DNA of 64,000 nt, taken from IMG/VR virus record IMGVR_UViG_3300033153_011579, one strand, 5' to 3'. This stretch comes from a virus. Taxonomy: Duplodnaviria; Heunggongvirae; Uroviricota; Caudoviricetes. Positions within the stretch are counted from its first letter, which is position 1. Each line of letters begins with the position of its first letter. The position numbers and the translations under genes were made by a program. Below are positions 1-64,000 of this stretch, one piece after another. Under the pieces are notes generated by a model that had not been told where the DNA came from, did no database searches, and saw nothing but the letters and a program-made list of their open reading frames with translations.

Positions 1-92
1 TCGCGGCGAGGGAGATGGAGCTCGAGCGCATCCGAGATCATTTATACAAGAACAGGGTCGAGGATTTCATCAGGGACGCCAATGGCGACTGA
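1..92 (+). CDS. 3' end of an upstream gene that runs in from outside the window (…MELERIRDHLYKNRVEDFIRDANGD*)
   Basis: Open frame from position 3 to TGA at 90-92; overlaps integrase start as ATGGCGACTGA. Confidence 0.35.
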   Translation, partial: AAREMELERIRDHLYKNRVEDFIRDANGD

Positions 93-969
93 GCAGCTAG
101 CTGCTTTTGAGCGGTTCCTCGAGCGCGGTGCGGCCAGTGGCCGCGCGCTGAGCGCGTCGTCGATCACGACGTACATGAAGGTCGCCAAGCTGATCGTCAA
201 GGCGAAGAAGCCGGAGAAGATTCTGGTCGCCGGGCTGAGCGTTTCTACCAAGACGAAGTACGTGTCTGTGCTGCGGCACTGGGCGGCGTTCACGAAAGAC
301 GCCGAGCTGGCGGAGATGGTGAGCGGCGGACCGCAGCTACAAAAGCTGCTGAAGAACCGTGAGTCGAAACTCCCGCAGAAGATCGAGGCGTTCACCGACG
401 CCGAGGTCGACCGGTTCCTCGAAATCCTGAAGGTGGTCAAGGGTGGCGAGCCGCCGTGGGTGTGGCCGTGTGTGTCGCTCCAGCTTCATCTCGCGCTGCG
501 GGTGAGCGCGGACCTGGCCGGCGTCCGACGGGACGCCGTGGAGAGCGCGCTCGTCACGAAGAAGCTCGCGCTGATGGGAAAGCGAGAGCGGATCGACTTC
601 ATGCCGGCGGGGTTCGTGGCCGAGGAGCTGCAGATGCTTGCCGAGCTCCCAAGCTGGGAGATCGTCGCGGACCTGATGTCGCCGACGACCAGGAAGCTGG
701 GCGAGTACGCCCACCGGCAGAAGGCGTACGAGATGTACGTCAGGGCGATGCAGGTCTTGGGTCCGAAGGCGGGGATCGTCGCGACGAAGACGCATCGGTT
801 TCGCCACTGGGGGATCACGAATTTTATCAAGAAGGTGGCCAAGGGCGACATCAAGCGAGCCCAGAGGTTCGCGCGCCACGCGAGTATCGAGACGACCCTC
901 CTCTACTACAGGACGGTCGACCTCGAGGAGGACGACGCGGCCCTGGCGGAGCTGAAAGGAAGACAATGA
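82..969 (+). CDS. int: Tyrosine recombinase / integrase (XerC/D-like, 295 aa)
   Basis: C-terminal catalytic boxes HRFRHWGIT (H-x-x-R) and ARHASIETTLLYY (catalytic Tyr); N-terminal SAM-like core-binding region. Confidence 0.8.
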   Translation: MATEQLAAFERFLERGAASGRALSASSITTYMKVAKLIVKAKKPEKILVAGLSVSTKTKYVSVLRHWAAFTKDAELAEMVSGGPQLQKLLKNRESKLPQKIEAFTDAEVDRFLEILKVVKGGEPPWVWPCVSLQLHLALRVSADLAGVRRDAVESALVTKKLALMGKRERIDFMPAGFVAEELQMLAELPSWEIVADLMSPTTRKLGEYAHRQKAYEMYVRAMQVLGPKAGIVATKTHRFRHWGITNFIKKVAKGDIKRAQRFARHASIETTLLYYRTVDLEEDDAALAELKGRQ

Positions 970-1139
970 GCGACAACCACATCTACGCCCCGGGGCGCTG
1001 CGTGAGCTGTGCACAGCGACGTTGGGACATCGAAGCCAAGAAGGCGGAGTGCGCGCTGGACCGTCCGGAATTCGATGCCGGTGACGACGGGAAGCGACGC
1101 GAGTGCTGGGAGTCGGGCAACGAGGACGAGGACCGGTAA
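966..1139 (+). CDS. Small Cys-containing protein (57 aa)
   Basis: ATG overlaps int stop (ATGA); SD AAGGAAG upstream; CVSC…C…C pattern. The listed 456..1139 ORF is only real from here. Confidence 0.5.
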   Translation: MSDNHIYAPGRCVSCAQRRWDIEAKKAECALDRPEFDAGDDGKRRECWESGNEDEDR

Positions 1140-1172
1140 GAGAGTGATGAATTCTCTGACACGGAGGGGACG

Positions 1173-1730
1173 ATGAAGGTCGATATTCCAGACAACGTGA
1201 TCGAAAATCTCGTCGACGAAAAGGTCAAACAGAAAATGCGGGAGGTCGGATTCGATCTCGTAAAGTCTCTGAAAGGCTGGTTAGACCAGATCGACACTGT
1301 TGGTGAACTGTCTGCCTGGTCTACGGTGACTTACTATTTCATAGATACTTATCATCGGTTTTTCGAATTGCGGTGGGGGGAGTTTGAGCTGGATGGGCAA
1401 GCCGTCCCTCCTAAAACAGAAGTTGTCTTCGATGCTGGTTTAGACTCTGACGGTTTCGGCTTGGTCAAGCTATCGTCCGGTGAGTATGGATATTCTCAAT
1501 GTGAAAAACCGTGGATTCGTGTGAAGCCGACCGTTCACCGTTACGGCCCCGAAGAGAACCAGGTCGTCCTTGAGTATGACGAGCCGTGGTGTGATGGCAA
1601 GTGCCGGGTTCGCGTCGAAGACGGTGAACATATAACCCTCTGGCAGGAAGAAGAATTTAAAAAAGACTCAGAGGAGTTTGATGAGCTACGACAGGCCTGG
1701 GAGTCGATCATGAAACCGCCGGAAAAGTGA
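1173..1730 (+). CDS. Hypothetical protein (185 aa)
   Basis: Preceded by junction cassette (GTAAGAGAGTGATGAATTCTCTGACACGGAGGGGACG-ATG). Confidence 0.7.
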   Translation: MKVDIPDNVIENLVDEKVKQKMREVGFDLVKSLKGWLDQIDTVGELSAWSTVTYYFIDTYHRFFELRWGEFELDGQAVPPKTEVVFDAGLDSDGFGLVKLSSGEYGYSQCEKPWIRVKPTVHRYGPEENQVVLEYDEPWCDGKCRVRVEDGEHITLWQEEEFKKDSEEFDELRQAWESIMKPPEK

Positions 1731-1769
1731 CTGTAAGGGAATGCGCAATTCTCTGACACGGAGGAGCGG

Positions 1770-2021
1770 ATGAGCTACGGAAGAACACCATACTACATCC
1801 TCAACATGATCAATTCGGACTGTGTTCACTTCTGGTGTGAGCTCGGAGAGGTTCTCGTGCCACAGCGCGCTGTCGACCAGTTTTGTGTCGTCCGCGTGCT
1901 GAACCCAGACGAGCTCATCCATGCTTTTCGCTGGTTCGAGGAACAGCGCCCGGACTGGGAGGACCTCCGCGAAGACTTTGTGGCAGCGCTCCGCAAAATA
2001 GCAGACGAGATAGAACGGTAA
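1770..2021 (+). CDS. Hypothetical protein (83 aa)
   Basis: Cassette 1732-1769 immediately upstream, SD GGAGG 8 nt before ATG. Confidence 0.7.
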   Translation: MSYGRTPYYILNMINSDCVHFWCELGEVLVPQRAVDQFCVVRVLNPDELIHAFRWFEEQRPDWEDLREDFVAALRKIADEIER

Positions 2022-2054
2022 GGGAATGCGGAATTCTCTGACACGGAGGAGACG

Positions 2055-2465
2055 ATGAACAAAGCAACCAAGGCACTCAAGACTCTCCGGGCTGTAAGTC
2101 GACCAGGTAGCCCGACGCGCCAGGCTGCCGTTCTAGGGTTGGCTGAAATTGAGAGGCTACGAAAGCAACGTGACGAAGCTCGACGTGACCACGCTGTTCC
2201 GGGGATGTACGCTCTCGGCTACGCGCTGTTCTACTTCCAGTTCAGTAACCGCGATCACGACTATGGAGATCAGGTCGGCCGCGTCCACGCTCTCTGTGAG
2301 CGCTGGGTGGATCTCCGGGCACGAGAGCACGCCGCGATGCTACAGGAGTTCGACCTCAACGAAGATCCAGACGACAAGAAGTGGGAAGCCTTCCTGCAGG
2401 GGTGGGCTCCAGAGTGGGACAAGCTCCTGGAAGACATCGACGACGAGTGCGAGAACCTGTGCTGA
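2055..2465 (+). CDS. Hypothetical protein (136 aa)
   Basis: Cassette 2018-2054 upstream. Confidence 0.7.
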   Translation: MNKATKALKTLRAVSRPGSPTRQAAVLGLAEIERLRKQRDEARRDHAVPGMYALGYALFYFQFSNRDHDYGDQVGRVHALCERWVDLRAREHAAMLQEFDLNEDPDDKKWEAFLQGWAPEWDKLLEDIDDECENLC

Positions 2466-2508
2466 GGGGCTGTAAGAGAATGCGGATTTTTCTGACACGG
2501 AGGAGTTG

Positions 2509-2712
2509 ATGGAGTATTTCTCGACACTGTTTAACATCATGCTCGGCGCGCTCGGTATCTTGGGACTCCTTGTTGGAGGGGGGATCTTTATTGTGGGCAT
2601 CGCGGCGACTATAGTGGAGGAAAAGGCTAGATTCTTGTTGCTGTGCCCGATTGGATTTTTGGCCGGGTGCAGCGGATTAGCCTGGTTCGTCACGGTGGTG
2701 AAGTATCTGTAA
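2509..2712 (+). CDS. Small membrane protein (67 aa, 2 TM)
   Basis: Cassette 2471-2508; ATG at 2509 (track start 2506 is TTG); hydrophobic GALGILGLLVGGGIFIVGIAATIV. Confidence 0.65.
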   Translation: MEYFSTLFNIMLGALGILGLLVGGGIFIVGIAATIVEEKARFLLLCPIGFLAGCSGLAWFVTVVKYL

Positions 2713-2745
2713 GAGAATGTAGAGTTCTCTGACGAGGAGCGGATT

Positions 2746-3075
2746 ATGACTGTCGAAGAAACAAGCGAAGAGCTGGCGCTGGAGGGACGATCGGTGGTCA
2801 TCGAGGTGACCCGCTTTCCCAAGGGCACATCCCGCGGCCGGGTGACATCGCTCGCCGTCGGCATCGACCCCGAGGTGAAGGAGGGGGACGAGGCCGTCGA
2901 TGTGTCTCCCGCCCTCGTGGTCGACGCGCTGATCTACGCCCTGAAGCTGAACTACGACGCTGAGAGCCAGCACGGATCGGACGAGACCGCCGAGGAGTAC
3001 GTCGAGGACGTGGCGCGGATCCTGCTGTCGCAGATCGAGAACGATGAGCCGAGCTCGCTCAGGAGGGTCCACTGA
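2746..3075 (+). CDS. Hypothetical acidic protein, paralogue copy 1 (109 aa)
   Basis: Cassette upstream; ~90% identical to the 5953..6282 product. Confidence 0.7.
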   Translation: MTVEETSEELALEGRSVVIEVTRFPKGTSRGRVTSLAVGIDPEVKEGDEAVDVSPALVVDALIYALKLNYDAESQHGSDETAEEYVEDVARILLSQIENDEPSSLRRVH

Positions 3076-3088
3076 CACGGAGAAGAAA

Positions 3089-3280
3089 ATGACTATGCTG
3101 ACCGCCTATATCGTTCTGGGGGTGCTCGTGCTGGGAGCTATCGGTACCGGTATCTGGGCCAAGCTCACTGGTGATCCGGTCCCTGTGATTCTTTGCGCCC
3201 TACTGATCGCGGCGGCGGCGGCGCTGTTGAACATCCCGTCGAGCAGGTTCGCCAAGTCCAAGAAGGAGCTCGACCGATGA
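3089..3280 (+). CDS. Small membrane protein (63 aa)
   Basis: Partial cassette CTGACACGGAGAAGAAA-ATG (no inverted repeat); two hydrophobic helices. Confidence 0.6.
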   Translation: MTMLTAYIVLGVLVLGAIGTGIWAKLTGDPVPVILCALLIAAAAALLNIPSSRFAKSKKELDR

Positions 3281-3519
3281 AAAGATTCAAACTTCACCAG
3301 CGAGTCCGCGTGACCGAGGGCGAGCTCGTCGGCCGATTCGGAGCCGTCTGGCGGTGTCGTCGAGCCGATGATGCGGCATGGATCGCGATGGACGAAGACA
3401 TCCCGGAGTCGCTGCGACAGTTTCCAGCAAACGACGCACACGGCCGCGGTAACCACGTGATCCTCTGGCCGGACCAATGCGAGAGGATCACCAAAGCGCC
3501 GAAGCTGAAGGCTGTGTGA
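3277..3519 (+). CDS. Hypothetical protein (80 aa)
   Basis: ATGA overlap with upstream stop; MKRFKLHQRVRVTEGE…. Confidence 0.55.
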   Translation: MKRFKLHQRVRVTEGELVGRFGAVWRCRRADDAAWIAMDEDIPESLRQFPANDAHGRGNHVILWPDQCERITKAPKLKAV

Positions 3520-3851
3520 TGATTCGAAACGGCGACAAACCAGGTGAGCGACGGTTAGCTCTTCCGATCCACTTCCGTGGGCCGACCAGGTGCCTCGGGG
3601 TGGAGGGGACCGTCGATGACGACTACAACGTGGTTCCAGTAGGTCGAGCTCGAGCTTGCGTGCTGAAGGACCTCTGCATCCGCTATCGGGACCGAGAAGA
3701 CTATGGACCGGCGACCCCCTGGTACTCCGAGTGTCCTTACGACTGGCAACGGATGATCTGTACGGAATATCAAACTTCGTGGAGAAATCGAGGGCCGGTG
3801 ATGGACCGTTTGGTAGACATCTACGCCGCGATGCCAGCGAGGGAGAAGTAG
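3519..3851 (+). CDS. Hypothetical protein (110 aa)
   Basis: TGATG overlap with upstream gene; Cys/Trp-containing. Confidence 0.55.
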   Translation: MIRNGDKPGERRLALPIHFRGPTRCLGVEGTVDDDYNVVPVGRARACVLKDLCIRYRDREDYGPATPWYSECPYDWQRMICTEYQTSWRNRGPVMDRLVDIYAAMPAREK

Positions 3852-3853
3852 TC

Positions 3854-4339
3854 TTGGTTGAAATCACACACGACCGCCTCGTGAAAGCTGCAGCTATCTG
3901 GCTCGGCCAGAAGCATCGAGTGGTCTCCACCGAGCTCGTCTGCAGTACCGTCTCAGAGAACGCCGATGCTATCGGATGGGACGGTTACGGCAGGTGCATG
4001 GTCATCGAGTGCAAGGTCAGCCGCTCAGATTTTCTCGCCAACAAGCACAAACCACACGAGATCGTCGGTGACTCCATGGGGAACGAGCGCTGGTTCATGA
4101 CACCACCTGGTCTTGTCGAGCCAAAGGAGTTGCCGCGCAGCCACGGGCTCCTCGAGTACACGCCCAGTGGCCACGGGTCCGGCTACTTCATCCGCAAGGT
4201 CAAGAAAGCTCGGCCGCGGAAGAGGACGGTCGACCGGCTTTGGAACGAGAACCGAACACTGGTCGCCATCGCAGGCCGTGCTCTCGAGGCCGCTTCGAGG
4301 CTCAAGCCGCTCTGGCTCGGTGACGGCGAGGACGAGTAA
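3854..4339 (+). CDS. Putative PD-(D/E)xK-family nuclease-like protein
   Basis: Motif …ADAIGWDGYGRCMVIECKVSRSDF… (D…ExK); probable TTG start at 3854 with SD AGGGAG 8 nt upstream; start uncertain. Confidence 0.4.
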   Translation: MVEITHDRLVKAAAIWLGQKHRVVSTELVCSTVSENADAIGWDGYGRCMVIECKVSRSDFLANKHKPHEIVGDSMGNERWFMTPPGLVEPKELPRSHGLLEYTPSGHGSGYFIRKVKKARPRKRTVDRLWNENRTLVAIAGRALEAASRLKPLWLGDGEDE

Positions 4340-4374
4340 GAGAATGCCGGATTCTATGACACGGAGGAGTGAAG

Positions 4375-4581
4375 ATGGGCGTGCGAACAAAAAAGTTGGC
4401 TGAATGGAAACACGCTGCCATCGAGGCGTTCTACCGACTAGATAGCCTCGTCAATGACAGCGAGTGTGACAACGCAGAGGAACCATACTCCGATTGGCAG
4501 CCGTGCGAGGATGGGTGCAACTACTGTGACGATCGCGAGGCGAGGGACAGGATCGCCCAGCTCATGGCCAAGGACCAATAG
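4375..4581 (+). CDS. Small Cys-rich protein (68 aa)
   Basis: Cassette 4337-4374 upstream; C…C…CNYCD. Confidence 0.65.
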   Translation: MGVRTKKLAEWKHAAIEAFYRLDSLVNDSECDNAEEPYSDWQPCEDGCNYCDDREARDRIAQLMAKDQ

Positions 4582-4620
4582 GCTGTAAGAGAGTGATAGA
4601 TTCTCTGACACGGAGGATAA

Positions 4621-4744
4621 GTGGATCGACGGCAAGTACAAGGAATCCGGCATGGACATCGATGGCAACCTCGACCGCGAAGTTGCGATCTTCCACCTGA
4701 CCGGTAAGGGGCGGGAGGCCGCGAAAAGCGATGAGGAAAAATGA
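4621..4744 (+). pseudogene. Cassette-associated ORF with apparent frame disruption
   Basis: Cassette positions a GTG at 4621, but that frame stops after 28 Arg-rich codons. The +1 frame (…KWIDGKYKESGMDIDGNLDREVAIFHLTGKGREAAKSDEEK*) is protein-like but lacks a start. Confidence 0.3.
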
Positions 4745-4845
4745 AAGAGACAATTGTCGAAATCATGTTTGGGTATCTGTATTTTGCGTTGGGTGGGGGT
4801 GCCGTCGCCTATGTGTGGTGGATGAGTAGCACTTTTGGAGGATGA
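4741..4845 (+). CDS. Small single-TM peptide (34 aa), not in ORF track
   Basis: ATG 4741, MKETIVEIMFGYLYFALGGGAVAYVWWMSSTFGG*; fills an otherwise non-coding gap. Confidence 0.45.
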   Translation: MKETIVEIMFGYLYFALGGGAVAYVWWMSSTFGG

Positions 4846-4846
4846 G

Positions 4847-5050
4847 ATGGACAACCCCGACCTGTACTGCGTGAAGTGCTCGATCGGACTTGGCTTCGGT
4901 CCGCGCGCAACCATCGACAAGAAGGATTACTGCAACGGCTGCGCTGTCTACTTGCTACGCGCCCGCGTGGCCGAACTAGAATCTCAACCGGCGCAGACGA
5001 TGCCTGTCAAACGCACCGTGCGCGAGGCGGTGAACGATGATGTTGATTAG
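4847..5050 (+). CDS. Small Cys-containing protein (67 aa)
   Basis: SD GGAGGA 5 nt upstream; shares a YLLRARVAELE(S/A)Q segment with the 6829..7152 product. Confidence 0.6.
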   Translation: MDNPDLYCVKCSIGLGFGPRATIDKKDYCNGCAVYLLRARVAELESQPAQTMPVKRTVREAVNDDVD

Positions 5051-5339
5051 AGCAATCGGCAGCTCCCTGCTCGCAGTGGCGAGCATGACTATCCGTTGGA
5101 TTGCGGCCGACCTTCTAAGGAGTAAAGGAAAACACATGAGATCAACAACAATAGAAAAGATGTGTCAGGCAGCATCGGTACTCGACCGGGAGAAGTTTGA
5201 TGCTCTCGCCGAAGACCTTTTCGACGAACTGGCGGCTTCTACGACTCGGATGTCAGCAGCTATTCACAATTCGTACTGTCCGAAGTGCCTCGAAAAACAA
5301 CTCATAATCGACGACCTGCGGATCGTCGATCCTGACTGA
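5037..5339 (+). CDS. Hypothetical protein (alternative start 5136)
   Basis: ATGATG overlapping upstream stop; internal ATG 5136 has the better SD (AAAGGAAAA). Confidence 0.4.
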   Translation: MMLIRAIGSSLLAVASMTIRWIAADLLRSKGKHMRSTTIEKMCQAASVLDREKFDALAEDLFDELAASTTRMSAAIHNSYCPKCLEKQLIIDDLRIVDPD

Positions 5340-5418
5340 TGAGGAATGACACGTTCCTTACGAAGAAAACGAATTTTGTAAGAGAACCCCAAGATTCTCT
5401 GACATGGAGGAGATAGTG

Positions 5419-5682
5419 ATGTTCGACGATTGGTCAACTTGGCAACTAGTACTGACCGGTGTCTTCTACTTTTTTCTGTGTATGCTGATCGGATTTCTTG
5501 CCACAGCCGTCCCAGCCTGGGTGCAGCTGTGGAGGGTCAAACAAGAATGTCGGAGTCGGGTAGCTCAAGCCAATCGAAGGTTTGATCTGTCTACTCGTGA
5601 TTTGTGTAAGAGAATGTCGGTTTCTCTGACACGGAGAAGAGAATGGGAACGGAAAAAGATCAAGACAACGTCAGGCACCTGA
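5419..5682 (+). CDS. Small membrane protein (87 aa)
   Basis: Hairpin-B plus cassette-A in tandem upstream (5343-5418); N-terminal TM; ORF reads through the next cassette. Confidence 0.55.
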   Translation: MFDDWSTWQLVLTGVFYFFLCMLIGFLATAVPAWVQLWRVKQECRSRVAQANRRFDLSTRDLCKRMSVSLTRRREWERKKIKTTSGT

Positions 5683-5945
5683 ACCAGGGTGAGCAGGCTT
5701 TTGCCGATCTGATCTCTGTCCTCTCCGACGGGAAGGTCTCCCGCGTCGTGGTGGCCTACTACTGCGAGGAGGACGAGGACGAGGAAGCTGGCTGGTCCTA
5801 CGTCCGGGCCTCGAGACCACCGAGCCCCATCGGTAGCGCCATCGTAGAGGATGTTGGAGCCGCGTCCTTGTTATCCTTGTACGTCAGAGACTGGTACGAC
5901 TCCGCCATGGCGACCGAGACAACCCACGAGGTGCCGCGGAAGTGA
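5643..5945 (+). CDS. Hypothetical acidic protein (100 aa)
   Basis: Cassette 5610-5642 upstream. Confidence 0.6.
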   Translation: MGTEKDQDNVRHLNQGEQAFADLISVLSDGKVSRVVVAYYCEEDEDEEAGWSYVRASRPPSPIGSAIVEDVGAASLLSLYVRDWYDSAMATETTHEVPRK

Positions 5946-5952
5946 GGACAAG

Positions 5953-6282
5953 ATGGCTGTTGAGGAAACAACTGAAGAGCTGGCCCTGGAGGGACGCTCG
6001 GTGGTCATCGAGGTGACCCGCTTTCCCAAGGGCACATCCCGCGGCCGGGTGACATCGCTAGCCGTCGGCATCGAGCCCGACGTGAAGAATGGGGGCGACC
6101 CCGTCGATGTGTCTCCGGCCCTCGTGGTCGACGCGCTGATCTACGCCCTGAAGCTGAACTACGACGCCGAGAGCCAGCACGGGTCAAACGAGACGGCCGA
6201 GGACTACGTCGAGGACGTGGCGCGGATCCTGCTGTCGCAGATCGAGAACGACGAGCCGAGCTCGCTCATGCGGGTTCACTGA
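5953..6282 (+). CDS. Hypothetical acidic protein, paralogue copy 2 (109 aa)
   Basis: SD GAGGA upstream; near-identical to the 2746..3075 product, including the downstream partial cassette. Confidence 0.7.
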   Translation: MAVEETTEELALEGRSVVIEVTRFPKGTSRGRVTSLAVGIEPDVKNGGDPVDVSPALVVDALIYALKLNYDAESQHGSNETAEDYVEDVARILLSQIENDEPSSLMRVH

Positions 6283-6295
6283 CACGGAGGGGAAG

Positions 6296-6493
6296 ATGAG
6301 CCTGTTTTTTACGACGACAATTCGCGAGGATGTTGAGATCGAGGTCGATGTGGAGTGCTCGAGGTGTGGAGCCGCTCTCACGGCAACATCCAGAAGCGAA
6401 CACATCGGCTCCCACGATGAAAACCACCGGCTGGTGATCCACCCGTGCACCACCTGCTACCCGGTTGGCGCGACGGATACCGAGAGCTCGTAA
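6296..6493 (+). CDS. Zn-ribbon small protein (65 aa)
   Basis: Partial cassette CACTGACACGGAGGGGAAG-ATG; CSRCG…CTTC. Confidence 0.6.
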   Translation: MSLFFTTTIREDVEIEVDVECSRCGAALTATSRSEHIGSHDENHRLVIHPCTTCYPVGATDTESS

Positions 6494-6529
6494 GAGAATG
6501 TGCGTTTCTCTGACACGGAGGAGTGGCAA

Positions 6530-6802
6530 ATGAATAAAGAGAAGAAACTCAAGAAGCTCGGGATCCCAGACAAGACCGTAACCTGGGAAGAGTTCAAGGA
6601 ACTCCCGCAAACGCGTGGTGAAGGGATCTCCTTTAAAGCGCAAGGTGTTGGGGACTGGAAGGGTGAGTGGTTCTGGTTTGAGTCGCTAGGGGTGGTTGAG
6701 GTCGACCGCGCCTTGGCCGATGGCGAGGTTATCAGAGGAATGAAGGTCAACGCTGGGAACTGGCACAGGCTTGTTGTCGTTCCTCATAATTTTCCTCGCT
6801 GA
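6530..6802 (+). CDS. Hypothetical protein (90 aa)
   Basis: Cassette 6484-6529 upstream. Confidence 0.6.
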   Translation: MNKEKKLKKLGIPDKTVTWEEFKELPQTRGEGISFKAQGVGDWKGEWFWFESLGVVEVDRALADGEVIRGMKVNAGNWHRLVVVPHNFPR

Positions 6803-6828
6803 CGACCTGTAAGAGAATGGAGCGTTCT

Positions 6829-7152
6829 ATGACAGAGAAAGAGATCAAGCCGAAGATGGTGGATGGCGAGGCGGTGTGTTCTAAAAACTGTCCGCGTTAT
6901 GGGATTGAGCCATGCATGGGGCTTGTTGATTTATCCTCATGCGCCCCCTACTACCGCGCCCGTGTCGCCGAGCTCGAGGCACAGATTTCAAGAATCAGCG
7001 ATACGATCTACCGGGGTGCTCCGCTGTCGTGGGCAAAGGCTGAATTTCACGAGGTCGTGAGCGCCTGGGAGCTGGATCTCTGTATCGCTCTGAACTTATG
7101 CGGCTTCCGCGACGCCCTTGAGCATATTAAGGCGAAGAAAGATTCAGAGTAA
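6829..7152 (+). CDS. Cys-containing protein (107 aa)
   Basis: Degenerate cassette; paralogous segment with the 4847..5050 product. Confidence 0.55.
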   Translation: MTEKEIKPKMVDGEAVCSKNCPRYGIEPCMGLVDLSSCAPYYRARVAELEAQISRISDTIYRGAPLSWAKAEFHEVVSAWELDLCIALNLCGFRDALEHIKAKKDSE

Positions 7153-7185
7153 GAGAATTTTACGTTCTCTGACACGGAGAAAAAG

Positions 7186-7674
7186 ATGAAGACACAAAAA
7201 GAGATTGCAGACCGAGTGAGCAAGTTAGGCAAATCAGACTTCTTCGGGTTCAGGGCAGAGGTACTGATCGGCTACTTGGGTATGGAACTGCTGGTGCCGT
7301 TCTTGAAGGAGGGTGCCCGCAAGCGGTTTGAAGAAGACAAGGAGAATCCCTGGACTGACCCGGTTTTCACAGAAGATGAGGTCAAGAAGGACATGCTCGA
7401 CTATCTCAAATTCGCTTTTGAGAAGTGTTTAGACCACCGTGGTATCTCCGCGAACCGGAGCATCGAGAAACTCGTTGAGTGGGCGTGGATTCTGGGGAGG
7501 GACGACCTGGTGGAGTTCGCAGGAGAGGCAGGCAACTTCCGAAATTACGGTGCGCCGGTTCTAAAGAAATTCGCTGAGGGGTTCGAGATAGAGCTGCCCG
7601 AGGACGAGCGGTTTCACCGAATGGCTCGTGGAGAGCGCTGCGGAGCGGACTACGCTTGCGGTTGTAACGAGTGA
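7186..7674 (+). CDS. Hypothetical protein (162 aa)
   Basis: Cassette 7149-7185 upstream. Confidence 0.7.
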   Translation: MKTQKEIADRVSKLGKSDFFGFRAEVLIGYLGMELLVPFLKEGARKRFEEDKENPWTDPVFTEDEVKKDMLDYLKFAFEKCLDHRGISANRSIEKLVEWAWILGRDDLVEFAGEAGNFRNYGAPVLKKFAEGFEIELPEDERFHRMARGERCGADYACGCNE

Positions 7675-7712
7675 GCTTGTAAGAGAATTTTGCATTCTCT
7701 GACACGGAGAAG

Positions 7713-8054
7713 ATGATGAATCAGGATAGAGTAATCGAAATAGTGAGGGGCTGGCGGTGTCCTCACTGCTTCATGGAGTACGAGAACATTAAGGAAGCCC
7801 AGGAGTGCGATCAGCAGTGCTCCGCCTTCCTCGACGATGCTCCCCCAACTTGTGACTGGTGTGATCAGCCGGGAGAACACGAGAGTCCAGTCGAGGGGCT
7901 ACACTTTCTCATCAACTGTGGGCACTACATGTACGGTATGCATGAGGACGATAGTGGGGACGCTGAGAACGACCGCTACGAGACCGTCCAGCGGTTACGC
8001 GGTGTCGAGGCCCTTCCATGGGAGTACCCAGACGTCGGAGTGAAAGATGAATAA
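7713..8054 (+). CDS. Cys/His-rich putative Zn-binding protein (113 aa)
   Basis: Cassette upstream; CPHC…C…C…CDWCD…. Confidence 0.65.
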   Translation: MMNQDRVIEIVRGWRCPHCFMEYENIKEAQECDQQCSAFLDDAPPTCDWCDQPGEHESPVEGLHFLINCGHYMYGMHEDDSGDAENDRYETVQRLRGVEALPWEYPDVGVKDE

Positions 8055-8376
8055 GCCAGAAGAAGACTTTGGTCTCGTGGTCGAACTTCACGGCCCGCGC
8101 GTGATTCATCGGTGCCGAGACTGTGATCACAGGTTCGGGTCTCCGCCCAGGCATTGGCAATGTAAGGCGCACCCGCGTCACCTGGAAAACCCAGAATATG
8201 CTCTTCATTTGGTCGGAAGAGAGTTGGATGAAAGCGAGCTCACAGACGGATATGGGTTTTGTGACCTCATCCGTGTGGCGACACAGCCGACGTGTCCTGA
8301 GTTCGAGCCGCGTAGACCGGCGAGTGCTGGATTTGTGTCTTGGTGGAGAAGGCTGTTGGCGAAGTTCGGTCTGTAA
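8047..8376 (+). CDS. Zn-finger protein (109 aa)
   Basis: Overlaps upstream gene by 8 nt; CRDCDH…C…. Confidence 0.6.
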   Translation: MNKPEEDFGLVVELHGPRVIHRCRDCDHRFGSPPRHWQCKAHPRHLENPEYALHLVGRELDESELTDGYGFCDLIRVATQPTCPEFEPRRPASAGFVSWWRRLLAKFGL

Positions 8377-8410
8377 GAGAATTTATGATTCTCTGACACG
8401 AGATGGGTAG

Positions 8411-8650
8411 ATGAAGAAGCGAGCAAAACGAGTCGAAAGATTCCATGTGAGGTGTCCCTTTTGTGGCGATCTCGTGGACATCATGACGTCGCTCTCTTGG
8501 TGCTCTGGGTGTTTTGTCGAGTGGTACCGTACACGAGCTTGCAATTACATTTTTGATACCGAGAGGAAGACCGAGAGGTTCGTGTGGGCCAAGGCGGTGC
8601 AGAAGTCCGGAGGCATGCGGATCGCCTCAGCCAACGAGGACGATGAGTAA
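8411..8650 (+). CDS. Zn-ribbon protein (79 aa)
   Basis: Cassette 8376-8410 upstream; CPFCG…CSGC. Confidence 0.65.
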   Translation: MKKRAKRVERFHVRCPFCGDLVDIMTSLSWCSGCFVEWYRTRACNYIFDTERKTERFVWAKAVQKSGGMRIASANEDDE

Positions 8651-8683
8651 GAGAATTCAGGATTCTCTGACACGGAGGATGAG

Positions 8684-9052
8684 ATGTGGAACAGAGTAAT
8701 ATTCGCGGGCTGGATGGTAGTCGCGTTGCTGATCGGGGTCCTATTCGGCGCAGGCCTCTACCAAACCTGGCCGGCTAATCCCGACGTGATCGAGGACACC
8801 GAACCCTCAAGCGGTCGGCCCCTAGAGATCGAGATCTGCTCAGACGCGGCTGACCACTGCAACGATTCGGAGGACTGCGTAGAGGACGTATTCTCGCGGT
8901 GTCTTTACCACCTCGGGACGCCAACAATGTCCGACTGTCACGAAGAGTGCGCAGGGATCATGAAGGAGCTAAGCGACAAGAACGATGCGTGCTGGGATAG
9001 CTTCATGAACTGCCAAGACGTACTCGACGAGGTGTGGCGAGAAGCGCTGTAA
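8684..9052 (+). CDS. Membrane-anchored Cys-rich protein (122 aa)
   Basis: Cassette upstream; N-terminal TM then Cys-rich domain; paralogue of the 32459..32836 (-) product. Confidence 0.65.
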   Translation: MWNRVIFAGWMVVALLIGVLFGAGLYQTWPANPDVIEDTEPSSGRPLEIEICSDAADHCNDSEDCVEDVFSRCLYHLGTPTMSDCHEECAGIMKELSDKNDACWDSFMNCQDVLDEVWREAL

Positions 9053-9091
9053 GAGAATTGAGAATTCTCTGACACGGAAAAGAGGAACTCA

Positions 9092-9349
9092 GTGACTGAC
9101 GACATCATCCAGATTCGAACCGCGCCAGGATGCCGCAAGGAAAAGCCGATGCGGTATCTGGTGTTCCGCATCGAGTGCTACTACCCAGCGGGTGGGTGGG
9201 ACGACCTCGAAGCGACGACCAACGACAAGGAAACCGCAATCGAACTGGCCAAGAAAATTGAGGCTGAATTCAGCAGCGGCGAGGTGATTGACCTCGATAC
9301 TGGGACTCGCCTTTACCCGCCGTGGCGCGGTGACGACGAGGACGAGTAA
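9092..9349 (+). CDS. Hypothetical acidic protein (85 aa, GTG start)
   Basis: Cassette upstream with SD AGAGGA 5 nt before GTG. Confidence 0.55.
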   Translation: MTDDIIQIRTAPGCRKEKPMRYLVFRIECYYPAGGWDDLEATTNDKETAIELAKKIEAEFSSGEVIDLDTGTRLYPPWRGDDEDE

Positions 9350-9382
9350 GAGAATTGGCGATTCTCTGACACGGAGAGGAAG

Positions 9383-9634
9383 ATGACCAGGCTCGAACAG
9401 TACCAAAAACTCCACGAGATCTTCCTCGTGAACAGGTTTTCGGACGTGTTGACCGAGGCTGAAGAAGACGACCTGCTCTACGCCCTGGACGCCGTTTGGT
9501 GGCAGATGACGAGTGCGGAGCACGCCGAAGCGGAGAAGGACACCTGGATGTGGAATCGGGTGCTGCGGGGATGGTTCGCGCACATCGATCCCGCTGGCGG
9601 AACGAACAACCCAGTGATGAAGTGGAGCTTGTAA
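9383..9634 (+). CDS. Hypothetical protein (83 aa)
   Basis: Cassette upstream. Confidence 0.65.
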   Translation: MTRLEQYQKLHEIFLVNRFSDVLTEAEEDDLLYALDAVWWQMTSAEHAEAEKDTWMWNRVLRGWFAHIDPAGGTNNPVMKWSL

Positions 9635-9669
9635 GAGAACTGACAATTCCCTTACACGAGGAGGAGAGG

Positions 9670-9945
9670 ATGAGGCGGAATCGCAGAACAATGGTGGCCA
9701 CAAGCACGATAGGTTCGTGGATGAGCCGAGTGTATAGACTGGAAGCTGAGAACGAAAAGCTTCGTACTGATCTTCTCTTCGCCAAAGCAAAGATTAAGGC
9801 GATCCGGGTACGTATTGAGATGGTCGATGATGGGGAGAGCTGTTACCAGTCACACGACGCGGTACCAGACATTCTCAACATTCTGCGTGGGGGGACGCTT
9901 TGGACAGGAAGTCCACAGTACGCCGCCGTCAAAAAACGCCTGTAA
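9670..9945 (+). CDS. Hypothetical coiled-coil protein (91 aa)
   Basis: Cassette variant (ATTCCCTTACACGAGGAGGAGAGG-ATG); start relocated to ATG 9670. Confidence 0.6.
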   Translation: MRRNRRTMVATSTIGSWMSRVYRLEAENEKLRTDLLFAKAKIKAIRVRIEMVDDGESCYQSHDAVPDILNILRGGTLWTGSPQYAAVKKRL

Positions 9946-9982
9946 GAGAACCGACTGACTCTATTACACGAGGAGATAATAG

Positions 9983-10465
9983 ATGCACGGGCTAGGAAGA
10001 AGAGGAAACCGCCGGAAGAAACGCCTGAAGAAACATCGAGGCCGTACTCCTGCTAGAGTTTCGGCATCCAGCAAGGTCTACAACACTACCTCCAGGACCG
10101 TCGTCAAGACTGCTGCGCCCAGCACCGTCGTCACGTTCGACGACGTAGCTGATCTGGCCGAGGCGACCCTCGACGAGGAGAACGTGACCGCGCTGTTCAT
10201 GCGGTACGACAATAACATCAGGCCAACGCTCTTCTACACTGCCTACGCGGAAACTCCGTCTGGGCGCGTCTTCCTCCAGGCAGTCCATGTACTGTCGAAA
10301 GATGAGATCTACGAGAACCCAAAACACCCGCTGCCCTGTTACAGGGACGGCAAGGACATGAGGTGCCCCTATCCGCAGGAGCACATCATCGACAGGGCCG
10401 TTGAGTACTGGGAGTCCCGAGGGATTGACGTCTACGAGGGCACGGTGGAGATGAAGATTTTGTAA
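9983..10465 (+). CDS. Hypothetical protein (160 aa)
   Basis: Cassette upstream. Confidence 0.65.
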   Translation: MHGLGRRGNRRKKRLKKHRGRTPARVSASSKVYNTTSRTVVKTAAPSTVVTFDDVADLAEATLDEENVTALFMRYDNNIRPTLFYTAYAETPSGRVFLQAVHVLSKDEIYENPKHPLPCYRDGKDMRCPYPQEHIIDRAVEYWESRGIDVYEGTVEMKIL

Positions 10466-10499
10466 GAGAACCTTCTATTCCCTGACATGGAGGATTGAG

Positions 10500-10733
10500 A
10501 TGAAAACGGGAGAACGCGAACTGTTCAAGGTAACCGGACGACCTGGTCGCCGTATCTGGCGCAAACAAGCCGGAGCGCGAGGGTACCGACCCATCTGGAC
10601 CTCCGACTACGTTGAGGAGGTTGACGGGAAGTTCTTCTGCACGATTCGGAGTGAGTCCGAGAACGACCTGCCGATGGAGCAGCACGATAACCTTCAAGAC
10701 GCGCTCGAGTGGTTGATGAGGGATCGGACGTAA
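10500..10733 (+). CDS. Hypothetical protein (77 aa)
   Basis: Cassette upstream. Confidence 0.65.
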   Translation: MKTGERELFKVTGRPGRRIWRKQAGARGYRPIWTSDYVEEVDGKFFCTIRSESENDLPMEQHDNLQDALEWLMRDRT

Positions 10734-10766
10734 GAGAATCAACGATTCTCTGACATGGAGGACAGG

Positions 10767-10961
10767 ATGAAACGCACGCTGTTGACCGAGATCGACTTTG
10801 ACCGTCAGAGCTGTCGGGTCATCGAGGCGGAGATCATCAAGTGCAACACCTGTAAGGGTAGCGGTTGGAAAGAGGTTTCGACGCACCGCGGAAACTACAG
10901 ACGCCGCTGTGCTCAGTGCCACGGCACAGGCAAGGTGCTGGTGGGACCGAAGGTTCGATGA
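10767..10961 (+). CDS. Zn-ribbon protein (64 aa)
   Basis: Cassette upstream; CNTCKGSG…CAQCHGTG. Confidence 0.65.
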   Translation: MKRTLLTEIDFDRQSCRVIEAEIIKCNTCKGSGWKEVSTHRGNYRRRCAQCHGTGKVLVGPKVR

Positions 10962-11002
10962 CTGTAAGAGAACAGACGATTCTCTGACACGAGGAGAGAA
11001 GG

Positions 11003-11254
11003 ATGAATTTCAGTAACGAGCAAATGACAGAGTGGCTGTCGGAGGTTCCGGAAGCTACCAGCGTACGCTGCGTGGCTATCCCTCCGTACATCAGTAAAGA
11101 GATGAAGGAGCGGCCAGTGATTCCGTGGGATCTGCTTACCCGAGAAGTCAACAACAAGATAGGTGATGGTGACCGCGTACTCGGGATTCGTGCTGCGGGG
11201 GCCAACTCCTACGGCAATTACTGGATCATCATTTGGGTTGGCAACAAAGAGTGA
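11003..11254 (+). CDS. Hypothetical protein (83 aa)
   Basis: Cassette upstream. Confidence 0.65.
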   Translation: MNFSNEQMTEWLSEVPEATSVRCVAIPPYISKEMKERPVIPWDLLTREVNNKIGDGDRVLGIRAAGANSYGNYWIIIWVGNKE

Positions 11255-11293
11255 GCTTGTAAGAGAAACTAATATTCTCTGACGGAGGAGAGC

Positions 11294-11527
11294 ATGGACA
11301 ACGATACCAAAAGACTGTGTGGCAACTGCTTCTGGTTTGATCAAGAGCTCTGTCGACGACTGCCACCGCGCATGATTGACCAGGTAGATCTTTATGAAAA
11401 AGATAGTGAGTTCAACACCTGGAATGCCAGTTACGCAGACGACTACACCTCTTGGCCAGTTGTAGAAGAGAAAGCCTGGTGCGGAGAATGGCGATCGAAG
11501 GAAGACGGCTGGCCCGTCGGTAAGTAA
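11294..11527 (+). CDS. Hypothetical protein (77 aa)
   Basis: Cassette upstream. Confidence 0.65.
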   Translation: MDNDTKRLCGNCFWFDQELCRRLPPRMIDQVDLYEKDSEFNTWNASYADDYTSWPVVEEKAWCGEWRSKEDGWPVGK

Positions 11528-11559
11528 GAGAATCAAACATTCTCTGACACGAGGAGAAG

Positions 11560-11673
11560 ATGATGGAAATTCTAATTTTTTGGCTGTGCTTTTGTGGACT
11601 CGGAGCCGTTGGTATATTGGTAGCGTCCTTGGTGATCCTCAGTGAGGAACGTCAACGAAACGGTCGCCAGTAA
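11560..11673 (+). CDS. Small single-TM peptide (37 aa), not in ORF track
   Basis: Cassette 11526-11559 upstream; MMEILIFWLCFCGLGAVGILVASLVILSEERQRNGRQ*. Confidence 0.55.
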   Translation: MMEILIFWLCFCGLGAVGILVASLVILSEERQRNGRQ

Positions 11674-11714
11674 GAGAATCAGCACGTTCCCTGAAAGGAA
11701 GATTGGAGAACAAA

Positions 11715-11927
11715 ATGTCGAAGAACACGGTCACGCAGCACGTTTTGGTTGATTCCCATGTTGAGTGCTTCCCTGAGGAATTCCTCGAAGCACTTCTCGC
11801 AGTTTGTCCGGCTCCCTTGGCACCGGACAGTCTTAAACAACTCCGTGACATAGGGAGAGTCCAGTTGAGCCTCTGGCTTTCCCCGGAGGACTTGAAGCGC
11901 TGGACAGGTAAAGCGCCAGGGGAATGA
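11715..11927 (+). CDS. Hypothetical protein (70 aa)
   Basis: Hybrid A/B motif upstream (GTAAGAGAATCAGCACGTTCCCTG). Confidence 0.55.
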   Translation: MSKNTVTQHVLVDSHVECFPEEFLEALLAVCPAPLAPDSLKQLRDIGRVQLSLWLSPEDLKRWTGKAPGE

Positions 11928-11976
11928 CACTTTCCCTGTGCCTACACAACAACCGCCTAGTGGGGCAAGGAGTAGG

Positions 11977-12330
11977 ATGATGACAGAGCATACATTGACC
12001 GTTGGTGGAAGCGAGGTCGTGGTTTCGAGTAACCCTGTTTCAAGGGACCTTGTCGGCTCGGACCGCAGCTTCGGAGATGAACGCGCGCACCCATGTCCGA
12101 ACTGTAGCAAAAATAGTCTGCGCTACCATTTCCTCGACTACAGGCCTGCGCTGTCGTGGGCCTGCGTCGAGTGTGGCTATGCTGAGCACCCGCCGATTGA
12201 AAAGTTGGTTGCCGATGGGTACTCCCCGCAGAAGGTAGAGGAGGATTGGTCGACCTGCATTTACCCAAAGGAGTGGATGCTTTACTCCCCGCTTGAGCGG
12301 TTAGCGTCACCACAAACACGAAAGGATTAG
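11977..12330 (+). CDS. Zn-ribbon protein (117 aa)
   Basis: Hairpin-B at 11929, SD AAGGAG; CPNC…CVECG. Confidence 0.55.
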   Translation: MMTEHTLTVGGSEVVVSSNPVSRDLVGSDRSFGDERAHPCPNCSKNSLRYHFLDYRPALSWACVECGYAEHPPIEKLVADGYSPQKVEEDWSTCIYPKEWMLYSPLERLASPQTRKD

Positions 12331-12334
12331 AACG

Positions 12335-12685
12335 ATGGGTTTGTTTTCACCACCAGGCCAAGCTCCAGATCTCCGAGAGGCGAAAGATGTTAGAGTTATC
12401 GTCACCCTATGCAAGGACGAAGAACCAGGTGATGGATATGTCCGAACACAGATAACCGCTCTCGATGAACTCGAGGAGGGTGAAGAGGGTTTAAATATTA
12501 ACGGAGACAACGTCTTTGAGGCACTGGTTTACGCGCTGTACCACCACTTTGTAAACGAGCACGAGGTTGGGCATTCTTGTTGCCTTACTCATTTTATCGA
12601 AGAGATCACAGACCTACTGGAGCGTGTCAACGAGACTGACGGAAACGAAAAGGTCAGTCGGAGTTCTGAAGAACACACACATTAA
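12335..12685 (+). CDS. Hypothetical acidic protein (116 aa)
   Basis: SD AAAGGA upstream. Confidence 0.55.
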   Translation: MGLFSPPGQAPDLREAKDVRVIVTLCKDEEPGDGYVRTQITALDELEEGEEGLNINGDNVFEALVYALYHHFVNEHEVGHSCCLTHFIEEITDLLERVNETDGNEKVSRSSEEHTH

Positions 12686-12794
12686 TAAGGGTTATTGCAT
12701 CAGCTGCGGACCGTCGACCCTGTATGAGGAATGACACGTTCCCTGGTGGGAGAACGTCGAACTGGAGTGAGAGGAGTTTGAATGTTTAAAGCAC

Positions 12795-12943
12795 GTCGAG
12801 TTCTCCGAGCGCGCGGTGAGTGTGGACGGGGGCCTGCGTTGGGTTTTTGTGACGAATTCTCCTTAGCAGGCCTTCTACGTGGAGTGCTTCAACCATTCCA
12901 TCGACCTACTCGACCCACTCACCGCGCGCTCGGAGAACTCGAC
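12795..12943. repeat. 28-bp perfect inverted repeat with a 93-bp spacer in a non-coding gap
   Basis: GTCGAGTTCTCCGAGCGCGCGGTGAGTG (12795-12822) and its exact reverse complement at 12916-12943; an inner IR GGCCTGC/GCAGGCC lies in the loop. Confidence 0.85.
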
Positions 12944-12971
12944 GGCACGCAGTCGGGGGAAGGAGAAAAGA

Positions 12972-13181
12972 ATGCGAAAATATCGATTTCAGCACGATGA
13001 GGATGGTGACGTGCTGTGGGTCTACATCGCCGGTAACTCCGCGTACCCAGGGGAGCACCGCTTCGATCCACCAGAAGTTTTGGAGGCCTACATCGGTTAC
13101 CTTCGAGCATGTAAAGGTGATCAACTTGATTCTGATGTAGTTATCGCCTGGAAGGACAGTGCTTGGGGTCCGGATGTCTGA
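12972..13181 (+). CDS. Hypothetical protein (69 aa)
   Basis: SD GGAAGGAGAAAAG upstream; the region 12686-12971 upstream is non-coding and structured. Confidence 0.5.
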   Translation: MRKYRFQHDEDGDVLWVYIAGNSAYPGEHRFDPPEVLEAYIGYLRACKGDQLDSDVVIAWKDSAWGPDV

Positions 13182-13232
13182 TGACACGTTCCCTGGTACC
13201 CCTATGCCCAAACACTAGGCAGGAGGAATGAG

Positions 13233-13412
13233 ATGTCTGAAAAGAAAGCTGTGGTTCAACGTGTTGTCATCCACGAACTCTTGGATGCAGGTGTGGTGGC
13301 GATCGAAGGACGTGATCTTGTGTTCGAGTCCCCCTGGGACAAGGGCTCAGAGGCGATGATTGCTTTGATGAAGAAAGGCCTCGTCAAAGACGTGGTCCGG
13401 GACAGGGAATGA
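13233..13412 (+). CDS. Hypothetical protein (59 aa), not in ORF track
   Basis: Hairpin-B at 13188, SD AGGAGGAATGAG-ATG; MSEKKAVVQRVVIHELLDAGVVAIEGRDLVFESPWDKGSEAMIALMKKGLVKDVVRDRE*. Confidence 0.5.
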   Translation: MSEKKAVVQRVVIHELLDAGVVAIEGRDLVFESPWDKGSEAMIALMKKGLVKDVVRDRE

Positions 13413-13437
13413 CACGTCCCCTGAAAGGAGAAGCCCG

Positions 13438-13713
13438 ATGGGTCAAACAACATCCGACAATCCAGGTGGAGTGAAGTCGCTCTTCGAAGATAACAACTCA
13501 CAAAAAGCTACTGCCTCCACGCTCGCCGGATACCTCGTCGAAGATGGTGCTTGGATGGTATTGCCAGATGGGGACCGCGAGATCACTATTGTGCGGCACA
13601 GAGACTATGGCACGATCATGTATCTCATTGATGGTCCAGGCGAGGATATAAGAAGCGGCGTAGTAAAAACGGTGCGAGAACTCGCTGACGCCATCGCCGT
13701 TGGTGGGGAATGA
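13438..13713 (+). CDS. Hypothetical protein (91 aa)
   Basis: Hairpin-B 13408 plus SD AAAGGAGAAG upstream. Confidence 0.6.
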   Translation: MGQTTSDNPGGVKSLFEDNNSQKATASTLAGYLVEDGAWMVLPDGDREITIVRHRDYGTIMYLIDGPGEDIRSGVVKTVRELADAIAVGGE

Positions 13714-13774
13714 CACGTTCCCTAGGAACTTGAGCTTGTAAGAGAATCTCGCATTCTCTGACACGGAGGAAAAA

Positions 13775-13954
13775 ATGGACGAACACATGAGATATTTAGG
13801 CTGCCTGAAACTACTTGAGGATTGCTCACCTTACGTACCGGAAGAGATTCGTGAGGGTATCGAGATGGCTCACGACGATGCTGTAGAGGCCAGCAACGGG
13901 ACCTTGCGGGCTCGCAGTGTGCTCGATCGACGAGAGATCGAGGTGGTGACGTAA
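13775..13954 (+). CDS. Hypothetical protein (59 aa), not in ORF track
   Basis: Tandem hairpin-B plus cassette-A upstream (13711-13774). Confidence 0.5.
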   Translation: MDEHMRYLGCLKLLEDCSPYVPEEIREGIEMAHDDAVEASNGTLRARSVLDRREIEVVT

Positions 13955-13985
13955 GAGAATCCGCACGTTCTCTTACACGGAGGAA

Positions 13986-14189
13986 ATGATGGGTAAAGAT
14001 GTGAGGACCAAGACATTCGCTATGATGTTTCGGGAGCGCTGCGTGATCATGCGGGATGCTTTCGACCGCCGTGACGTAGAGGGCTTTGCTACTGCTCTCA
14101 AGGACGTTGAGCGCCTGATGCGAGAGCACGCCGAGGGGTGCGGCTGCTCACAATGCCGAGAGACGCTGAAGATCATGAATGAGGTGTAA
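13986..14189 (+). CDS. Cys-containing protein (67 aa)
   Basis: Cassette upstream; CGCSQC. Confidence 0.6.
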   Translation: MMGKDVRTKTFAMMFRERCVIMRDAFDRRDVEGFATALKDVERLMREHAEGCGCSQCRETLKIMNEV

Positions 14190-14223
14190 GAGAATACACA
14201 CGTCCTTTAACACGGAGGAAACG

Positions 14224-14460
14224 ATGAGTACTGTTCTGGATAATGACCAAAAATTGATGGTAATTCTGGCGGTTGTGGTGGCACTCTTCCTGTTAATTTT
14301 GGCTGGTGGGAAGCTTATTGGTGATGTTTTGTCACCCCCAACACCCCAAGAGGACTGTATGAACCAGGCCCAGCAGCTGGACAGCGAGGAGTCTGAGAAA
14401 GAAGCCTACTACAAGTGTCTTGAGTCTTTAGGGCTGGAAGATCCTAAAAAGGCTTTGTAA
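14224..14460 (+). CDS. Small membrane protein (78 aa)
   Basis: Cassette upstream; TM LMVILAVVVALFLLILAGG. Confidence 0.65.
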   Translation: MSTVLDNDQKLMVILAVVVALFLLILAGGKLIGDVLSPPTPQEDCMNQAQQLDSEESEKEAYYKCLESLGLEDPKKAL

Positions 14461-14492
14461 GAGAATCTTCCGTTCTCTGACACGGAGAAGAA

Positions 14493-15164
14493 GTGAAGCT
14501 GAGAAAACCACCAATCCTCTGCTCGATCTGCGGAGACCCAATCGTCACGAAGTGGCGAGACAAGCGAAGGCAGACCTGCGGGTCTCCCGAGTGCCGGGTG
14601 GCGATCCTGCTCGAGCCGCACCTGGGCGACCGGACTCGACCGTACGCCGGCGGAGCTCGCGGGAAGTGGAAAAAAAGCACCAAGCGCGGGTCGGTGGTGC
14701 GCGACCTCGCGAAGTGGGGTATTGGGCTTTCCGAGGAGATCTCCACGAACCTCGCCGACGCGGCCGACCAGGTCTTTAAGAGAACCAAAACCGCGAAGGC
14801 GGTCGGGACGAAGAAGGACGAGCGCGGTGCGGACCACCCGGAGGCCCAGGCTCAGATCTGGGGCTTCCTCGCTCGTAGGAGCGCGCTCATAAAAGTCGTC
14901 AGCAAGGACGACGGCGAGCCCGGGTTGCTCATTCTCAAAACCAAAAGCGAGAGTGTCCCGCACGCCATCCGCCGTCTCCTGAGCATCACCCCGGTCTCCG
15001 AGAACCTGTGCGATGTCTTCATGGCGTGGAGCTGTCCTTGCCCTCAGGACTCTCGAGTGATTTACGAAACGATCGACGACCTGCCCAAGACGGTAGGCTA
15101 TCACGACCCGTGCCCGCGTTGCGGTGCGGCACCACTGGAGGTGAAAAATGTTCCTAAAAAATAG
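14493..15164 (+). CDS. Zn-finger protein (223 aa, GTG start)
   Basis: Cassette upstream; CSICG…CGSPEC …CPRCG. Confidence 0.6.
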   Translation: MKLRKPPILCSICGDPIVTKWRDKRRQTCGSPECRVAILLEPHLGDRTRPYAGGARGKWKKSTKRGSVVRDLAKWGIGLSEEISTNLADAADQVFKRTKTAKAVGTKKDERGADHPEAQAQIWGFLARRSALIKVVSKDDGEPGLLILKTKSESVPHAIRRLLSITPVSENLCDVFMAWSCPCPQDSRVIYETIDDLPKTVGYHDPCPRCGAAPLEVKNVPKK

Positions 15165-15528
15165 CGTGTTCCTTCCCGGGCGAGGCTGGCTACTCGTGAA
15201 GCCACCGGAGTCGGAAGCCGACACAGGAGAGGTCTACACTGTCGACGTGATCGAGCTCGCCGCCGAGGAGAAGTCCGCGTGCCCGCAGTTCCAGGAGGAG
15301 ACAGCGATACGCGGTGCTGGCGGCGCTCCGATGATGACCGTGGACATCGTGCTCCCGAAGCGCTGCTACGTCGGTGACCGGTGGAGCGTACTAAAGGACA
15401 GAGACGCAGTGCGCGAGGTACCCGACCTGGACGGTGCCCTGCTCAAGACCGAGGAGGTGATCGGCTGGGAGTGGGAGGACGACCGTCTCAAGCCGCCTCC
15501 TGGCGTCGTAGAGGACCTGGACTCCTGA
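15148..15528 (+). CDS. Hypothetical protein (126 aa); weak GroES-like N-terminus
   Basis: PGRGWLLVKPPESEADTGEVY loosely resembles the GroES mobile-loop region; speculative. Confidence 0.4.
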   Translation: MFLKNSVFLPGRGWLLVKPPESEADTGEVYTVDVIELAAEEKSACPQFQEETAIRGAGGAPMMTVDIVLPKRCYVGDRWSVLKDRDAVREVPDLDGALLKTEEVIGWEWEDDRLKPPPGVVEDLDS

Positions 15529-16487
15529 TGCCGACCAGAGCACACATCCAGGCGTTGGCCAACGCGAGAGAGGCTCTCGAGCCGTTCAGCCGGTGGCTCG
15601 TCCGCGGGTGCGGGAAGACCGATGGAGAGGCCGACTTCATCATCAGCTTCGTGTGTCGCGCGCTGTGGACTTCCACCGCCGACGACGACGAGGATCCCGA
15701 CCCGCTCGATTGCCTCTCCGAGCCGATGATCACCCGGCCGACATTCAACAAGCTGAAATCGGCCATCCGGCAGTATTACACCTGGCACCTCGTCCGGCAG
15801 TCGTCGCCACCGAGTGAGAAAGAGCGGGCGAGGCGGCAGCTCAGGCGGCTCGAATCCATCTTGCCGTACGGCGGCGTCGGGAGACGAGCCAAACGGGTCG
15901 CGATCGATGCGCTGTCGCAGGCGGATTTAAAAAAGCTCATGGACGGACTGAAAAAATGGCACGCGGAACAAGGACGGCGATGGCCCTGGAGCTACCCGGT
16001 GATCAGCATGTGCCTGAAGATCTCGCCGGCGATCAGAAACTGTCTGGTCTACCTCTCTCGTGAGGAGCTCGTCCTCGCTCTCGCCGACGGGGTGAACAGC
16101 GGGTCGTTCAACCTGTGGGTCCGCCAGAAGAACGTGCCGGTCATGAGGTCGATCCCCATCGGGCTCGTCTGGAAAGAGGCGGACATGCTCGTCGGCTGGC
16201 CCTGGCAATGGGAGACGCTCCAGGACATTATCTCGTCGTCCAACGCGAGCACCCAGAACTCGGTGAACAAGATCAAAGAGATCTCTTTCAAGTACTATCG
16301 CCACGTCCTGGGAGACATCGGCGACCCGAAGACGTTCTTAGCTCGACTTCGGTATGCCACCTGGGTCTGGCTCTTGAAAAAGACGAAAGGCGACTGGCTC
16401 TCCGTCGCGCAGATCGTCGGGAAGTCGGTAAAGATCCTCAGAAGACGGCCGGAGCTGCTCGAGGTCGTGTCGAGGAGGCTGAACTAG
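15528..16487 (+). CDS. Integrase-like protein with a degenerate catalytic box (319 aa)
   Basis: ARLRYATWVWLLKKTKGDWLSVAQIVGKS resembles box II of tyrosine recombinases (LRHTxAT…G.D…LGHS) but lacks the His and Tyr residues. Confidence 0.35.
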   Translation: MPTRAHIQALANAREALEPFSRWLVRGCGKTDGEADFIISFVCRALWTSTADDDEDPDPLDCLSEPMITRPTFNKLKSAIRQYYTWHLVRQSSPPSEKERARRQLRRLESILPYGGVGRRAKRVAIDALSQADLKKLMDGLKKWHAEQGRRWPWSYPVISMCLKISPAIRNCLVYLSREELVLALADGVNSGSFNLWVRQKNVPVMRSIPIGLVWKEADMLVGWPWQWETLQDIISSSNASTQNSVNKIKEISFKYYRHVLGDIGDPKTFLARLRYATWVWLLKKTKGDWLSVAQIVGKSVKILRRRPELLEVVSRRLN

Positions 16488-17191
16488 TCCGATACGCAGC
16501 GAGTGTACTGAGACTCGGTCTTGAGAGACCCCCACACATAGGCCTCGGAGAACAGGACGCCCCAGGCGTACGCCGGGTTGTTCCCGGGCGAGCTCGACCA
16601 GTGGTACGACCAGCACGGACCGACAAGGTCATCCCCCCAGTAGCACCCGTCCGACCCGGGGCCTTCCAATTCGGCGCACGGATCGCAGTCGGGACCCTCC
16701 GCGCACGGATTCGTCAGGCAGTCGGGGTCGGTCACCCCGCAGTCTACCGACGCGCAGCCGACGATGATTCCCGACAGCTCCTGGATCAGCGGGAGTCGCC
16801 AGTCGTCGCCGAGGGCCTCGCAGTAGTCGACCGCGTCGACCCAGAGCATGAGCTCGGTGCTCGGCGGGTTCTCCCAGCAGAGGTCGCCGTCTAGCCAGCA
16901 GGTGGCCGTGTCGGTATCGGTGTCGGTATCGGTGTCGGTGTCGGTATCGATCACTGTTTCCGTATTGGTTTCGGTATCTTGCGTGTCTGTGTCGATCACG
17001 GTGTCCGTGTCGGTGTCCGTATCGGTCTCGGTGTCGGTGTCACCGTCGGTGTCCGTGTCCGTGTCGGTGTCCGAATCGACGTCCGTGTCGGTGTCGCCGG
17101 CGTCCGGCTCCATGAACGGAGCCTCGGTATCGCCGCAGGCCATCACAATTGCGAATATCCAAATATATCTCATCCTACATCTCCTCCCCAT
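16484..17191 (-). CDS. Lipoprotein with (TD)n repeats and a DUF1566/Lcl-like C-terminal Cys-rich domain
   Basis: Lipobox IVMAC-G, about 35 Thr-Asp dipeptide repeats, WRLP..EL motif; strong SD GGGGAGGAG. Confidence 0.6.
   Translation of the reverse strand: MGRRCRMRYIWIFAIVMACGDTEAPFMEPDAGDTDTDVDSDTDTDTDTDGDTDTETDTDTDTDTVIDTDTQDTETNTETVIDTDTDTDTDTDTDTATCWLDGDLCWENPPSTELMLWVDAVDYCEALGDDWRLPLIQELSGIIVGCASVDCGVTDPDCLTNPCAEGPDCDPCAELEGPGSDGCYWGDDLVGPCWSYHWSSSPGNNPAYAWGVLFSEAYVWGSLKTESQYTRCVSD
16890..17110. repeat. Coding microsatellite (GTCGGT/ATCGGT)n encoding the (TD)n tract
   Basis: Hexamer-periodic repeats visible in the sequence; the + strand alternative frame reads VSVSVS. Confidence 0.8.
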
Positions 17192-17420
17192 GCTGCAGAG
17201 CTCTCAGGGCCTCCCCGAGGTCCATGAACTCCTCGACCAGGCTGACGTCACCGTCCTCGCCGCCGGGTGCCCAAAGGTCGTACGTCCGGCTCGTCTTGTC
17301 GAATATCACGAAGTCGTCCGGCTCGACCGCCTCGAACACGCCGTCCTTGACGACCCCGGTCACCCGGTACTTCCGGCCTCTCTCGTGAGGATCGCTACTG
17401 AACCAAAATCCAATTTTCAT
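17175..17420 (-). CDS. Hypothetical protein (81 aa)
   Basis: ORF with protein-like composition; overlaps downstream gene start. Confidence 0.5.
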   Translation of the reverse strand: MKIGFWFSSDPHERGRKYRVTGVVKDGVFEAVEPDDFVIFDKTSRTYDLWAPGGEDGDVSLVEEFMDLGEALRALQHGEEM

Positions 17421-17596
17421 CTCAAACTCCTATGCTCACGGGCTCGAGGGAGAGACAGGCCCCCCGGAGAACGACGACCGAGGCGAAGGCAGAAAGCCGC
17501 TGGTCAGACGGCAACCCCGACCGCTTTACAGGCGACCCGTCACTCCATCCAACCCGTGAGGTACTTCGTACATGTGTGATTTTGCGCTTCGGCATC

Positions 17597-18598
17597 CTAA
17601 AAAGGCGTCTTCCGCTCTGCTGCAGCCCTGATCATACCGTCTATCTCGCTCTTCAGCCACTCTCGCTCTCGCTCGGTCGGCTCCCGCCCCTTCACGCGGC
17701 CCGTGAACCACCCCAAATCGGCCTCCCAGTCGTACTCGTCGGCGAACACCCGGACCACCTGCAGCATCCGGTCTTTTACGTGCGCTCGAGTCAACCTCCC
17801 GCGGGAGATCGGCGCAGGCTTCTCCAGCGTCGCCATCAGCCCGCTAGCGGGTATGTATTCCTCGGACTCGTCCGGCTCGTCCTCTGAGGCCTCGTCGGGC
17901 TCGAGAGGCTCAGAATCGCCCTGAGGGGCGCTAGCGCCCTCTTTACATTGTTCACTAACACTGGAATCGGCGTTGACCGCGTTGATCAGGACAACGTGAT
18001 CGTCCAGCTTGTGCCAGAACGCTTGGACGAGTCCAGAGCACATCGCCTCGTCGAGCTTCTCGTCGTCCTCTTGCAGGCCGGACATCATGACCCGCCGAGT
18101 GTCAGGGTAGGTCGCCTCGATCTCACTCAGCAGACCGAGACCAGACATCCCAGGCATCTCGAAGTCGGTGATGACCACGTCGAACGTCCCGAGCTTGTTG
18201 ATGAGCATGATCGCCTGACTCGCCGAGCTCGCCTGGGTCGTCTCCCAGTCTTTGGGGAGAAGCCGGCAGACCGTCCGCCGCATGATGTCCTCGTCGTCGA
18301 CCACGAGGATGCGCAGGCGTCTCTTCGACGTCCTGGCTTCCGGAGGGTTGGTCCAGGCCCGGCACTCGCGAGCGAGGTTGACGTTCCCAACGCGCTCGGA
18401 GGTCGCGTAGACCGTCTCGATCACGGACTGCCAGAGGCCGCTGCAGGACTCGGGAGGTCCCCAGATCTCCTTCGGCCCAGCTCCCTCGATGGAGCTCAGC
18501 AGCCGGCCCTTGATCGTCGGGTCGAACAGCCCCTCTTTGAGAAACTGCATCGCGACCTCGCGAAGCTCGGGGTCCAGTGGTCGTCTAGATTTTGTCAT
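17597..18598 (-). CDS. Response-regulator receiver (CheY-like) protein with an unknown N-terminal domain and an acidic C-terminal tail
   Basis: ILVVDDEDIM…VVITDFEMPGMSG…RVMMSG receiver signature; motif C immediately upstream of ATG. Confidence 0.7.
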   Translation of the reverse strand: MTKSRRPLDPELREVAMQFLKEGLFDPTIKGRLLSSIEGAGPKEIWGPPESCSGLWQSVIETVYATSERVGNVNLARECRAWTNPPEARTSKRRLRILVVDDEDIMRRTVCRLLPKDWETTQASSASQAIMLINKLGTFDVVITDFEMPGMSGLGLLSEIEATYPDTRRVMMSGLQEDDEKLDEAMCSGLVQAFWHKLDDHVVLINAVNADSSVSEQCKEGASAPQGDSEPLEPDEASEDEPDESEEYIPASGLMATLEKPAPISRGRLTRAHVKDRMLQVVRVFADEYDWEADLGWFTGRVKGREPTEREREWLKSEIDGMIRAAAERKTPF

Positions 18599-18633
18599 TT
18601 CCGCTCTCTTTCTGCCGGAACCACCCGGCTGAT

Positions 18634-18861
18634 TTAGTCGCGCTCGACCGTGACGTCTTCCGCGTCGTAGGTGTGACCGAGGTCTTCCATCTCCATCCCG
18701 ACCTGCTTCTTGAGCTCCTCGTCGCTATCGCTTTGGGTCTGCGACAGGTTCTCGAACGACTCGAGGGCGAGCTGGCCGTCGTCGAGATCGTAACGGACTA
18801 CCCAGCCGCTGTAGTCGTCGGCTTCACCGTCCCAAAGTACTCTGATGTTGCTTGCGATCAT
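18634..18861 (-). CDS. Hypothetical acidic protein (75 aa)
   Basis: Motif C upstream. Confidence 0.6.
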   Translation of the reverse strand: MIASNIRVLWDGEADDYSGWVVRYDLDDGQLALESFENLSQTQSDSDEELKKQVGMEMEDLGHTYDAEDVTVERD

Positions 18862-18903
18862 CTTCCGCTCTCTCTCTGCCGGCGACCAGCCGGCGGTTAT
18901 TCG

Positions 18904-19215
18904 TCAGCTTAAAACCGGCCAGAGCTGGACGTCGAAGATCTCCTCTTGCGTCCTCTGGATGTCTGTGAGGATCTGGTCCTGCTTCGCGAGCGCGGCGTAT
19001 GACTCCTCGTCGCCCTCGGCCTTGTCGGCATCTTCGAACCACGCGCGCCAGTTCTGGTTCGGGGCATCGCCCCACTCGCAGTCGATCGTGATGTCAGGAT
19101 ACAGTCGCGCGATCTCTTCGCCGACTGCCTTGCAGAACCTGTGCATCGACTTCTGGACGTCCATCCCGTCCATGTCGCCCATCGCGTGCTCGTCGATTCT
19201 GATGTGTGCGATCAT
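18904..19215 (-). CDS. Hypothetical protein (103 aa)
   Basis: Start moved to ATG 19215, as motif C ends in …GCGGAAAATGA; track start 19242 lies inside the motif. Confidence 0.55.
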   Translation of the reverse strand: MIAHIRIDEHAMGDMDGMDVQKSMHRFCKAVGEEIARLYPDITIDCEWGDAPNQNWRAWFEDADKAEGDEESYAALAKQDQILTDIQRTQEEIFDVQLWPVLS

Positions 19216-19246
19216 TTTCCGCTCTCTTTCTGCCGGAACCACCCGG

Positions 19247-19420
19247 CTAGTTGTCTTTAGATGCCTTGTTTATATGCGGGTACCACTTCTGCTGCCGAGT
19301 CCACATCTCTAAAACCTCGTCGGATGGTTCCCCGTATATGTCCAAGGAACAATCATTGCACTCGCCTTGCGGACCATATGGCTCTGTCAAACACCCACAC
19401 TCTGGACAACAGTTTTTCAT
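19247..19420 (-). CDS. Small Zn-ribbon protein (57 aa), not in ORF track
   Basis: Motif C upstream; MKNCCPECGCLTEPYGPQGECNDCSLD…. Confidence 0.55.
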   Translation of the reverse strand: MKNCCPECGCLTEPYGPQGECNDCSLDIYGEPSDEVLEMWTRQQKWYPHINKASKDN

Positions 19421-19524
19421 TTTTCCGCTCTCTTTCTGGCCGGAACCACCCGGCTCACCAATTTAGACCCTGCACCCTGCTACATATTCACCACATTCGT
19501 AAGTGGTTGATTTTTCTCACCTTA

Positions 19525-19854
19525 TTAGCTCTTGGCCCGAGGATTCCGGACCTTGGGTTTCCGACCCTGCCGGACGGCTGTCATCCAGGCCTCGAGCTCG
19601 GCGACGAGGGCCTTGCTCTCGCGCAAGGTGTCTCGCTTCATCGGGTTCCCGCGGCTATCCTCTTCCGGGATCCACCGGCCGTACTTGTCCCTGCTGAACA
19701 CGAACCAGAGAGGCCCCCAGTTGAGCGACCTGGACTTCTTCTCGTCGGTCGCCGGCACGTACCCCGATTTTTCGATCTTCCAGTCTGCCGACGGGCAGCC
19801 GATGGACGTGTACTGACCGGCCGCCTTCCTCTTCCATTTGCATGAGTTTTCCAT
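19525..19854 (-). CDS. Hypothetical basic protein (109 aa)
   Basis: ORF, protein-like composition. Confidence 0.5.
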   Translation of the reverse strand: MENSCKWKRKAAGQYTSIGCPSADWKIEKSGYVPATDEKKSRSLNWGPLWFVFSRDKYGRWIPEEDSRGNPMKRDTLRESKALVAELEAWMTAVRQGRKPKVRNPRAKS

Positions 19855-19860
19855 GTCTCT

Positions 19861-20076
19861 TTATACCCTCACTGTGGGGTTGGGTTCCAGTCCAATCATC
19901 GACCGGACGTTCGCCGAAGACCCGAGACGGTCGGCCCAGATCTCCGCAGCGTGGTAGTCGCCGCTCGCGTAGGCAATCTGAAACTGTTTGACCGCTTCCT
20001 CGACCAGGGTGTTGGCCAGCTCGACCGCTTCCTCGTCGTTCTTGGGCTCTATCATCATCGCTTCTTCAAAGGTCAT
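19861..20076 (-). CDS. Hypothetical acidic protein (71 aa)
   Basis: ORF. Confidence 0.5.
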   Translation of the reverse strand: MTFEEAMMIEPKNDEEAVELANTLVEEAVKQFQIAYASGDYHAAEIWADRLGSSANVRSMIGLEPNPTVRV

Positions 20077-20124
20077 CGTTTTCTCCTGGTTGCCGTGCCT
20101 ACCCTGCTGATGCTCTCGACCGCC

Positions 20125-20496
20125 CTAATGTGACAGCCACTCCAACATTTCATCGAATTTTTTTGCCTCGCCGACCCTTGCGACGCCGTCCATATCGTCG
20201 GTGAACAGCCCGTATTTTCCGGTCTTCGGCGACCACATCGCATACCTGTATCCCCCACCGCGGCTGTCGTAGGTCTCGGTCACCACGGACCAGTGGAACC
20301 GTCGGATGCTGTACTCGATCCGACCGTCATCGAAGTGCTTGGCCAAGATGGCTCTGCCGTGCGGGAGATCGACATCTGGTTTCGACTCTCGAGCCTGAAG
20401 GCGGGTCCTGGACGACCCGTCCTTCTTCTTCTTCCACGAGCTGATGCATCCGGCCATCCTCTCTCTATGGGTCTTTCTGGTCTTCCTGCGCTTCAT
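20125..20496 (-). CDS. Hypothetical basic protein
   Basis: ATG at 20496 (track start 20526 is TTG); start uncertain. Confidence 0.4.
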   Translation of the reverse strand: MKRRKTRKTHRERMAGCISSWKKKKDGSSRTRLQARESKPDVDLPHGRAILAKHFDDGRIEYSIRRFHWSVVTETYDSRGGGYRYAMWSPKTGKYGLFTDDMDGVARVGEAKKFDEMLEWLSH

Positions 20497-20608
20497 GCCC
20501 CAGAGGCAATGCAAGCCCGGTGCCAACCAGAAAACTCAATGAAATTACGGGGCGGTCGGCCGGAGAGAGGGGCTGAGGTAAGATCTGTTACCGGGGAGGT
20601 GCGATCGG

Positions 20609-21295
20609 TTACATTCCGGCGATAAAAGCTGGCGGGCCAGCCCGCGCCACCAGGATCGGGCCGATCTTCGATCTCTCCCGCTTCACCTTCCGGGTCCTGA
20701 CCTTGGGGCCGAAGGCCGACGTCTTGCAATTCCCGGCCTGGTAGCAGGAGAGGGTCCCGACCAGGCTCCCGTCGCACTCTTCCTCCTGGCACCTCTTGAG
20801 CTCGTCGGTACCGGCCGAGAGCTGGCCCTCGGACGTCTTCATGTCGTAGCCCTTGGACAGAGCCTTTTTCAGAACCTGCCCGTGGACTTGCATCAGGCCT
20901 TGCTCTCCGTCTTTCCCATCTCGGATCTTTTCGTAAAAGCTCGATTCGTGGTCGACGACGACGGCCACCACGAGCGGGTCGACCCCGCGCTCGTCGGCAA
21001 TCCTGTCGATCATCGCCGCGAGCTTCGGAGCTCGCCGAGCTCTCTTCTGGTTGAGGGTGACCTCGATGCAGGCGTCTCGCCCTGGGCCTTCCTTCCGCTT
21101 CTTGCACGACGCGCTCAGAAAGCGCTTGATATAGTCCTCGACGTGGTCGGCTGTGACGAGTTTTTGGCCTCCCCAGACCGACGGCTCGTCACCAAGACCC
21201 TTCGACTCGGTCGGCCACGGGATCATCCAGATGACGATCACCACGAGGATGGCGATCAGTAAAAATAAAAAGAATCTGCCTCGCTTGTTCAGCAT
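20609..21295 (-). CDS. Lytic transglycosylase (SLT domain) with an N-terminal TM anchor
   Basis: VVDHESSFYEKIRDGKDGEQGLMQV (catalytic ES…GLMQ motif); SD CAGGAGGAC. Confidence 0.7.
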   Translation of the reverse strand: MLNKRGRFFLFLLIAILVVIVIWMIPWPTESKGLGDEPSVWGGQKLVTADHVEDYIKRFLSASCKKRKEGPGRDACIEVTLNQKRARRAPKLAAMIDRIADERGVDPLVVAVVVDHESSFYEKIRDGKDGEQGLMQVHGQVLKKALSKGYDMKTSEGQLSAGTDELKRCQEEECDGSLVGTLSCYQAGNCKTSAFGPKVRTRKVKRERSKIGPILVARAGPPAFIAGM

Positions 21296-21319
21296 CCGGT
21301 CCTCCTGGGTTTGGGTTTA

Positions 21320-21333
21320 GGCCCCGCGGGGCC
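21320..21333. other. 14-bp GC palindrome GGCCCCGCGGGGCC between the SleB-like and SLT genes
   Basis: Perfect palindrome directly upstream of SLT SD; no U-tract. Confidence 0.6.
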
Positions 21334-21366
21334 CCGCTACAGATTGGATATTGGTAAGCTCGAGCA

Positions 21367-22041
21367 TCACTTTTTCTTCGGCTTGATCATGTTGGAATAA
21401 ACCCACTCGCCGACCTTGTATAGCACGTAGCCGAGGCTCAGGCCGAGAAGCAGATCGACCGGAGTGAGATCTCCGTCGAGGTCGACGTCCTTCAGACTCG
21501 GGTCGATGTCGACGACCACCTTCTTGTTAGTCCACCTGATCCCAGAATCCTGTTTGTCGGTCAGGAAGTAGTGCGTCTTGAAAAAATAGCCGGACTCCCT
21601 CGCGGTCTTGTTGGTGGCGAAGTTGACAAACTGCTGGCCGAGCTCCTGCTTGAGGCCGCCCTCGGCGAACATCGTCGCGTACATCCTCGCCGACATCGGT
21701 ATCTGGTCCCAGGTCCAGCCCTGGATCTCCTTGCGTCTCGCGATCCGGGCGGGGGTGCAGTGGTCCGGGTTGGCCTTGCACTTCGCTCCGTTCGGATTGA
21801 GCCAGGCCGGGTTCGTCGGCTGTGAGAATTTCCTGATCAGGCTCTTGAACGACCGCCACTTGTTGCCCCACCGGAAGAACCGCAGGAACATCGTCCACGC
21901 GAGCGCAGAGGCCTCAGCACGACCGAGGTGCTTGCCGTACCCGCCCTCGCCGGCCAGCGCCTTCGCAAGCCACAGGACGTCGTCGTCGGTCAGCGTGTAC
22001 GACTTCGAATTATCCTCGTACCGGTAGACTGCTCGAGCCAT
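21367..22041 (-). CDS. Putative SleB/Hydrolase_2-like cell-wall hydrolase with a C-terminal TM
   Basis: DDDVLWLAKALAGEGG…AEASALAWTMFLRF resembles the SleB family core. Confidence 0.4.
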   Translation of the reverse strand: MARAVYRYEDNSKSYTLTDDDVLWLAKALAGEGGYGKHLGRAEASALAWTMFLRFFRWGNKWRSFKSLIRKFSQPTNPAWLNPNGAKCKANPDHCTPARIARRKEIQGWTWDQIPMSARMYATMFAEGGLKQELGQQFVNFATNKTARESGYFFKTHYFLTDKQDSGIRWTNKKVVVDIDPSLKDVDLDGDLTPVDLLLGLSLGYVLYKVGEWVYSNMIKPKKK

Positions 22042-22192
22042 TTGCTACCTCAAATAGCGGACTGGTCCGCCCACCATGGTCTGAACCCTGGACATTCCAG
22101 GGACGGGTGCTCGTCTCGATGGAGCGCGCAGTTGCCACAAAGGTCTTTCACGATGAAGCTGAGGATCCGCGTGAGGTGGTGGTCGTCCACGA

Positions 22193-22555
22193 CTACTTCC
22201 CCCCGAGGATCCGCTCGATGAACTTCGAGTACGTGGCGGTCTCCTCGCCACCGACCTTCTTGCCGACCATCTTGCCGCCTTTGAAGGCCGCGACGAACGG
22301 AATCGACGTGACCTTGAGCTCGTCCGCCAGGGCGGAGTCCTGCTCGACGTCGACCTCGAGGAACTCCGCGTCATCACGATGCGGACACGCCGCCTTCTGC
22401 AGCTTCGGCCCGGCCTCGATGCAGCTCCCGCAGTTCGGACTGTGGAACTTCACGACCACGGGCTTCTTCGAAGATCGGATCTGCTCCCTTGCCGAGGCCG
22501 AGTTCGACCTCTTCAGAGGCATACAAAATCCCTGGAACTCTTGGTTTAGAGCCAT
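22193..22555 (-). CDS. Thioredoxin-fold protein with a CGSC active site
   Basis: VVVKFHSPNCGSCIE…IPFVAAFKGGKMVGKKVG thioredoxin topology. Confidence 0.65.
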   Translation of the reverse strand: MALNQEFQGFCMPLKRSNSASAREQIRSSKKPVVVKFHSPNCGSCIEAGPKLQKAACPHRDDAEFLEVDVEQDSALADELKVTSIPFVAAFKGGKMVGKKVGGEETATYSKFIERILGGK

Positions 22556-22577
22556 GTATACTCCGCGTGCGACAAGG

Positions 22578-22826
22578 CTATCCTATTGATCTGAACTTGT
22601 CGAGGGCTTCGGTGAGGAGCTCGTCGTACCGATTCATCGCCTTGGCTCGCGCGTTGAACTCGAGCGACGTGAGCTCTGATAGGTCGACGTCTTGCTGCAG
22701 ACCGAGCTCGACCAGGATTCTGACCGCGCCACCGAAGCTCTCGCCGTTTGCCCCGGCGAACTCCATCACCTTGTTGTAGAGATCGCGCGATAGTCGGATG
22801 CCTGTTGGTGCCGTGTCGCTAGCCAT
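22578..22826 (-). CDS. Ribbon-helix-helix (CopG/Arc-like) DNA-binding protein
   Basis: IRLSRDLYNKVMEFAGANGESFGGAVRILVE; start moved to ATG 22826. Confidence 0.5.
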   Translation of the reverse strand: MASDTAPTGIRLSRDLYNKVMEFAGANGESFGGAVRILVELGLQQDVDLSELTSLEFNARAKAMNRYDELLTEALDKFRSIG

Positions 22827-23472
22827 CTTCGTCCACCTTCGTGAAGGTTGTTGCCCAGACCCACGGGTTGACGGCCCAACCGAGCCCGCGGGAGAAGTTG
22901 ATCTGGTCCCACAGTATCGCAAACCAGGCGCGCGGGCTATCGTAACTCTTCTCCCAGTCTGGTGGACAGCCCTCGGCGAGGGCGTCCTCGTCGGTGATGA
23001 CGTCGACCCGCTCGAGCCGGATCTTCTTTATGTCGAGGTCGAGTCTCGAATAGATCCGCTTCATGAACAGCGAGGTGGTCCATGGCCCATCGAATTCCGG
23101 GTCGGTCGCGCGCCAGTAGACGCCAGCTCCACCACCGATACTCCAGTGATAAAAGCATTCTTTGACCCAGTAGTGGTCGCCCGAATCCATCCTCGAATAG
23201 ATCCGGTGGCTGGTCCCTTCGAGACCCCACTCATCGTCGGGGCCGATATACGGGAGGTGCAGGTACGGGCCGCCGTTCCCGGCTGGCGAAGGTCCGCCGT
23301 CGGCGTGTGCGTTGTCCCAATCCCAGAGCTCTCGAGGCTTGAGGTGTTTGTACCACGGGCCGCCATCGAAGTAGGAGTTGATGTTCGTGACGACTCGGCG
23401 CGTCTGCGTCTTCCTGCCGGCGATGATCTGCCTGACCATCTCGTCCTTGAAGAGTATCGGTCGCTCGATCAT
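22819..23472 (-). CDS. ASCH-domain protein
   Basis: MIERPILFKDEMVRQIIAGRKTQTRRV typical ASCH N-terminus; ATGA overlap with upstream gene. Confidence 0.5.
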   Translation of the reverse strand: MIERPILFKDEMVRQIIAGRKTQTRRVVTNINSYFDGGPWYKHLKPRELWDWDNAHADGGPSPAGNGGPYLHLPYIGPDDEWGLEGTSHRIYSRMDSGDHYWVKECFYHWSIGGGAGVYWRATDPEFDGPWTTSLFMKRIYSRLDLDIKKIRLERVDVITDEDALAEGCPPDWEKSYDSPRAWFAILWDQINFSRGLGWAVNPWVWATTFTKVDEDG

Positions 23473-24215
23473 TTTGGAAAATCCTGAGGCCACGGATACT
23501 GCGGGGCCTGCTTGATGAGATTGTCCTTGACAAACACCGGAATATGATGGTCGAGGCACCAGAGACGGATATTCCAGGCCGTCTCTGCCGGGCATTCGAA
23601 CGCGTGCGGCCCAGTCATAGCACCGATTACTACCCAGCCGAGTCCGTCGAGGATCTTCGGGTTGAAGTTCTTCTCGACGAGCGGCTCGAGGCTGATCCAG
23701 TGGATGCCGGCCCTGGTCTCGGCGAGGTCATAGAGGCGATCGTCGGCCTCCCTGTCGTTCGTGGCGCTGACTCCCAGGTGGAGGTTATCGGGCCAGTCGC
23801 CGACGGCGAAGTTCAGCGGCCGCTTCGTCAGCATCAAAAACGTGTGCTGCGGCAGGGCGGTGATGGATTCGAGTATCTTTCGCTGGAGACCGGTCGTGTT
23901 GATCGCCACTTCCTTGGGATCGCCGGTCACTACCCAGCTCTGTGGAGACTCGACGCAGCAGAGGTCGGACATCGACCCGAGGAAGACGCGCTTCGTTTTT
24001 TTAGAACGCGAGAGTTTTGCGAATTCCCTCTCCCAGACGTCCAGGTGGACGGCGGGTGTGAAGGGGGCTAACCCCCTTTGTTTTAATCTCCAGTAAGCTG
24101 TTCCCTTCTTTCCTCCCAGTCTCGCCGCGAAGCGTCGCGCGTAGCAGTATTTACAACCGTTCGTGCAGCCGGTGAACGGGTTTATCGAAATATCGCACCA
24201 TTCGATCTTCGACAT
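23469..24215 (-). CDS. DUF5131 (phage Gp37/Gp68 family) radical-SAM-like protein
   Basis: MSKIEWCDISINPFTGCTNGCKYCYA with a CxxxCxxC cluster; start moved to 24215. Confidence 0.6.
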   Translation of the reverse strand: MSKIEWCDISINPFTGCTNGCKYCYARRFAARLGGKKGTAYWRLKQRGLAPFTPAVHLDVWEREFAKLSRSKKTKRVFLGSMSDLCCVESPQSWVVTGDPKEVAINTTGLQRKILESITALPQHTFLMLTKRPLNFAVGDWPDNLHLGVSATNDREADDRLYDLAETRAGIHWISLEPLVEKNFNPKILDGLGWVVIGAMTGPHAFECPAETAWNIRLWCLDHHIPVFVKDNLIKQAPQYPWPQDFPK

Positions 24216-24217
24216 CG

Positions 24218-24652
24218 CTACAGCCTTTCCACGACGGCCGCCATGAGGTCGATGACGGTGTCTCCGAGGTCGTCGATCTGAGTTTTGATCTTTTTGAATT
24301 TCTTTTTGAACGTGTTCGCCGAATCTTCGATGTAGCCGACCCGCGACTTGAGCCGATCGATTTTCTTCTCGATATTGCGGTCTCGCCTCTTGGAAGTCTC
24401 GTCGGCCCGCATGACCTGCTCTCGAAAATTCTGGTAGGCCGGACAGTCCGCCCAGCACTCCGGGCTCATTTTTTGCGATTGGGCCCGAGCTCTCGCTATG
24501 TCTTCGCCCGTCTTCTGTAGCGCCAGCTCGAGAGCGTGGTACCTCCCGAGCAGTACCGACTGCCACTGGAAGAGGAAGAACGACCGGTTCAGAGGCGGCA
24601 TTTTCTTCCACTCGTCGAGTTGGATCTCGGTCAGGTTGAGTTTGAAATCCAT
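24218..24652 (-). CDS. Coiled-coil protein (144 aa)
   Basis: ORF. Confidence 0.5.
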   Translation of the reverse strand: MDFKLNLTEIQLDEWKKMPPLNRSFFLFQWQSVLLGRYHALELALQKTGEDIARARAQSQKMSPECWADCPAYQNFREQVMRADETSKRRDRNIEKKIDRLKSRVGYIEDSANTFKKKFKKIKTQIDDLGDTVIDLMAAVVERL

Positions 24653-25119
24653 TACAACAACCTCCCTTGACCGTTCCGCTCTTCGTACTTCGCTATGGCC
24701 GCGGTCAGCCGCTGGTTCTCCTCCTCGAGCAGCTCGTTCCGCTCCTCGAGCTCGGCGACGTACGCGAGTAGTTTCTTGCGAGCCATCCTCGCCGGTTTTT
24801 CTGGAACCCTGATCGGTGGCCCGACGACCCAGACGACGGCCGTCCGCTTGGTGGTCGTTTTTCTGGTATTTCCGCTGTCCTTGATCTTCCCAAGGAGTTG
24901 GAGCTCGCGCCGGCGGGGGACCTCGGTGCTCACCGTGATGTCGAGCGCCAGCTGGATCTGCTCGTCGGTGGCCCCGACGTCGCCCATGTAGAGCAGGTGG
25001 CGAAATACCCGGTCGCGGATCGTCGGGGCCTTTTCCGACATCGACTCCGCGGCGTCCAGAGACGTCTCGCTATGAGCCTGGTGCGGGGGCGTCCCGCCGT
25101 ACGGCTGCTCGTGGGTCAT
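24652..25119 (-). CDS. Putative winged-helix DNA-binding protein
   Basis: RDRVFRHLLYMGDVGATDEQIQLALDI; start at 25119 (ATGA overlap). Confidence 0.4.
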   Translation of the reverse strand: MTHEQPYGGTPPHQAHSETSLDAAESMSEKAPTIRDRVFRHLLYMGDVGATDEQIQLALDITVSTEVPRRRELQLLGKIKDSGNTRKTTTKRTAVVWVVGPPIRVPEKPARMARKKLLAYVAELEERNELLEEENQRLTAAIAKYEERNGQGRLL

Positions 25120-25433
25120 GAGGGCTCGCCCTCCTTTTTCTTGAGCACGTCGATCGCCTGGGAGACGTGGCGGAGCCCCTGGTTGCCGCCCTGGGTCAGC
25201 ATGTCGTAGTCGATGTCGCCGTAGTCTTCGAGGCACTTGTAGGCCTGCTCGAGCTCGGCCTTCACCGCGTCGAGCTGCTTGCGGAGAGCTGCTTGTTTGT
25301 CGAGCAACTCTTCGTGGTCATCGATCAGCTTGACGACTCTCTGTTTTGCGATCGGGTGCAGTAGCGCCGTACCGAAGTTGATACCCTTGAACGTGCTCCT
25401 GAGCATGGCGGCGGTGGCTTTGAAGTCAGACAT
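25116..25433 (-). CDS. Hypothetical coiled-coil protein (105 aa)
   Basis: ORF. Confidence 0.5.
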   Translation of the reverse strand: MSDFKATAAMLRSTFKGINFGTALLHPIAKQRVVKLIDDHEELLDKQAALRKQLDAVKAELEQAYKCLEDYGDIDYDMLTQGGNQGLRHVSQAIDVLKKKEGEPS

Positions 25434-26061
25434 CGCGCTTCCCCCACCTCTTCGGCCAGGTCTCGGGATCGTCGGTGCACTTCGGGCAGAGCGCGTAGCC
25501 GTTGTCGTGCAACTCGTCGACTTTGATCACCATGCTGTTGCACCGCGGGCAGACCATGCAGACGACCGTCTGCCCGCTCAACTCGGACGCTGCCTTGCCG
25601 ATGTAGTCGACATGAATAGGGCTCGCTACTTTCTCGGAGAGTTGGCCGAGACCGATGAGTACTTTCTCGTAGGCGTGGTTGTCCCTCTGGTGCTGGCTGG
25701 ACATCACCTGGAGCGTCTGAGCCCGATGCTTCCAGAGGGCGAGCTCGGCCTTGAGCTCTCTGGCTTCCTTTATTTTCACCTGGGACAGCCGGATCATCTC
25801 CTCGAGATCTGTCGCGTGGCTTTTTTCCTCATTGAGGATTCTGACGAGCTTCTTGATCGCTTCGGCCCGAGTCGACCCGGGCGGCCAGAGGGATTCGTCG
25901 GCACCGTTCCCGAGTGCGTCGTCGATCTCGGCGATGGCGGTCTTCTGGGTCTTGTGCTCATCGAAGATGCTCATCAGGTCGGCCTGTAGTTCCTCAAGAG
26001 TCTCCTTCCTGAGATTCTCGTCCTGTAGCCGCTTGATGATGTCTTCCTTGGCCATTACCAT
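25426..26061 (-). CDS. Coiled-coil protein with a C-terminal Zn-ribbon
   Basis: CMVCPRC…CPKC. Confidence 0.5.
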   Translation of the reverse strand: MVMAKEDIIKRLQDENLRKETLEELQADLMSIFDEHKTQKTAIAEIDDALGNGADESLWPPGSTRAEAIKKLVRILNEEKSHATDLEEMIRLSQVKIKEARELKAELALWKHRAQTLQVMSSQHQRDNHAYEKVLIGLGQLSEKVASPIHVDYIGKAASELSGQTVVCMVCPRCNSMVIKVDELHDNGYALCPKCTDDPETWPKRWGKRDV

Positions 26062-26062
26062 C

Positions 26063-26266
26063 TCAATCCTCCCTCGTATATTTGTCTAAGAGCGCCTGCT
26101 GCTCCTTGGTGAGTTCTTCTCCGATCTGGGTCAGCATGACGACGTGCCAGAACTCGCACATCTCCCGCTGGGCGTCGTCGCACATTATTTGGAACTCGTC
26201 GGTGATCGTCTCGCCTTCTTCGAGCGGCGGCGCTTTGATCTCGACGGTCCAGGTGATCTCAGTCAC
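26063..26266 (-). CDS. Small acidic all-alpha protein, possible minimal MazG-like fold
   Basis: LEEGETITDEF…QREMCEFWHVVMLTQIGEELTKEQQALLDKY loosely matches the ExxE…ExxE helices of MazG; weak. Confidence 0.25.
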   Translation of the reverse strand: MTEITWTVEIKAPPLEEGETITDEFQIMCDDAQREMCEFWHVVMLTQIGEELTKEQQALLDKYTRED

Positions 26267-27368
26267 GGATCACCTCGACGATCCCTTTGGCAGTTGGTGA
26301 CAAGCTCGCGAGGACCGCATCGGCTCCGGTGACCTCCCTGATGTGCGCCAGGAACTTTGCGTCGTCGTCCATCTTCAAGATCTCGCCGCCGTCGAAGAAC
26401 CGAAAGTCGTCGTTGATGAGGTCGAGGCACGTGACGGCCAGCTCCGGGGTTTTCGTCATGATGTAGTCGTCTTTGTAGATGGCGTAGCTGAGCAGGTCGA
26501 GATCCAGGAGGGTCTTCCTAAATGTTCCCTGGGGGCCGTCGTCCGGGTTCTGCTCGTGTGGATTGTCCTTGATGTTGCAGGGGACGATGTCGCTCATCGG
26601 ACCTTTCCCATGCCGCGTCTGGTAAGCGCGGGTGACGAGCACGATCTCCGGCTCGTATCCCATCTCGCAAATATTTTTCGACCCGGTGTTCGTCGGAGTG
26701 ACGTATGGAAAAAAACCAAAATTCTGGTCGAGCAGCAGGCCTTGCGACCCTTCCCAGATAACCGTTTCGAACGAATCGATGACCTGCTCGTTCGACATCC
26801 CGATGGCCGCGTTGTGTGTCACCTCGTCGCACGCGACGAAGAAATTTTGGATGATGTAGTCGTCCGGTCTGAAGCCGTAGTATTGATAAAACTGCTCCAT
26901 CTTCATCCGCATTATTCTCGGGTGGAACAGGTCTTCGAACAGCAGGTGATGACCCTCCCGCTCTCTTTTGACGGTCGCGAAGATTCCGACCTCACAGCTG
27001 CCGCCGAAATCGGAATTCCGCTTATTCCACTCGATTTCAAACGGCGTGGTGACCGGGCACCTGTGGTCGACGAGGAGTCGTGGGAAGACTTTTTTCACCA
27101 GCAAGACGTCGAGCTCGTTCATGAGGGCGACGGGGTTGACCGAGCAGTATTTCGACCAGAAGGTCGGGACGCCTCGGAACGACCCGCTACCGAAATGAGA
27201 AAATACGTGAGACCTACCGTCCTCGAGCACCACCTGATGCGCGGCCTGGTGGCCGCCCGAGAACCGCACCACGAGCTCGGCCTTGTTGACGTCACAGAGG
27301 TAGTCGACCAGATGTCCTTTCCCCTCGTCCCCAAAGCCGAGCCCGATGACAGCGATGTGCTTGGTCAC
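26259..27368 (-). CDS. purZ?: Adenylosuccinate-synthetase-family enzyme (PurA homologue; candidate PurZ/PurZ0)
   Basis: N-terminal MTKHIAVIGLGFGDEGKGHLVDYL…VVRFSGGHQAAHQV matches the PurA P-loop and GGHNAGH signatures. It is 369 aa versus about 430 for bacterial PurA. Confidence 0.7.
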   Translation of the reverse strand: MTKHIAVIGLGFGDEGKGHLVDYLCDVNKAELVVRFSGGHQAAHQVVLEDGRSHVFSHFGSGSFRGVPTFWSKYCSVNPVALMNELDVLLVKKVFPRLLVDHRCPVTTPFEIEWNKRNSDFGGSCEVGIFATVKREREGHHLLFEDLFHPRIMRMKMEQFYQYYGFRPDDYIIQNFFVACDEVTHNAAIGMSNEQVIDSFETVIWEGSQGLLLDQNFGFFPYVTPTNTGSKNICEMGYEPEIVLVTRAYQTRHGKGPMSDIVPCNIKDNPHEQNPDDGPQGTFRKTLLDLDLLSYAIYKDDYIMTKTPELAVTCLDLINDDFRFFDGGEILKMDDDAKFLAHIREVTGADAVLASLSPTAKGIVEVIRD

Positions 27369-28219
27369 AGGATCTCCTCGCCGTCGGAGGGATCCGTCGC
27401 GCTGGACCGCCGCGTCGTTTTTCCGTAGTTGGCCAAGATCGTCGAGGCGATCGTCCCGGCGACATCCGTGTGGCGCTGGGCCGGCAGGAGGTCGTCACCG
27501 ATGAGCGCCTTCCACGAGTCGACCGTCTCGGGCTGGCTACCGCGGGCGGTCTCCGAGATGTTGATGTGAAAGACGTGGTACTTCTCACGCGCCGACTCGA
27601 GCAGCTCTCGGGACGTGACGTCCTGGTACTGGCCGGGGCCCATGATCTCCTGCAGGTCGCGGCTTGCTAAGCCGTTGAGGACCGGCTCGTCGCCGATGGT
27701 GAACAGGAAGCCGGGCTTGTTCCTATTTTTAAGGCAGTCGATCGCCGTGTGTCTCGCGGCGAAATACCAGGCGAGCATGTAGCTCTCGCCCTCGTTCCCC
27801 CCGCCGTGGCCTTCGAGGTAGACGTCGGTCAGCCAGCGGTCGAGCAGGTCGTCGCTCGATTCGAACTGCCCGACCTGGAGCGGGGCCTCGTCGCACGTGT
27901 GGTCGCCGATGGCCAGGAACAGGACTTGCGGGTCCTCGACGCCCTTGGCGATTATGGTCTCCATGATCTGCGGCAGCCCCTTCTTCACGAGCTCGTGCGG
28001 GACCGACCCCATCGACCCGGTGACGTCGAGCGCGATGATGATCGCGAGCGAGTTCGGGTGCTCTTCGGAATCGCACGACTCGCGTAGCGTGATCCCGTGG
28101 GGGCTCATGGCGTTGTGGATCGTCCGCTGCTTGAAGATCTGCTCGCGAGGGGCGTGTACGTAATTTAGCGACTCCGACCTCACAGCGCGGGCTGTGCTGT
28201 TGTATGTTCCGCCGCCCAT
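27365..28219 (-). CDS. von Willebrand factor A (vWA) domain protein
   Basis: MIDAS motif LAIIIALDVTGSMGS; start relocated to ATG 28219 with SD GGAGGTGAG. Confidence 0.55.
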   Translation of the reverse strand: MGGGTYNSTARAVRSESLNYVHAPREQIFKQRTIHNAMSPHGITLRESCDSEEHPNSLAIIIALDVTGSMGSVPHELVKKGLPQIMETIIAKGVEDPQVLFLAIGDHTCDEAPLQVGQFESSDDLLDRWLTDVYLEGHGGGNEGESYMLAWYFAARHTAIDCLKNRNKPGFLFTIGDEPVLNGLASRDLQEIMGPGQYQDVTSRELLESAREKYHVFHINISETARGSQPETVDSWKALIGDDLLPAQRHTDVAGTIASTILANYGKTTRRSSATDPSDGEEIL

Positions 28220-28220
28220 C

Positions 28221-28562
28221 TCACTCACCTCCAAACAGGTAGTCGTATCGCTTCTGGGCGATGTCCAGCTTGATCTCGGTGTTCCGGATCTTCACGCCGA
28301 GCTCGACGTCCTTGGCGACGTACTCGTCCGAGTTGAAGTCGCTGGCGAGCACCAGGCTGTCGGCCGAGGTGGGGGACAGGTCGAGCATGTTCTCCTGCTC
28401 CCTCGCCATCTTCCTTATCTGTAATTGCAGGTCTTCGATCCGCCGCTTGTAGATCAGCTCCGTGTCCTCGCCGATAGCCTCGGCTCGGTCGTTGCGGATC
28501 TTCTTGTTGTTGCGCTTCAGTGAAGACAGAAACGCGCCTTCTGTTTTCTCTTCTTCAGTCAT
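28221..28562 (-). CDS. Hypothetical coiled-coil protein (113 aa)
   Basis: ORF. Confidence 0.5.
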   Translation of the reverse strand: MTEEEKTEGAFLSSLKRNNKKIRNDRAEAIGEDTELIYKRRIEDLQLQIRKMAREQENMLDLSPTSADSLVLASDFNSDEYVAKDVELGVKIRNTEIKLDIAQKRYDYLFGGE

Positions 28563-28620
28563 CTTTTCTCTCCCTTACTCGTGTGCCGTTGGCACCTTGG
28601 GGTTTGTTGACTTCTATCGC

Positions 28621-28977
28621 TCATAGCTCGAGCCCTCTCCACCAGTCCGACCTGGTCAGAGCAGGGATGCCTATTTCTTTCATCTTCTTGGTGAGCTGCT
28701 TGTTCATCTGGCCGTTGTTGAGGGGTCTGGAGGTCGAATATCGCTCGGCCGAATCGGCGTGGAAACCGAGAGACGACCGGCCTCTGCCGAGCCGCTCGAT
28801 CATCTTGACGGCGTCCATGTCCCAGCTCTTGTTGTGAACATCCTGGCACTCGAGCACCGCGCGCTGGGCGAGCTCGACGATGCATTTCTTACAAAAATCT
28901 CCCTCGTCGCGCCAGGGGATCATGTGCGAGGGGCGGATGTCGACACCGCAACGCGGGCAGTTTGCCTGCTCAGCCAT
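28621..28977 (-). CDS. Zn-finger protein (118 aa)
   Basis: MAEQANCPRCG…CKKC; SD GAGGAG upstream of ATG 28977. Confidence 0.5.
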   Translation of the reverse strand: MAEQANCPRCGVDIRPSHMIPWRDEGDFCKKCIVELAQRAVLECQDVHNKSWDMDAVKMIERLGRGRSSLGFHADSAERYSTSRPLNNGQMNKQLTKKMKEIGIPALTRSDWWRGLEL

Positions 28978-29164
28978 TTTTTTGTAACTCCTCGTGAGCA
29001 ATCTTCACTCCGCAGCAGACTTCGTAGTATCCGTCGTCGGTAGCGATCTCGGTCAGGCGGTATCCTAACTCTTCCTCTTCCTCGTGGCACGACCCGCAGC
29101 ATCTGGTCTCGAGACCGAATTTTTGTGCCGCTGCCGCACAGCCGCCGAGGTACTTATCAGCCAT
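28970..29164 (-). CDS. Small Cys-rich protein (64 aa)
   Basis: CC.SC…CCG pattern. Confidence 0.4.
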   Translation of the reverse strand: MADKYLGGCAAAAQKFGLETRCCGSCHEEEEELGYRLTEIATDDGYYEVCCGVKIAHEELQKNG

Positions 29165-29477
29165 CGGACTTCTCGGCGTCCGGCTCTGGGAAGTCGTGCT
29201 GAGTACCAACCATGGTGATGGCCACGAACTCGGCGGCTGGACGGTTGTGGAGGGCGCGTGAGGCTTGCACGAACTCCGGCACGATGCGGCCTTTGAAGTT
29301 GTTCAAAACGGTGGTGCAGAGCCCGTTGCCTTTTTCCTCTTGGTTTTCGAAGTTGAACGACGCGACCATGGGGAGCTGGTGCTCATTGCAGATCGCAATG
29401 ATCTTCGTCATCAGCGGGCTGATCTGCTCGTCGTGCACGGCTTCGAGGTCGAAGTGTTCTTGCTCTTCTTTACTCAT
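29157..29477 (-). CDS. Hypothetical acidic protein (106 aa)
   Basis: ORF. Confidence 0.5.
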   Translation of the reverse strand: MSKEEQEHFDLEAVHDEQISPLMTKIIAICNEHQLPMVASFNFENQEEKGNGLCTTVLNNFKGRIVPEFVQASRALHNRPAAEFVAITMVGTQHDFPEPDAEKSDG

Positions 29478-29478
29478 C

Positions 29479-30102
29479 TCAAAAGCTCTTCCTACCGGTC
29501 AGCTTCGTGACCAGTTTTCCAATTTCGTCTGGCGTGGGCGCGTCGGGATCCGCCTCGGTCGACCCGGGCAAGAGGTGGGCGTCCTGCGCCGGCCGCAGAC
29601 TCGGGCACAGCACCTGTGCTGCTCCTGCCGTGAGCCGCCCCTTGTCGACCGCGGCCTTGATGGTTGACTCGCGCGAGCTGACGTCGTGCCCCAGGCTGAC
29701 CAGCCACGCGGGCTTCTCGCTCGAGTCTCGCCGGCTCGCGATCTTCTTCCTGTAGATTTCCAAAAACGCAACGCGGGCCGCCACGCGGTCGGTCATCTGG
29801 CGCACCGCCTCGAACGCCTCGGCGATCTCCTGCGTCCAGACGGTCGTGTCGTGCTCGGAGTGCGGGCAGAGGGCCCAGGCCTCTTGTGGGTCCGGCCAGC
29901 CGGTGTCCACCCGCTCGAGGATCGCAGCGAGGGTGAGACGACGGCTCAACTCCCGCCGGCACCGACGAAGCGCGTGCAGCACGACGTCGTCCGGATACAA
30001 GGACAATTCCTCGACCATCTCGGCTGTCGCCGCCTCGGAGAGCTCGGTCGCGCAGATCTCGGCGGTGACCGCCAAGGCGATCACGAGATTACTCTTCTTC
30101 AT
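29479..30102 (-). CDS. Hypothetical protein downstream of rep (about 207 aa)
   Basis: Start chosen at MKKSNLVIALAV…; start uncertain. Confidence 0.4.
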   Translation of the reverse strand: MKKSNLVIALAVTAEICATELSEAATAEMVEELSLYPDDVVLHALRRCRRELSRRLTLAAILERVDTGWPDPQEAWALCPHSEHDTTVWTQEIAEAFEAVRQMTDRVAARVAFLEIYRKKIASRRDSSEKPAWLVSLGHDVSSRESTIKAAVDKGRLTAGAAQVLCPSLRPAQDAHLLPGSTEADPDAPTPDEIGKLVTKLTGRKSF

Positions 30103-31111
30103 CTTCTTCAGCTTTGTATTTGTCGCGGAGTTTTCTCGCGACGTCCCCCGTGGTCGCCCGGCGGTCCGACGCACGCGCCGCGCCGTCGGTTATCTGTGAC
30201 CCGGTGGCCCACTCGGTCCTCACGGTCTCGGCGTCGACGAGCAGGGTGGGGAGGGCGTGGCCCTTCTTCACGTACCAGCCCTTGTTCATCGAGACGTAGT
30301 GCGCAACGACCTGCTCGGCGTCGGCGGCACCCAGGCGCTCGATGATGCGCCTTATGGCCGTGTTGGCCAGCGCGTTGCGCACAGGCGGAGTGCCGTACCG
30401 GAGCTTATAGGCGGCCGAATAGGCCTCCCAAACTCTCCCTGCTATCACCAGCCTCTCCTCCTTCGGCTTCGCCTTCGGTTTTTTCCTAGCTTCAGGTTTT
30501 TTCTCAACCGGGGTCACGGGCGCTTGCGCGCGTGAAGGATCCGGATCTCTCCCGTCGGGTTCCCCTCCGGGATCCCTTTCTGGATCTGGATCTGCCTCTG
30601 ATCTCTGCCTCTGCTTCTGCCTCTGCCTCTGCATGGCGTTACTATCGTTACTGGGCGTTACAGGGGGGTTACTAGGTGTTACATCAGCGTTACCAAGCGT
30701 TACATCAGCGTTACCATTACCTTTTTCATCCTCTTTTTTCCTCTCCCTGTACCTCCTTACCCTCTCAGCGGTTTTTTCTCGCCTATCGTCCGCCGAGCAC
30801 AGCTGCCGGTACTTCTCGCTGTTCAGCACCTTCCAGCCGCCGTCCACCGGGGCGATCCGCCGGCCCTCGTAATCCGGGGTCCTCGAGTGCTCGTCTGGAC
30901 TCATCAGCCGCTCGAGAGCTTCTTTGCAAAGGTCGAGGTCCACCCGCGCCTCGTGGGAGAGGCCGGGGACGCTCGCGCTCACGATCCCGTCTCTGTCCAT
31001 CAGCGCGAGCATCGTGATCCACACCAACCGGACGTGGTCCTCTTCGCAAACCCAGATCGACGACTGGAGAATCGAACTGTGCAACTTCGTAAAACCTCTG
31101 GTCATGGACAC
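30089..31111 (-). CDS. Putative replication initiator / replisome-organizer-like protein carrying internal iterons
   Basis: N-terminus FTKLHSSILQSSIWVCEEDHVRLVWITMLALMDRDGIV resembles phage replication-initiator N-domains. The basic linker is encoded by the GTTAC iteron array. Confidence 0.5.
   Translation of the reverse strand: MSMTRGFTKLHSSILQSSIWVCEEDHVRLVWITMLALMDRDGIVSASVPGLSHEARVDLDLCKEALERLMSPDEHSRTPDYEGRRIAPVDGGWKVLNSEKYRQLCSADDRREKTAERVRRYRERKKEDEKGNGNADVTLGNADVTPSNPPVTPSNDSNAMQRQRQKQRQRSEADPDPERDPGGEPDGRDPDPSRAQAPVTPVEKKPEARKKPKAKPKEERLVIAGRVWEAYSAAYKLRYGTPPVRNALANTAIRRIIERLGAADAEQVVAHYVSMNKGWYVKKGHALPTLLVDAETVRTEWATGSQITDGAARASDRRATTGDVARKLRDKYKAEEDEEE
30636..30716. repeat. Iteron array: 8 x GTTAC at 9-11 bp spacing inside the rep gene (candidate origin)
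   Basis: GTTAC starts at 30638, 30647, 30657, 30668, 30678, 30689, 30699 and 30710 (mean spacing about 10.3 bp). Flanked by a (CTGCCT)n tract. Confidence 0.7.
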
Positions 31112-31130
31112 CAGTGTCCTTTCTTGAACT

Positions 31131-31382
31131 TCAGCTTTCAGATCCGTAGGTGTCTTTCATGTATTGACGAAGCAACGTCTCGAGCTTCCCGAGCTCCCGC
31201 TTCGACGTCGTTACCGCCGCCGGCCAGTTTGACCAGAACTCCTTTAGCTCCTCGAAGAGCAGCACACTCGCCGGCGACCCCCGGTTCACGATGCGCAGCA
31301 GCACGGTCAAAATTCGCAGGTTTGTTTTCGTCAGCATGGCCTTGAACGCCATCGCCGTATCGATCTTGTCCATGAACCCCAT
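31131..31382 (-). CDS. Hypothetical protein (83 aa)
   Basis: ORF. Confidence 0.45.
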   Translation of the reverse strand: MGFMDKIDTAMAFKAMLTKTNLRILTVLLRIVNRGSPASVLLFEELKEFWSNWPAAVTTSKRELGKLETLLRQYMKDTYGSES

Positions 31383-31390
31383 GCGTCACC

Positions 31391-31651
31391 TCACCCTACC
31401 GGCCGCTTGGATCCGGTATCTCCGTAAATACTGATCGACGGCATGATGATCACCGACCAGTTCTGCCGGTAGTCGATCCCACCATCGCGCCACTTGTACT
31501 GAAAACCCCACGCCACATTCGGGCTGTTGAGCATCTCGGCCTGCATCGACTCGTTGTCGATCAGCGCGGCCATCGTCTGATGCGGCCCGAACCTCCCGAC
31601 CAGCTCGTCGACCAGCGGCTGGAGCTCAGCGTCCTTCGTTGCCAACCCCAT
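31391..31651 (-). CDS. Hypothetical protein (86 aa)
   Basis: ORF. Confidence 0.5.
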   Translation of the reverse strand: MGLATKDAELQPLVDELVGRFGPHQTMAALIDNESMQAEMLNSPNVAWGFQYKWRDGGIDYRQNWSVIIMPSISIYGDTGSKRPVG

Positions 31652-31833
31652 CAGGAGACCTCCCCACCGAGGGTTTTGACCTTGCCCTCGATCAGGATGA
31701 TCCTCTTCGCCTGCTTCTCGTTGACCTTCTTGTACTCGCGGATCGCGGTGTCCCGCTGGTCGACCTGCTCCTTGAGGTTGGCGATCTTCTCGCGCTGGTT
31801 TTTTGCAAGCTTCTCTCTCGTGTTCATCGACAT
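31651..31833 (-). CDS. Small coiled-coil protein (60 aa)
   Basis: Start region GAGGAGGACTGAGATGTCGA duplicated at the next gene. Confidence 0.5.
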   Translation of the reverse strand: MSMNTREKLAKNQREKIANLKEQVDQRDTAIREYKKVNEKQAKRIILIEGKVKTLGGEVS

Positions 31834-31834
31834 C

Positions 31835-32173
31835 TCAGTCCTCCTCTGCGATCCGCTTGGCCACGCACAACTCCTCGGCCTGGCGCAGGGCCTTGGTCAT
31901 CGCCACGGAGTGGTCCAACTTGCCCATCTCCTTTAACGCCTGGATTAGTCCGTACTTCGATTGGGACACGCACACCGCCGCGTGCTTGCACGCCGACAAC
32001 TGGACGTCGAGGTCGTGCATCCCGGCTACCAGGGCCGCCACGTCGTCCTCGAGCGCGTCCACGTCGGCCTTGGCATTTTTTAAAACGTTCATGGTGACAC
32101 CAGCGTAGGTGGCCGAGGCAACCGCCAGCAAGACCATCACCGACAGCGCAACCTGTAAACTCGATCTCGACAT
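31835..32173 (-). CDS. Secreted/periplasmic protein with a signal peptide (112 aa)
   Basis: MSRSSLQVALSVMVLLAVASATYA; identical SD/start context to the 31833 gene. Confidence 0.5.
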   Translation of the reverse strand: MSRSSLQVALSVMVLLAVASATYAGVTMNVLKNAKADVDALEDDVAALVAGMHDLDVQLSACKHAAVCVSQSKYGLIQALKEMGKLDHSVAMTKALRQAEELCVAKRIAEED

Positions 32174-32174
32174 C

Positions 32175-32462
32175 TCAGTCCTCCTCGTTTCCTTTGCTGA
32201 CCGACGGACACCCAATCATGATGAGCTCCGCCCTGATCTCGGCCTTCAACTTGATCTTTCGGAGTAGCTCGCTGAGAGGATCACAGGCTAACCCAATCAA
32301 AAAGCTTTTTTCCGGGTGGTCGACGAGAATTATGGCGAGACCAGAGATCGACTTCAGCGCATGGTCGGCCAGCGGGCCCACCATCGGGTCGTCGGCGATC
32401 ATCGCTAACGCCTCCTCGGTCAACTCCGGTAGGTCCCGTCCCTTGATGTCGTCCAGACTCAT
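32175..32462 (-). CDS. Hypothetical acidic protein (95 aa)
   Basis: ORF. Confidence 0.45.
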   Translation of the reverse strand: MSLDDIKGRDLPELTEEALAMIADDPMVGPLADHALKSISGLAIILVDHPEKSFLIGLACDPLSELLRKIKLKAEIRAELIMIGCPSVSKGNEED

Positions 32463-32836
32463 AGTGAGGCCTCCTCACTTTCTGCGCAGGCCAGCCAGCG
32501 CTCCCACAGGTCGTCGTTCGCTCTCGACAGGTCGCGCACTATCTCCGCGCACTCCTCCCGACACGTCTCGATGGTCGGGGCGGCTGCCGCCTCGATGCAC
32601 AGCCGGAACTCTCGCGAGCGACACTCTTCGGACTGAGTCCTCGAGTAGTCGTGGGCCGAGCCGGGGCAGATCTCGTCGACCACCTCACCACACGTCTTCT
32701 CGATCGGCTCCGGGCAGTCGGTCTCGCACCGAGGAACGAAGAACGTTGCGATGACACAGCCGACCGCGATGCCGATGATCATGAACACGATGGCCAGCGC
32801 GATCATGCCGCCCTCTGTCAGTTTTCCGTCAGCCAT
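32459..32836 (-). CDS. Membrane-anchored Cys-rich protein (125 aa)
   Basis: N-terminal TM plus Cys-rich ectodomain; paralogue of the 8684..9052 product. Confidence 0.55.
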   Translation of the reverse strand: MADGKLTEGGMIALAIVFMIIGIAVGCVIATFFVPRCETDCPEPIEKTCGEVVDEICPGSAHDYSRTQSEECRSREFRLCIEAAAAPTIETCREECAEIVRDLSRANDDLWERWLACAESEEASL

Positions 32837-32839
32837 GAC

Positions 32840-33718
32840 CTACCTCTTGGCCGGCGACACTACAGGAATCGAGCTCCCCTCGCCCGTGGCGATGACCTTG
32901 TCGCCGGGCCCGACGCGTTTATAAAGCGTCTTCTTGGCTTCGATCTCTCGCAGCGCAAGGTACTTGTCGGTGAGCGCGCCCCCCATGATCTTCACGTAGA
33001 CCGCCTCGGACTCCGCCTCGGCCGTCCTGACCGCCTTCATCTTCTCGGCGACCTTCAGCCGGTTGTCGGCCTGGAGCAGCTCCATCGCCTGCTTCGCCTT
33101 CTCCTCGTCGATCTCGATCTCTCGCCGGCGCTTCTTTTCGACGGCCTTGGTGATGACCTCCGGGTAGTCGAAGTTCGAGGTGACGACGCTCACGAGCTGC
33201 ATCGGCGTCCCCTTCAGCGAGGCGTGCAGCTGCTTGTGAATCTCTTTCTGGATCGCGTCCCGGTTTTCTCTGATCTGCGTCGTCGAGTATTTGCTCACGA
33301 TGCCACGCGCGATCGACCGAGCCTCGGGCTTCACGTACACGTTGTACAAGCTCTCGAACCCGAGTGCCGCCGCGTCGTACTCATCCCATCGCTCCATCTT
33401 CGACCCCTGGCGATTCAGGAGCTCCTTGATCGCAGATCCGTCTGCCGAGACCAGCCGCGTCCTCGTCACCAAATTGAACCTGAAGTTCAGGTCGTCCGAG
33501 CACAGGACGCTCATCTTCTCCTCGATGGCGTCCTCCTTCGTGTCGACCAGCTGCATCGAGTCGCGACCCCAGCACCCGTGGTGACCGGGTTGTAACACCT
33601 CGCCCGTCAGCCCTCCCGGGGTCTGTACCATCCCCACCCAGCCCGCAGGAACTACCTCGTTGCAACCGATGACCAAAAACGCCGCCAGGAACATTCCCAA
33701 AACACATGCTGATTTCAT
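32840..33718 (-). CDS. SPFH/Band-7 (stomatin/prohibitin-like) lipoprotein
   Basis: Lipobox LVIGC; SPFH region …KAVEKKRRREIEIDEEKAKQAMELLQADNRLKVAE…; start at 33718 (ATGA overlap, SD AGAGAGG). Confidence 0.6.
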   Translation of the reverse strand: MKSACVLGMFLAAFLVIGCNEVVPAGWVGMVQTPGGLTGEVLQPGHHGCWGRDSMQLVDTKEDAIEEKMSVLCSDDLNFRFNLVTRTRLVSADGSAIKELLNRQGSKMERWDEYDAAALGFESLYNVYVKPEARSIARGIVSKYSTTQIRENRDAIQKEIHKQLHASLKGTPMQLVSVVTSNFDYPEVITKAVEKKRRREIEIDEEKAKQAMELLQADNRLKVAEKMKAVRTAEAESEAVYVKIMGGALTDKYLALREIEAKKTLYKRVGPGDKVIATGEGSSIPVVSPAKR

Positions 33719-34077
33719 TGCCGAGCCTCTCTTTCTTCGGTGGTGAAGTCCACCTTGGAGCCACCGCGAACGCACGCGATGACTTGTTTGAGTTCTGCGA
33801 TCACAAACCGACCGAGACCGATCCTGTCGAGGTCGATGATGAGGGGCGGTGTCGTGTAGCCACGATCGTTGATCCTCACACGGAAGTTAACCCAGTCGCC
33901 GACCTTCACCCTGGTAAACCACCCGCGCACGGCGACCACCTCCCCGCGGAGGGTGTTTGTTTTCTCCGAGAATTTATCTCCGCAGTCGTCGGCGTGGATC
34001 CGCACGATCATCGACTTTCTCGGCATCGACGTGACGATGCCCTTGATGTCCTCCCTCTGAATTTCTCTATCGGCCAT
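33715..34077 (-). CDS. Putative OB-fold NfeD-like partner of the SPFH protein
   Basis: GEVVAVRGWFTRVKVGDWVNFRVRIND beta-rich segment; sits between a membrane protein and the SPFH gene. Confidence 0.35.
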   Translation of the reverse strand: MADREIQREDIKGIVTSMPRKSMIVRIHADDCGDKFSEKTNTLRGEVVAVRGWFTRVKVGDWVNFRVRINDRGYTTPPLIIDLDRIGLGRFVIAELKQVIACVRGGSKVDFTTEEREARQ

Positions 34078-34510
34078 CGTCCCGCTCCTTCGCCCGCTCG
34101 AGCGCGGCTTCGATGTACTCGTTCGCCTGCTGGCGCGCCTCGTCCGGTGGCTCGTCCTGCTGACGAAGATGCTCCGGTTTCTTCGCCTCGCGGTCGGCGG
34201 CGAGCTCCTCGGCCGTTGGCTCGTCTGGTTTTTCGAGGTTGAGCTCGGTGCGCCCCTCCTCGGAGGGAGGCGTGATGTCTGGCGCTATCCCCGCTCCGTG
34301 ACCGAACAGAAGGCCGTGCACGAACAAGCCCTCGATGGTCAGCAACAACGATGCTACGAACAACCACCGGAGCGTCTTCGCGTTCAACACCGGGTAGCCA
34401 GCCTTGATGCGACCCCTGATCCCGAGCGCCAGGAAGAAAGCCGTGATTCCAAACAGGATCGCCACGATGACGATCACCAGCACCTGCATCAGATAGTTCA
34501 GCGAAAGCAT
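34067..34510 (-). CDS. Polytopic membrane protein (147 aa)
   Basis: Three or four hydrophobic helices, acidic C-terminus. Confidence 0.55.
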   Translation of the reverse strand: MLSLNYLMQVLVIVIVAILFGITAFFLALGIRGRIKAGYPVLNAKTLRWLFVASLLLTIEGLFVHGLLFGHGAGIAPDITPPSEEGRTELNLEKPDEPTAEELAADREAKKPEHLRQQDEPPDEARQQANEYIEAALERAKERDDGR

Positions 34511-34520
34511 CAGTTACCTC

Positions 34521-34922
34521 CTATGCCTTGATGATTTTCGAGGTCGGTGCCGAGCCGGCCATCATCACCTGCTCGGCTGCAACCCGGAAGCCGATCTGGA
34601 ACATCTTGGCCGCCTCCACCGGGAAGACGTTGTCGTACGTCGCACCGGTGGCCAGGACGTGCCTCGCAAACTGGTCTCCGCAGATCCGACCGACCAGACC
34701 GATCATGACGTTCTGCTCGAGGCCGCCGCGACACTGGATCCGCATGGTGTCGAAGATCGCATCCTCGATCGCCGGCAGGACGTCTTTCTTGGTGCGGTCG
34801 ATCAGGTTGGGAGTGTCCTTGCCGAGGTAGGAGTTTCCCAGATGCAGGAGGAACACACCCCAGATTTTGGTGAACTCCGTCACCTGCTTTTTGAGGTCTG
34901 CCGGAAAGGTATTAAAAGTCAT
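34521..34922 (-). CDS. Hypothetical protein (133 aa)
   Basis: Start at 34922 (ATGA overlap). Confidence 0.45.
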   Translation of the reverse strand: MTFNTFPADLKKQVTEFTKIWGVFLLHLGNSYLGKDTPNLIDRTKKDVLPAIEDAIFDTMRIQCRGGLEQNVMIGLVGRICGDQFARHVLATGATYDNVFPVEAAKMFQIGFRVAAEQVMMAGSAPTSKIIKA

Positions 34923-35146
34923 CGGGCGTCTCCTTGCCGTCGCGACCTGTCGCGACCCAGCTCCTGGCTGAAGGCGATCGTCCCAGGAATCCACTCCATA
35001 TTTTTGGCGTTCGTTTTTACGATGTTGAAGCAGTCCTGCACGATGCGCGACAGCGACACCTCGTACTTGTCGGCCTGCGCTCGCATCTCATCGAGCAACC
35101 CCTCTGGCAGATAGATCGACTGTTTTCTTTTGTCTAATACGGCCAT
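34919..35146 (-). CDS. Ribbon-helix-helix (CopG-like) regulator
   Basis: KQSIYLPEGLLDEMRAQADKYEVSLSRIVQD; start at ATG 35146. Confidence 0.5.
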   Translation of the reverse strand: MAVLDKRKQSIYLPEGLLDEMRAQADKYEVSLSRIVQDCFNIVKTNAKNMEWIPGTIAFSQELGRDRSRRQGDAR

Positions 35147-35147
35147 G

Positions 35148-35513
35148 TCAGTCACCTCCAAGCTTGAAGAGTGCGTCCATGAACCGCACGCCGGTCGAGA
35201 CGCACTTGAGCACGACCTTCGCTCCGTCCGACGGCAGCGTGTCGACCAGCTCGTCGAGAGCCTTGTAGTTGACACGGCCGGTCGCTGGGTCGAACGCAAT
35301 CTTTACCAGGCGCTCCTGATCCGGGGTCATCCCGGTATGGGTGTTCTTCTCGATGAGCTCGTCGTCTCTGATCGAAAACTCTCGACGAATCTCGGCGAGC
35401 TTCTGGGCCATGCTCGCCACCTCGTTCTCGGCACCCGGAGTCTGACTGTCGACGTGAGCCTTCAGCTTCTGGCAGAGGGCGACCGCCTGCTCTCTATTCA
35501 TCTTCGTCGGCAT
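35148..35513 (-). CDS. Hypothetical protein (121 aa)
   Basis: ORF. Confidence 0.5.
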   Translation of the reverse strand: MPTKMNREQAVALCQKLKAHVDSQTPGAENEVASMAQKLAEIRREFSIRDDELIEKNTHTGMTPDQERLVKIAFDPATGRVNYKALDELVDTLPSDGAKVVLKCVSTGVRFMDALFKLGGD

Positions 35514-35751
35514 CGGCCTCTTCTTCCTCGTCCTCCTCGTCCTTCTCGTCGTCGTCGGCCGGAGCGGAGTCCGAGCTCTCCTCGACGAGGAAGATCAGAG
35601 TCAGCGTGTCCGCCTCGGCGTCCATATGCGGACGCACCGAGCAGTTCTCAGGGATGTCCGAAAATTCTTTCTTCGCCGCGACGATCAGGATGTTGACCAT
35701 CTCTTCGGTGCTGAACTCGACCTCGTTTTGAGATGTTTTTCTACGAATCAT
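35494..35751 (-). CDS. Hypothetical protein with poly-acidic tail
   Basis: Start at internal ATG 35751. Confidence 0.4.
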   Translation of the reverse strand: MIRRKTSQNEVEFSTEEMVNILIVAAKKEFSDIPENCSVRPHMDAEADTLTLIFLVEESSDSAPADDDEKDEEDEEEEADADEDE

Positions 35752-35956
35752 TTTCTGTCTCCTCGGTGATGTCCTCACAGTTTTTCTCGGCCATCTGGCA
35801 GAGAGCACATCTTCTCGCCAACCCGTTTTCCTCGTTCAAGTGAAGCTCGAATAAAAAGCACGACCAGAAGGGAGCGTCGCCACCGCGCCACGGACATTTG
35901 GGGTCGCAGTGCTGCGCTGTCAAGGGGACGATCGGTAGAAGGATCCGCCCCATCAT
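35741..35956 (-). CDS. Small Cys-rich protein (71 aa)
   Basis: MMGRILLPIVPLTAQHCDPKCPW…CALC; ATGATGA overlap. Confidence 0.45.
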   Translation of the reverse strand: MMGRILLPIVPLTAQHCDPKCPWRGGDAPFWSCFLFELHLNEENGLARRCALCQMAEKNCEDITEETENDS

Positions 35957-36152
35957 CAATTGCCCTTGTCCCAGGCGTCCCAGATTTTCTGTGTTTTCTG
36001 AATCACCTCGCCGAGCTCGTCGATGGATTCGATCTCGTCGGGCTCGAGCTGGGACGGCCCGCTGATGAGTTGGAGTTGTGCCAAATGTGCAGCCATCAGG
36101 TTCACGCAGCCGTCGCGAATGAATTTGTTGATCATCGACCGCTTGCTGATCA
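35956..36152 (-). CDS. First gene of the leftward operon (65 aa)
   Basis: SD GAGAGGAAACACC-ATG adjacent to the divergent control region. Confidence 0.45.
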
Positions 36153-36465
36153 TGGTGTTTCCTCTCGCCGCGGAGCCATCTAGCCACACCGTTACCTACA
36201 TGTCAACACAGTGGCAAAAAAACTTAGCACTTGACAGGGTGGGAGAGATGGATACAGTGTGTGCAATGTATTCAGAGGTATCACACTGCACTCGCCACCA
36301 CCACGCAGTTGCTAATAGGTGCTCATATAAAGGATCACCTATTGTTGTAGCACAGGTGTGTGTAGTACGGCATGCTACATGTCCCTACCCACCCCCCCCT
36401 AAAAAACGAAAAAAAACGAGTAGTTTAAAAAAAACGATCACCTCCGGTCACGTTCAAAGGATTTT
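36153..36465. promoter_or_regulatory. Divergent AT-rich control region between the leftward and rightward operons
   Basis: Back-to-back TTGACA boxes (rc at 36203-36208 and + at 36230-36235). Hairpin AATAGGTG-N14-CACCTATT. GTAGCAC/GTAGTAC/GCTAC repeated half-sites. A poly-C/poly-A tract before the 36466 SD. Confidence 0.55.
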
Positions 36466-37026
36466 ATGAAAATGCATGAGCACAATTTCACAGTCCAGTT
36501 GCGCGATAAAGAAGGCGGGGTCCTCGCCGAGGTCATCACCACAGCGACCGCCATGCGCGCTGGTGAGAAAAAACGCCTGCTCGAAGGCGTTCCCGAGCTC
36601 GAGATGAAGCCCCCCGGCAGCCTTTTCGTCGGCGACACCCTCCTGCGAGATCAGGAAGTAGTCGACCACGAGGAAAAATTCGACATCTGGCTCGATGTGA
36701 AAGAGGTGTTCGACAAGGTCGAGGACGACCCCGACCGGCTACCCGGGAAAGTCTGCCACAACTGCTACATCTGGGACCACGCCGAGGGCAAGCGTATTTT
36801 CACGATGCCGACCCACCGGTACGACAACGGGTCCTTTGCGATGTACGAGGAGATCACCAAGGCCGTTTCTGCGAAAAACCACGCGCGGACCTTGACCCCC
36901 GACAACGTCGGCTACTGCTCGAGCCACCTGAAGCTCTGCGCCGAGTCGGGGGTCGCCTGCAAGAACTACGACCCGAAGCCGTGGATCGCTCGATTTCGTA
37001 ACTGGTGGATCAGGGCGTTCAGATAA
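36466..37026 (+). CDS. Hypothetical Cys/His-rich protein, first rightward gene (186 aa)
   Basis: SD AAAGGA; follows the AT-rich control region. Confidence 0.6.
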   Translation: MKMHEHNFTVQLRDKEGGVLAEVITTATAMRAGEKKRLLEGVPELEMKPPGSLFVGDTLLRDQEVVDHEEKFDIWLDVKEVFDKVEDDPDRLPGKVCHNCYIWDHAEGKRIFTMPTHRYDNGSFAMYEEITKAVSAKNHARTLTPDNVGYCSSHLKLCAESGVACKNYDPKPWIARFRNWWIRAFR

Positions 37027-37586
37027 TGACGGACTTCAAAACACGCCGGGGCGACATCCCCGTACGCACCGAGCAGGAGCTGCTCGATGAACACTGGGTC
37101 TGCGCCTTCTGCCACGAAAAAACCCACGGGCCCGACTGCACCCACTGCGGGTCGCCTCGTCAGGACGCCCTGATCGTCGTGCCCGACGGCGAGGTCGGCG
37201 AGGAGCTGATCGAACGTCTTCGCACCAACCGCCGCTGTGGACACTGCGTCTATTTTTCGCACCGCAAAGGCCAGGAAGAGATGAACTCCCCCAGGGAGCA
37301 ACTCTTCCTCAAGCTCATCAAAGAGATGGAGATGCGGGAGGTCGCCGCCAACATGGACTGGAAGCTCGCCGGACTCTGCGAGCAGTGGTCCGGTGGTCAG
37401 GAAGACCTCTTCATCACCTGCGCCAACTCCCCGGCGCGCTGTGCCAAGAAACACCTCGGCGATGTGCCGTACGCCGAGAAAGATCAGAACGTCGAGTGCC
37501 CCGCGTACAAACCCCGCGGTGGCGACGGCAAGGAGATCCGGTCGTATCGCATGGTCAAGAACTCCAGAACGGTGGGGACCGACTGA
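37026..37586 (+). CDS. Zn-binding protein (186 aa)
   Basis: CAFCHEKTHGPDCTHCG, CGHC; TAATG overlap. Confidence 0.55.
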   Translation: MTDFKTRRGDIPVRTEQELLDEHWVCAFCHEKTHGPDCTHCGSPRQDALIVVPDGEVGEELIERLRTNRRCGHCVYFSHRKGQEEMNSPREQLFLKLIKEMEMREVAANMDWKLAGLCEQWSGGQEDLFITCANSPARCAKKHLGDVPYAEKDQNVECPAYKPRGGDGKEIRSYRMVKNSRTVGTD

Positions 37587-37780
37587 TGCCACCCAAATCA
37601 AAGGTCGTGACGTATCCCTGGACGCCGCAAGACGAAGAGCGAATCTCGCGGATCACCCAGGGCCTCGAGAACCACCAGATGAACTTCTTCCCACCTGGAA
37701 AGCTCCCGAGGACGAAGCTCATCTACCTGCTGATCCATCGCGGTATGGAGGCGATCGAAAAGGAGCTCGGTCTTGATTAA
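37586..37780 (+). CDS. Hypothetical protein (64 aa)
   Basis: TGATG overlap; start relocated inside the 37385..37780 ORF. Confidence 0.45.
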   Translation: MPPKSKVVTYPWTPQDEERISRITQGLENHQMNFFPPGKLPRTKLIYLLIHRGMEAIEKELGLD

Positions 37781-38246
37781 TTTGGCATCGCCGCGTCAGG
37801 GTGCTCTGGCCGATCTTCTCTCCACTGGAGAGTTACTCCCGATGGTCCTGGTCGCCCTCGGCCTGGCGATCGTCATCACGTGCACCAGGGCCGGCTACCC
37901 GCTCCGCTTCCTGTGGTGCATGCTCTTCAACTTCCGCTTCACCAGGTGGCTCTGGAACCTCGTGCTCTGCCCTCACTGCTGCTCGTTCTGGACCGGCTTC
38001 GCCGTTGGGTATGCGGTCACGGGTGACTGGATAAAAACCATACAGATCGCCGTCACGGCGTGCGGCGTCATGTACGTGCTCCAGAAGACTTTCTCACGAG
38101 ACCGCATTGTCGCCGCCGACCGTGTCCACGGCGACAGGTGGGTCTTGGATGTTCGCGGCGTAGCGTTTGAACCCCCTGAGGATTTCGAAGAGATCCTCGG
38201 TATAAAAAACGGTTTGAAGGAGACTCCAGATGACGAAGATGGGTAA
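37773..38246 (+). CDS. Polytopic membrane protein (157 aa, probable TTG start)
   Basis: SD AAAAGGAG 7 nt upstream of TTG; three hydrophobic helices. Confidence 0.5.
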   Translation: MINLASPRQGALADLLSTGELLPMVLVALGLAIVITCTRAGYPLRFLWCMLFNFRFTRWLWNLVLCPHCCSFWTGFAVGYAVTGDWIKTIQIAVTACGVMYVLQKTFSRDRIVAADRVHGDRWVLDVRGVAFEPPEDFEEILGIKNGLKETPDDEDG

Positions 38247-40275
38247 ACAACTCGGGGAAGCACTCGAAAAGAGCTTCGACAGAACCATCAGGGATTTCAG
38301 AACCGAGAGCCGGTCCACCGGCACCACGGGCCTCGATGCGCTCGAGCAGCTCGGGAGGGAGTTCGAAACCGTCAGCGTCAACATACATAGGAAAAACGAG
38401 CACGGTAAGTACACCCTGTTCTCTCCACTCGAGGGCGTGGCCGTCGCCGACCTCCTGCAGCAGGGGTACGACGTCTTTTGCAAGAACGAGGGCGGCGAGG
38501 GCGACTACAAGGTGGAGGTTGTCATCCCGGCGAAGGAGCCGGGGAAGCCACCCGTCCGTCGCTGGGAGGGGCCGTTCATCGTGAGCGGCACGCCGCGGCT
38601 CGAGGTCTCCAAGACCGAGATGTCCAAGCAACAGAACAGTTTCGGATTTCCGTTCAACATGATGAGCGGCCTCCCCGCGAACACCGCCGCCGCCGGCAAC
38701 CAGGGAGGAGCTCCCTACGTCCGCGACCTGCTCCAGCAGATGAACAAGTCCTCCGAGAGCCAGAACAACATGGTGCAGCAGATGATGGGCCTCATGATGA
38801 TGAAGGACATGATGCCCGGCGCGGACCAGAAGAAGAACGGCGAGACCGACGCCAATAACCCGGCCGTGCTCGCGCTCCAGACCCAGGTCAGCGAGGTGAC
38901 CCGACGGCTCGACGACGAGCGCCGACGGTCGGAGGACGACCGCCGATCTCGAGATCAGGAAAAGCGTATCGAGGCCGCCGAGCGACGCGCCGAGGAGAAC
39001 CACCGAGAGGTACTCCGCCTGCTCGACAACAACAAGACCACCGAGACCATCGAGCTCATGAAGCTCCAGCGCGACGGCCAGGGCTCCAAGGACGACTCGT
39101 TCCTCAAGCTGATGGCCATGAACCGTGAGGATTCCAACCAGTCCCAGGCGCGGTTCGACGGGCTCATGATGAAGCTGTTCGACAAGCCAGACGGCGTCGA
39201 CCAGAGCTCGAAGGTCATGGGCATGATGATGGAGTCGTCCGTCGCCCAGCTCAACATGATGACCCAGATCGCCGCGAGCGGTCTCGCCGGAGGTTCCGAA
39301 AACCCGTGGATCGACCTCGTCCGCGAAGGGGTCGGCACGGTCAAGGAAGGTTTCAAGGGCGTCCTCGCCATGAAGTACGGCATCGACATGGACGGCGACG
39401 ACGAGGACGGCGAAGATGGCGAAGAGGCCCCGGCCCCCCTCACCCAGCACGTCCCGCCGGCGAAGATCGAAGCGCGGACCGACCCGGAGACCGGAGAGGC
39501 GGTACCGGAAGAAGCACAGACCACCGTCGACCAGCCGGCTCCAGAAGAAGACACCGAGGACGAAATCCCGCAGAGCGCGCTCGACGACGCCGACGAGCTC
39601 AAAAAATACATCCTCACCGACGACGAGCTCACGGGGCTCGCGCAAAACCGGCAGACGCAAAAAATCCTCAAGGCCGTCGAGGAGAAGGACTATCCGCAGG
39701 CCACCGCCCGGATCTTCGAGCGCGTCCGTGGCAAGTCGCCCGTCCACAAGCGCTGGCTCAAAGCCCCCGGCCCGCTCACCGCGCAGATCCTCACGCACTT
39801 CGGGCTCACGCACCACATGTTCGCGATGACCCAGAACCTGATCGACTTCATCGGCCATATGAACGGCGGTGGAAATCCGAACGACTGGTCCGAGAACTAC
39901 AAGCCGGTCAAGGAAAAGAAGGAGAGCAAGATGAAACCCGACAACCCCGCAGCCACCGAGCTGGGCGTGACCATGGGCGAGCGCAAGGAAGGCGAGGACT
40001 ACGACGCGTCGAAGGTTCCCGACGATCCCAAGCTGGCCGAGCTGGCCGAGCAGCAGCGAGCTCTGCGCGAAGAGAAGAACGTGCTCGACCAGATGGAGCA
40101 GATCGAAGAGAACATCGGGTTGCTCAAGGAAGGGAAGATCGACCCGCAGCGCGCGGCGTTCCTGCGCACGGAGAAGAAGCTCCCGGCGTCCGGAGAAGAG
40201 GACGAGGCGCTCAAGGAGATCGCAAAGCTGCGGCACGACATAAAGAAGCAGCAGGCCGAGGAGGGGAGGGCTTAA
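38230..40275 (+). CDS. Large acidic, Met-rich, coiled-coil protein (681 aa)
   Basis: Protein-like composition, Met-rich blocks MMGLMMMKDMMPG and MGMMMESSVAQLNMMTQ, long acidic linker. The antisense 722-aa ORF has artefact composition. Confidence 0.7.
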   Translation: MTKMGKQLGEALEKSFDRTIRDFRTESRSTGTTGLDALEQLGREFETVSVNIHRKNEHGKYTLFSPLEGVAVADLLQQGYDVFCKNEGGEGDYKVEVVIPAKEPGKPPVRRWEGPFIVSGTPRLEVSKTEMSKQQNSFGFPFNMMSGLPANTAAAGNQGGAPYVRDLLQQMNKSSESQNNMVQQMMGLMMMKDMMPGADQKKNGETDANNPAVLALQTQVSEVTRRLDDERRRSEDDRRSRDQEKRIEAAERRAEENHREVLRLLDNNKTTETIELMKLQRDGQGSKDDSFLKLMAMNREDSNQSQARFDGLMMKLFDKPDGVDQSSKVMGMMMESSVAQLNMMTQIAASGLAGGSENPWIDLVREGVGTVKEGFKGVLAMKYGIDMDGDDEDGEDGEEAPAPLTQHVPPAKIEARTDPETGEAVPEEAQTTVDQPAPEEDTEDEIPQSALDDADELKKYILTDDELTGLAQNRQTQKILKAVEEKDYPQATARIFERVRGKSPVHKRWLKAPGPLTAQILTHFGLTHHMFAMTQNLIDFIGHMNGGGNPNDWSENYKPVKEKKESKMKPDNPAATELGVTMGERKEGEDYDASKVPDDPKLAELAEQQRALREEKNVLDQMEQIEENIGLLKEGKIDPQRAAFLRTEKKLPASGEEDEALKEIAKLRHDIKKQQAEEGRA

Positions 40276-40511
40276 TGGTCAACCACCAGGACCTGATGAA
40301 GCAGGCCGAGGCCATCTTCATCTTCTTCGAGCGAGAGGTGGAAAAATACGAGCGCGACCAGGGCGCACAGATGCTGACCGACAAGCCCACCAGAGAGGTG
40401 TGTCGGAAGACGCTGGTCGCCGCCGGGAACTACATCGCGAGAGCTATCGACGACCTCACCAAGATCGACGAGCACGAAGAGCTGCAGAAGAAGCAGCATC
40501 AGGAAGGGTAA
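40275..40511 (+). CDS. Hypothetical protein (78 aa)
   Basis: TAATG overlap; real part of the Arg-rich 39306..40511 ORF. Confidence 0.5.
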   Translation: MVNHQDLMKQAEAIFIFFEREVEKYERDQGAQMLTDKPTREVCRKTLVAAGNYIARAIDDLTKIDEHEELQKKQHQEG

Positions 40512-40512
40512 A

Positions 40513-40872
40513 ATGAAAGTCATCATCCACCCGCTTGGCGAGCGCGTACTCGTCGAGCCGTTCGACCTCGAAGGGGCGACCGCCGCCGGCGTCATCATCC
40601 CGCTCTCCAAGGGCTCCCACAAGCTCGGGAAGATAGTCGCCGTCGGCGACGACCTCGAGCCGTTGTGTGAAGAGACCGAAGCGGAGAGCGAGCTCGACGA
40701 CGACGAGGAGCTCGACCCCGTGAGCTCTTGGGGCCCCCCCCCTGTCGCGGTCGGCGACAGCATCATCTACAACCGCTTCCTCCCGCTCATCCTCCCCACC
40801 GATGATTCGAAAATCGAGAAGCACATGGTTGCGCTCGAGGACATCCAGGGCCGGGTCGAGATCGAAAAGTGA
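40513..40872 (+). CDS. groES-like: GroES-like co-chaperonin (Hsp10 family) with an acidic insert
   Basis: IHPLGERVLVEPFDLEGATAAGVIIPLS…KIVAVGDD…VAVGDSIIYN…IEKHMVALEDI matches the GroES pattern (PLgDRVLV…T.gGI.iP…G.VvAvG). Confidence 0.6.
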   Translation: MKVIIHPLGERVLVEPFDLEGATAAGVIIPLSKGSHKLGKIVAVGDDLEPLCEETEAESELDDDEELDPVSSWGPPPVAVGDSIIYNRFLPLILPTDDSKIEKHMVALEDIQGRVEIEK

Positions 40873-40874
40873 AC

Positions 40875-41207
40875 ATGTTCGAAAAACCGGTGGTCGTCGG
40901 GCCGCTGAGAGAGGAAGAGAAAATGTCAGCAGATAGAACCATCGACGCGGGGAAGGCGCGAGAGGCTGCCAAGGAGATCGGGGGACTCTTCTACGAGACC
41001 AAGGTGCAGACCAAGAAGCAGGCACGTGAGGTCGCACTCAGGATGGCCGATATGCCGATCGACTGGCACGGTATCATCGAGATCGTCGAGGACGGCCTCT
41101 TCGTGCACCACGGCTCACTCGAGACGGTAAAGTTGCTCCAGATTGCCGAGGGTGCCTGGACCGACCAGACGCTGGCCCTCACGTTTGTCGGCAAGCTGTT
41201 CGACTGA
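40875..41207 (+). CDS. Hypothetical protein (110 aa)
   Basis: ATG 40875 just after the GroES-like stop. Confidence 0.5.
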   Translation: MFEKPVVVGPLREEEKMSADRTIDAGKAREAAKEIGGLFYETKVQTKKQAREVALRMADMPIDWHGIIEIVEDGLFVHHGSLETVKLLQIAEGAWTDQTLALTFVGKLFD

Positions 41208-41299
41208 TCCTCAGCGAAAAACACCAATTCACGAAAAAAAAGAAGTCGTCCCAACACCCTGATAATCATGGGCAAACTCCTTAACAAGCCCATGTGTGC

Positions 41300-41348
41300 A
41301 AAAAAACACACTTGACTACAATGTGAGATATAGATTACACCAACACAC
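41300..41348 (+). promoter_or_regulatory. AT-rich intergenic patch with a TTGACT box upstream of the transglutaminase-like gene
   Basis: TTGACTACAATGTGAGATATAGATTACACC; the -10 assignment is ambiguous. Confidence 0.25.
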
Positions 41349-41951
41349 ATGAACCCAGAGGTGCATCGTGGGGTCACGAGCATCAAGCAACGACTCGACC
41401 TGATAGCACAAAGGATCGATGTCAGCGTTCGTAGACCCCAGAAATCCTTAGACGGACGGCAGTTCATGCTCAAGGATTTCACTCACTTCATCGTTCGCGG
41501 TACCCCACAACACGGCCCAGCATCAGAAGAAGAGCCCATCAACGCGGTGTTCAGCTACGTGAAAAACAACATCGAGTACCGCCAGGATCCGACGGGCTAC
41601 GACTACTACATGGGTGCCGGGCGCATCATCAACTCCAAGGCCGGCGACTGCGACGACCTCACCATCATCATCTGCGCGATGCTCGACAGCATCGGCTACC
41701 GCACTGGAGCTCGGGTGATCTCTCCCGACGGGCACCAGTGGCACATCTACTCGCTCGCCGGGGTCGACCCTGCGTTCAACGGGGAGCCCTCGAGAGTCGT
41801 ACCGCTCGACGCTGCCTACGGTGACGAGCCCGGCTGGGAGCCGTCGAACAGATTTCGAAAGTACGAGCAGCAATGCACCTTCTTTAAGGGCAAGGTCGTT
41901 GGCTACAAGGTCGTCCGGGACGGCGGGTCCTGGTTCAATTTTTTCAGGTAG
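41349..41951 (+). CDS. Transglutaminase-like cysteine-protease-fold protein
   Basis: GDCDDLTIIICAMLDSIGYRTGARVI (G.C.D…G.pAR core) followed by His (GHQWHIY) and Asp. Confidence 0.5.
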   Translation: MNPEVHRGVTSIKQRLDLIAQRIDVSVRRPQKSLDGRQFMLKDFTHFIVRGTPQHGPASEEEPINAVFSYVKNNIEYRQDPTGYDYYMGAGRIINSKAGDCDDLTIIICAMLDSIGYRTGARVISPDGHQWHIYSLAGVDPAFNGEPSRVVPLDAAYGDEPGWEPSNRFRKYEQQCTFFKGKVVGYKVVRDGGSWFNFFR

Positions 41952-41961
41952 GAGGGTACCA

Positions 41962-42927
41962 ATGGCCGTCAGGAATCCCAGTCTCGCCGCGCAGAACATG
42001 CCGCCCGAGTTTCGTTTCAAACCGACCAAAATCTATTACGACAAGCCGCCACGGAACACCGTCTACGAGGACGCCCTGGGGTCCGGTGGGAAAGCCCCGA
42101 TCGACCCGCGCCTCCAGCGGCTGCTCGACCCGATCACCTGGAAGTCCGACCGCTCGCCGGTCGCCAACATGCAGCAGAGCGCGCACGGCGTGATCTCGAA
42201 ACTCATCCACGAACACAAGCACTCGCAGACCCCCCGCACCATCATCCGCAAGAACGTCCCGAAGATAACGATCAACACGAGGCACGAAGAGCAGCCCGGA
42301 GCTCGCCAGCCGCTCATGCGCGGCAACCGCACCCCGCAGCAGGTGGCGCGCGGTGTGAAGACCACGCACAGGCCCGTCAGGCCGGGTCCGGACATCAACA
42401 AGATCAACGCCATCCTCGACCCACGGCGTGGCTTCAAGCCCGGGTCGGCCGAGGCGTACCGCAACCTCCTGATGCAGGCCACCCCGGAGTCGGTCGAGCA
42501 GATCGCCGCGAAGGCGGAGCGCGCTGCAGAAAAGCGCGAGGAGCCCACGACGTCCATCGGCAGTCACCAGTTCACCGACGCGGAGCTCCAGGCGGCCCCC
42601 CCCGGTCTGATCAAGGTGATGGTCGACCGCGAACTTCAACGACGCACCAAGAAGAACAAGCCGCGCGTGATGTTCGACCCGAGAGAATCTCGCGGTCTGT
42701 CGACACACGGGCAGTACACCACCATCCCGCGACCTGGTCTCGTCGAGTTCGAGCCCGGGAAGTTCATGCGGCCCGAGCAGCTCGGCATGACGGCAAACGA
42801 AGCGGTGGTCGCGATGGATTCCAACGGTCAGCCGAAGCCGAAGGTCGGCGGCGGGTCGATCCTCCTCGGCCTCGGTGCCGCGGCTCTCGCGATCCTCGGC
42901 CTCTCGATGGTAGTGGGTGGGAGATAG
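41962..42927 (+). CDS. Virion-region protein with a C-terminal TM (321 aa)
   Basis: SD GGTAGGAGGGTACCA-ATG; C-terminus ILLGLGAAALAILGLSMVVGG. Confidence 0.55.
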   Translation: MAVRNPSLAAQNMPPEFRFKPTKIYYDKPPRNTVYEDALGSGGKAPIDPRLQRLLDPITWKSDRSPVANMQQSAHGVISKLIHEHKHSQTPRTIIRKNVPKITINTRHEEQPGARQPLMRGNRTPQQVARGVKTTHRPVRPGPDINKINAILDPRRGFKPGSAEAYRNLLMQATPESVEQIAAKAERAAEKREEPTTSIGSHQFTDAELQAAPPGLIKVMVDRELQRRTKKNKPRVMFDPRESRGLSTHGQYTTIPRPGLVEFEPGKFMRPEQLGMTANEAVVAMDSNGQPKPKVGGGSILLGLGAAALAILGLSMVVGGR

Positions 42928-42928
42928 C

Positions 42929-43279
42929 GTGGGCGACGTCATCACACTGGACGGCCTCGACTCCACGACACTCTCCGGCACGAAGTGCGGGAAGCTCGTG
43001 TCGATCAACGCTCCGATGCTCGGGCAGAGCGTCCAGGTGTGCGAAACTGACGTCAGCCGCATGGCAGGCCTCGCGGGCGTCAAGCGCCGTCCTGGCCGCC
43101 CCAAGAACACCACCGTCAAGAACGGAGCGCGCAAGCCCCGGTTCAAGGGCTGCGGCTCTACCAAGGTAGTGAAGACCAAAAAAGGGAAGAAGATCTGTAA
43201 GTGTGCAGATCGTGGAAACGGGCAGATCCTGCCCCATAAATCCTGTGGGTTGGGAAAGCCCACGAAAAGGAGTCGATGA
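42929..43279 (+). CDS. Basic Cys-containing protein (GTG start)
   Basis: ORF; KR-rich. Confidence 0.4.
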   Translation: MGDVITLDGLDSTTLSGTKCGKLVSINAPMLGQSVQVCETDVSRMAGLAGVKRRPGRPKNTTVKNGARKPRFKGCGSTKVVKTKKGKKICKCADRGNGQILPHKSCGLGKPTKRSR

Positions 43280-43398
43280 TGGCCAGACGGAAGAAGAAGA
43301 AGGGTATCCGCACTGCTTCGGGTCGCTGCCGGTTCGGCAAGGTCAAGAAGGGCCGCCGGAAGGGCGCTTGCCTCAAGTCCAAGCGCGCCCGCAAGTAG
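43276..43398 (+). CDS. Poly-basic peptide (40 aa), not in ORF track
   Basis: SD AAGGAG 4 nt upstream; MMARRKKKKGIRTASGRCRFGKVKKGRRKGACLKSKRARK*. Confidence 0.5.
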   Translation: MMARRKKKKGIRTASGRCRFGKVKKGRRKGACLKSKRARK

Positions 43399-43471
43399 CC
43401 TTCGCCTGCTCTTTTAGCGGGCGGAACACACCGCAGCAGGCGAGTGATCCGCCCTGCGGAAGGAGGAGAAC

Positions 43472-43582
43472 ATGAAGAAGGGTACGTGCAAGCAGAACAA
43501 GAACAAACGCGGAGCCAAATGGGTCTGCCGGTCGAAGAAAACCGGCAGGGTCAAATTCTCCAAAACAAAGCTCTACAAGTGA
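43472..43582 (+). CDS. Poly-basic peptide (36 aa), not in ORF track
   Basis: SD GGAAGGAGGAGAAC-ATG; MKKGTCKQNKNKRGAKWVCRSKKTGRVKFSKTKLYK*. Confidence 0.5.
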   Translation: MKKGTCKQNKNKRGAKWVCRSKKTGRVKFSKTKLYK

Positions 43583-43590
43583 GCTCAACG

Positions 43591-44154
43591 ATGACGGGGT
43601 TTCCCGTCGAGGAGGACCAGAAGATGCGAAAGCGCAGCGATGACGCGGTCTCCGGCAGGGGACCACAGGACGACCAGTTCGTGGAAAAAAACGACGACAC
43701 CGACGTTGGTGCCTACACCATCGAGCCTCTGGCGGGAGTAATGGGCCTCGGGGCCAAAGACTTCCTTCCGCCCGCGGCCGGTGGCCTCGGCTACTTCGTC
43801 GCAACGTGGCTGGTGAACCGCTTCGGCGGGAACATCTCCGGCTACCTGACCCGGTTCGCTCCTCTCGTGGGCGGAGTGCTCGGGGCCTTGCTCAACGGCG
43901 TGGCCTTGCCCTTCGTCGCCAAGGGAAACGGGAAGAAGATGGTGGCGCAAGCCGCCGCCACTTCGCTGACCATGGGGATCATGTCCCAGATCCTCCGCGA
44001 GACCTCTGGCCTCGGAGCAGTCGTCATCGACCGGATCGCAGGAGCCGGTCCGATGGGTGCGCTCCCCGGCCCGACAGTCCACGGCGCAGGGACGATGCCC
44101 AGGCAGATCCGACAGACACTCGACAAGAGCGTCTATGGAAACTCGTGGGGCTAG
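43591..44154 (+). CDS. Gly/Ala-rich putative virion protein (187 aa)
   Basis: ORF, hydrophobic Gly-rich core. Confidence 0.5.
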   Translation: MTGFPVEEDQKMRKRSDDAVSGRGPQDDQFVEKNDDTDVGAYTIEPLAGVMGLGAKDFLPPAAGGLGYFVATWLVNRFGGNISGYLTRFAPLVGGVLGALLNGVALPFVAKGNGKKMVAQAAATSLTMGIMSQILRETSGLGAVVIDRIAGAGPMGALPGPTVHGAGTMPRQIRQTLDKSVYGNSWG

Positions 44155-44218
44155 GCCCCGCAAAACCCGTTAGGTCGATCGCTGAAAAGCACGCCTGACA
44201 CAGAGGAGAAAACAAGCC

Positions 44219-44929
44219 ATGGCCGTCAACACAATCGAATTGCCTTCGGGCGAGATCTTCACCATCGCCGATTGGGGCGATTTCCCGCTGTACTCGCGCG
44301 CCCAGATCGCTCCCGGCAACGCGCAGGACGTGATTGTTTTCAATTACGTCGAAGCCCAGCCGATCCCGGGCGGCGGTGTCGCCGCGGCGCTGTCAACGCT
44401 GATTGACAGCAATCTCGAGCAGGACTCCGCACTGCCCATCGACGAGCAGATGATCGTCTTCTCCGTCCAGATCCGTTTCGACGAAGCGGACTCGGATGCA
44501 GCCGGCCTGGTGACGCAGGCGGACAGCGGTGCAGAGGGCATGATCAAGTGGCTCAACATCACGCACAACACGTATTTCGAGCTGACGGTGACGAGCCAGA
44601 AGCCTCGGGTACAGGGCGTGATCACCGAGTTCCCGATCGGTGGTGGGTTGTACTGGCAGCAGTCCCGTGACACCGGCGCGACCGTGGCCGGCTACACGCC
44701 GACGCCGATGCCGTACGACAACAACGTGGCCTACGAGGTCATCAACGGGTTCCCGACCGCCGAAGCGGCTCGCCGCCTCGCGCTGCCGGTCCACATCCCG
44801 ACGATGCAGACCTTCAAGGGCCGCTTCCGGTGGCCGCGTGGTGCGCTGCCCGCCGGCGGTATCAGCCCGGTGACGGACTTCGGTCTGACCGTGTTCCTCT
44901 ACGGACCGCGTCAGCGCCAGGTCGACTAG
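44219..44929 (+). CDS. Putative virion structural protein (236 aa)
   Basis: SD GAGGAGAAAACAAGCC-ATG; beta-rich composition. Confidence 0.55.
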   Translation: MAVNTIELPSGEIFTIADWGDFPLYSRAQIAPGNAQDVIVFNYVEAQPIPGGGVAAALSTLIDSNLEQDSALPIDEQMIVFSVQIRFDEADSDAAGLVTQADSGAEGMIKWLNITHNTYFELTVTSQKPRVQGVITEFPIGGGLYWQQSRDTGATVAGYTPTPMPYDNNVAYEVINGFPTAEAARRLALPVHIPTMQTFKGRFRWPRGALPAGGISPVTDFGLTVFLYGPRQRQVD

Positions 44930-45008
44930 CCGAGCGATCCTACCTATTCACCACTCCCCGAGCCGACCGGCTCGGGGAGTTCCGAGGTGGTAGGATCAGG
45001 AGGCTGGT

Positions 45009-45911
45009 ATGACGGAAAAATTCTTCTCCCCGCGCTGGTTGCACCAGTCCGTAGAGATCGGTGCCACCAGCCACCGGCCAGTTCCCTCGGCGTTCTTCGC
45101 GAACAACGAGGTTTGGAATTGGCATCTGGTGTATCTCGCGATCGTCGGCACTGCCGCGCTCGACGAGGCGGGGAACTACTCGCACGCGCTGGGCGGCGTG
45201 GCCAGGCGCTTGCGCCTGAATATCGGCATGTCGCAGATGGGCGACATCAACGTCGTGCCGTCCAACGGTCACGCGATGTTCGGTCCTAACGAGTCGTACC
45301 TCGTGCACTCGAACGACTTGAACATCGGCGCGGCCCTGCGGTTCGACCCGAAGTATCCTTACCAGCTTCCTCCCGACACGGGCATCGCCGCGCGCGTCAG
45401 GAACGACAACCTGACCTACAACATCGACAACCTCGGCTGTTTGTTCATGGGGTTCGACGAGCCGGCAGGGTTCGGCGAAGGCCCGCGCAACCCGGTCCAC
45501 ATCGGAGCTCGCGCGATCGAGGAGCTGCAGCCCGGCGGCGACTTCACGTTCGACGACGCCGATTTGTTCAACGACGGAGAGCACCCGGCGACCTTGACCG
45601 ACATGGTTTTACAAGGGTTCGCTCTCAATGAGCAGAATGTTTCGAACAACACATGGGACCAGGTCTCCTGGCTCCTGAACCCGAGCACCGGGCCCGAGTG
45701 GATGCCGAACGACCAGCCGATCCCGGTCGGCTGCCTCTGCCCGTTCAACCGCGGCATCCTCGACGCTAACGACGTCGGACCTCGAGCGTACGTCTTCCCG
45801 GAAGAGACGATCATGAAGCCGCGCCAGCGGATCTCGATCGAAGCGTTCAACTACTCGGCGTCGGAGCAGATCTTCGAAGTCTGCCTGTTCGGATATTTGG
45901 AGGTGGCATGA
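45009..45911 (+). CDS. Putative virion structural protein (300 aa)
   Basis: ORF, SD AGGAGG. Confidence 0.6.
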   Translation: MTEKFFSPRWLHQSVEIGATSHRPVPSAFFANNEVWNWHLVYLAIVGTAALDEAGNYSHALGGVARRLRLNIGMSQMGDINVVPSNGHAMFGPNESYLVHSNDLNIGAALRFDPKYPYQLPPDTGIAARVRNDNLTYNIDNLGCLFMGFDEPAGFGEGPRNPVHIGARAIEELQPGGDFTFDDADLFNDGEHPATLTDMVLQGFALNEQNVSNNTWDQVSWLLNPSTGPEWMPNDQPIPVGCLCPFNRGILDANDVGPRAYVFPEETIMKPRQRISIEAFNYSASEQIFEVCLFGYLEVA

Positions 45912-46738
45912 TGAAGAACTACCTCCCGTTCGCAGTGCGCGAAATCCGGACGTCCGCAGGGGTCAACTGGGCCGGCGGCATCCCGCCGACGCAGAGCGCG
46001 GTCCAGGTCGTCTCGCTCGACGTGGGTTTTGGCGAGAAGGTGATCTTGCAAGACCTGAACGTCTACGCCTACACCGGCGGCGAGGCCGAGCCGTCGACCC
46101 AGCTGCTGATGCGCGTCGGCTACCTCGGCAAGGGATACCTCACCGAGCGCCGGCTGCCCGCCGGACTGTTCATCAACAAGTCCCGCCCGGCGGTACCGGT
46201 CTGGGAGTTCATCAGGCCGTACATCCTCTACCCGAACCAGCAGCTGCGAGCTCGGGTGGCGACGGCCCGGAACGTCTTCGGGAGCCAGGGCCTGATGTTC
46301 AGCGGCGTGAGGCTCAAGGACAACCGTCCTTGCATGCTGTACGACACGACGGAGAACGTGATCGCCGCCGGCGGTGGCGCGGGGTTCGTCGATACCAGCT
46401 TGCGCTGCCCGGGAGACTCCCCGGTCGCGTTGCACTCGGTGTCGATCGCCGACTGGGACTTCACGAAGACCGCCAACACCTCGGTGGTGCAGATCTGGAG
46501 CCCGCACGGTAGGGAGTGGTTCCAGGTGTCGCCGTTCGCCGGGCCGCCCCCGGCAGCCGACCAGAAGTGGATCGACCCCCCCGTCGACATGCTGTCGCTC
46601 GAGGAGTTCCGCGGCTGGAGCATCGGATCAGGCCAGACGTTCCTGGTCGAGTTCGAAAACACCGGACCCGACAACTTCAACGTCATGGTGACCTTACGGG
46701 GCTCCGTGGAGGTCGATGAGGAGGACCGTCATGGTTGA
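45908..46738 (+). CDS. Putative virion structural protein (276 aa)
   Basis: ORF with ATGA overlap. Confidence 0.6.
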   Translation: MMKNYLPFAVREIRTSAGVNWAGGIPPTQSAVQVVSLDVGFGEKVILQDLNVYAYTGGEAEPSTQLLMRVGYLGKGYLTERRLPAGLFINKSRPAVPVWEFIRPYILYPNQQLRARVATARNVFGSQGLMFSGVRLKDNRPCMLYDTTENVIAAGGGAGFVDTSLRCPGDSPVALHSVSIADWDFTKTANTSVVQIWSPHGREWFQVSPFAGPPPAADQKWIDPPVDMLSLEEFRGWSIGSGQTFLVEFENTGPDNFNVMVTLRGSVEVDEEDRHG

Positions 46739-47660
46739 TCTCGCACAGAGTGAGATGTACAAGACCATCCCCCTCGGCGACGACGTCGCGCGGGAGTTCC
46801 CCTGGTGGCGCGAGGGTCAGACCACCTTCGCGACCGGCGTCGCGTACCGCGAGCAGCGGTTTGTGTTCGGGCCGAACAGCGCGCCCTTGCGCTCCGACCG
46901 CGAGATCCCGATCGACATCACCGAGATCCGGATGATCCTCGATACGACCACCGAGCGCGAGCAGGCGGGAGAGCAGAACACGACGGTTCAGATTTTTCAC
47001 TCGAAGTACGACATCATCAACAGATGGCAGCCGGTGCTGAGCGTCAACACCCTGTGTAACCGGGGGTTCGGTGGCGATACCGCGTCCGCCATGTTCAAGC
47101 TGCCCGCTCCGTACTTCCTGCAGCGCGGCCAGGCGTTCAAGATGGAGCTCGTCCCGCTGACGGCGACCATGGCGAACAGGACGATCGACGTCTGCCTACG
47201 AGGCTGGGACCCGTTCAACAAGTTCCCATGCGTCATGTCCAAGCAGATCGCCCTGGGCGCGGCCAACGCCAAGGTCGACCTCGTGTTCGACGAGAACCGT
47301 GACGCCGCCATGCGCAGCATGTGGATCCGGGACATCACGTTCGGGTTCAGCGAGGTGAACGCCGCGGCAGCGCCGAGGTCGATCACCGACCATATCCGCG
47401 TGCGGTTCCATCCGGGGATGGGCCCGAAGTGGACCGACGATATGACGATTGGCACGAGGTTGTCAGGCCTCGTGCACGACGACAGCTACGTCTCGGCGGT
47501 CGGAGCATATCGGCCGACCACGAGGTTCGTTCCCAAAGCTCCAATCGTCCTGCGGCCCCGAGAGGTGTTGACGATCAAGGTGAGGAACGAGGTGGCCATC
47601 GCCTCCGGGCCTCACACCTGGTACTGCTGGGTGATCGGTACGCAGAAGGGAAGGTACTAG
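46731..47660 (+). CDS. Putative virion structural protein (309 aa)
   Basis: SD GGAGGACCGTC-ATG. Confidence 0.6.
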   Translation: MVDLAQSEMYKTIPLGDDVAREFPWWREGQTTFATGVAYREQRFVFGPNSAPLRSDREIPIDITEIRMILDTTTEREQAGEQNTTVQIFHSKYDIINRWQPVLSVNTLCNRGFGGDTASAMFKLPAPYFLQRGQAFKMELVPLTATMANRTIDVCLRGWDPFNKFPCVMSKQIALGAANAKVDLVFDENRDAAMRSMWIRDITFGFSEVNAAAAPRSITDHIRVRFHPGMGPKWTDDMTIGTRLSGLVHDDSYVSAVGAYRPTTRFVPKAPIVLRPREVLTIKVRNEVAIASGPHTWYCWVIGTQKGRY

Positions 47661-47945
47661 ATGCTGAAGGGCATTCCGCTGCGCGCCATCGCCACCGTCA
47701 TCGCCGGGCCGTTCCCCTCCGCGACCACAGTCGAGGTGGTGTCGACCACGATGTACGACGACCACCGGGAGGGGTCGATGTGCTGGGTCAGCGACGAGGG
47801 GGCAGCCAACTGCCGTGTTGGGCACGGCTTCCCGCTCGAGCCGGGCACCAAGGTCGAGGTCGAGCTCGCCTCCGGCCAGGAGTTGTACGCGATCACGCAG
47901 TCGATCGCTCGGCTCGGAGTTTCGGTAAAGGGAACGCGATGGTGA
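47661..47945 (+). CDS. Hypothetical protein (94 aa)
   Basis: ORF. Confidence 0.5.
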   Translation: MLKGIPLRAIATVIAGPFPSATTVEVVSTTMYDDHREGSMCWVSDEGAANCRVGHGFPLEPGTKVEVELASGQELYAITQSIARLGVSVKGTRW

Positions 47946-48112
47946 GAAAAAAGAAACTGTCGGCCGCGCAGAAGATGAAGCTCGCCATGCTCAACAAGGT
48001 GTTCGACATGGCGGACGCGTTCGTCAAGGGCGCGGGAGCTCCGCGCAAGAAGGCCACTAGTGGCCACCTCGCCGGCGGCGTGGCCCCAGCCCCGTGCGGG
48101 AAGTGCGACTGA
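47939..48112 (+). CDS. Small basic protein (57 aa), not in ORF track
   Basis: MVRKKKLSAAQKMKLAMLNKVFDMADAFVKG…; contains the GGCCACTAGTGGCC palindrome. Confidence 0.45.
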   Translation: MVRKKKLSAAQKMKLAMLNKVFDMADAFVKGAGAPRKKATSGHLAGGVAPAPCGKCD

Positions 48113-49047
48113 TGGAAGAAACGCCACAATTCCTCGACTGGAACAAGCCGATCCCGGTGGGGGTCTGGCGCGTGGCGATGTTCGTGTTCAACGACCGGGT
48201 GATGCAGGGCTATGGCGACGAGTATGTCGCCAACTACATCACGTACTGGGGGGCGAGGGTCGGTCTCGACGTCTCGAAAAACCATATCGTCAAGGGCGCG
48301 TACAAGGTTCAACTCGGCGCGGACCCAGCAACCCCGTGGTTCGTGTACGTGAGGAACACCGTGAAGGGCCTCACGTCGGTGGAAGTCTTCAAGACGACGA
48401 AGATGCTGGTGTGGTTCTTCGAGCAAGCCACCGAGGGCTGGATGGCCAACTACCTCGAGACGGCCCAGGGGCATCTCGGTGCGGGCATCAGGCAAGCCAA
48501 CCCACCGCAGTGGGCGACCTCCGATTCGTTTCTGCTCGCCGAGCGCTGGTACGGCGTGGCCACCATCTGGAAAGACGTCGCGCCCAACCCGAACTTGATA
48601 GAGGACAAGCTCCAAAAAATGGGGCTCGACATCTGGAGCGGTCCGGGGGGCGTCGTCTACAAGGACGACAATCCACGGGTCATGATCCTGTCGCTCTACA
48701 CGGGCGATAAGCCCCGGCGGGTGGGGGACATCCAAAAGGCGATTGGTGCCAAGGCTCTCGTCGTCGACCTCAACCATTTTGAAAAGAACTACACGAAGGA
48801 CAAGTCGGACAAGATCTACGAGGCGTCCGGGGCGATGCTCGAGACGATTGGCGATATGGCGGTTGGGATCTCCGAAGGTCTCGAGAACGCCACCGACCTC
48901 GTACCCACGGTGTTCGACATCCTCGGCTGGATCGCGAAGTGGGGACCGTTCATCGCGGTCGGCGCGGTCGCGCTCTACTTCGGCCCTCGGGTGCTGACGG
49001 CAGCCAAGAAGAGCCGAGGCGAGTGGAAGAAGGCGAGGGCGGCATGA
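48112..49047 (+). CDS. Virion-region protein with a C-terminal TM (311 aa)
   Basis: TGATG overlap; C-terminus GWIAKWGPFIAVGAVALYFG plus basic tail. Confidence 0.55.
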   Translation: MEETPQFLDWNKPIPVGVWRVAMFVFNDRVMQGYGDEYVANYITYWGARVGLDVSKNHIVKGAYKVQLGADPATPWFVYVRNTVKGLTSVEVFKTTKMLVWFFEQATEGWMANYLETAQGHLGAGIRQANPPQWATSDSFLLAERWYGVATIWKDVAPNPNLIEDKLQKMGLDIWSGPGGVVYKDDNPRVMILSLYTGDKPRRVGDIQKAIGAKALVVDLNHFEKNYTKDKSDKIYEASGAMLETIGDMAVGISEGLENATDLVPTVFDILGWIAKWGPFIAVGAVALYFGPRVLTAAKKSRGEWKKARAA

Positions 49048-49364
49048 CGAGCAAGCAAAAGATCATCGCGGGAGTCGCCGCGGGAGCCGCCGCCGCCCTG
49101 ATCACCGGTCTCGTCATCTGGCGCTCCCGGAAGAGGCTCGCGCTCGCCGCTCTTAAATACGAAGTCGATCCTTTATATAAGGCCCCCGCCGGCCTCAAGA
49201 CGCTGAAGCTCAGGAGCGTGCCGAAAGCCGCGGTGGTGGCCGTTAGAAAAATACACGGCAAGTTCAAGCTGCACCAGGCGTTCAGGGACACCGACGCCAT
49301 GTACTTGGTAGAAATCCACGAGGGGTTCGACCCGCTCGTGTTTCGAGTGAGGAGAAAGACATGA
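49044..49364 (+). CDS. N-terminally anchored small membrane protein (106 aa)
   Basis: IIAGVAAGAAAALITGLVIW TM; ATGA overlap. Confidence 0.5.
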   Translation: MTSKQKIIAGVAAGAAAALITGLVIWRSRKRLALAALKYEVDPLYKAPAGLKTLKLRSVPKAAVVAVRKIHGKFKLHQAFRDTDAMYLVEIHEGFDPLVFRVRRKT

Positions 49365-50419
49365 GAGGCAATCCCTACGATTGGATCAACCAGACTCGCG
49401 AGCACAAGGTGTTCGGAACTCGGCACTACCCGCTGATCGCCGGGCTCGCTGGGAAGTCCAACGGCTACCCGGCGTTCGCCATGCAGGTCCAGAGCCTGCC
49501 TGGTCTGCAGCGCAACCAGTACATCCGCGAGTGGCGGCAGTGGTTCGGGCGGCACGGCAAGAGCTGGGAGAAGATGGGCTGCCTCAAGGAAAACCGTCTC
49601 GGCCAGTACACCGACCGCTACAGGTGGACCGAGTGGAAGCCGGGCCTCGGTGCCTTCGGGTCGTTCGATACGAGCGTCGGGATGGGCTGGACCGCGATGG
49701 GGAACCCCGGCGCGAACTTCATCCCCAAGACGAACGTCATCCCGATCCCGGGGTACCCCGGCTGGGTACGCCAGATCGGCATGCTGAAGTACGACAAGGT
49801 CGGCGACGCGTGGCCCTGGTGTCTCGTGTACGCCAAGACCGACGGCTCGCAGTACGTCTGGTACTACAAGTACTCGGCGTCTCAGCCTCCGTTCCCCGGA
49901 GTCCCGCAGCCGACCGGCGGTGGCGACGACATCGGCACCGCGATCCCGAGCTCGACGAAGGCCGCGGTCACCGCGCTCCAGAAGGCGCTCAACCTCGCCG
50001 ACGCCAGGGACTCGCACAACAGGAAGCTGAACGAGGACGGCAACATCGGGCCCGACACGTGCTACGCGGCGTACCAGTTCAAGTCGGAGATGGGGCTCGG
50101 TACCGGAGCTGGGCTGCCCGCGGAGTTCTGGCTCTACCTCGGCCTGCCCGAGTCGTACGTCAAGTACAAGAACATCTGCTCGGCCTACTCGAGTGGAACG
50201 GAACCGAAAAAAACGACCAAACAACCGGGGCCGCTACCGGAGGAAGAGACTCCCGACCCGACGGTCAAGGCGGGCGACGCACCGCTCTCGATCTCGAAGG
50301 CGGGCCTCGGTGGCAAGAAGATGCTCCTGCTCGGCGGGGCCCTCCTGTTCGGGGGGCTCGTCGTGCTCGGTCGTAAGAAGAAGAAGCGCGGAAAACGCTC
50401 CAAGAAGAGGAGAAAATAA
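49361..50419 (+). CDS. Putative cell-wall hydrolase with a peptidoglycan-binding domain and C-terminal TM plus poly-basic tail
   Basis: PG_binding_1-like TAIPSSTKAAVTALQKALNLADARDSHNRKLNEDGNIGPDTCYAAYQFKSEMGL; C-terminus LLLGGALLFGGLVVLGRKKKKRGKRSKKRRK. Confidence 0.5.
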   Translation: MRGNPYDWINQTREHKVFGTRHYPLIAGLAGKSNGYPAFAMQVQSLPGLQRNQYIREWRQWFGRHGKSWEKMGCLKENRLGQYTDRYRWTEWKPGLGAFGSFDTSVGMGWTAMGNPGANFIPKTNVIPIPGYPGWVRQIGMLKYDKVGDAWPWCLVYAKTDGSQYVWYYKYSASQPPFPGVPQPTGGGDDIGTAIPSSTKAAVTALQKALNLADARDSHNRKLNEDGNIGPDTCYAAYQFKSEMGLGTGAGLPAEFWLYLGLPESYVKYKNICSAYSSGTEPKKTTKQPGPLPEEETPDPTVKAGDAPLSISKAGLGGKKMLLLGGALLFGGLVVLGRKKKKRGKRSKKRRK

Positions 50420-50988
50420 TGCCGTCCAAGAAGAGCAAGAAGAAGCGCGGGAAGAAAAAAGGGAGTCCGCTCCCACTCGTGATCGCCGCGGCGGCCATCG
50501 GTCTCGCCCTCTTCTTCGTGAGCAAGAAGGGGTCCGCCGGAGTGCCCAAGGACATCCCCAAGGGGAAGGGTCCCGGGAAGGCACCTCCCGCAGGAGCGCC
50601 GGCCAGCGCGCGCCCAGCTCCCGAGCTCACCGCGGCTCCGGACCCCGTGCCGACGGGAGAAGCGATCGACGACGCGCCGGCACCGACCAGTTCCGGCGAC
50701 ACCGGGCCGAGCGACCCGCTGAAGGCGGCCGGCTGGAAATGGGGCTTCATGGGATCTGTCGACCCCGACGAGGCATGGTCCGTCGGCGAGGTCATCAGCC
50801 CTTCACAGCTGCCGTTTGGTGCGGACAACCTGATCCAGGTGAGCCCGCTCGACACGGTCGAGGTGGCCTACTACCTCGCGTCGCAGGAGATGCTGACGCC
50901 TGGCTACTACGTGGTCGGGCAGATCAACTCGGAGGGCTTCTCCTTCGAGCCGCCCTTCTGGGGCATCATCCACGTCTGGCAGGAGTAG
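50419..50988 (+). CDS. Membrane-anchored Pro/Ala-rich protein (189 aa)
   Basis: N-terminal KKKRGKKKG plus TM. Confidence 0.5.
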   Translation: MPSKKSKKKRGKKKGSPLPLVIAAAAIGLALFFVSKKGSAGVPKDIPKGKGPGKAPPAGAPASARPAPELTAAPDPVPTGEAIDDAPAPTSSGDTGPSDPLKAAGWKWGFMGSVDPDEAWSVGEVISPSQLPFGADNLIQVSPLDTVEVAYYLASQEMLTPGYYVVGQINSEGFSFEPPFWGIIHVWQE

Positions 50989-50994
50989 GGAAAG

Positions 50995-51648
50995 ATGCCG
51001 TCGCCGCACAGCTATTACAGCTACCTGAAGATCTACAACGGGTCTGTGGGAGAATCGCCGCGCAAGGGGGCTTTTTACATCCCCAAGCATGGCGAGGCAC
51101 TCACGAGGATCGCCAAGCAGGCGTACGGGTTCGTGACCAGTACGCTCGCCGGCGTCCAGATGATCAACAGATCAGCATGGAATCGCAATGCGGCGAAGCA
51201 GGGTGCGTTCAAGTATCGCGTGACGTCGACTTCTTGCAAGTCGAAGATGGCCAACCCGGACAACGCGCTCACTACCCAGGGCTACAACAAGGGGGCCTGG
51301 CTCGCGCTGTGCCCGCCTTACCCGCTGTTCTGGATCCCGGCGAAGGCGGGCCAGATGCCGGAAGACCTCGCGCCTCCGGACGCCCCCCCCGGTCCCCCCG
51401 GAGCGACCTTCAAGGCACCGCCGAAGTCGCGTGGTGGAAGAGTGACGACGAAGAAGAGAGCCGGGGTCAAGACCACCAGGCAATCGCCCGGTCCGGGGAC
51501 GCAGTCGCCCTACTACCAGGGCCAGGGGACGTCGGGCTCGAGGAAGACGGCTCTCGCCGGCGTCGGGTCGCCGTGGATGCTGCTCGCCCTCGCGTTGCTC
51601 GCAGCCGGAGGATACGTATGGTACAGGCGGCGGAACAAGAAGAAGTAG
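50995..51648 (+). CDS. Protein with C-terminal TM and basic tail (217 aa)
   Basis: …WMLLALALLAAGGYVWYRRRNKKK. Confidence 0.5.
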   Translation: MPSPHSYYSYLKIYNGSVGESPRKGAFYIPKHGEALTRIAKQAYGFVTSTLAGVQMINRSAWNRNAAKQGAFKYRVTSTSCKSKMANPDNALTTQGYNKGAWLALCPPYPLFWIPAKAGQMPEDLAPPDAPPGPPGATFKAPPKSRGGRVTTKKRAGVKTTRQSPGPGTQSPYYQGQGTSGSRKTALAGVGSPWMLLALALLAAGGYVWYRRRNKKK

Positions 51649-51753
51649 AGACCAAGCGGTGCTCGATCTTCAAACCCTTCTCTGACCCTGTTTTTTCAAA
51701 GACAGTAACAGTCGTCCTTTGCCCTCGATGCGGGGCGACACCAGAGGTGATGC

Positions 51754-53571
51754 ATGGGTAACGAAAAGGGGCAGGAGCCCAAAACCCCTTCGAAGAGGAA
51801 GATGAACGACCGGAGGGTGACGCAGGCCCAGGTCGGCGTCGAGCAGCCGACCGACCGCGACGAGGGTTGGGACGTCTCGAAATTCCGGCAGATCATCTTT
51901 TCGATGCACCCGGTCGACCCGGACATCGACGACGTGGGTGCCGTCGGCTGGATCGCGTACGTCAAGGTCTGGCGCTTCAAGCTCGCCAACCGCTGGGGTA
52001 CCGGCAGCTCGGGAGGACAGTGGTACGCCGAGGACGAGCTCATCATCTCGATGGACGGCGATGTCGCGAACGGCGGCCCGATGGAGTACCAGCTGCCGAC
52101 GTGGAACGCCGAGAAGATGTTCTTCCAAGTGGTGCTCTCCGAGGGCGGTCCCGATACGTGGCAAGCCGCGCAGACCATCTCCGGGCTCGTCCCGCAGTCG
52201 TGCGAGTGCGAAGCGGACGTCGGCAGTATCGGTGGCGGCGGTGGGTCCGGTGGAATCGTCGTCTCGAACCTGTTCGATCTGATGGCCCACAACGACTACA
52301 CGTACAGCTCGCTTCGTGGCGATTTCGTCGCCACCAGGATTGCCGCGAACTCCATCCTGGTCAGCGGGCTCGACTTCGCGGTCGAAGAGCGGCAGATCCT
52401 GGCGATCGGCCTCAAGCGCTCGGGGACAACGTCCAGAACGCGCATGTGGTATCGCGACGACACCCTGCGTGTCGACTACACGCCAGGAACCTCGCTCATC
52501 GTGCACGCTGGCTTCACCAGCGACGCCCTGGACGAGGTGATCGTCTTCCTCGAGGGACCGTCCAAGGTGGACGACCCCACGAACCGAGCTCGACGCAACA
52601 AGACCGTCAACCCCGACCCGAAGCATGTCGCGACCGACGGGATTTTTCTCGACATCACGAAAGCCGAGCAGGCCGACGACGATTATTTCCCGTTCATGAT
52701 GAACCAGGACGGCTACCACTGGCTGTCGACGATGATCACCCTGACCGAGGACACCGTCGTGACGCTCGAGGCGACAAACGACCTCGCAGCGGACGGTGCC
52801 GAGGAATGGTACGACGTCACCGAGGAGGTGCTCGGCGTCGCCTCGGTCACCACGGCGAACGACGACCAGGCCTTCCCACCGCAGTGCTGGGTCGGCTGGC
52901 GACGGATGCGCTGGGTGGTCGGTGAGACCGGCTCTGGCGGTACCTGCAAGCTCTACATGCTGAGATCGGCCTATGGCAACCACTGGGTGCCCGTCGCCCG
53001 TGAGGGCCTCCCAGCGCTCCATGGCGGCCTCCCGGTGATGGGCGAAGCTCGAGCTGTCCAGGCCCCGGCCATCGCCGCGCTGTCCGCTGGGAAGTTCGTC
53101 ACGAACCTCTTCAAGGAGCTCGTCGGAGCAGCCTTCGACTGGGCCGTCGGAGCAGACCGCGGAGAAGAGGTCGACCCCGTCGACACGCGGGACTACACGA
53201 ACGTCATGGCCGAAGTCACCGGCCAAGGGGATGGTGATTTTTACTACTACCTCGACATGGCCCACTTCACAAAAGTGGGCATCCAGATCGAGAACGTCGA
53301 TGGAATAGCCGGCGACAACACCTACACGATCCATGGCTCGGAGCAGGACGACGGTACTGCACCGAACGCCGTTATCTACCAGGACATCACGCAGTTCGGG
53401 TGTGACAACATGAGAGCAGCCAACGCCGCGAACTACACGGCGGACGTCCTGTTGCAACTGAACGCCGCCGGGCTCTCGTACAAGTGGATCATGGTTCATG
53501 TCGAGCGCGCCAATGATGGCGCAAACACCGACGGCGAGTGGACCATCCTCGCCCGTCCGCTCTACCACTAG
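51754..53571 (+). CDS. Large putative spike/receptor-binding protein (605 aa)
   Basis: Largest late ORF, Gly-rich linker SIGGGGGSGGIV, beta-rich; no NTPase motif. Confidence 0.6.
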   Translation: MGNEKGQEPKTPSKRKMNDRRVTQAQVGVEQPTDRDEGWDVSKFRQIIFSMHPVDPDIDDVGAVGWIAYVKVWRFKLANRWGTGSSGGQWYAEDELIISMDGDVANGGPMEYQLPTWNAEKMFFQVVLSEGGPDTWQAAQTISGLVPQSCECEADVGSIGGGGGSGGIVVSNLFDLMAHNDYTYSSLRGDFVATRIAANSILVSGLDFAVEERQILAIGLKRSGTTSRTRMWYRDDTLRVDYTPGTSLIVHAGFTSDALDEVIVFLEGPSKVDDPTNRARRNKTVNPDPKHVATDGIFLDITKAEQADDDYFPFMMNQDGYHWLSTMITLTEDTVVTLEATNDLAADGAEEWYDVTEEVLGVASVTTANDDQAFPPQCWVGWRRMRWVVGETGSGGTCKLYMLRSAYGNHWVPVAREGLPALHGGLPVMGEARAVQAPAIAALSAGKFVTNLFKELVGAAFDWAVGADRGEEVDPVDTRDYTNVMAEVTGQGDGDFYYYLDMAHFTKVGIQIENVDGIAGDNTYTIHGSEQDDGTAPNAVIYQDITQFGCDNMRAANAANYTADVLLQLNAAGLSYKWIMVHVERANDGANTDGEWTILARPLYH

Positions 53572-53582
53572 GAGATTTTCAC

Positions 53583-53858
53583 GTGGGAATAGACATCAAA
53601 GCAGAACTCAGCAAGCTGGCGCTCGCCAACCTGGTCGATATTCCGCAATCTTCCGGAAAACCCCCAGGGGTGCCGGACATCACCAAAGCCAAGGCGCTCG
53701 CCGTTCTCAACAAGCTCCGCGAGATCGCCAAGCACAACGGCTACCGTGGGATCGCCAAGGCCGAAAAAATCCCCGAAAAATGGGTCAGGAAGCTCGACCT
53801 GCTGCGCAAGGAAGTCATCGCCGAGAAGCAACCCAAAGAGATCGAGGATCTCGAATAG
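53583..53858 (+). CDS. Hypothetical protein (91 aa, GTG start)
   Basis: SD GGAGA 7 nt upstream of GTG. Confidence 0.45.
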   Translation: MGIDIKAELSKLALANLVDIPQSSGKPPGVPDITKAKALAVLNKLREIAKHNGYRGIAKAEKIPEKWVRKLDLLRKEVIAEKQPKEIEDLE

Positions 53859-54467
53859 ATGCCCGCGTACTTCCACATCATCGACCCTAACGGCCACATC
53901 GTACGGATCGATGCGTCGACCCACGCCCAAACCACGATCGAGTACGAGCACCACGAAATCCATGGCTCCAGCTCGTTCACCTGCTGGTACGAGCAAGAGG
54001 TCTCGGACGATGGCGACCAATCGATCATCGCCTTCAAGACTCCCGCTGGAGCCAAGTGGGGCCACCTCACGTTTGCCGCCTCAGCCTCGCAGCCGGCGGA
54101 GGCCTGGATCCTCGAAGCCCCCGACGTCGTCGACAACACAGGAGCGCCGCTCGCAATCTGGAACAGAAACCGGGCCATCATCCTACCCAGCATAATGATC
54201 GACACCTCCCAGAACCCGGACGTCGTCGACCAGGCCACCTTCTTCACCGAGGTGACGATGGGTAACGTCACGGCTGGCGACGAGATCGACCACCAGCACC
54301 TCGAAGCGGGTCGGGGACCCCGTGCGATCGGCGGAGTATCCCGAGGCTCTCAGGAGTGGATACTCAAGCCCGAGGTCCACTATGCATTCATCGTCGAGTC
54401 CCTGAACGACGACACCAACGTCCACAACCTCCAGGTCAACTGGTACGAGCATACGGATAGAAACTGA
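53859..54467 (+). CDS. Hypothetical beta-rich protein (202 aa)
   Basis: ORF. Confidence 0.55.
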   Translation: MPAYFHIIDPNGHIVRIDASTHAQTTIEYEHHEIHGSSSFTCWYEQEVSDDGDQSIIAFKTPAGAKWGHLTFAASASQPAEAWILEAPDVVDNTGAPLAIWNRNRAIILPSIMIDTSQNPDVVDQATFFTEVTMGNVTAGDEIDHQHLEAGRGPRAIGGVSRGSQEWILKPEVHYAFIVESLNDDTNVHNLQVNWYEHTDRN

Positions 54468-55105
54468 TGAGCCGCCTTCTCCCACACGACGTTACCGCCG
54501 AAGACAGAATGCGCCGCTGTTTTTTTGGTACGCGGTTCCGTCGGCCGGGAGATGAAGTCGAGAAACAGGGTGTGATCAGCGGTGCGCCTGTTATCAATCG
54601 AGGTGCGACGTTCGATGGCGTGAACGACTACATCACCTACGGGTTGTGGGGGCAGTTCACCGATAAGGACCCCGTCTCGTTTCACTGCTTGTTCTACCCC
54701 AATATAGTCCCATCCGGCGCAATGACTGAGTTTCCGTTTTTTGATACGCCCGATGCTTCGTTGAACTACGCTTGCAGGTTGACAACGACTGGCACATTCC
54801 AGTTTCGTGTCGGCAACGTATCACTCATCAACATAGCTGTCGGGGTGTACTCCGCGCTGTGGAATAATGGCGGCCGAAACTTGGTGACACTGTCCTCAAC
54901 TAGCGGGGCGAGTGACATCATGTTCAACGGAACCGTGCTCGCTGCGGCTGTTGATACAGCTTGGACCCCGACGGTTGTCACTTCATTGGCCATTGGTCGG
55001 AGATCGGGTGCGCGATTCAACGGACGTATGGAGTCTCTCCACCTCTTCAACAGTCTCCTCAGCGAAGAAGACCACCAGGCGATCTGGGCTGGGGGAGGTG
55101 CCTGA
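54467..55105 (+). CDS. ConA/LamG-like domain protein, paralogue 1
   Basis: C-terminal NGRMESLHLFNSLLSEEDHQAIW typical of the LamG C-terminus. Confidence 0.5.
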   Translation: MSRLLPHDVTAEDRMRRCFFGTRFRRPGDEVEKQGVISGAPVINRGATFDGVNDYITYGLWGQFTDKDPVSFHCLFYPNIVPSGAMTEFPFFDTPDASLNYACRLTTTGTFQFRVGNVSLINIAVGVYSALWNNGGRNLVTLSSTSGASDIMFNGTVLAAAVDTAWTPTVVTSLAIGRRSGARFNGRMESLHLFNSLLSEEDHQAIWAGGGA

Positions 55106-55794
55106 TGGGCCTCTATAACTGGCGCAACAAGCTCCTCCTGGACCTGCCGATGTTGATGCGGGACCACGACCCCGGCAACACCCTGTCGGTCAACAGAGGG
55201 CGTGCGGGAGCGGCCCTCGATGCAACATGGACCGCTGGAGTCACTGCACCGACGAAGCTCGGATACCGGAGGGGGTACTCGTTCGATGGTGCCGACATTA
55301 TGTTGGTTGCGGATGATGCGTCAATCCGATTCGGTACTGGTGATTTCACTGTATTATCAACTTTTGGCACTACGCAGAGTGCGAATCCTGCCAGGACTAT
55401 CGTAGCGAAAGGCACTGTCGGCGTTGATGAGTGGTTGTTTTATCGCTTTGCCGCTGGAGGTATTCAAAGTATTAGATTTTACGGTGACGGTGGTGCACTC
55501 AACGTAACAGCTGTTTGGACTGGGCGGCATCAGGGCGTCAACACAGGCGTGTTTGTGCGTAGCGGTGATGACGGGTTTCTCTACATCGGAGGGCAGCAAG
55601 TAGCGACACAAGCAGGCATCGCAGCGGTTGATCTGAGCACGACAAAAGATGCTTCAATTGGATCTGCTAATGAGGGTGGTGAACGTTACTGGGTCGACGA
55701 CATCTACCACGTCGGCATGGCCAACTTCGCGCTGAGCCCCCATCAGGTCGCCCAGTACCACAGCACGATGATGCGGAGGCTCCATGCGCTTTGA
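55105..55794 (+). CDS. ConA/LamG-like domain protein, paralogue 2
   Basis: …DDIYHVGMANFALSPHQVAQYH; TGATG overlap. Confidence 0.5.
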   Translation: MGLYNWRNKLLLDLPMLMRDHDPGNTLSVNRGRAGAALDATWTAGVTAPTKLGYRRGYSFDGADIMLVADDASIRFGTGDFTVLSTFGTTQSANPARTIVAKGTVGVDEWLFYRFAAGGIQSIRFYGDGGALNVTAVWTGRHQGVNTGVFVRSGDDGFLYIGGQQVATQAGIAAVDLSTTKDASIGSANEGGERYWVDDIYHVGMANFALSPHQVAQYHSTMMRRLHAL

Positions 55795-55875
55795 CTTGCA
55801 AAGTAGTAGCGACATGAGGAGCTACCGGTCAGTCCCCGCAGGGGACAAGACTATCGGAACACCCGAGGTGTTACG

Positions 55876-56532
55876 ATGAGCTTCCTCCAGCAGTCGATCC
55901 GGGACCAGTCACTCGTCGAGTGGGTCGACCTGCGTCGTTGGAACGCCAACTTCAACGACCTCTCCGGTCAAGGGGCCGTCGGGACGCCCTCCGACGTCTG
56001 GTACGGTGGTGGTGGAGTGCAGTTCGCCAACGACGACGGCTACATCAGCGTGCCTGACGTCGCCGCACACCGAAACGACGCCCTGTCGATCGTAGTCGTC
56101 GGTGAGTTCGACAGGCTCGAGCGTCCCGCCGCCAACCCAGGATTCCTGCTCACCAGGATGGACGGCGGTGGAAACATCGAGTGGCAGTTCGGGATCGACG
56201 ACACTCCGCAACTGTTCTTCGTCGATACCAACGCGTCGGCGACAGTCACAAGAGCAGTCGACTACCGCGGCATGCGCTCGCTTGGGCTGACCACCACGAA
56301 TGGCGGTACGCCGATTGGTTACGGTCAAGGGCTCTCGCTCGGTAATTTCTCCGGTGCGGCAGACGTCGATGCAAACGTCGATATGCTGCTGTACCTCGGG
56401 AACAACGACGACTTCGACCGGTCGATGCTCAACCCCATGCACGCCGCCCTGCTCTTCAATCGACCTCTCGACGAAGAAGAGATGGCCGTCCTCCACGGCG
56501 AGCTCATGGCGCTCCCCGGAGGTGAGCACTGA
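55876..56532 (+). CDS. ConA/LamG-like domain protein, paralogue 3
   Basis: …LFNRPLDEEEMAVLHGEL. Confidence 0.5.
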   Translation: MSFLQQSIRDQSLVEWVDLRRWNANFNDLSGQGAVGTPSDVWYGGGGVQFANDDGYISVPDVAAHRNDALSIVVVGEFDRLERPAANPGFLLTRMDGGGNIEWQFGIDDTPQLFFVDTNASATVTRAVDYRGMRSLGLTTTNGGTPIGYGQGLSLGNFSGAADVDANVDMLLYLGNNDDFDRSMLNPMHAALLFNRPLDEEEMAVLHGELMALPGGEH

Positions 56533-57872
56533 TGCCGCGTGCATACGCCACACGACGAGTTCTCCTCGTGCCCGACCTCGCCGACCCCGCCCTCTACGGA
56601 GCGTGGACCATGGTGCCACGAGGTGGCCTCCTTGTTGACCACACTCCCCAAGGGAACGACGGCGTCCCAGGCGCGTCTTCCGGAGTCGAGCACACAATCC
56701 TCGGCCCGATGCGGAGGTATTGGCCGAATAGCGGAGCTGGCGGGTCCGTGATCGGTGCTCCTGGAGACTTCGCTCTGGGCGATCTGACATGCTGCTTTTG
56801 GACGCGGATGGATATTGGAGCTGCGCCTGATGCCTATGGGTTTGGCTACCGATTGAACAACAACGATCAGTGGTGGCTTCGCGTTCGTGCTGGGTTGGTC
56901 TCTATTTTCGACGACATCGATAATGCTGGAGCAAATCTGTACCAGACACTGGTTCAGGCGGGCAGGCTGGTTCACGTTGTTGGTGTGATGGATAATCTTG
57001 AAAATCTTCTGTACCTTGACAACGTCTTGGTGGGCTCGGGCACCTTTGCCTCTGACAACTGGGCGAGTTTTGCTGGGCAGTTGTATCACGGTGCGAGGAC
57101 CACTGGCGCTGATCCAGTTCAAGGCATCGTCTCACCCGCTCTCGTCCACAACGCAGCCAAGGACCAGGCCTGGGTCACCAAGGACTACATGAAGGGCGCT
57201 TCGGCCGTCCAGTTCAAAACCGACTGGGGCGTCAAACAGAGCGTCGGGAACGAAGTCGCCAACGCTCGCGTCGGCCACAATAGCTCGCCCTTCGAGATCG
57301 TCAGCGGTACCTGGCAGATGACCATGGACACCATCGACGGTGTCGACGTCAAGGTGATGGAGTGTATCGCTGCTGGAGTGGTCGGGATGCCGACCTCGCT
57401 GTTCGAGGCGACCCCAACCGAGGCGGCATTTGGGACGTGGGAGTGGTGGTTGACCAAGGTCGACGGCAGTTCACCTTATGTGATGTTCGCTGGATCTGAC
57501 CTTGCTGCTATAGCCGGTGGGACACAGAGCGGATACGACATTATTATCAACTCTGCCGAGCGTGTCTTTTTTCAAGAGTGTGCTGCTGGTGCTCCGGTAA
57601 GCTCTTGGTGGACTGACATCGATTATGTGACACCCGGATCATGGAACAAGTTCAGAGTCACTAGGAGATATGACGGCCAGTTCACCGTATACATGGATGA
57701 CGTTTTAATCAACGCGACTGGCGGTGTGGAGTCTAACCCCTTCACCGATCTGACCACCACGACAGCCAACTACGTCGTGCTCGAATTCGACGCCGGAGAT
57801 AAATTTGGGTATGCCGACCGTCGCGGCTCACACAGTTTCGTAAAATACCTCGGGGTCATCCCCCCAGGGTAG
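56532..57872 (+). CDS. ConA/LamG-like domain protein, paralogue 4 (446 aa)
   Basis: Jelly-roll-like composition, tandem with paralogues. Confidence 0.5.
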   Translation: MPRAYATRRVLLVPDLADPALYGAWTMVPRGGLLVDHTPQGNDGVPGASSGVEHTILGPMRRYWPNSGAGGSVIGAPGDFALGDLTCCFWTRMDIGAAPDAYGFGYRLNNNDQWWLRVRAGLVSIFDDIDNAGANLYQTLVQAGRLVHVVGVMDNLENLLYLDNVLVGSGTFASDNWASFAGQLYHGARTTGADPVQGIVSPALVHNAAKDQAWVTKDYMKGASAVQFKTDWGVKQSVGNEVANARVGHNSSPFEIVSGTWQMTMDTIDGVDVKVMECIAAGVVGMPTSLFEATPTEAAFGTWEWWLTKVDGSSPYVMFAGSDLAAIAGGTQSGYDIIINSAERVFFQECAAGAPVSSWWTDIDYVTPGSWNKFRVTRRYDGQFTVYMDDVLINATGGVESNPFTDLTTTTANYVVLEFDAGDKFGYADRRGSHSFVKYLGVIPPG

Positions 57873-57884
57873 GAGGATAGAAGG

Positions 57885-58640
57885 ATGGGCAACCAGTATT
57901 ACGGACGATCGTGGAACGAGCTGATGGAGCTCTGCACGGCCGAGTATCGGTTCTACCGAAACTCGCAGCGGAACTTCCGCCCGGCGAACATCGGTGCGGG
58001 AACCGGTGTCGCCGACATGGGCGAGTACCTGATCGACGCCGACAACGTGCCCAAGCAGTCGGTGTGTCTCGGGATGCCGGCCTTCTGTGTCGACTACCCC
58101 ACGGCCCACTTCAACTTCCCCCAGAACTTCGACGATACGATGGGGGCCGAGGACGCCTTTACCCTGGAGTACCTCGGTGTCGTCCAGGACCGCCTGATAC
58201 CAGATAGGTACATGGCCCTGGTCGGCGAAGATGGCGCGGCGACTCCCTACGTCGGGATCCGCGATGACAACCTGGTCGAGATGGATTTCGGCACGCAGCA
58301 GGTCTCGAACGGTCTCTGCGAGTGGTGGAAAGACGGTCTGATCCACTTCGTCGTCTCTCGGGCGGCTGGTGCAGCGCCCGAAACGGAAATTTACATCAAC
58401 GGAGTGCGGATCGACTTCGTCAGTCGTCTGGCTGGCGCGGGGGCCTTCACCGACGCCGCCGGCCAGATCTTCAACCACGCCGACAACAACGGAGACCAGC
58501 ACCCGTGGTGGGGTCACCACTTCATGCTCCGGCAATATTCGGCGGCGTTGAGGAAGTCCGAGGTCATCGAGATGTTCCAGGACGCGCAGCGCCTGATCCC
58601 GCATCACCTGATGCACATCCCGGTCGACTCGGCGGAGTAA
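57885..58640 (+). CDS. ConA/LamG-like domain protein, paralogue 5
   Basis: …RQYSAALRKSEVIEMFQDAQRLIP. Confidence 0.5.
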   Translation: MGNQYYGRSWNELMELCTAEYRFYRNSQRNFRPANIGAGTGVADMGEYLIDADNVPKQSVCLGMPAFCVDYPTAHFNFPQNFDDTMGAEDAFTLEYLGVVQDRLIPDRYMALVGEDGAATPYVGIRDDNLVEMDFGTQQVSNGLCEWWKDGLIHFVVSRAAGAAPETEIYINGVRIDFVSRLAGAGAFTDAAGQIFNHADNNGDQHPWWGHHFMLRQYSAALRKSEVIEMFQDAQRLIPHHLMHIPVDSAE

Positions 58641-58663
58641 GAACGAAGCGGTAGGAGGATAAC

Positions 58664-59158
58664 GTGGGAGACAGCGACACACTGATCGAGATCGCCAAGA
58701 GCCTGGGAGAGGTCAATGGCTCGATGGCCGGCGTCCATCGCGAGATGAAAGGTGTTCGTGGAGAGGTTCGAGAGCTGCGGGACGAGGTCAAGGAGATGCC
58801 CGACCAGTGGAGGGCGGAAGCTGCGGACATCGTCGAAAACTGCAGAGAGCGACGGGACGAGCTCGCCGAGGCGAAAGAGCGTGGGGAGTCCACCGCGGTC
58901 ACAAACCTCGCCAAGGAACAGGCAAGATCTCGGAGGCCGTCCACGCCTCCCCGGAAGCGCGACAGTTGGATCGACAGCGTCGTCAAGACGGCGATGAAGC
59001 CGGTCATCACTACGCTGGTGGTGGTCTGCATGGCCGCCGGCGCGGGGTTCGCCGTGTCCCACTGTAGCAACGGCAAAACGGTCGAGCCGGCTGATCTGAA
59101 GGCGCTCGAGGATAATTTGCTCGAGCGGTTCAAGAAGGTGAACGGAGGCGAGCGATGA
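58664..59158 (+). CDS. Coiled-coil protein with C-terminal TM (GTG start)
   Basis: SD GGTAGGAGGATAAC-GTG. Confidence 0.5.
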   Translation: MGDSDTLIEIAKSLGEVNGSMAGVHREMKGVRGEVRELRDEVKEMPDQWRAEAADIVENCRERRDELAEAKERGESTAVTNLAKEQARSRRPSTPPRKRDSWIDSVVKTAMKPVITTLVVVCMAAGAGFAVSHCSNGKTVEPADLKALEDNLLERFKKVNGGER

Positions 59159-59682
59159 GTAACCTCGACCCAGCTCTGTGCAAGTGGGAGCTGGTCAAGA
59201 AGTGGGACTATCAAGACGTCACCATGGAGCGGGCCTTTGCAGAAGGCGGCGGCCTGGTGGTCGGTGGCAAGCTCCGGGGCCACGCTGCTTCGGGATTCGT
59301 CCTGAGCGACCTCGGCGTCCCCTCTGAGCTGATCGACGAGATGGCCGATAAGTTCGGGAAGACGTGGGAGGTCCTCCTGTTCGTGACGTCTCCCCATCCG
59401 GTGGGTGCCGGGAACTTCACGCTTGCCGAAGAGGTGTATGCCCTGTGGGCCTACAAGGCGACCTGGCCGCCGCCGATGCACTCGTCGCTGGACTACGTCC
59501 CCGACGCGGTGCTGAGGAACGCGCGGCTGTTCAAGCTGCAGTGCCCGACGGAGGCCGCGCCCTGGCTCCAGAAGAAGAAAGAGCATTCGATGAAGCCCCG
59601 GAGCTCTATCTGGGTTCCCGTAATTGGCGGTTTTTGCCTGGTGGGAACCTGGTTGCTCGCGCGAAAAAGGAAGAAGCGGTGA
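59155..59682 (+). CDS. Protein with C-terminal TM and basic tail (175 aa)
   Basis: …IWVPVIGGFCLVGTWLLARKRKKR. Confidence 0.5.
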   Translation: MSNLDPALCKWELVKKWDYQDVTMERAFAEGGGLVVGGKLRGHAASGFVLSDLGVPSELIDEMADKFGKTWEVLLFVTSPHPVGAGNFTLAEEVYALWAYKATWPPPMHSSLDYVPDAVLRNARLFKLQCPTEAAPWLQKKKEHSMKPRSSIWVPVIGGFCLVGTWLLARKRKKR

Positions 59683-59712
59683 GCCACCGCTGGCAATATA
59701 GGAGGCCCACTG

Positions 59713-61014
59713 GTGGGTGACTGGGACAAAAAGTGCCGCGATCCTAAAACTGCAAAACTGGCTAGCCAGTGTGCGCGGCGTGGGTACCTGTCCGATAACA
59801 TAGGCGGCCTAGGCCGCTTCGGGACGGTGAAGACGTACGCCGCGCCAGAGCGAGGGCCTCTGGAGCGCGTGAAGTCCGCTGAGAACATGGGGCCGACCCG
59901 GTCTCAGCTGTTCACATGGACGACGAAGGTCCACGCGCCGAGCTGGAGCTTGCCCGCGGTTGGCACCTGTCCGGGGGCGTGTGGAGTCGACAAGAAGTCC
60001 ATCAGAGACACGAAGAAAATACCGAAAAAATGCCTCGGGTGCTACGCGTACAACGCGGGGAAGTACGGGACCGAAGAGGTGAAGAACGCTCAGCACCGGC
60101 GGTGGGCGTGGTTCGATTCTCAGCCCAAGAAGGAAGTCGTCAAGGGGTTGGTCGAGGCGATCAAGGTCTCCGGGCGAGACGATTGCACGACCAGCCGCGC
60201 GAAGAAGTCCGACCCGTGGACGTGCAAGAAGGACGAGGGCGGCCGGAAGGTATGCGCTCGCGAGGATCCGGTGACGTGCAAGACGACGGTGAGCGGGCTG
60301 CCGACACACTTCCGACTATTCGACTCGGGAGATTTCCACGACGCGAGAGCGGTATGGATCTGGCGGAGCGTCGCGAGAAAACTCCCGGACATCAAGTTCT
60401 GGGCTCCGACGACCGCGTGGATCGACCACAAGTACGAGCATCCCGAGGACAAGCAGAAGGAGGTCGACCTCCACCTCGAGCTCGGCCGGCTCGCGAAGAT
60501 GAAGAACGTTACTCTGCGGCCGAGCGCGTTGAGTCTCGACCGCGCAGCTCCCGACGTCGAGATCGGCGGCCGGAAGGTCGCGGGGAGCGGGATCGTCTCG
60601 TGGGAGGCGATGAAGACGACGGCCAAATGTCCGTGGGAGGACAAGCCGACGAAAAACAAGTGCAAGCGCACGTACCGGCACCTGCCGCAGGCGAAGACGC
60701 TGTCGGGCAAACCGGTCATTTACGACCCGGACGACGATTCGACCAGGCCGGAGAAGGTAAAGGTCAACGGGAAGGTCCACCGGCTCTGTCCGGGTGACTG
60801 TGCGAAGTGCATGGCGTGCTGGAACAAGCGAGAGCGGGTGGTGTACGTGCAGCACGGTCCTGACGCGAAGGCGAAGGAAAGGATGCTCGAGCGGGGCGAG
60901 GACATGCTCGAGTACATGGAATTGCTGTTCCCGCAATACGCGGACCTCGGGCCGGACAGTGCGGACCACCCGGCGCAACGGTTTTTGGCGGCACAGCGAA
61001 AGAAGGCCCACTAG
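59713..61014 (+). CDS. Cys-rich basic protein (433 aa, GTG start inside a CCCACTGGTGGG element)
   Basis: SD ATAGGAGG; multiple CxxC pairs; the stop TAG lies inside the CCCACTAGTGGG palindrome. Confidence 0.55.
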   Translation: MGDWDKKCRDPKTAKLASQCARRGYLSDNIGGLGRFGTVKTYAAPERGPLERVKSAENMGPTRSQLFTWTTKVHAPSWSLPAVGTCPGACGVDKKSIRDTKKIPKKCLGCYAYNAGKYGTEEVKNAQHRRWAWFDSQPKKEVVKGLVEAIKVSGRDDCTTSRAKKSDPWTCKKDEGGRKVCAREDPVTCKTTVSGLPTHFRLFDSGDFHDARAVWIWRSVARKLPDIKFWAPTTAWIDHKYEHPEDKQKEVDLHLELGRLAKMKNVTLRPSALSLDRAAPDVEIGGRKVAGSGIVSWEAMKTTAKCPWEDKPTKNKCKRTYRHLPQAKTLSGKPVIYDPDDDSTRPEKVKVNGKVHRLCPGDCAKCMACWNKRERVVYVQHGPDAKAKERMLERGEDMLEYMELLFPQYADLGPDSADHPAQRFLAAQRKKAH

Positions 61015-61039
61015 TGGGCTATTTTAAAGGAGGGCACTA

Positions 61040-61303
61040 GTGGCCAAACGAAGACCATGCAAAGGAGTAAGCGTCCGGCACGAGTTCAGCGGGCCGGTCG
61101 TCAGCAAAGGATATTCCACGGCGGAGGTAAGGTTCAAGAATGTAGGAAGGGACTTCCGAAACGAATTCGAGATCAAGTGCAAATATACCGACCCCAAGTC
61201 AAAAGTGAAAAAGTTAGTTGAGCGCATCAAGGTAGATGCGCAGCAAGAGGCAACCGACCGCGCCTGTGCACTGGTCAAGAGTCGTTGTAAGCGGAAGAAA
61301 TAA
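61040..61303 (+). CDS. Small basic protein (87 aa, GTG start inside a CACTAGTG element)
   Basis: SD AAAGGAGGG. Confidence 0.5.
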   Translation: MAKRRPCKGVSVRHEFSGPVVSKGYSTAEVRFKNVGRDFRNEFEIKCKYTDPKSKVKKLVERIKVDAQQEATDRACALVKSRCKRKK

Positions 61304-61304
61304 G

Positions 61305-61946
61305 ATGCCCAAGAGTCCAGGACCAGCGACGTTGTTCATGCTGCTGACGGGTGGAGCTTTGCTCCTGGCCGGCGCGGTCCGCGCATTCTCCGGTGAGCAA
61401 AAAAGCCCACTAGTGGGCCCGAGGTATGTGGTGGCGGTGGGCGACTCTCTGACGGCGAACGGGTCGTATTGTCGGACGCTCGAGCGGATGCTTCCTGTCG
61501 GGTCGAGGGTGGACTGCGTCGGGTACGTTGGCGAGGGGGCGCAGGCGATCTCCACGAAGGTAGGGAAGGCGATCCTCGCCGGAGCAGACGACGTGATCGT
61601 GTTGGCCGGCGTGAACGACCTGGCGTCGGGTCGCGGGGTGCAGGGGACGGTCTCCGGGCTCGACAAGATTTACCAGAAGGGGAGGGCATCGGGCGCGCGG
61701 GTGATCGCAGTCCACCTGACTCCGTGGGCGGGGCATTCGAAAGGGTCGCAGCTACAGACCGAGACGTGGAAGGTGAACGCGTGGATGGCGAAATACCCAT
61801 CGGTCGAGATGGTGGTCGAGACGCAGGAGCTCGGTGATGCCGGCGTCCTCTACCCGGAGTACGGAGCTGGCGACGGGTTACATCTGAGCGAGGCGGGCCA
61901 GGACAAGCTGGCGGAGATCATCTTTAGCCAGGTGTACGGAGGATAG
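61305..61946 (+). CDS. SGNH/GDSL-family hydrolase with N-terminal signal/TM
   Basis: Blocks VAVGDSLT, GVNDL, DGLHLSEAG. Confidence 0.6.
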   Translation: MPKSPGPATLFMLLTGGALLLAGAVRAFSGEQKSPLVGPRYVVAVGDSLTANGSYCRTLERMLPVGSRVDCVGYVGEGAQAISTKVGKAILAGADDVIVLAGVNDLASGRGVQGTVSGLDKIYQKGRASGARVIAVHLTPWAGHSKGSQLQTETWKVNAWMAKYPSVEMVVETQELGDAGVLYPEYGAGDGLHLSEAGQDKLAEIIFSQVYGG

Positions 61947-61948
61947 GG

Positions 61949-62260
61949 ATGAAGAAGGGCACGAAGAAGGTTCTCATCGGCGGCGCGATCCTCGGCGGCC
62001 TCGTGCTGGCGGCGTTGTTCATCCGAGATCGGTTGCTCACGGCCGGGCCGGGGAAGTCATTTAAGGAAGAGCTCAAGCTGGCCTGGATCAAGGGATACAA
62101 CAAGGGTTGGAAGGAATACGGCAAGGGGGTGGAAAGCTACCCTCCTTACGATTACGGCGAGGATGATTTGCACACCGCGTGGTCGCTTGGTTACAGTCTC
62201 GGTCGTATGGACAAGGGAACAGATAAGGATCACAGTTATAAGAAAAACCCGTATGCGTGA
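61949..62260 (+). CDS. N-terminally anchored membrane protein (103 aa)
   Basis: MKKGTKKVLIGGAILGGLVLAALFI. Confidence 0.5.
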   Translation: MKKGTKKVLIGGAILGGLVLAALFIRDRLLTAGPGKSFKEELKLAWIKGYNKGWKEYGKGVESYPPYDYGEDDLHTAWSLGYSLGRMDKGTDKDHSYKKNPYA

Positions 62261-62302
62261 CAGAAAAAGCTCTTAAATTACAGGGGCAGCACTTTGCTGC
62301 TC

Positions 62303-62347
62303 TTGACAAGACAAAGGATCGTCTAATAAGCTCGCCCTCAGGGCGAG
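62303..62347 (+). promoter_or_regulatory. Candidate sigma70-like promoter (TTGACA-15-TAATAA) followed by a GC hairpin CTCGCCC-TCA-GGGCGAG
   Basis: Perfect -35 at 62303-62308, TAATAA at 62324-62329, hairpin 62331-62347 followed by TTCTAG; lies between the 62260 stop and the 62381 start. Confidence 0.35.
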
Positions 62348-62380
62348 TTCTAGAGTGGGATAGCTCACAAGGAGGAGACG

Positions 62381-62725
62381 GTGTTCAACCCAGGTGTTTA
62401 CGGAAGTTCTTCGGTACCCGGTCTCGGCGTTCTCGGGATGTCTGGGTTCGACTACGAAAAGTTGATCGGCGAGGGCAAGAAGGCGCTCGACAACATCAAC
62501 AAGGGGAACGTGAAGATTCCGACCGAGAAAGAGCTCCAGGAGATGGTGTCGAAGCCGACGAAAGACCTCGCCGAGGAGATCGGCGGCCAGCTGGCGAAGG
62601 AGCATGGCACGGCGACGGGAAAAGCCGCCGCCGGCGAGCTCTGGACCAAGGCGAAACCGTTTGCGATCGGGGCACTTGTTCTCGTCGGCGGCATCCTGGT
62701 CGTGATGGCCGCGAGGAAAAAGTAG
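62381..62725 (+). CDS. Protein with C-terminal TM (114 aa)
   Basis: SD AAGGAGGAGACG; …AIGALVLVGGILVVMAARKK. Confidence 0.5.
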   Translation: MFNPGVYGSSSVPGLGVLGMSGFDYEKLIGEGKKALDNINKGNVKIPTEKELQEMVSKPTKDLAEEIGGQLAKEHGTATGKAAAGELWTKAKPFAIGALVLVGGILVVMAARKK

Positions 62726-62726
62726 C

Positions 62727-62999
62727 ATGGCCCGCAAGCCCAAATACGGTCTACGGAAATCGCTCGAGTCGAAGCGCAGCACGTACGACCACGAGTTTCG
62801 AGCTCGGCAGTCGTGCGAGAATCCATGCCGCACGTATTTCAACAAGCTCGAGGCGGCGGTCGACCGCGGGAACACCAAAGTGGCCGAGTTTCACGCGAGC
62901 CGGTACTGGAGCTGCGTGTGGAGTTGCATGGATACGAGAGTCCCCAAGAAACTGAAGCGAACGCGTATCGCCGCGAAGATCAAGAAGCGGAGGAGATAG
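62727..62999 (+). CDS. Basic Cys-containing protein (90 aa)
   Basis: ORF. Confidence 0.5.
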   Translation: MARKPKYGLRKSLESKRSTYDHEFRARQSCENPCRTYFNKLEAAVDRGNTKVAEFHASRYWSCVWSCMDTRVPKKLKRTRIAAKIKKRRR

Positions 63000-63446
63000 A
63001 TGGGCTACACGCACTACTGGGAGATCAAACAAAATCTCACAGCCTCGGAGTGGATGAAGATCCAGCAGAAGGCGCGCGCGTTGATCAAAAAAGCGCGAGC
63101 CAAGGGGATCTGTGTGGCCGGTGGCGCGGGGGAAGGTTCTCCTGAGGTGAGCTCCAAGGAGATCTGGCTCAACGGCTGCGCGAAGAAGAAGTGGAAGCAC
63201 AAGTACGCGTACCCGGGAGCTGACCAGGCCCACGAGACGTTCAGCTTCAAGCCGAAAAAGCGGGAGTTCGATTTCTGCAAGACGGCGGAAAAACCCTACG
63301 ATGCGCTCGTGGTGTCCATCCTGAACGAGGCGAGGAAGATCGCCCCAAAGAAGATCCGAGTCAGCTCCGACGGTGGCGACGAGGCTATCAAAACCGTGCT
63401 CAAGGGACTCGGACTTCTACCGGCCAAGAAGCGGAGGAGAAGGTAA
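63000..63446 (+). CDS. Basic protein (148 aa)
   Basis: ORF; KR-rich C-terminus. Confidence 0.5.
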   Translation: MGYTHYWEIKQNLTASEWMKIQQKARALIKKARAKGICVAGGAGEGSPEVSSKEIWLNGCAKKKWKHKYAYPGADQAHETFSFKPKKREFDFCKTAEKPYDALVVSILNEARKIAPKKIRVSSDGGDEAIKTVLKGLGLLPAKKRRRR

Positions 63447-63802
63447 TGAAGAAGGGTACCAAGAAGACACTCGGAGCCGGCCTCCTGCTCACCTCGGTCA
63501 TCCTGGGCGTCGTCCTCTACAAGAGGTCGAAGCAGCCGAGCACGTCTGGTCTCGCGGCGCTCTCGCCGAACCAGGCGAAGCAAGCGCGGCTCGTCCGCCA
63601 GTTCGCAAAGCGGATGGGACGCGACCTGACGCCGAAGCCGGTGGTCGTCGAGAAAGTTCTGCCAAACGGCATGACGCAGTCGTTCGCCAGAAAATACGTC
63701 GGCTGGTTGAACGACCGGAGCGCGCAACGCGGGACGAAGTATACCCACAAACACATCAGCCCGAGCAGCCTGGCGCTGCCCGTCGACCAGGCAGTGAGGT
63801 AA
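63446..63802 (+). CDS. N-terminally anchored membrane protein (118 aa)
   Basis: MKKGTKKTLGAGLLLTSVILGVVLY; same MKKGTKK leader as the 61949 gene. Confidence 0.5.
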   Translation: MKKGTKKTLGAGLLLTSVILGVVLYKRSKQPSTSGLAALSPNQAKQARLVRQFAKRMGRDLTPKPVVVEKVLPNGMTQSFARKYVGWLNDRSAQRGTKYTHKHISPSSLALPVDQAVR

Positions 63803-63806
63803 ACAG

Positions 63807-64000
63807 ATGCTCAACTTTTCACTCGGCGCAGGGTTCTCTCCTCGAGGTGCGGTAGCGGTGATCGACAAGTGGATCCAGGGAGTCGGAGTTCAGGCGAACG
63901 CGCGGATCGACGGGACGCCGGTACCGCACATCCTCATCCGGAGGCTGTCGCATCGGTTCGGTGCCGGCGCGTTCCGGATCCACCAGGGCCACCTCTGGGT
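63807..64000 (+). CDS. Hypothetical protein, truncated by the window end
   Basis: SD GTGAGGTAAACAG-ATG; open to the window end. Confidence 0.4.
   Translation, partial: MLNFSLGAGFSPRGAVAVIDKWIQGVGVQANARIDGTPVPHILIRRLSHRFGAGAFRIHQGHLW

Follow-up and report, generated by a model that had tools for sequence, protein, structure and literature searches.

A gene for a CheY-like response regulator, lying in a phage-like stretch of DNA, raises the question of which phosphodonor could drive such a protein and what it would act upon. We analyzed the whole 64-kb stretch, referred to here as the window, in which the gene occupies 17597..18598 on the minus strand. The ORF listing gives a complete response-regulator-like CDS of 333 aa with its stop codon at 17597-17599. 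Its GC content by codon position (0.63/0.45/0.80) is as seen in the well-supported genes of the window. Third-position GC was 0.80 across the whole ORF and 0.81 in the first 95 codons, indicating that the N-terminal part is also coding.

The JGI gene call for this locus (P0001, 317 aa; metagenome contig of 82,351 bp) takes the second ATG, Met17, as its start, and is identical to the 333-aa protein from that residue on. The region upstream of the longer form favors Met1. A leader motif of 33 nt (18599..18631, minus strand) lies immediately 5' of the Met1 ATG at 18598 and abuts it, with a GC hairpin (GCCGGG-UGGU-UCCGGC) followed by a purine tract (AGAAAGAGAGCGGAAA). The 16-nt core of this motif is present in four copies in the window, where chance would give 0.24. 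Each copy adjoins the start codon of a different gene in a row of four on the minus strand, the other three being the genes that precede the regulator (starts at 18861, 19215 and 19420). The hairpin folds in all four copies and leaves few or none of the bases in the purine tract paired. Because the shared motif ends exactly at the ATG at 18598, Met1 was taken as the start and the 333-aa form is favored. No Rfam family was matched in the window.

The central part of the protein, aa 96-210 (17969..18313, minus strand), was assigned to the REC (CheY-like) domain by Pfam (PF00072), PDB matches, AlphaFold2 and Foldseek. The earlier note had described a complete receiver with a DD…D…T/S…K pattern, to be checked by an HMM search and an AlphaFold model, and to be given up if the score fell below threshold or the phospho-acceptor Asp was lost on alignment. 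The Pfam Response_reg model matched aa 97-191 with 56.6 bits (E = 3.5e-15), well over its cutoff of 30.2, and phmmer matched 97 PDB receiver sequences. AlphaFold2, supplied with an alignment of 43 receiver proteins, gave a confident (beta-alpha)5 receiver pattern with pLDDT values of 89-98 at aa 96-170 and 73-81 at aa 171-210. Foldseek comparison with solved stand-alone receiver domains returned TM-scores (target-normalised) of 0.74-0.85. The phospho-acceptor Asp is also retained, and the description as a complete receiver is upheld.

In CheY the active site consists of the Mg2+-binding pair D12/D13, the phospho-acceptor D57, T87 and K109, and a Pro commonly follows the Lys. The corresponding set is complete in the window protein (D101/D102, D145, S173 and K197). 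The predicted phospho-acceptor Asp145 is encoded by a GAC codon, read from the sequence at 18164-18166 (minus strand), and sits in the motif VVITDFEMPG. Its column is invariant against the 43 receiver proteins and within the six-member family described below, and the same holds for D101/D102. Position 173 is Ser in five family members and Thr in one. K197 is invariant in the family and aligns, by HMMER, with the conserved Lys of PDB 3kcn. A plain MAFFT alignment placed His196 in the conserved Lys column; we took K197 as the conserved Lys because the receiver subgroup of 3kcn has one extra residue between the conserved Gly and the Lys. To judge from sequence and model, the receiver is thus canonical in fold and apparently phosphorylatable, with every residue for Mg2+-dependent phosphorylation of Asp145. 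The residue following the Lys is never Pro in the six members, and the usual aromatic switch position (194) is Phe, Thr or Ala across the family, suggesting that signal propagation may be atypical. The neighboring W195, part of an F/x-W-x-K motif in the receiver, is invariant in the family.

The receiver is followed by an acidic, Pro/Glu-rich tether at aa 211-266 (17801..17968, minus strand), which holds 16 Asp/Glu against 3 Lys/Arg (pI 4.1) and is predicted to be largely disordered, with AlphaFold2 pLDDT below 50 over aa 212-272. Beyond it, aa 267-333 (17600..17800, minus strand) form a basic C-terminal domain which was modelled with confidence as a three-helix bundle, and which carries the motif GRLTRAHV-x17-DW-x3-L-x7-K.R.PT[DE]RER.W. 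The C-terminal region had been called strongly acidic from the sequence alone. This is correct for aa 211-262 (16 Asp/Glu against 2 Lys/Arg, pI 4.05) but not for the last ~70 aa, which are basic (pI 8.4-9.4, varying with the boundary chosen), structured and conserved.

Thirteen residues of this tail domain are invariant (R268, L269, R271, H273, W291, L295, K303, R305, P307, R310, E311, R312 and W314). A Pfam search with the tail domains of five members found nothing better than E = 0.055, and profile searches of Pfam and the PDB for a function of the tail gave no informative match. Matches to chemokines (E about 0.3) were dismissed as chance. We found no paralogs of the tail in the window or in the related loci. 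Output domains of the classical DNA-binding response regulators of the OmpR/PhoB, NarL/FixJ, NtrC and LytTR classes (Trans_reg_C, GerE, sigma54-activator with HTH_8, or LytTR) were also sought in the whole protein, and Response_reg was the only family found with Pfam E-values up to 1. The C-terminal three-helix domain is the likely output domain and belongs to no described class.

The tail identified a small family. With aa 243-333 as the query, phmmer run exhaustively over 1.84 billion representatives recovered four true relatives besides the protein itself, and a word-indexed profile search with the full-length family alignment added a fifth, P0056, as its sole new member. The family consists of six proteins: the window protein, P0048, P0049, P0050, P0051 and P0056. 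E-values of the relatives to the C-terminal 91 aa of the window protein ranged from 1e-09 to 8.5e-05 (1.84 billion representatives). One further match, P0047 (741 aa, E = 2e-10 with the tail query), contains at least 11 tandem copies of one unit, which inflate the score, and was treated as unrelated. No further members were found in IMG/VR or in JGI metagenome contigs.

The five relatives are 216-257 aa long and consist of an N-terminal receiver, then an acidic linker, then a tail of ~67 aa. They share 28-39% identity with the window protein; the phosphorylation residues and the tail motif are conserved nonetheless. The linker, 33-62 aa in all six members, has the same composition throughout whilst its sequence is not conserved. 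The charge pattern is kept as well, with pI 4.1-4.3 in the linker and 8.3-10.8 in the tail. Homologs of the tail domain were confined to this REC-tether-tail architecture, which appears to define a small family so far seen only in phage-like contigs. With six members among about 15 billion proteins, the family is a thin base for arguments from conservation.

The earlier note had seen no cognate histidine kinase nearby, and none emerged: neither Pfam nor NCBIfam models for HisKA, HATPase_c or Hpt matched any of 105 ORFs in the 64-kb window, and no kinase or Hpt gene was found in the loci of the relatives. The regulator is an orphan in the window and does not form part of a paired two-component locus. 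Nor does it belong to the single-domain CheY class, as the receiver makes up 115 of the 333 aa and the rest consists of structured N-terminal helices and the conserved tail.

Our leading reading, to which we give an even chance, is that the protein is an orphan response regulator belonging to a phage-restricted family, phosphorylated by a host donor and switching a C-terminal effector. A host phosphodonor (a histidine kinase, an HPt protein or acetyl phosphate) would phosphorylate Asp145, and this would alter how accessible the tethered basic tail is, or how it oligomerizes, and hence what it can bind. The tail would bind a macromolecule; because it has an invariant Arg/Lys/His/Trp cluster, the most natural guess is a nucleic acid or a component of the transcription apparatus. 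A tyrosine integrase gene at 82-969 suggests a temperate lifestyle for the phage, and the output may accordingly contribute to a decision between lysis and lysogeny or to one in the early programme. The phage would thereby tie its early programme, or its choice between lysis and lysogeny, to a physiological signal of the host.

Rather less probable, in our view, is that the protein is a phosphate sink or decoy, with the phage receiver draining phosphoryl groups from a host regulator or from a hybrid-kinase phosphorelay. The host response shut down in this way could be development, motility, envelope stress or defence, and the flanking domains would only dock or localize the protein. The best receiver matches include the receivers of the hybrid kinases P0002, P0003 and P0005 (34-36% identity), and the NCBIfam matches include the EspA, EspC, CckA and TorS models. 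The lack of an output domain of known class, and of a kinase in the window, would likewise suit a sink. However, hybrid-kinase receivers are common matches for any generic REC query and hence unspecific, and a pure sink would not need a conserved tail with 13 invariant residues.

In a further alternative the protein is a phosphorylation-independent adaptor or scaffold, whose receiver fold would recruit a partner, from the host or the phage, to the C-terminal domain. RssB and CpdR are ClpXP adaptors that use the receiver fold as a protein-binding module, and atypical receivers usually lose active-site residues. The family does deviate after the conserved Lys, where Pro never occurs, and at switch position 194, and its NCBIfam matches include the RssB and CpdR models, albeit far under their cutoffs. 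However, the full DD, D, S/T, K set is retained in six divergent members, a pattern that marks selection for phosphochemistry, and we regard a role of this kind as improbable.

All of these readings concern a phage protein, and the viral origin of the window was assessed from its gene content. The window holds about 110 mostly small, closely packed ORFs. They fall into three blocks by strand, the plus strand being used as far as about 16.5 kb, the minus strand from there to about 36.2 kb, and the plus strand again beyond that point. Besides the integrase, it encodes a PurA-like adenylosuccinate synthetase at 26259-27368 (phrog_1211, with homologs in Rhizobium and Mycobacterium phages). Other recognizable genes encode a replication-initiator PHROG, an SLT-domain protein, an SPFH protein and GP88, and the window also encodes GroES, thioredoxin and a GDSL lipase, plus many PHROG-only families. 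No capsid, portal or terminase family was matched in the 64-kb window, and its largest proteins had no matches. Among GenBank phages no relative was found by DNA, the protein search giving REC-only matches, and no related contig was found in IMG/VR. A search for tRNA genes as candidate att sites found none. The neighboring SLT protein and lipoprotein had no relative in 185,579 GTDB species genomes.

The loci of the five relatives extend this picture. Near one regulator (locus L002) a divergently oriented block of genes includes a tape measure protein. L001 encodes a phage sliding clamp (phrog_947, 2e-40), L003 an endonuclease V-like gene (Pyr_excise/endonuclease V), and L005 an ERF recombinase, an HTH_17 protein and a DNA methylase. 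Upstream of its regulator, L003 carries homologs of the window genes at 21367-22041 (32%) and 20609-21295 (51%) with their order kept, and downstream of the regulator in L001 lies a homolog of the window gene at 17175-17420 (44% identity). The immediate neighbors of the regulator were otherwise not conserved among the loci, so that there is no evident partner gene.

These phage-type neighbors of the five relatives provide independent support for a phage origin. We consider it very unlikely that the window is a genomic island of a bacterium, or a piece of chromosome that was binned wrongly, with the gene an ordinary orphan response regulator of the host. The absence of capsid, portal and terminase matches in 64 kb, and of matches in IMG/VR or among GenBank phages, would fit that origin. 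Against it stand the dense arrangement of small ORFs in three strand blocks and the presence of the integrase, the replication-initiator PHROG, the phage-type PurA-like enzyme, GP88 and the many PHROG-only families. The tape measure protein, phage clamp and ERF next to relatives of the gene argue in the same direction, as does the lack of any relative of the SLT protein and the lipoprotein in the species genomes searched. The earlier designation of the regulator as virus-encoded is therefore supported by gene context, in the window and in the five related loci, and not by hallmark genes.

The N-terminal extension, aa 1-95 (18314..18598, minus strand), distinguishes the window protein from its relatives. 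It had been noted as a ~95-aa region of unknown type, and this description survives: no relative was found in Pfam, PHROGs, PDB sequences or 5.8 billion proteins. Neither was there any similarity to other proteins of the window or of the related loci. AlphaFold2, working from what amounts to a single sequence, predicted an all-helical region with helices at 10-21, 27-39, 42-46, 54-70 and 73-83 and pLDDT values of 55-73. P0048-P0051 and P0056 lack the extension and start directly at the receiver. Since the other family members begin at the receiver, the extension is a later addition to an ancestor that began with REC. On sequence comparison, the helical N-terminal domain is an extra, lineage-specific feature unique to the window protein.

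The least probable reading of all, that the gene is what is left, after truncation, of a hybrid histidine kinase captured from a host, with aa 1-95 as a decayed piece of HATPase_c plus linker that lacks any function of its own, draws on BLASTP alignments to P0002 and P0005 that extend from query aa 14 into the G2-box region and on an NCBIfam EspA model aligned to aa 26-174, but is contradicted by the N-terminal 96 aa alone (-0.5 bits against P0002, E 3.7 in a 46-sequence set, and no PDB match), by an all-helical prediction unlike the alpha/beta ATP-lid part of HATPase_c, and by the absence of the region from the relatives, and we rejected the extension as a HATPase_c relic on these grounds. 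Other origins considered for the extension were also set aside. A degenerate second receiver was hinted at by weak phmmer alignments to the REC alpha2-beta3 and alpha4-beta5 regions (E about 3) but was rejected as no strands were predicted. An HPt domain, a four-helix bundle with a conserved phospho-accepting His, was rejected because aa 1-95 contain zero histidines and have no Hpt Pfam match. A fusion with the upstream gene of the relatives was not supported, as there was no similarity to the genes upstream of their regulators.

Comparison with known systems places the receiver amongst ordinary response regulators. It shares its fold and all five active-site residues with CheY, Spo0F and the HupR/RpfG-type receivers, and the solved structures that match it best are receivers that stand alone or lie at an N-terminus (3kcn, 3jte, Vibrio CheY3, HupR and PorX). 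Its G-x7-K spacing and its hydrophobic-F/W-x-K motif resemble those of the 3kcn/RpfG-type subgroup. It differs from canonical response regulators in lacking a cognate kinase in the window, in having a residue other than Pro after the Lys, and in the invariant W195. The undescribed class of output domain, the extra N-terminal helices and the phage-like genome set it further apart from them.

Virus-encoded receivers, as yet uncharacterized, have been annotated before. They include two PHROG families (phrog_731 and phrog_5982) and entries in BFVD, among them 'response regulator' entries of uncultured Caudovirales and others from Alteromonas phage V22 and giant viruses; hybrid kinases of giant viruses and phaeoviruses are known as well. 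The CheY-like CDS-30 of Alteromonas phage V22 is listed among class II auxiliary genes, with a signalling role (PMC7289586, Table 2). Like the window protein, these are viral receivers for which no partner kinase is obvious. In contrast, they lack the C-terminal motif of the window family, and the structural matches to them span the REC part only. A virus-encoded CheY-like protein is thus already known; what is new is the REC-tether-tail family and the N-terminal domain of its window member. Our search of the literature, of incomplete coverage, found no experimentally characterized phage response regulator or phospho-Asp receiver.

Two further phage systems invite comparison. The cREC domain of jumbo phages is a divergent receiver linked to NAD+/ADP-ribose-processing genes, with a proposed role in cyclic-phosphate processing (Iyer et al., 2021, PMC7824862). 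The window protein is similarly a phage-borne domain of receiver fold outside a histidine-kinase operon. Unlike cREC, it matches canonical Response_reg well above the Pfam cutoff, and the Pfam matches of the window include no macro, Nudix, ART or similar families, so that the gene linkage of cREC is not seen here. VqmA of vibriophage VP882 is a phage-encoded receptor for a host signal (PMC10274711). The likeness is one of concept only, a phage homolog of a host signalling protein that monitors host signals, and there is no homology between the two; VqmA is a quorum-sensing receptor and transcription factor, whereas the window protein is a phospho-Asp receiver.

Returning to the orphan regulator phosphorylated by a host donor, a more specific form of this reading can be offered tentatively, as a possibility that we hold well short of the general one. 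Temperate tailed phages would read a host kinase or phosphorelay through this family, and phosphorylated Asp145 would free the tail from its tether and set a lysis-lysogeny or early-late decision via phage or host transcription. In the phage of the window, the N-terminal domain found in no other member could supply a docking site or a further input. The earlier note had similarly raised the interception of host two-component signalling, or a phospho-dependent switch for the lytic programme, as what the protein might do, and the data would be consistent with either.

The family is very rare, and with six proteins found its practical value is limited for now. Its tail adds a further output domain of unknown function to the repertoire of response regulators. 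Phages are known to sense host or phage signals via quorum-sensing receptors and arbitrium peptides. The REC-tether-tail family is a testable candidate for phage eavesdropping on, or sabotage of, host two-component signalling, and the release of the tail by phosphorylated Asp145, if true, would be a phospho-Asp counterpart of quorum-sensing and arbitrium eavesdropping by phages.

RNA-element analysis and sequence comparison showed that the same leader of about 33 nt, ending at the ATG, precedes four consecutive minus-strand genes. Its copies lie at 18599-18631, 18862-18894, 19216-19248 and 19422-19454 on the minus strand. The genes concerned are the response regulator and three ORFs, of 57 aa (Cys-rich), about 103 aa and 75 aa. 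In each copy, AGAAAGAGAGCGGAAA comes after a 6-bp GC hairpin. In copy 2 the closing G.U pair of the hairpin is replaced by C-G, with both sides altered. Rfam returned no match for the leader, which may be a common translation-initiation, RNA-processing or operator element. The first of the four leader-sharing genes, the 57-aa ORF (MKNCCPECGC...C..C; 19247-19420, minus strand), has two Cys pairs and, judged from its sequence, resembles small proteins of the zinc-ribbon type.

A predicted lipoprotein is encoded at 16484-17191 (minus strand), one gene downstream of the regulator. It carries an Lcl C-terminal domain (PF07603, 7e-12) and a long Asp-Thr (DTDTDT...) repeat, encoded by 12- and 18-nt tandem DNA repeats at 16889-17125. 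No relatives of this protein were found in 185,579 species genomes. An ENA metagenome protein of 741 aa, P0047, was matched by the regulator's C-terminal tail (E = 2e-10) and consists of at least 11 near-identical tandem units of about 60 aa. We rejected it as a tail relative, as its score came only from a weak match, W.ADL.WF...GR, recurring in every unit; P0047 is probably unrelated and may be the translation product of a DNA tandem repeat.

Two well-supported accessory genes share one minus-strand block, encoding a phrog_2971 protein (27365-28234, 1e-42) and an SPFH/Band 7 'lipoprotein' (32840-33775; phrog_200, 8e-38). A phage-type adenylosuccinate synthetase is encoded at 26259-27368 (minus strand), matching phrog_1211 ('2-aminooxy adenylosuccinate synthetase') at 1e-51. 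NCBIfam purA (1e-31) was a better fit than PurZ (6e-10), and the product shares about 34% identity with Rhizobium and Mycobacterium phage genes. The phage might make a modified (2-aminoadenine) genome.

A plus-strand gene at the window edge (82-969) matches phrog_1 (2e-11), with Pfam Phage_integrase scoring below cutoff. Its product is a tyrosine recombinase/integrase, and its presence hints at a temperate element. No tRNA genes were found within the window as attachment-site markers.

Contigs bearing relatives of the regulator also hold homologues of several window genes. An SLT-domain protein and its upstream neighbor (20609-22041, minus strand) correspond to positions 8-1671 of the metagenomic locus L003, with 51% identity for the SLT-domain protein and 32% for the 224-aa protein encoded upstream. 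The 81-aa product encoded downstream of the regulator (17175-17420, minus strand) shares 44% identity with its counterpart at 3051-3290 of a second such locus, L001. Together these homologues define a phage group that had not been sampled before, in which synteny is loose and GC content is 57-62%.

A long same-strand block (36466-64000, plus strand; for example 38230-40275 and 51754-53571) encodes large proteins, including ones of 681, 605 and 446 aa, and Laminin_G_3 domains were found in two of the large proteins. None of its products matched a family of capsid, portal, terminase or tail proteins in PHROGs, Pfam or NCBIfam, and tblastn of GenBank phages with the second-largest protein (605 aa) gave no matches. 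If this block is the structural module, the lineage would be a very divergent one.

What the first reader, a model, noticed from the sequence alone, without database searches (positions are those of the whole stretch)
18599..19455. Third start-associated motif family on the opposite strand
- Four consecutive minus-strand genes, including the response regulator, are each preceded by GCCGGGTGGTTCCGGCAGAAAGAGAGCGGAAA(A)ATGA ending in the start codon.
- The ORF track's starts fall inside the motif and are probably wrong.
- One of the four genes, a 57-aa Zn-ribbon ORF at 19247-19420, is absent from the track and only detectable through the motif.
- Taken with motifs A and B, the genome uses distinct conserved translation-initiation/regulatory modules for different gene sets.
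Basis: seen in the sequence. Interest (0 to 1): 0.6.

Follow-up and report, generated by a model that had tools for sequence, protein, structure and literature searches.

The report
Repeated hairpin-plus-start cassette in phage
Four neighbouring, unrelated genes of an uncultured phage each begin with the same ~35-base cassette (a small GC hairpin, a purine-only leader, then ATG), a real phage-specific gene-junction signal resembling the poorly understood start-associated repeats of some mycobacteriophages, whose function is not shown here.

Summary
Four copies lie on the minus strand (18596-18629, 18859-18894, 19213-19247, 19418-19454). Two are identical over 32-33 nt, one has a 1-nt insertion, and one is diverged but still folds. 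All are in register with the ATG of four consecutive, unrelated ORFs.

Each copy is a 6-bp GC stem-loop, then 15-18 nt of almost pure purine, then ATG. The distance to the start is fixed; the distance to the upstream stop varies from -1 to 70 nt. The Shine-Dalgarno match is weak compared with neighbouring genes. No sigma-70 promoter hexamers, no U-tract terminator on the coding strand and no Rfam family match. The motif occurs nowhere else in the window or in the public collections searched.

The window is a novel phage. It also carries about 30 copies of a different stop-hairpin-SD-start junction on its small-gene block. Distant homologues of one cluster gene, in unrelated contigs, are flanked by the same layout with other hairpin sequences, including two compensatory stem swaps.

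Best reading (confidence about 0.45): a reused intercistronic expression cassette acting on the mRNA, probably also a recombination point for gene cassettes. A DNA operator reading is not excluded. It is a new variant of SAS/ESAS- and PeSL-like elements. Function is inferred, not shown.

The parts
19418..19454 (-). Motif C copy 1: stem GCCGG 19454-19450, loop GTGGTT 19449-19444, stem CCGGC 19443-19439, extra C 19438, purine tract AGAAAGAGAGCGGAAAA 19437-19421, ATG 19420-19418.
   Evidence: RNA fold -11.2 kcal/mol with the tract and AUG unpaired.
19213..19247 (-). Motif C copy 2: stem 19247-19243, loop 19242-19237 (contains the GTG of the longest ORF), stem 19236-19232, purine tract 19231-19216, ATG 19215-19213. 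The TAG of the upstream ORF (19249-19247) overlaps the first stem base.
   Evidence: RNA fold -10.8 kcal/mol.
18859..18894 (-). Motif C copy 3 (diverged): stem GCCGGC 18894-18889, loop TGGTC 18888-18884, stem GCCGGC 18883-18878, purine tract AGAGAGAGAGCGGAAG 18877-18862, ATG 18861-18859. The G.U closing pair of the other copies is a C-G pair here.
   Evidence: RNA fold -13.0 kcal/mol.
18596..18629 (-). Motif C copy 4: stem 18629-18625, loop 18624-18619, stem 18618-18614, purine tract 18613-18599, ATG 18598-18596. The upstream TAA (18636-18634) ends 4 nt before the stem.
   Evidence: RNA fold -11.4 kcal/mol.
19247..19420 (-). 57-aa Cys-rich (CPEC...CNDC) ORF behind copy 1. Low-GC outlier, not called by the source annotation, no homologue.
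18904..19215 (-). Gene 2, 103 aa, behind copy 2. A real protein family with three distant homologues. The start at the motif ATG is supported.
18634..18861 (-). Gene 3, 75-aa acidic ORFan behind copy 3. Unrelated to gene 2 apart from the first three codons (ATGATCGCA).
17597..18598 (-). Response-regulator receiver protein (REC domain at residues 97-191; N- and C-terminal parts unassigned) behind copy 4.
19455..19524 (-). AT-rich 70-nt spacer upstream of copy 1, with its own hairpin ACCAC-N8-GTGGT (19490-19507). Together with the 57-aa ORF it forms a local GC dip (0.49-0.51).

Best explanation
Motif C is a reused intercistronic expression cassette that is read on the leftward polycistronic mRNA.

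Shown:
- Each copy is a 6-bp GC stem-loop (about -11 to -13 kcal/mol as RNA), followed by 15-18 nt that are purine-only except for one C (two in copy 1), followed by AUG.
- The distance to the AUG is fixed; the distance to the upstream stop is not.
- The diverged copy keeps the hairpin through changes on both arms.
- The four downstream ORFs are unrelated to each other.

Inferred:
- The stem-loop folds as soon as the upstream cistron has been translated. It fences off the purine tract, which cannot pair with itself or with the stem.
- The AUG and the weak GAG/GGA Shine-Dalgarno-like elements are therefore presented single-stranded. The 3' edge of the stem sits about where the 5' border of the 30S footprint would be (from general knowledge).
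- This gives four unrelated ORFs the same initiation site, independent of context and probably modest in strength. The stem may also act as a barrier to mRNA decay.
- The near-identical copies arise from, and invite, recombination between cassettes. That would explain how unrelated ORFans, including the low-GC 57-aa ORF bracketed by two copies, came to sit in a row at the far end of this operon.
For: - Copies and register.
- Fixed hairpin-to-ATG distance against variable stop-to-hairpin distance.
- Every copy folds into the same hairpin, with the tract and AUG unpaired.
- On the coding strand the sixth pair is a G.U wobble in copies 1, 2 and 4 and C-G in copy 3. The opposite strand forms only 5 pairs in those three copies.
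- Weak SD pairing relative to neighbours.
- No sigma-70 promoter in 16-21 kb, and no terminator-like hit at the motif hairpins on the coding strand.
- No Rfam family.
- The downstream proteins are unrelated.
- The 57-aa ORF plus spacer is a GC dip bracketed by copies 1 and 2.
- Same layout elsewhere. L018/L019 have three consecutive small genes, the third a 40%-identical homologue of gene 2. Each is preceded by GCGGC-CGGGA-GCCGC + SD + ATG. Two of the six stem pairs are swapped on both sides in the third copy (94% paired against 22-50% in the slid controls).
- L020 has TAG overlapping a 5-bp GC hairpin, then SD, then ATG, directly after its homologue.
- L018/L019 contain a repeated TTGACA element, with TTGACA-N17-TAGCAT upstream of one gene, at sites separate from these modules. 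I read these as sigma-70-like promoters from the sequence, so there the modules are not the recognisable promoters.
- Other non-overlapping junctions of the same operon also have a (unique) hairpin followed by a purine-rich RBS.
Against: - There are no transcript, ribosome or protein data.
- With four copies, three of them nearly identical, covariation cannot be tested statistically in the window. The L018 support rests on three copies, and 51 of 500 shuffles reach the same score.
- In the large family A, the hairpin arms are conserved as sequence, there are no two-sided compensatory changes, and G.U-type departures show no clear strand bias (13 G.U cells out of 31 departures). That pattern suits a sequence-reading protein on RNA or on DNA at least as well as a purely structural element.
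- A palindrome with 11-bp centre-to-centre half-sites is also what a dimeric DNA-binding protein would recognise.
- Identity of 33 nt between copies 2 and 4 could reflect recent duplication and not selection.
- No relatives carry the motif, so conservation over time is unknown.
Confidence: 0.45

Rival explanations
1. A DNA-level binding site. The palindrome GCCGG-N6-CCGGC (GCCGGC-N5-GCCGGC in copy 3) is an operator for a dimeric phage regulator, possibly the response regulator encoded in the same cluster. The regulator would block or modulate transcription at each gene junction, in the manner of mycobacteriophage stoperators or the inverted repeat of ESAS.
For: - The two half-sites are about 11 bp apart centre to centre.
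- The hairpin folds equally on either DNA strand.
- In family A the arms are conserved as sequence while the spacer is free, the pattern expected of a protein-read palindrome.
- A regulator-like gene sits in the cluster.
- ESAS inverted repeats are now interpreted as operator-like elements next to promoters (PMC11373665).
- Stoperators sit in short intergenic spaces and follow the direction of transcription (PMC9283540).
Against: - No promoter-like hexamers are nearby.
- The asymmetric purine tract and the 1-3-nt register with the ATG are not explained by an operator.
- Stem changes in copy 3, and in the L018 modules, alter the half-site sequence while keeping the pairing. That is the opposite of what a sequence-specific operator predicts.
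- The response regulator has no recognisable DNA-binding domain, and its structure could not be modelled.
Confidence: 0.18
2. A recombination junction only. The copies are scars or substrates of cassette insertion by homologous recombination between short shared junctions (the PeSL-type shuffling model), with no role of their own in expression beyond carrying a start codon.
For: - Near-identical copies bracket unrelated ORFans.
- The low-GC 57-aa ORF is bracketed by copies 1 and 2.
- Copies 2 and 3 share 9 further bases into the coding region.
- The cluster lies at the far end of the operon, next to the convergent junction.
- The gene 2 family occurs in unrelated phage contigs with different junction sequences, so the junction belongs to the resident genome and not to the gene.
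- PeSLs are documented to mediate this kind of shuffling (PMC2839356, PMC4122927).
Against: - No close relative exists in which to look for indels bounded by the motif. The other samples carry the identical sequence.
- A 33-nt stretch is a short substrate for homologous recombination.
- The strict register with the ATG and the retained hairpin in the diverged copy suggest selection on the element itself.
Confidence: 0.15
3. A phage-specific promoter. Each copy is recognised by a phage-encoded or phage-modified RNA polymerase (hairpin-type or otherwise non-sigma-70), giving each gene its own short-leader transcript.
For: - The sequence is highly conserved and sits directly upstream of each gene, as class-specific phage promoters do.
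- Hairpin-form promoters exist in N4-like phages (from my own knowledge).
Against: - No RNA polymerase or sigma factor was detected among the proteins screened.
- No sigma-70-like hexamers.
- Four promoters for four small adjacent genes inside an otherwise tightly packed operon is uneconomical.
- In L018/L019, sigma-70-like sequences are separate from the analogous modules.
- The large proteins tested have no match in the phage records or the family libraries searched, so kinship with N4-like phages is not supported.
Confidence: 0.07

Closest known systems
[quoted passage not shown] 2011, PMC3203893; PMC11373665; PMC12699233)
   Same: - A short conserved asymmetric repeat within a few bases of the start codons of a subset of non-structural genes, all in the gene's orientation, extending beyond a plain RBS.
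- A subset has an inverted repeat with a variable spacer just upstream.
- The consensus is specific to each lineage.
- The function is still undefined.
   Different: - No sequence similarity. The SAS consensus is absent beyond chance.
- The arms here are 5-6 bp, not 15-17 bp.
- ESAS is now read as a SigA-like promoter plus inverted repeat, and no such hexamers occur here.
- The SD content of motif C is weak, whereas SAS contains GGAG.
- Only 4 copies, all in one cluster.
- An unrelated phage with an unknown host.
PeSLs (promoter-early stem-loops) of T4-like phages (Arbiol et al. 2010, PMC2839356; Comeau et al. 2014, PMC4122927)
   Same: - Near-identical short intergenic cassettes containing a stem-loop, lying between small ORFans in variable regions.
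- The consensus is specific to each lineage.
- Proposed to be both regulatory and points of recombination.
   Different: - PeSLs are defined by a sigma-70-type (or Mot-type) promoter next to the stem-loop. Motif C has none.
- Motif C runs into the start codon, and PeSLs do not.
- The link to indels cannot be tested here.
Stoperators of Cluster A mycobacteriophages (PMC9283540)
   Same: Many copies of one short sequence in short intergenic spaces near gene boundaries, oriented with transcription.
   Different: - Stoperators are 13-mer asymmetric sites bound by a monomeric immunity repressor, with more than 20 copies spread across the genome.
- Motif C has a palindromic part, 4 clustered copies and no identified binding protein.
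Family A junction modules of the same window (about 1.1-14.5 kb, plus strand)
   Same: Same layout: upstream stop, hairpin, purine-rich RBS, ATG, all in the gene's orientation, in front of small ORFans.
   Different: - An unrelated sequence (AGAGAAT-N5-ATTCTCT + GACAC + GGAGGAG).
- A strong canonical SD.
- About 30 copies.
- The stop codon is built into the motif.

Membership tests
SAS (Cluster K mycobacteriophages) | Match to the consensus GGGATAGGAGCCC with at most 2 mismatches, next to start codons | tested here: not met
   Two matches in 64 kb against 1.75 expected by chance. Both lie in ORFs listed, and neither is at the motif.
SAS (Cluster K mycobacteriophages) | Asymmetric conserved repeat ending within 3-9 bp of the start codon of a subset of non-structural genes, in the gene's orientation | tested here: met
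   The conserved tract AGARAGAGAGCGGAA runs directly into the ATG or ends 1-2 nt before it (GCGG ends 2-4 nt before). All four copies are co-oriented with non-structural genes.
ESAS (Cluster K) | Pair of imperfect 15-17-bp inverted repeats with a variable spacer, immediately upstream of the SAS | tested here: inconclusive
   An inverted repeat is present immediately upstream, but its arms are only 5-6 bp with a 4-6-nt spacer.
ESAS (Cluster K) | Contains SigA-like -35 and -10 hexamers (PMC11373665) | tested here: not met
   No sigma-70-type site was found in 16000-21000. Non-consensus promoters are not covered by the scan.
PeSL (T4-like phages) | Sigma-70-like early (or Mot-type middle) promoter within the cassette | tested here: not met
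   motif C region; family A region: 4 sites against 6.0 expected; none at a canonical copy, one at a degenerate CTGACACGGAG site at 3072.
PeSL (T4-like phages) | Conserved stem-loop in intergenic spaces flanking ORFans of variable regions | tested here: met
PeSL (T4-like phages) | Indels or replacements between close relatives, bounded by the cassettes | not testable with these tools
   The only other copies of this genome region are identical. The one relative found ends before the cluster.
Stoperator (Cluster A mycobacteriophages) | 13-mer asymmetric site bound by the immunity repressor, with more than 20 sites across the genome | tested here: not met
   Four sites, all within 860 bp, and none elsewhere in 64 kb. 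No repressor was identified, and binding cannot be tested.
Intrinsic (Rho-independent) terminator | GC-rich hairpin followed by a U-run on the transcribed strand | tested here: not met
   On the coding (minus) strand the hairpin is followed by AGAAAGAGAG. Only the opposite strand gives weak terminator-like hits, at two copies, from non-conserved flanks.
Any Rfam RNA family | Covariance-model match | tested here: not met
   No match at gathering score over the whole window, nor at E <= 1 over 18400-19700.

The most novel reading that the evidence does not exclude
The different hairpin families may be address labels for dedicated trans-acting RNA-binding factors, so that this phage runs separate post-transcriptional regulons: family A for about 30 small plus-strand genes, and motif C for the four-gene cluster. 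Phosphorylation, perhaps by a host kinase, would then switch translation or processing of its own operon. Nothing found here excludes this: the protein's N- and C-terminal domains are unassigned and could not be modelled.
Probability: 0.1. Interest if true: 0.75.

Novelty: new variant of a known kind. Interest (0 to 1): 0.45.

Why it matters
Start-associated repeats were described in Cluster K mycobacteriophages in 2011, and their role was still called unclear in 2024-2025 (PMC11373665, PMC12699233). This window gives an independent, unrelated example in which the same layout (hairpin, purine-rich leader, start codon) appears in at least two sequence families within one genome. The layout appears again, with other sequences and compensatory stem changes, around a shared gene family in other phage contigs.

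That points to a general way for phages to standardise the junctions between small accessory genes, for expression and possibly for cassette exchange. It also gives compact, easily synthesised elements (about 35 nt) for direct testing.

In practical terms, the motif marks true start codons and small genes that automatic callers miss or misplace.

Tried and rejected
- Relatives by DNA. Exact and degenerate motif C and family A patterns were scanned against viral, metagenome and genome collections. Every hit was a single chance match without the hairpin/ATG context and without similarity to the window.
- Relatives by protein. The response regulator matched over its full length only the source's own protein. 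The 224-aa neighbour gave identical contigs from two other samples, with no variation, and one 69%-identical relative whose contig stops short of the cluster. The viral-contig searches with three queries found nothing. The phage records hold no relative: the two large proteins tried gave no match, the PurZ-like protein only about 35% identity, and DNA only one 71-nt match.
- Gene duplication as the origin of the repeat. Rejected, because the four proteins are unrelated.
- Hairpin enrichment by minimum free energy upstream of all gene starts. Uninformative, because GC-rich coding sequence folds equally well everywhere.
- Structure prediction of the response regulator, to look for a DNA- or RNA-binding output domain. 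pLDDT 37.6, unusable.
- Strand asymmetry and covariation in family A, as a proxy for an RNA-level against a DNA-level role. Inconclusive.
- Trans-factor search among about 45 window proteins against Pfam and, for some, PHROGs. No RNA-binding protein, RNase, sigma factor or polymerase was found.
- Integron attC-like reading of the junctions. Considered and set aside from my own knowledge of attC sites: no RYYYAAC/GTTRRRY cores and far too short. The integrase-like hit at 82-969 is weak.
- RNase III site. Considered unlikely from general knowledge, because 6 bp is too short.

Full report
**What is there**

On the minus strand between 18596 and 19454 there are four copies of one short element. 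Each ends in the ATG of a gene. The repeat finder groups four copies (family D14). The 11-mer AGAGAGCGGAA occurs exactly four times in the 64-kb window, only at these sites.

In the alignment, conservation begins at the first base of an inverted repeat and stops at ATGA. The flanks are unrelated, except that copies 2 and 3 share nine more bases, ATGATCGCA. Copies 2 and 4 are identical. Copy 1 has an extra C after the stem and an extra A before the ATG. Copy 3 is clearly diverged.

**Anatomy**

Each copy has three parts:
- A stem-loop: GCCGG-GTGGTT-CCGGC in copies 1, 2 and 4, and GCCGGC-TGGTC-GCCGGC in copy 3.
- A 15-18-nt tract that is purine-only apart from one C (two in copy 1): AGARAGAGAGCGGAA.
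- The ATG.

As RNA, all four fold into a 6-bp hairpin of -10.8 to -13.0 kcal/mol, and the tract and AUG stay unpaired. In copies 1, 2 and 4 the sixth pair is a G.U wobble that exists only on the coding strand. In copy 3 it is a C-G pair, so both arms changed and pairing was kept. As single-stranded DNA the hairpin forms on either strand, with 5 pairs on the non-coding strand in three copies.

The distance from the stem to the ATG is 15-18 nt. The distance from the upstream stop codon to the stem is -1, 9, 4 and 70 nt. The element is therefore tied to starts, not stops.

Pairing of the tract with the anti-Shine-Dalgarno sequence is weak: -4.5 to -5.3 kcal/mol, bulged. Most other genes of the same strand block score about -6 to -12 and carry ordinary GGAGG, AGGAG or GAGG sites without any shared motif.

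The consensus scans find no sigma-70-type promoter in 16-21 kb. On the coding strand the hairpin is followed by AGAAAGAGAG, not a U-run. The terminator-like hits at two copies are on the opposite strand and come from non-conserved flanks. No Rfam family matches, even at E <= 1.

**The genes**

Four ORFs sit behind the four copies:
- A 57-aa CxxC...CxxC ORF (19247-19420).
- A 103-aa protein (18904-19215).
- A 75-aa acidic protein (18634-18861).
- A 333-aa protein with a receiver (REC) domain (17597-18598).

They are unrelated to one another, so the repeat is not a remnant of gene duplication. Apart from the REC domain, none has a significant Pfam match; the three small ones also have no PHROGs match, while the REC protein matches three PHROGs families of unknown function over its REC region.

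Start codons:
- Gene 2: the mechanical longest ORF starts at a GTG inside the hairpin loop. The source's own call is the 103-aa form starting at the motif ATG (P0015), and the N-terminus aligns residue for residue with a homologue.
- Gene 3 and the 57-aa ORF: the motif ATG is already the first possible start.
- The receiver protein: the source annotation starts 16 codons further down (P0001, 317 aa), at an ATG with a GAGG site of its own (my reading of the sequence). The motif ATG is plausible by analogy but unproven.

The 57-aa ORF was not called in the source annotation and has no homologue. Its composition is atypical: GC 0.48 and GC3 0.57, against GC3 0.80-0.85 for its neighbours, though GC3 is highest in its own reading frame. 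Together with the 70-nt AT-rich spacer upstream it forms the lowest-GC stretch of the region. This looks like an inserted piece bracketed by copies 1 and 2.

**Genome context**

The window is a novel phage:
- It has a PurZ/PurA-like adenylosuccinate synthetase, DUF5131, GP88, an SLT lysozyme-like protein and a thioredoxin.
- It has no tRNA genes and is mostly ORFans.
- The phage records hold no relative: no match for the two large proteins tried, and only about 35% identity for the PurZ-like protein.

It has three strand blocks. The first, plus strand at 1-16.5 kb, consists of small genes joined by about 30 copies of a different module: G-TAA-GAGAAT-N5/6-ATTCTCT-GACAC-GGAGGAG-N3-6-ATG. In about 21 of 29 of these copies the TAA is the in-frame stop of the upstream ORF. 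Hairpin-plus-RBS junctions are therefore a habit of this genome, and motif C is a second, unrelated sequence family with the same layout.

In the minus-strand block most genes overlap or abut. Several of the few real gaps have a unique hairpin followed by a purine-rich RBS, but only the four motif C gaps reuse one sequence.

**Outside evidence**

Neither motif C nor family A occurs in the viral, metagenome or genome collections beyond single chance matches. The same phage was recovered from two other samples with an identical sequence, which gives no variation to analyse. One 69%-identical relative of a neighbouring gene ends before the cluster.

Gene 2 has three distant homologues, and their contexts are informative:
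- In L018/L019, three consecutive small genes, the third being the homologue, are each preceded by GCGGC-CGGGA-GCCGC + GGAGG-type SD + ATG. In the third copy two of the six stem pairs are exchanged on both sides (G-C to C-G, and C-G to G-C). Pairing is 94%, against 22-50% in the slid controls.
- In L020, the homologue's TAG overlaps a 5-bp GC hairpin that is followed by an SD and the next ATG. This is the same layout as window copy 2.
- These contigs share nothing else detectable with the window.
- L018/L019 contain a repeated TTGACA element, with TTGACA-N17-TAGCAT upstream of one gene, at other positions. I read these as sigma-70-like promoters from the sequence; the modules are not at those sites.

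The numbers are small: three copies, and 51 of 500 shuffles reach the same score. They point to a constraint on the hairpin as a structure, and to the junction sequence belonging to the resident genome and not travelling with the gene.

**How it most likely works**

The fixed register with the AUG, the co-orientation, the retained pairing despite arm changes, the coding-strand-only wobble pair, the unpairable purine tract, and the lack of promoter or terminator consensus all fit best with an element read on the mRNA. A stem-loop would insulate a single-stranded landing site and start codon from the upstream coding sequence, and may also slow decay. This would give four unrelated ORFs the same, probably modest, initiation site.

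The near-identity of the copies, the bracketed low-GC ORF, the shared ATGATCGCA extension and the position at the far end of the operon suggest that the cassette is also where new genes are recombined in, as proposed for PeSLs (PMC2839356, PMC4122927). I give this combined reading about 0.45.

The main rival (0.18) is a DNA palindrome read by a dimeric regulator, possibly the cluster's own receiver protein. Family A supports it indirectly: its arms are conserved as sequence, there are no two-sided compensatory changes, and departures show no clear strand bias. The ATG register and the pairing-preserving stem changes argue against it. A recombination-only scar (0.15) and a non-sigma-70 promoter (0.07) remain possible.

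**Comparison with known systems**

The closest described elements are the SAS/ESAS repeats of Cluster K mycobacteriophages: a conserved asymmetric repeat at start codons, with an upstream inverted repeat in a subset, and a function still undefined (PMC3203893, PMC11373665, PMC12699233). Motif C works like these in its placement, but it is not a member:
- The SAS consensus is absent.
- The arms are far shorter.
- The promoter hexamers now assigned to ESAS are missing.

PeSLs share the stem-loop, the ORFan context and the proposed shuffling role, but they are defined by a promoter that is not found here. Stoperators share the intergenic, oriented placement, but they are asymmetric repressor sites spread across the whole genome (PMC9283540).

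**Verdict**

The functional claim is plausible but unproven. I rate it a new variant of a known kind, and of moderate interest.

Noticed in passing
window 1137-14500, + strand: Family A junction module, about 29-31 copies: G-TAA-GAGAAT-N5/6-ATTCTCT-GACAC-GGAGGAG-N3-6-ATG, in front of nearly every small gene of the block. The TAA is the in-frame stop of the upstream ORF in about 21 of 29 copies. The arms are conserved as sequence and the loop is free. The conserved ACACGGAGGA equals the CsrA/RsmE-type binding consensus (A/U)CANGGANG(U/A), as I recall it; this was not tested.
   Followed up: partly
window 5343, 11921, 12728, 13406, 13707, + strand: Family B hairpin GGGAATG-ACA-CGTTCCC (about 9 bp). 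It lies 30-60 nt upstream of some starts, twice directly ahead of a family A copy, and is not in register with start codons.
   Followed up: partly
window 2746-3045 and 5953-6252: A 300-nt direct repeat, 92% identical: a duplicated small-gene segment. Each copy is followed by a degenerate module (CTGACACGGAG + ATG).
   Followed up: no
window 26259-27368, - strand: An adenylosuccinate synthetase homologue whose best match is the PHROG annotated as the PurZ-type enzyme. This raises the possibility of a 2-aminoadenine (Z) genome. Companion genes (DatZ or MazZ type) were not looked for.
   Followed up: no
window 17597-18598, - strand: A phage-encoded receiver-domain protein with about 95 N-terminal and about 140 C-terminal residues of unknown fold, and an acidic linker. 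The only full-length match in 5.8 billion proteins is the source's own protein. The single-sequence AlphaFold model failed (pLDDT 37.6).
   Followed up: partly
window 16484-17191, - strand: A protein with a long Asp-Thr dipeptide repeat and an Lcl C-terminal domain, at the convergent junction of the two strand blocks.
   Followed up: no
window 82-969, + strand: A weak tyrosine-recombinase (Phage_integrase) hit, below the Pfam cut-off, at the head of the family A gene array.
   Followed up: no
window 19455-19549: An AT-rich 70-nt spacer with its own hairpin (ACCAC-N8-GTGGT, 19490-19507) just upstream of motif C copy 1. Together with the 57-aa ORF it forms a GC dip to 0.49. It could be a transcription boundary or the edge of an insertion.
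   Followed up: partly
L017 219-300 and 627-708: Two consecutive genes share an almost identical ~70-nt upstream stretch plus their first 16 codons (14 of 16 residues identical). For the first gene, that stretch lies inside the upstream ORF.
   Followed up: no
L018 919-951, 1212-1244, 1551-1583 (the same in L019): An independent three-copy hairpin+SD+ATG module family in an unrelated phage-like contig. The first copy lies inside the 3' end of the upstream ORF (ATGA overlap). The genes it precedes include small Cys-rich ORFs, then the gene 2 homologue.
   Followed up: yes

What the first reader, a model, noticed from the sequence alone, without database searches (positions are those of the whole stretch)
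30636..30716. Helically phased GTTAC iterons inside the replication-initiator gene (candidate origin)
- Eight GTTAC pentamers occur at 9-11 bp intervals within the linker-coding part of the rep-like gene.
- They are immediately preceded by a (CTGCCT)n tract.
- The arrangement matches origins embedded in initiator genes (lambda O-like), where the initiator binds in-phase iterons.
Basis: seen in the sequence. Interest (0 to 1): 0.7.

Follow-up and report, generated by a model that had tools for sequence, protein, structure and literature searches.

The report
Replication origin inside phage initiator gene
A row of eight short DNA motifs spaced one helical turn apart inside a phage replication-initiator gene is most likely the phage's replication origin. 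The same layout recurs across a very large uncharacterised family of environmental phages, where the motif and an adjacent basic protein helix change together.

Summary
Eight GTTAC motifs (GTAACGC on the coding strand) lie at 30638-30714, spaced 9-11 bp apart, and a period-6 (TCTGCC)n tract sits next to them. Both lie in the disordered linker of a minus-strand gene (30089-31111). That gene encodes an N-terminal winged helix, a long basic helix, and a C-terminal domain shared with phage 'replication initiation protein O'.

The array is under DNA-level selection, not peptide-level selection:
- The motif alternates between two codon phases.
- About 78% of the 80 related viral loci carry a phased array at the same place, against about 1.4% of control windows.
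- The motif itself differs between relatives (GTAACGC, GTCAACA, GTGGACA, ATGTCCC and others).

In one pair of ~90%-identical phages, only a ~150-165 nt cassette has been exchanged. It holds the basic-helix codons plus the iterons. This points to the basic helix, not the winged helix, as the specificity reader.

The neighbouring (CAGAnn)n tract is also conserved, in three reading frames and both orientations.

The best reading is a lambda-O-like origin embedded in its initiator gene, in a new architectural variant. It has 7-bp direct repeats every 10.5 bp and no clear AT-rich unwinding element. Origin function and protein binding remain untested. GC skew is uninformative.

The parts
30636..30714 (-). 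Iteron array. Eight copies of GTAAC(GC) on the coding (-) strand, starting on the + strand as GTTAC at 30638, 30647, 30657, 30668, 30678, 30689, 30699 and 30710. Spacing alternates 10/11 bp (21 bp = 7 codons = 2 helical turns). It encodes residues ~133-158 (GNADVTLGNADVTPSNPPVTPSNDSNA).
   Evidence: Family consensus GTAACGC, with G 98% at +5 and C 74% at +6, and spacers at only 0.1-0.3 bits.
30591..30632 (-). Period-6 tract. It reads (GCAGAG/GCAGAA)n on the coding strand and (TCTGCC)n on the + strand, and is translated here as QRQRQKQRQ. It is the window's copy of the family-conserved (CAGAnn)n element that follows the iterons.
   Evidence: 6.8 copies; at least 3 CAGAnn units in 61/104 non-redundant relatives against 1 tract in 689 kb of flanking DNA. 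Ala codon is GCA 128/128 in (AE)n versions. Other frames and the opposite strand occur in some loci.
30719..30820 (-). Coding segment for the long basic alpha-helix (residues 98-131, ...DDRREKTAERVRRYRERKKEDEKGN), immediately 5' of the iterons. It is the proposed iteron-specificity reader.
   Evidence: AF2 helix 98-131, pLDDT 86-93. Co-exchanged with the iterons in L019/L076. Helix identity predicts iteron class.
30821..31111 (-). Coding segment for the N-terminal winged-helix domain (residues ~1-97). The likely true start is the ATG at 31105. It is highly conserved across the family.
30089..31111 (-). The O-like replication-initiator gene as a whole (340 aa).
   Evidence: phrog_2447 'replication initiation protein' 1.2e-5 and phrog_11527 5e-18. 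tblastn of the C-domain to 'replication initiation protein (O)' of Ralstonia and Pseudomonas phages.
30095..30463 (-). Coding segment for the helical C-terminal domain (residues 217-339), shared with cultured-phage O-type initiators.
29479..30102 (-). Downstream 'P-position' gene (start ATG 30102), overlapping the initiator gene by 14 nt. It is homologous to the gene that follows O in phages LESphi3 and Gerry.
   Evidence: phrog_6028 6.7e-43. BLASTP 40% identity, E 4e-33 and 44% identity, E 2e-46. Same 14-nt overlap in L124 and L125.
30699..30740 (.). Local AT-rich maximum (65-68% AT, top ~1% of 40-mers in a 40.5% AT window) at the 5' edge of the array. A weak candidate for a DNA-unwinding element.
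   Evidence: Not conserved as a strong feature in the family.
30538..30603 (.). GATC cluster: six sites, the densest 100 nt in the window, just 3' (coding sense) of the period-6 tract. Significance unknown.

Best explanation
The array is the cognate binding-site array (iterons) of the initiator protein whose gene contains it. Together with the adjacent (CAGAnn)n tract it forms the phage's origin of replication, as in lambda O/ori-lambda and SPP1 gp38/oriL.

Proposed mechanism (inferred):
- Initiator protomers bind successive 7-bp GTAACGC sites, which lie 10.5 bp apart and therefore on one face of the helix. They form a nucleoprotein filament.
- Sequence reading is done mainly by the long basic alpha-helix (residues ~103-131) that extends from the winged-helix domain and is encoded immediately upstream of the sites.
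- The conserved winged helix supplies non-specific or constant contacts or oligomerisation. Most iteron classes share a 5' GT.
- The C-terminal domain, with the overlapping downstream 'P-position' protein, recruits the replicative helicase.
- The alternating 10/11 spacing is the solution that keeps both helical phasing and the reading frame, because 21 nt equals 7 codons.

Shown here: the array's non-randomness, frame independence, conservation of position, motif diversification, the cassette exchange, and module homology to O/P-type genes.

Inferred, not shown: protein binding, which part of the protein reads the sites, where the DNA melts, and origin activity itself.
For: (1) Eight phased copies, P about 1e-13. 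All five exact GTAACGC in 64 kb are in the array.

(2) The pentamer occupies codon phases 1,0,1,0,1,0,1,1. It is read as xGT-AAC (G/S-N) or GTA-ACx (V-T), so the DNA word is what repeats, not a peptide.

(3) Among 80 IMG/VR relatives (35-57% identity), 62 have a phased 5-mer chain of at least 4 copies starting 67-100 nt after the conserved GGWxLLNxxKY motif, against 20 of 1,384 control windows. Typical arrays have 6 copies and the largest has 10, with spacing 11,10,11,10. The 40 loci from bacterial genomes and MAGs show the same pattern.

(4) Across 32 non-redundant loci the site is GTAACGC while the spacers are unconstrained.

(5) Relatives without GTAAC carry other phased motifs at the same place: GTAGAC, GTCACG, GTCAACA, GTGGACA, GTTGACA, GTCAGC, GTCGAAG, ATGTCCC, GCGCAC. 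This resembles the origin-specificity types of lambdoid phages.

(6) L019 and L076 are ~90% identical over 8 kb and have identical winged helices. They differ by one sharply bounded cassette that encodes the basic helix plus the iterons, GTAACGC x10 versus ATGTCCC x7.

(7) Basic-helix identity predicts iteron class (AUC 0.986) far better than winged-helix identity (0.672) once GTAACG-GTAACG pairs are excluded. Y/F at position 113 pairs with iterons ending GACA/AACA/GAAG, 13/13 versus 2/43. The helix 'REAEAxRKxRYR' recurs with (A/T)GTCC(C/G) iterons in four winged-helix backgrounds.

(8) Replication identity of the gene:
- phrog_2447 match.
- The C-domain matches annotated O-type initiators.
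- LESphi3 has the order cI-cro-ant-O-P'-ninG-Q, and both its O and P' are homologous to the window's pair with the same 14-nt overlap.
- A DnaB-type helicase gene lies 3 nt downstream in the P0072 branch; SSB and ERF are nearby in L121.

(9) LESphi3 O and Gerry gp68 have their own mid-gene repeat arrays.

(11) Lambda and SPP1 precedents for origins inside initiator genes: PMC7466680 and PMC6316719.
Against: - There is no experimental evidence of binding or origin activity for any member of this family.
- No clear AT-rich unwinding element is conserved beside the iterons; AT excess is only +0.05-0.08. The window has only a modest AT maximum at 30699-30740.
- Cumulative GC skew has its extremes at ~16 kb and ~45 kb, where gene orientation switches. 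At 30.0-30.5 kb there is only a slope change (about 0 to -0.15), whose sign is opposite to the bacterial leading-strand rule.
- The helix-iteron correlation is confounded by physical linkage, since the two are less than 100 bp apart, and by shared ancestry.
- L047 has a GTAACGC-type helix but GCGCAC iterons. These are reconcilable only as the inverted, related word GTGCGC.
- L084 has a composite array.
- The protein is not a detectable sequence member of Pfam Phage_rep_O.
Confidence: 0.72

Rival explanations
1. The array is a DNA-level protein-binding array, but its role is not initiation. It could be an autoregulatory operator or roadblock for the initiator gene, a copy-control or 'handcuffing' site, or a centromere-like site of the parC type (phased 10-11 bp repeats coated by a small DNA-binding protein).
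For: Phased short direct repeats on one helix face are also typical of partition centromeres and some operators (general knowledge). No strong AT-rich unwinding element accompanies the array. GC skew gives no origin signal.
Against: - The array's position is fixed inside a replication-initiator gene across hundreds of relatives, whatever the C-terminal domain or neighbouring genes.
- No ParA/ParM/ParR-type or ribbon-helix-helix gene was found among the neighbours scanned.
- The arrangement parallels experimentally proven origins in lambda O and SPP1 gene 38.
- Related O genes of cultured phages also have mid-gene arrays.
Confidence: 0.14
2. The array is a protein-level tandem repeat: a 7-residue repeat in a flexible linker created by replication slippage, with no function for the DNA word itself.
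For: TRF finds a 21-nt (7-codon) period. The region encodes a disordered linker. Dipeptide and heptapeptide repeat linkers are common, and the neighbouring period-6 tract could partly reflect slippage.
Against: - The 21-nt unit itself contains two copies of the same 7-nt word in different codon phases, so the underlying period is 10.5 nt, not a codon multiple.
- GTAACGC is invariant across relatives at 35-60% protein identity while spacer bases and encoded residues vary freely.
- Some relatives carry the word on the opposite strand or in mixed orientation, with the ORF preserved.
- Other relatives have different words with the same phasing.
Confidence: 0.03
3. The iterons are an origin or binding array, but they are recognised by a different protein (a host factor or another phage protein) rather than by the product of the gene that contains them.
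For: L019 and L076 have identical winged-helix domains but unrelated iterons. The classical DNA-binding domain therefore cannot set specificity, and a trans factor is a formal alternative to the basic-helix reader.
Against: - The only non-homologous DNA in the ~8 kb compared between L019 and L076 is the cassette itself. It includes about 22 codons of the basic helix with sharp borders.
- Helix type tracks iteron type in many backgrounds.
- A host factor would not explain more than 12 different words in phages of overlapping habitats.
Confidence: 0.08

Closest known systems
Bacteriophage lambda O protein / ori-lambda (and lambdoid relatives such as Stx phages and P22 gene 18)
   Same: - The origin lies in the middle of the initiator gene, in a linker between an N-terminal origin-binding part and a C-terminal partner-binding domain.
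- Repeat number varies between relatives and adds residues to the protein.
- Iteron sequence differs between phages.
- An overlapping downstream partner gene follows.
(PMC7466680.)
   Different: - Lambda iterons are ~19-bp imperfect inverted repeats bound by O dimers and are followed by a pronounced AT-rich tract.
- Here the sites are 7-bp direct repeats every 10.5 bp, with no dyad and no clear AT-rich element. They are followed by a (CAGAnn)n tract.
- There is no detectable sequence match to Pfam Phage_rep_O.
Pseudomonas phage vB_Pae_LESphi3 'replication initiation protein O' (P31_24) and Ralstonia phage Gerry gp68
   Same: - The C-terminal domain is homologous (38-49% identity).
- The downstream gene is homologous (40-44%) and has the same 14-nt overlap.
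- LESphi3 has a lambdoid gene order.
- Both have a repeat array in the middle of the gene.

   Different: - The N-terminal domains are unrelated by tblastn.
- Their repeats are 17-18 nt units (ACCCCNGCAGNAAATGC; AAGGGGAAGGGAATATGG), not 7-bp words at 10.5-bp phasing.
Bacillus phage SPP1 gp38 (replisome organizer) / oriL
   Same: The origin-binding protein binds direct repeats located within its own gene, and helicase loader and helicase genes follow (PMC6316719). A few relatives give weak Phage_rep_org_N hits.
   Different: - SPP1 has a second origin copy (oriR) and an AT-rich unwinding element.
- The window has no second GTAACGC cluster.
- The window protein itself does not hit PF09681.
Iteron plasmid initiators (RepA, pi, RepE, TrfA)
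   Different: - Plasmid Reps have two tandem winged helices and 17-22-bp iterons about two helical turns apart, located outside the rep gene.
- Here there is one winged helix plus a basic helix, with 7-bp sites one turn apart, inside the gene.
bZIP basic region (e.g. GCN4), recalled from memory
   Same: A continuous basic alpha-helix carries an N-x7-R-type signature in many GTAACGC-class relatives (e.g. ANAERQRRHR). One family member scores bZIP_2 at E 0.0075. Class-specific positions 113/114, 117 and 120/121 fall on one helix face.
   Different: - No leucine zipper follows; the iteron-coded disordered linker does.
- The window has T, not N, at the signature position.
- There is no evidence of dimeric half-site recognition.
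- The resemblance is a lead, not a tested homology.

Membership tests
Origin embedded in an O-type initiator gene (lambda-like ori-in-O) | Repeated sites lie inside the initiator's coding sequence, between the N-terminal DNA-binding part and the C-terminal domain | tested here: met
   The array is at residues 133-158, between the folded N-part (to 131) and the C-domain (217-339). The same position is used in relatives.
Origin embedded in an O-type initiator gene (lambda-like ori-in-O) | Repeats are maintained at the DNA level and diversify with the initiator (specificity types) | tested here: met
   Alternating codon phases. Invariant word with free spacers. More than 12 different words at the same place. 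Cassette exchange.
Origin embedded in an O-type initiator gene (lambda-like ori-in-O) | The encoded initiator binds the repeats | not testable with these tools
   Needs EMSA or footprinting. Only indirect co-variation evidence is available.
Origin embedded in an O-type initiator gene (lambda-like ori-in-O) | An AT-rich DNA-unwinding element adjoins the iterons | tested here: inconclusive
   The window has a 65-68% AT maximum at 30699-30740. The family-wide AT excess is only +0.05-0.08 and no sharp element is seen.
Origin embedded in an O-type initiator gene (lambda-like ori-in-O) | A downstream partner gene (P position) is co-inherited with the C-terminal domain | tested here: met
   Gene 29479-30102 is homologous to the gene after O in LESphi3 and Gerry, with the same 14-nt overlap. 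Its function was not tested.
Origin embedded in an O-type initiator gene (lambda-like ori-in-O) | The fragment supports initiator-dependent replication | not testable with these tools
   Requires a plasmid origin assay or marker-frequency analysis.
Lambda O protein family proper (Pfam Phage_rep_O, 19-bp dyad iterons) | Sequence match to Phage_rep_O, and iterons that are ~19-bp inverted repeats | tested here: not met
   No Pfam hit at E<=1 apart from a spurious SRP-alpha_N match. The sites are 7-bp direct repeats, and no dyads were found.
Replisome organizer (Pfam Phage_rep_org_N, SPP1 gp38-like) | Sequence match to PF09681 | tested here: inconclusive
   The window protein has no hit. 5 of 120 relatives hit weakly (best E 0.036) and 17 of 120 hit HTH_36 (best 3e-4).
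Iteron-plasmid Rep (WH1-WH2) initiators | Two tandem winged-helix domains; iterons 17-22 bp long, about 22 bp apart, outside the gene | tested here: not met
   The AF2 model has one winged helix plus a long helix. Sites are 7 bp at 10.5-bp spacing inside the gene.
parC/ParR-type centromere | A phased repeat array next to a partition ATPase/actin-like gene and a small RHH adaptor gene | tested here: not met
   Twenty neighbouring ORFs were scanned with PHROGs, Pfam and NCBIfam, and none was a partition gene. The scan was not exhaustive for the whole window.
bZIP DNA-binding proteins | A basic region (N-x7-R) followed in register by a leucine-zipper coiled coil | tested here: not met
   The basic helix is present, but it is followed by the disordered iteron-coded linker. 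Only 1 of 120 relatives gives a weak bZIP_2 hit.

The most novel reading that the evidence does not exclude
The family uses a self-contained, horizontally exchangeable 'specificity cassette' of about 170 bp. It encodes the sequence-reading element of the initiator (a bZIP-like basic helix appended to a constant winged helix) and, immediately downstream in the same reading frame, carries the very DNA sites that the helix reads (7-bp iterons, one per helical turn). A frame-independent (CAGAnn)n element follows. It may serve as the melting, helicase-loading or priming site in place of an AT-rich unwinding element. Its complement offers CTG, the trinucleotide I recall as the E. coli DnaG priming site, every 6 nt. 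A single recombination event would then create a new, orthogonal initiator/origin pair, as L019 versus L076 seems to show.
Probability: 0.35. Interest if true: 0.78.

Novelty: new variant of a known kind. Interest (0 to 1): 0.6.

Why it matters
Origins embedded in initiator genes are classical, but they are known from only a handful of cultured phages. This window belongs to a very large family that differs in several ways:
- It has 10,748 cluster representatives at E<=1e-3, no Pfam model, and no relative detectable by tblastn among 50,697 deposited phage genomes.
- Its members appear to be phages and prophages of Verrucomicrobiota, Acidobacteriota and other poorly cultured phyla.
- The origin can be read directly from sequence.
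- More than a dozen natural specificity variants exist.
- At least one clean natural cassette swap exists.

If the model is confirmed, three things follow:
- Origins could be annotated in thousands of uncultivated phage genomes.
- A protein-DNA recognition code (helix residues versus 7-bp word) could be worked out from natural co-variation.
- A set of orthogonal initiator/origin pairs would become available for engineering replicons in non-model bacteria.

The conserved (CAGAnn)n tract and the absence of an obvious AT-rich unwinding element also raise the question of how such origins are melted.

Tried and rejected
- **Known RNA element.** Rfam at E<=1 over 29500-31700 found nothing.
- **Dyad or hairpin structure in the iterons.** Only two weak inverted repeats were found, none matching the iterons.
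- **Close relatives among cultured phages.** Megablast of 24 kb found none. tblastn of the N-domain found none. Only the C-domain matches.
- **GC skew as an origin test.** The extremes coincide with gene-orientation switches at ~16 and ~45 kb. There is only a slope change at ~30-30.5 kb, so the test is not diagnostic.
- **A second, oriR-like copy of the array in the window.** None. The GTTAC pair at 20587/20608 has no GTAACGC context.
- **Winged-helix recognition helix as specificity determinant.** Rejected for the L019/L076 pair, whose winged helices are identical.
- **A conserved AT-rich unwinding element.** Not found.
- **GATC enrichment as a Dam/SeqA-type signal.** GATC is only 1.2x over expectation window-wide. 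The local cluster is noted but not interpreted.
- **PurZ assignment of the neighbouring adenylosuccinate-synthetase-like gene.** Below all NCBIfam cut-offs, so left open.
- **L071/L078 as a second clean cassette swap.** The pair is too diverged overall to be informative.
Full report
**1. The observation.**

The + strand between 30636 and 30716 reads GCGTTACtatcGTTACtgggcGTTACagggggGTTACtaggtGTTACatcagcGTTACcaagcGTTACatcagcGTTACca. GTTAC starts at 30638, 30647, 30657, 30668, 30678, 30689, 30699 and 30710, giving spacings of 9, 10, 11, 10, 11, 10, 11.

The pentamer is not enriched in the window as a whole (47 copies on both strands, 47.75 expected), so the cluster is the anomaly. From the + strand rate outside the array, 0.024 copies are expected in 77 nt. 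Poisson P(>=8) is 2.8e-18, or about 2e-13 after multiplying by all window positions.

The unit is really a heptamer. On the - strand five copies are exact GTAACGC, and these are the only five GTAACGC in 64 kb.

Tandem Repeats Finder reports periods 10, 11 and 21 over 30635-30716.

**2. Where it lies.**

The array is inside the - strand ORF 30089-31111 (340 aa; the likely start is the ATG at 31105). An AlphaFold2 model built on a 120-sequence alignment (mean pLDDT 80.7) shows these parts:
- a compact N-terminal domain (helices 25-37, 48-55, 59-70 and a beta-hairpin at 86-95)
- one long helix at 98-131 (pLDDT 86-93)
- a low-confidence segment at 132-155, which is exactly the iteron-encoded peptide GNADVTLGNADVTPSNPPVTPSNDSNA
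- a helix at 156-172, encoded by the period-6 tract (QRQRQKQRQRS)
- a further disordered stretch
- an all-helical C-terminal domain at 217-339

**3. Is the gene a replication initiator?**

Pfam and NCBIfam do not recognise it. PHROGs gives phrog_11527 (unknown function, 5e-18, C-domain) and phrog_2447 'replication initiation protein' (1.2e-5).

tblastn against 50,697 phage records matches only the C-domain (residues 227-335, 38-49% identity). The hits are genes annotated 'replication initiation protein (O)' in Ralstonia phages (Gerry, Claudette, Gervaise), Pseudomonas phage LESphi3 and others.

In LESphi3 the gene order is cI - cro - ant - O - hypothetical - ninG - Q, a lambdoid layout. The window's next gene (29479-30102, phrog_6028) is 40% identical (E 4e-33) to the LESphi3 gene that follows O. 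It is 44% identical (E 2e-46) to the equivalent Gerry gene. In all three genomes the two genes overlap by 14 nt.

In another branch of the family (P0072) a DnaB-type helicase gene starts 3 nt after the initiator gene. In L121 (P0003, which has the same C-domain type as the window) SSB and ERF recombinase genes are nearby.

The identification as an O-type initiator with a P-position partner is therefore well supported. It rests on homology, synteny and others' annotations, not on experiment.

**4. DNA-level or peptide-level repeat?**

On the coding strand the eight GTAAC copies occupy codon phases 1,0,1,0,1,0,1,1. The same word is read alternately as xGT-AAC (Gly/Ser-Asn) and GTA-ACx (Val-Thr).

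The 21-nt period found by TRF is therefore two copies of one 10.5-nt unit. An alternating 10/11 spacing is the only way to keep sites one helical turn apart and still preserve the reading frame, because 21 nt equals 7 codons.

A peptide repeat cannot explain a word that repeats out of frame with itself.

**5. Comparative evidence.**

*Family size and distribution.*
- A protein search found 915 relatives.
- An exhaustive HMMER scan with residues 1-131 found 10,748 50%-identity cluster representatives at E<=1e-3, and 7,249 at 1e-10.
- None of the first 120 hits carries a precomputed Pfam domain.
- The N-domain has no tblastn match in the deposited-phage collection.
- IMG/VR holds at least 344 loci.
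- Bacterial assemblies hold 40 loci, mostly MAGs of Verrucomicrobiota, Acidobacteriota, Gemmatimonadota, Planctomycetota and Proteobacteria. Some lie on contigs of 0.3-1.3 Mb and are therefore prophages.

*Arrays at the same position.*
- In 62 of the 80 IMG/VR loci analysed, the longest chain of a 5-mer at 8-13-bp spacing has at least 4 members. The search region was 30-300 nt after the conserved GGWxLLNxxKY motif.
- Only 20 of 1,384 control windows from the same loci reach that length.
- The commonest pattern is six GTAAC copies at 11,10,11,10,11. Up to ten copies occur.
- Arrays start 67-99 nt after the motif, compared with 94 nt in the window.

*The word itself.* Over 185 sites from 32 non-redundant loci, the two positions after GTAAC are G (98%) and C (74%). 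The spacer positions carry only 0.1-0.3 bits.

*Other words.* Loci lacking GTAAC carry other words with the same phasing at the same place: GTAGAC, GTCACG, GTCAAC(A), GTGGAC(A), GTTGACA, GTCAGC, GTCGAAG, GTGACG, ATGTCCC, GCGCAC, CTAACGC. Written on the appropriate strand, most begin with GT.

*Orientation.* Some arrays are inverted or of mixed orientation with the ORF intact: L002, L007, L012, L066, L103, L054 and L072.

This is the pattern expected of origin iterons that diversify into specificity types, as among lambdoid phages. It is hard to reconcile with anything acting at the protein level.

The O genes of LESphi3 and Gerry share only the C-domain with the window. They too have mid-gene arrays of unrelated 17-18-nt units.

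**6. Who reads the iterons?**

*The L019/L076 pair.* L019 (GTAACGC x10) and L076 (ATGTCCC x7) are ~90% identical in DNA along the whole 8-kb loci. Their winged-helix domains are 100% identical over the 92 residues compared, and the translated sequences are identical through 'KYREMASR'. A pairwise alignment shows a sharply bounded non-homologous block:
- It begins at the codon after '...KYREMASR'.
- It ends just before the shared 'LHIAEADTEADTD' period-6 tract.
- It comprises about 22 codons of the basic helix plus the iterons.
- The helix reads EDSQEKNRDRQRRFREKDERNG in L019 and DEQREAEADRKRRYREQRERNA in L076.

The winged helix therefore cannot determine which word is recognised in this pair. 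The only protein segment that changed with the sites is the basic helix.

*Family-wide tests.*
- Across 60 non-redundant loci, identity in 16 helix residues (window 107-122) predicts 'same iteron class' with AUC 0.857, against 0.789 for the winged helix.
- Excluding the dominant GTAACG-GTAACG pairs, the figures are 0.986 against 0.672.
- GTAACGC-class helices share A113, N/T/S114, A115, R117, Q/V118, R120, H/F/Y121 and R122. The window reads K-T-A-E-R-V-R-R-Y-R.
- Helices with Y/F113 go with iterons ending GACA/AACA/GAAG: 13 of 13, against 2 of 43 without Y/F113. Fisher p is 6e-11, uncorrected for relatedness.
- In a second set of 80 close relatives of L019, the helix 'REAEAxRKxRYR' recurs with (A/T)GTCC(C/G) iterons in four winged-helix backgrounds. 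These are interleaved with GTAACGC types.
- The discriminating positions (113/114, 117, 120/121) are 3-4 residues apart, on one face of a helix.
- Many GTAACGC-class helices show an N-x7-R pattern reminiscent of bZIP basic regions (from memory). One relative scores bZIP_2 at E 0.0075.

*Caveats.*
- Helix and sites are less than 100 bp apart, so linkage alone produces correlation.
- L047 (GCGCAC) has a GTAACGC-like helix. This fits only if its word is read as the related inverted GTGCGC.
- L084 has a composite array: GTAAC x4, then GTTGACA/GTAGACA, which match its helix type.

**7. The period-6 tract.**

The window's (GCAGAG)n is not an oddity.
- At least three consecutive CAGAnn units occur 60-330 nt after the motif in 61 of 104 non-redundant loci. 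In the remaining DNA of the same loci there is one such tract in 689 kb.
- In most loci the tract is translated as (Ala-Glu)n or (Asp-Thr)n. In the window it is QRQRQ, in L102 KQKQKQ.
- On the opposite strand it is PLPLPL (L072), SVSVSV (L025, L040) and ASASAS (L103).
- In the (AE)n versions the alanine codon is GCA in 128 of 128 cases, against 23% GCA elsewhere in the same ORFs.

The element is thus conserved as DNA. Self-homogenising slippage of an ancestral unit could contribute to the codon uniformity, so the frame and strand changes are the stronger argument.

Its function is unknown. Candidates are a melting or helicase-loading site, a binding site for the conserved winged helix, or a priming site. 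For the last, the complementary strand presents CTG every 6 nt, and CTG is the E. coli DnaG recognition trinucleotide as I recall it. All three are speculative.

**8. What is missing for a textbook origin.**

*AT-rich element.* No strong AT-rich element is conserved next to the iterons; AT excess is +0.05-0.08 over the locus mean. In the window the AT-richest interior 40-mer of the gene (65-68% AT, top ~1% of the window) lies at 30699-30740, at the 5' edge of the array.

*GATC.* Six GATC sites at 30538-30603 form the densest cluster in the window. GATC is only 1.2x over expectation overall.

*GC skew.* The cumulative GC skew peaks at ~16 kb and bottoms at ~45 kb, where gene orientation changes. 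Within the minus-strand gene block the skew steps from about 0 (22-30 kb) to about -0.15 (30.5-34 kb), close to the array. This is a slope change, not an extremum, and its sign is opposite to the bacterial leading-strand rule.

*Other checks.* There is no Rfam match and no dyad symmetry.

**9. Comparison with known systems.**

Functionally the arrangement matches ori-lambda inside gene O: iterons plus an AT-rich tract in the middle of the gene, with iteron number varying between phages and adding residues to O (PMC7466680). It also matches SPP1 oriL inside gene 38 (PMC6316719).

It is not a sequence member of Phage_rep_O. At best it is a remote relative of HTH_36/Phage_rep_org_N.

The architecture differs in four ways:
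- 7-bp non-palindromic direct repeats, one per helical turn
- a likely basic-helix reader
- a conserved (CAGAnn)n partner element
- no obvious AT-rich unwinding element

It is not a WH1-WH2 plasmid Rep system, and no partition genes accompany it.

**10. Verdict.**

- I put 0.72 on 'iteron array of the encoded initiator, functioning as the origin'.
- I put 0.14 on a binding array with another role.
- I put 0.08 on recognition by a different protein.
- I put 0.03 on a mere peptide repeat.

The kind of system is known. This is a new architectural variant in a very large family that I found undescribed, within the limits of the paper library searched.

Noticed in passing
window 26259-27368 (-): A divergent adenylosuccinate-synthetase homologue (369 aa). 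Its best PHROG is phrog_1211, the PurZ family of 2-aminoadenine ('Z-genome') phages (1.2e-51). Pfam Adenylsucc_synt scores 1e-39, but the NCBIfam PurA and PurZ models both score far below their cut-offs. If it is a PurZ, the phage DNA (iterons included) might contain Z instead of A. That would also bear on the lack of an AT-rich unwinding element.
   Followed up: partly
L019 4302-4465 versus L076 4302-4447 (IMG/VR contigs 3300027734_000641 and 3300032247_000312): These are two ~90%-identical phage loci with identical winged-helix domains. They differ by one sharply bounded cassette encoding the basic helix plus the iteron array (GTAACGC x10 versus ATGTCCC x7). It amounts to a natural specificity-swap experiment.
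   Followed up: yes
window 30591-30632, and the same relative position in 61 of 104 related loci: A (CAGAnn)n period-6 tract follows the iterons. It is conserved as DNA in three reading frames and on both strands, and Ala is always GCA in the (AE)n versions. Its function is unexplained.
   Followed up: partly
window 30089-30102; L125 2838-2851; L124 2859-2872: The initiator gene and the next gene overlap by exactly 14 nt in the window, in Pseudomonas phage LESphi3 and in Ralstonia phage Gerry. This suggests conserved translational coupling of an O/P-like pair.
   Followed up: partly
L125 2261-2411 (LESphi3 O gene); L124 2331-2384 (Gerry gp68): Cultured-phage initiators that share only the C-domain have their own mid-gene repeat arrays: about seven 17-nt units (ACCCCNGCAGNAAATGC) and three 18-nt units (AAGGGGAAGGGAATATGG). 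These are probably their origins and appear unannotated in the records.
   Followed up: partly
window 30538-30603: Six GATC sites (several as GGATC[CT]) fall within 66 nt, the densest GATC cluster in the window, just beyond the period-6 tract. Similar GATC-containing DPDP/GSES-coding stretches are visible in L001, L062 and L072.
   Followed up: partly
window ~30000-30500: GC skew steps from about 0 (22-30 kb) to about -0.15 (30.5-34 kb) within a block of same-strand genes. AT skew also shifts near 31 kb. The cause could be replication, expression level or mosaic ancestry.
   Followed up: partly
window 38230-53571 (+): Seven large + strand ORFs (300-681 aa) have no PHROG or Pfam hit. They are presumably highly divergent structural or packaging genes. 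Only 56532-57872 (Laminin_G_3) and 59713-61014 (GP88) are recognisable further on.
   Followed up: no
window 82-969 (+); 17597-18598 (-); 23469-24611 (-): Three further genes were noted: an integrase-like gene at the window's left end, a protein with a response-regulator receiver domain, and a DUF5131/radical-SAM-like protein in the early-gene block.
   Followed up: no
L103 and L084 (related loci): L103 carries the TGTCCC-type iterons and the period-6 tract both inverted relative to L076, with the ORF intact. L084 has a composite array (GTAAC x4, then GTTGACA/GTAGACA), and its helix type matches the second set.
   Followed up: partly
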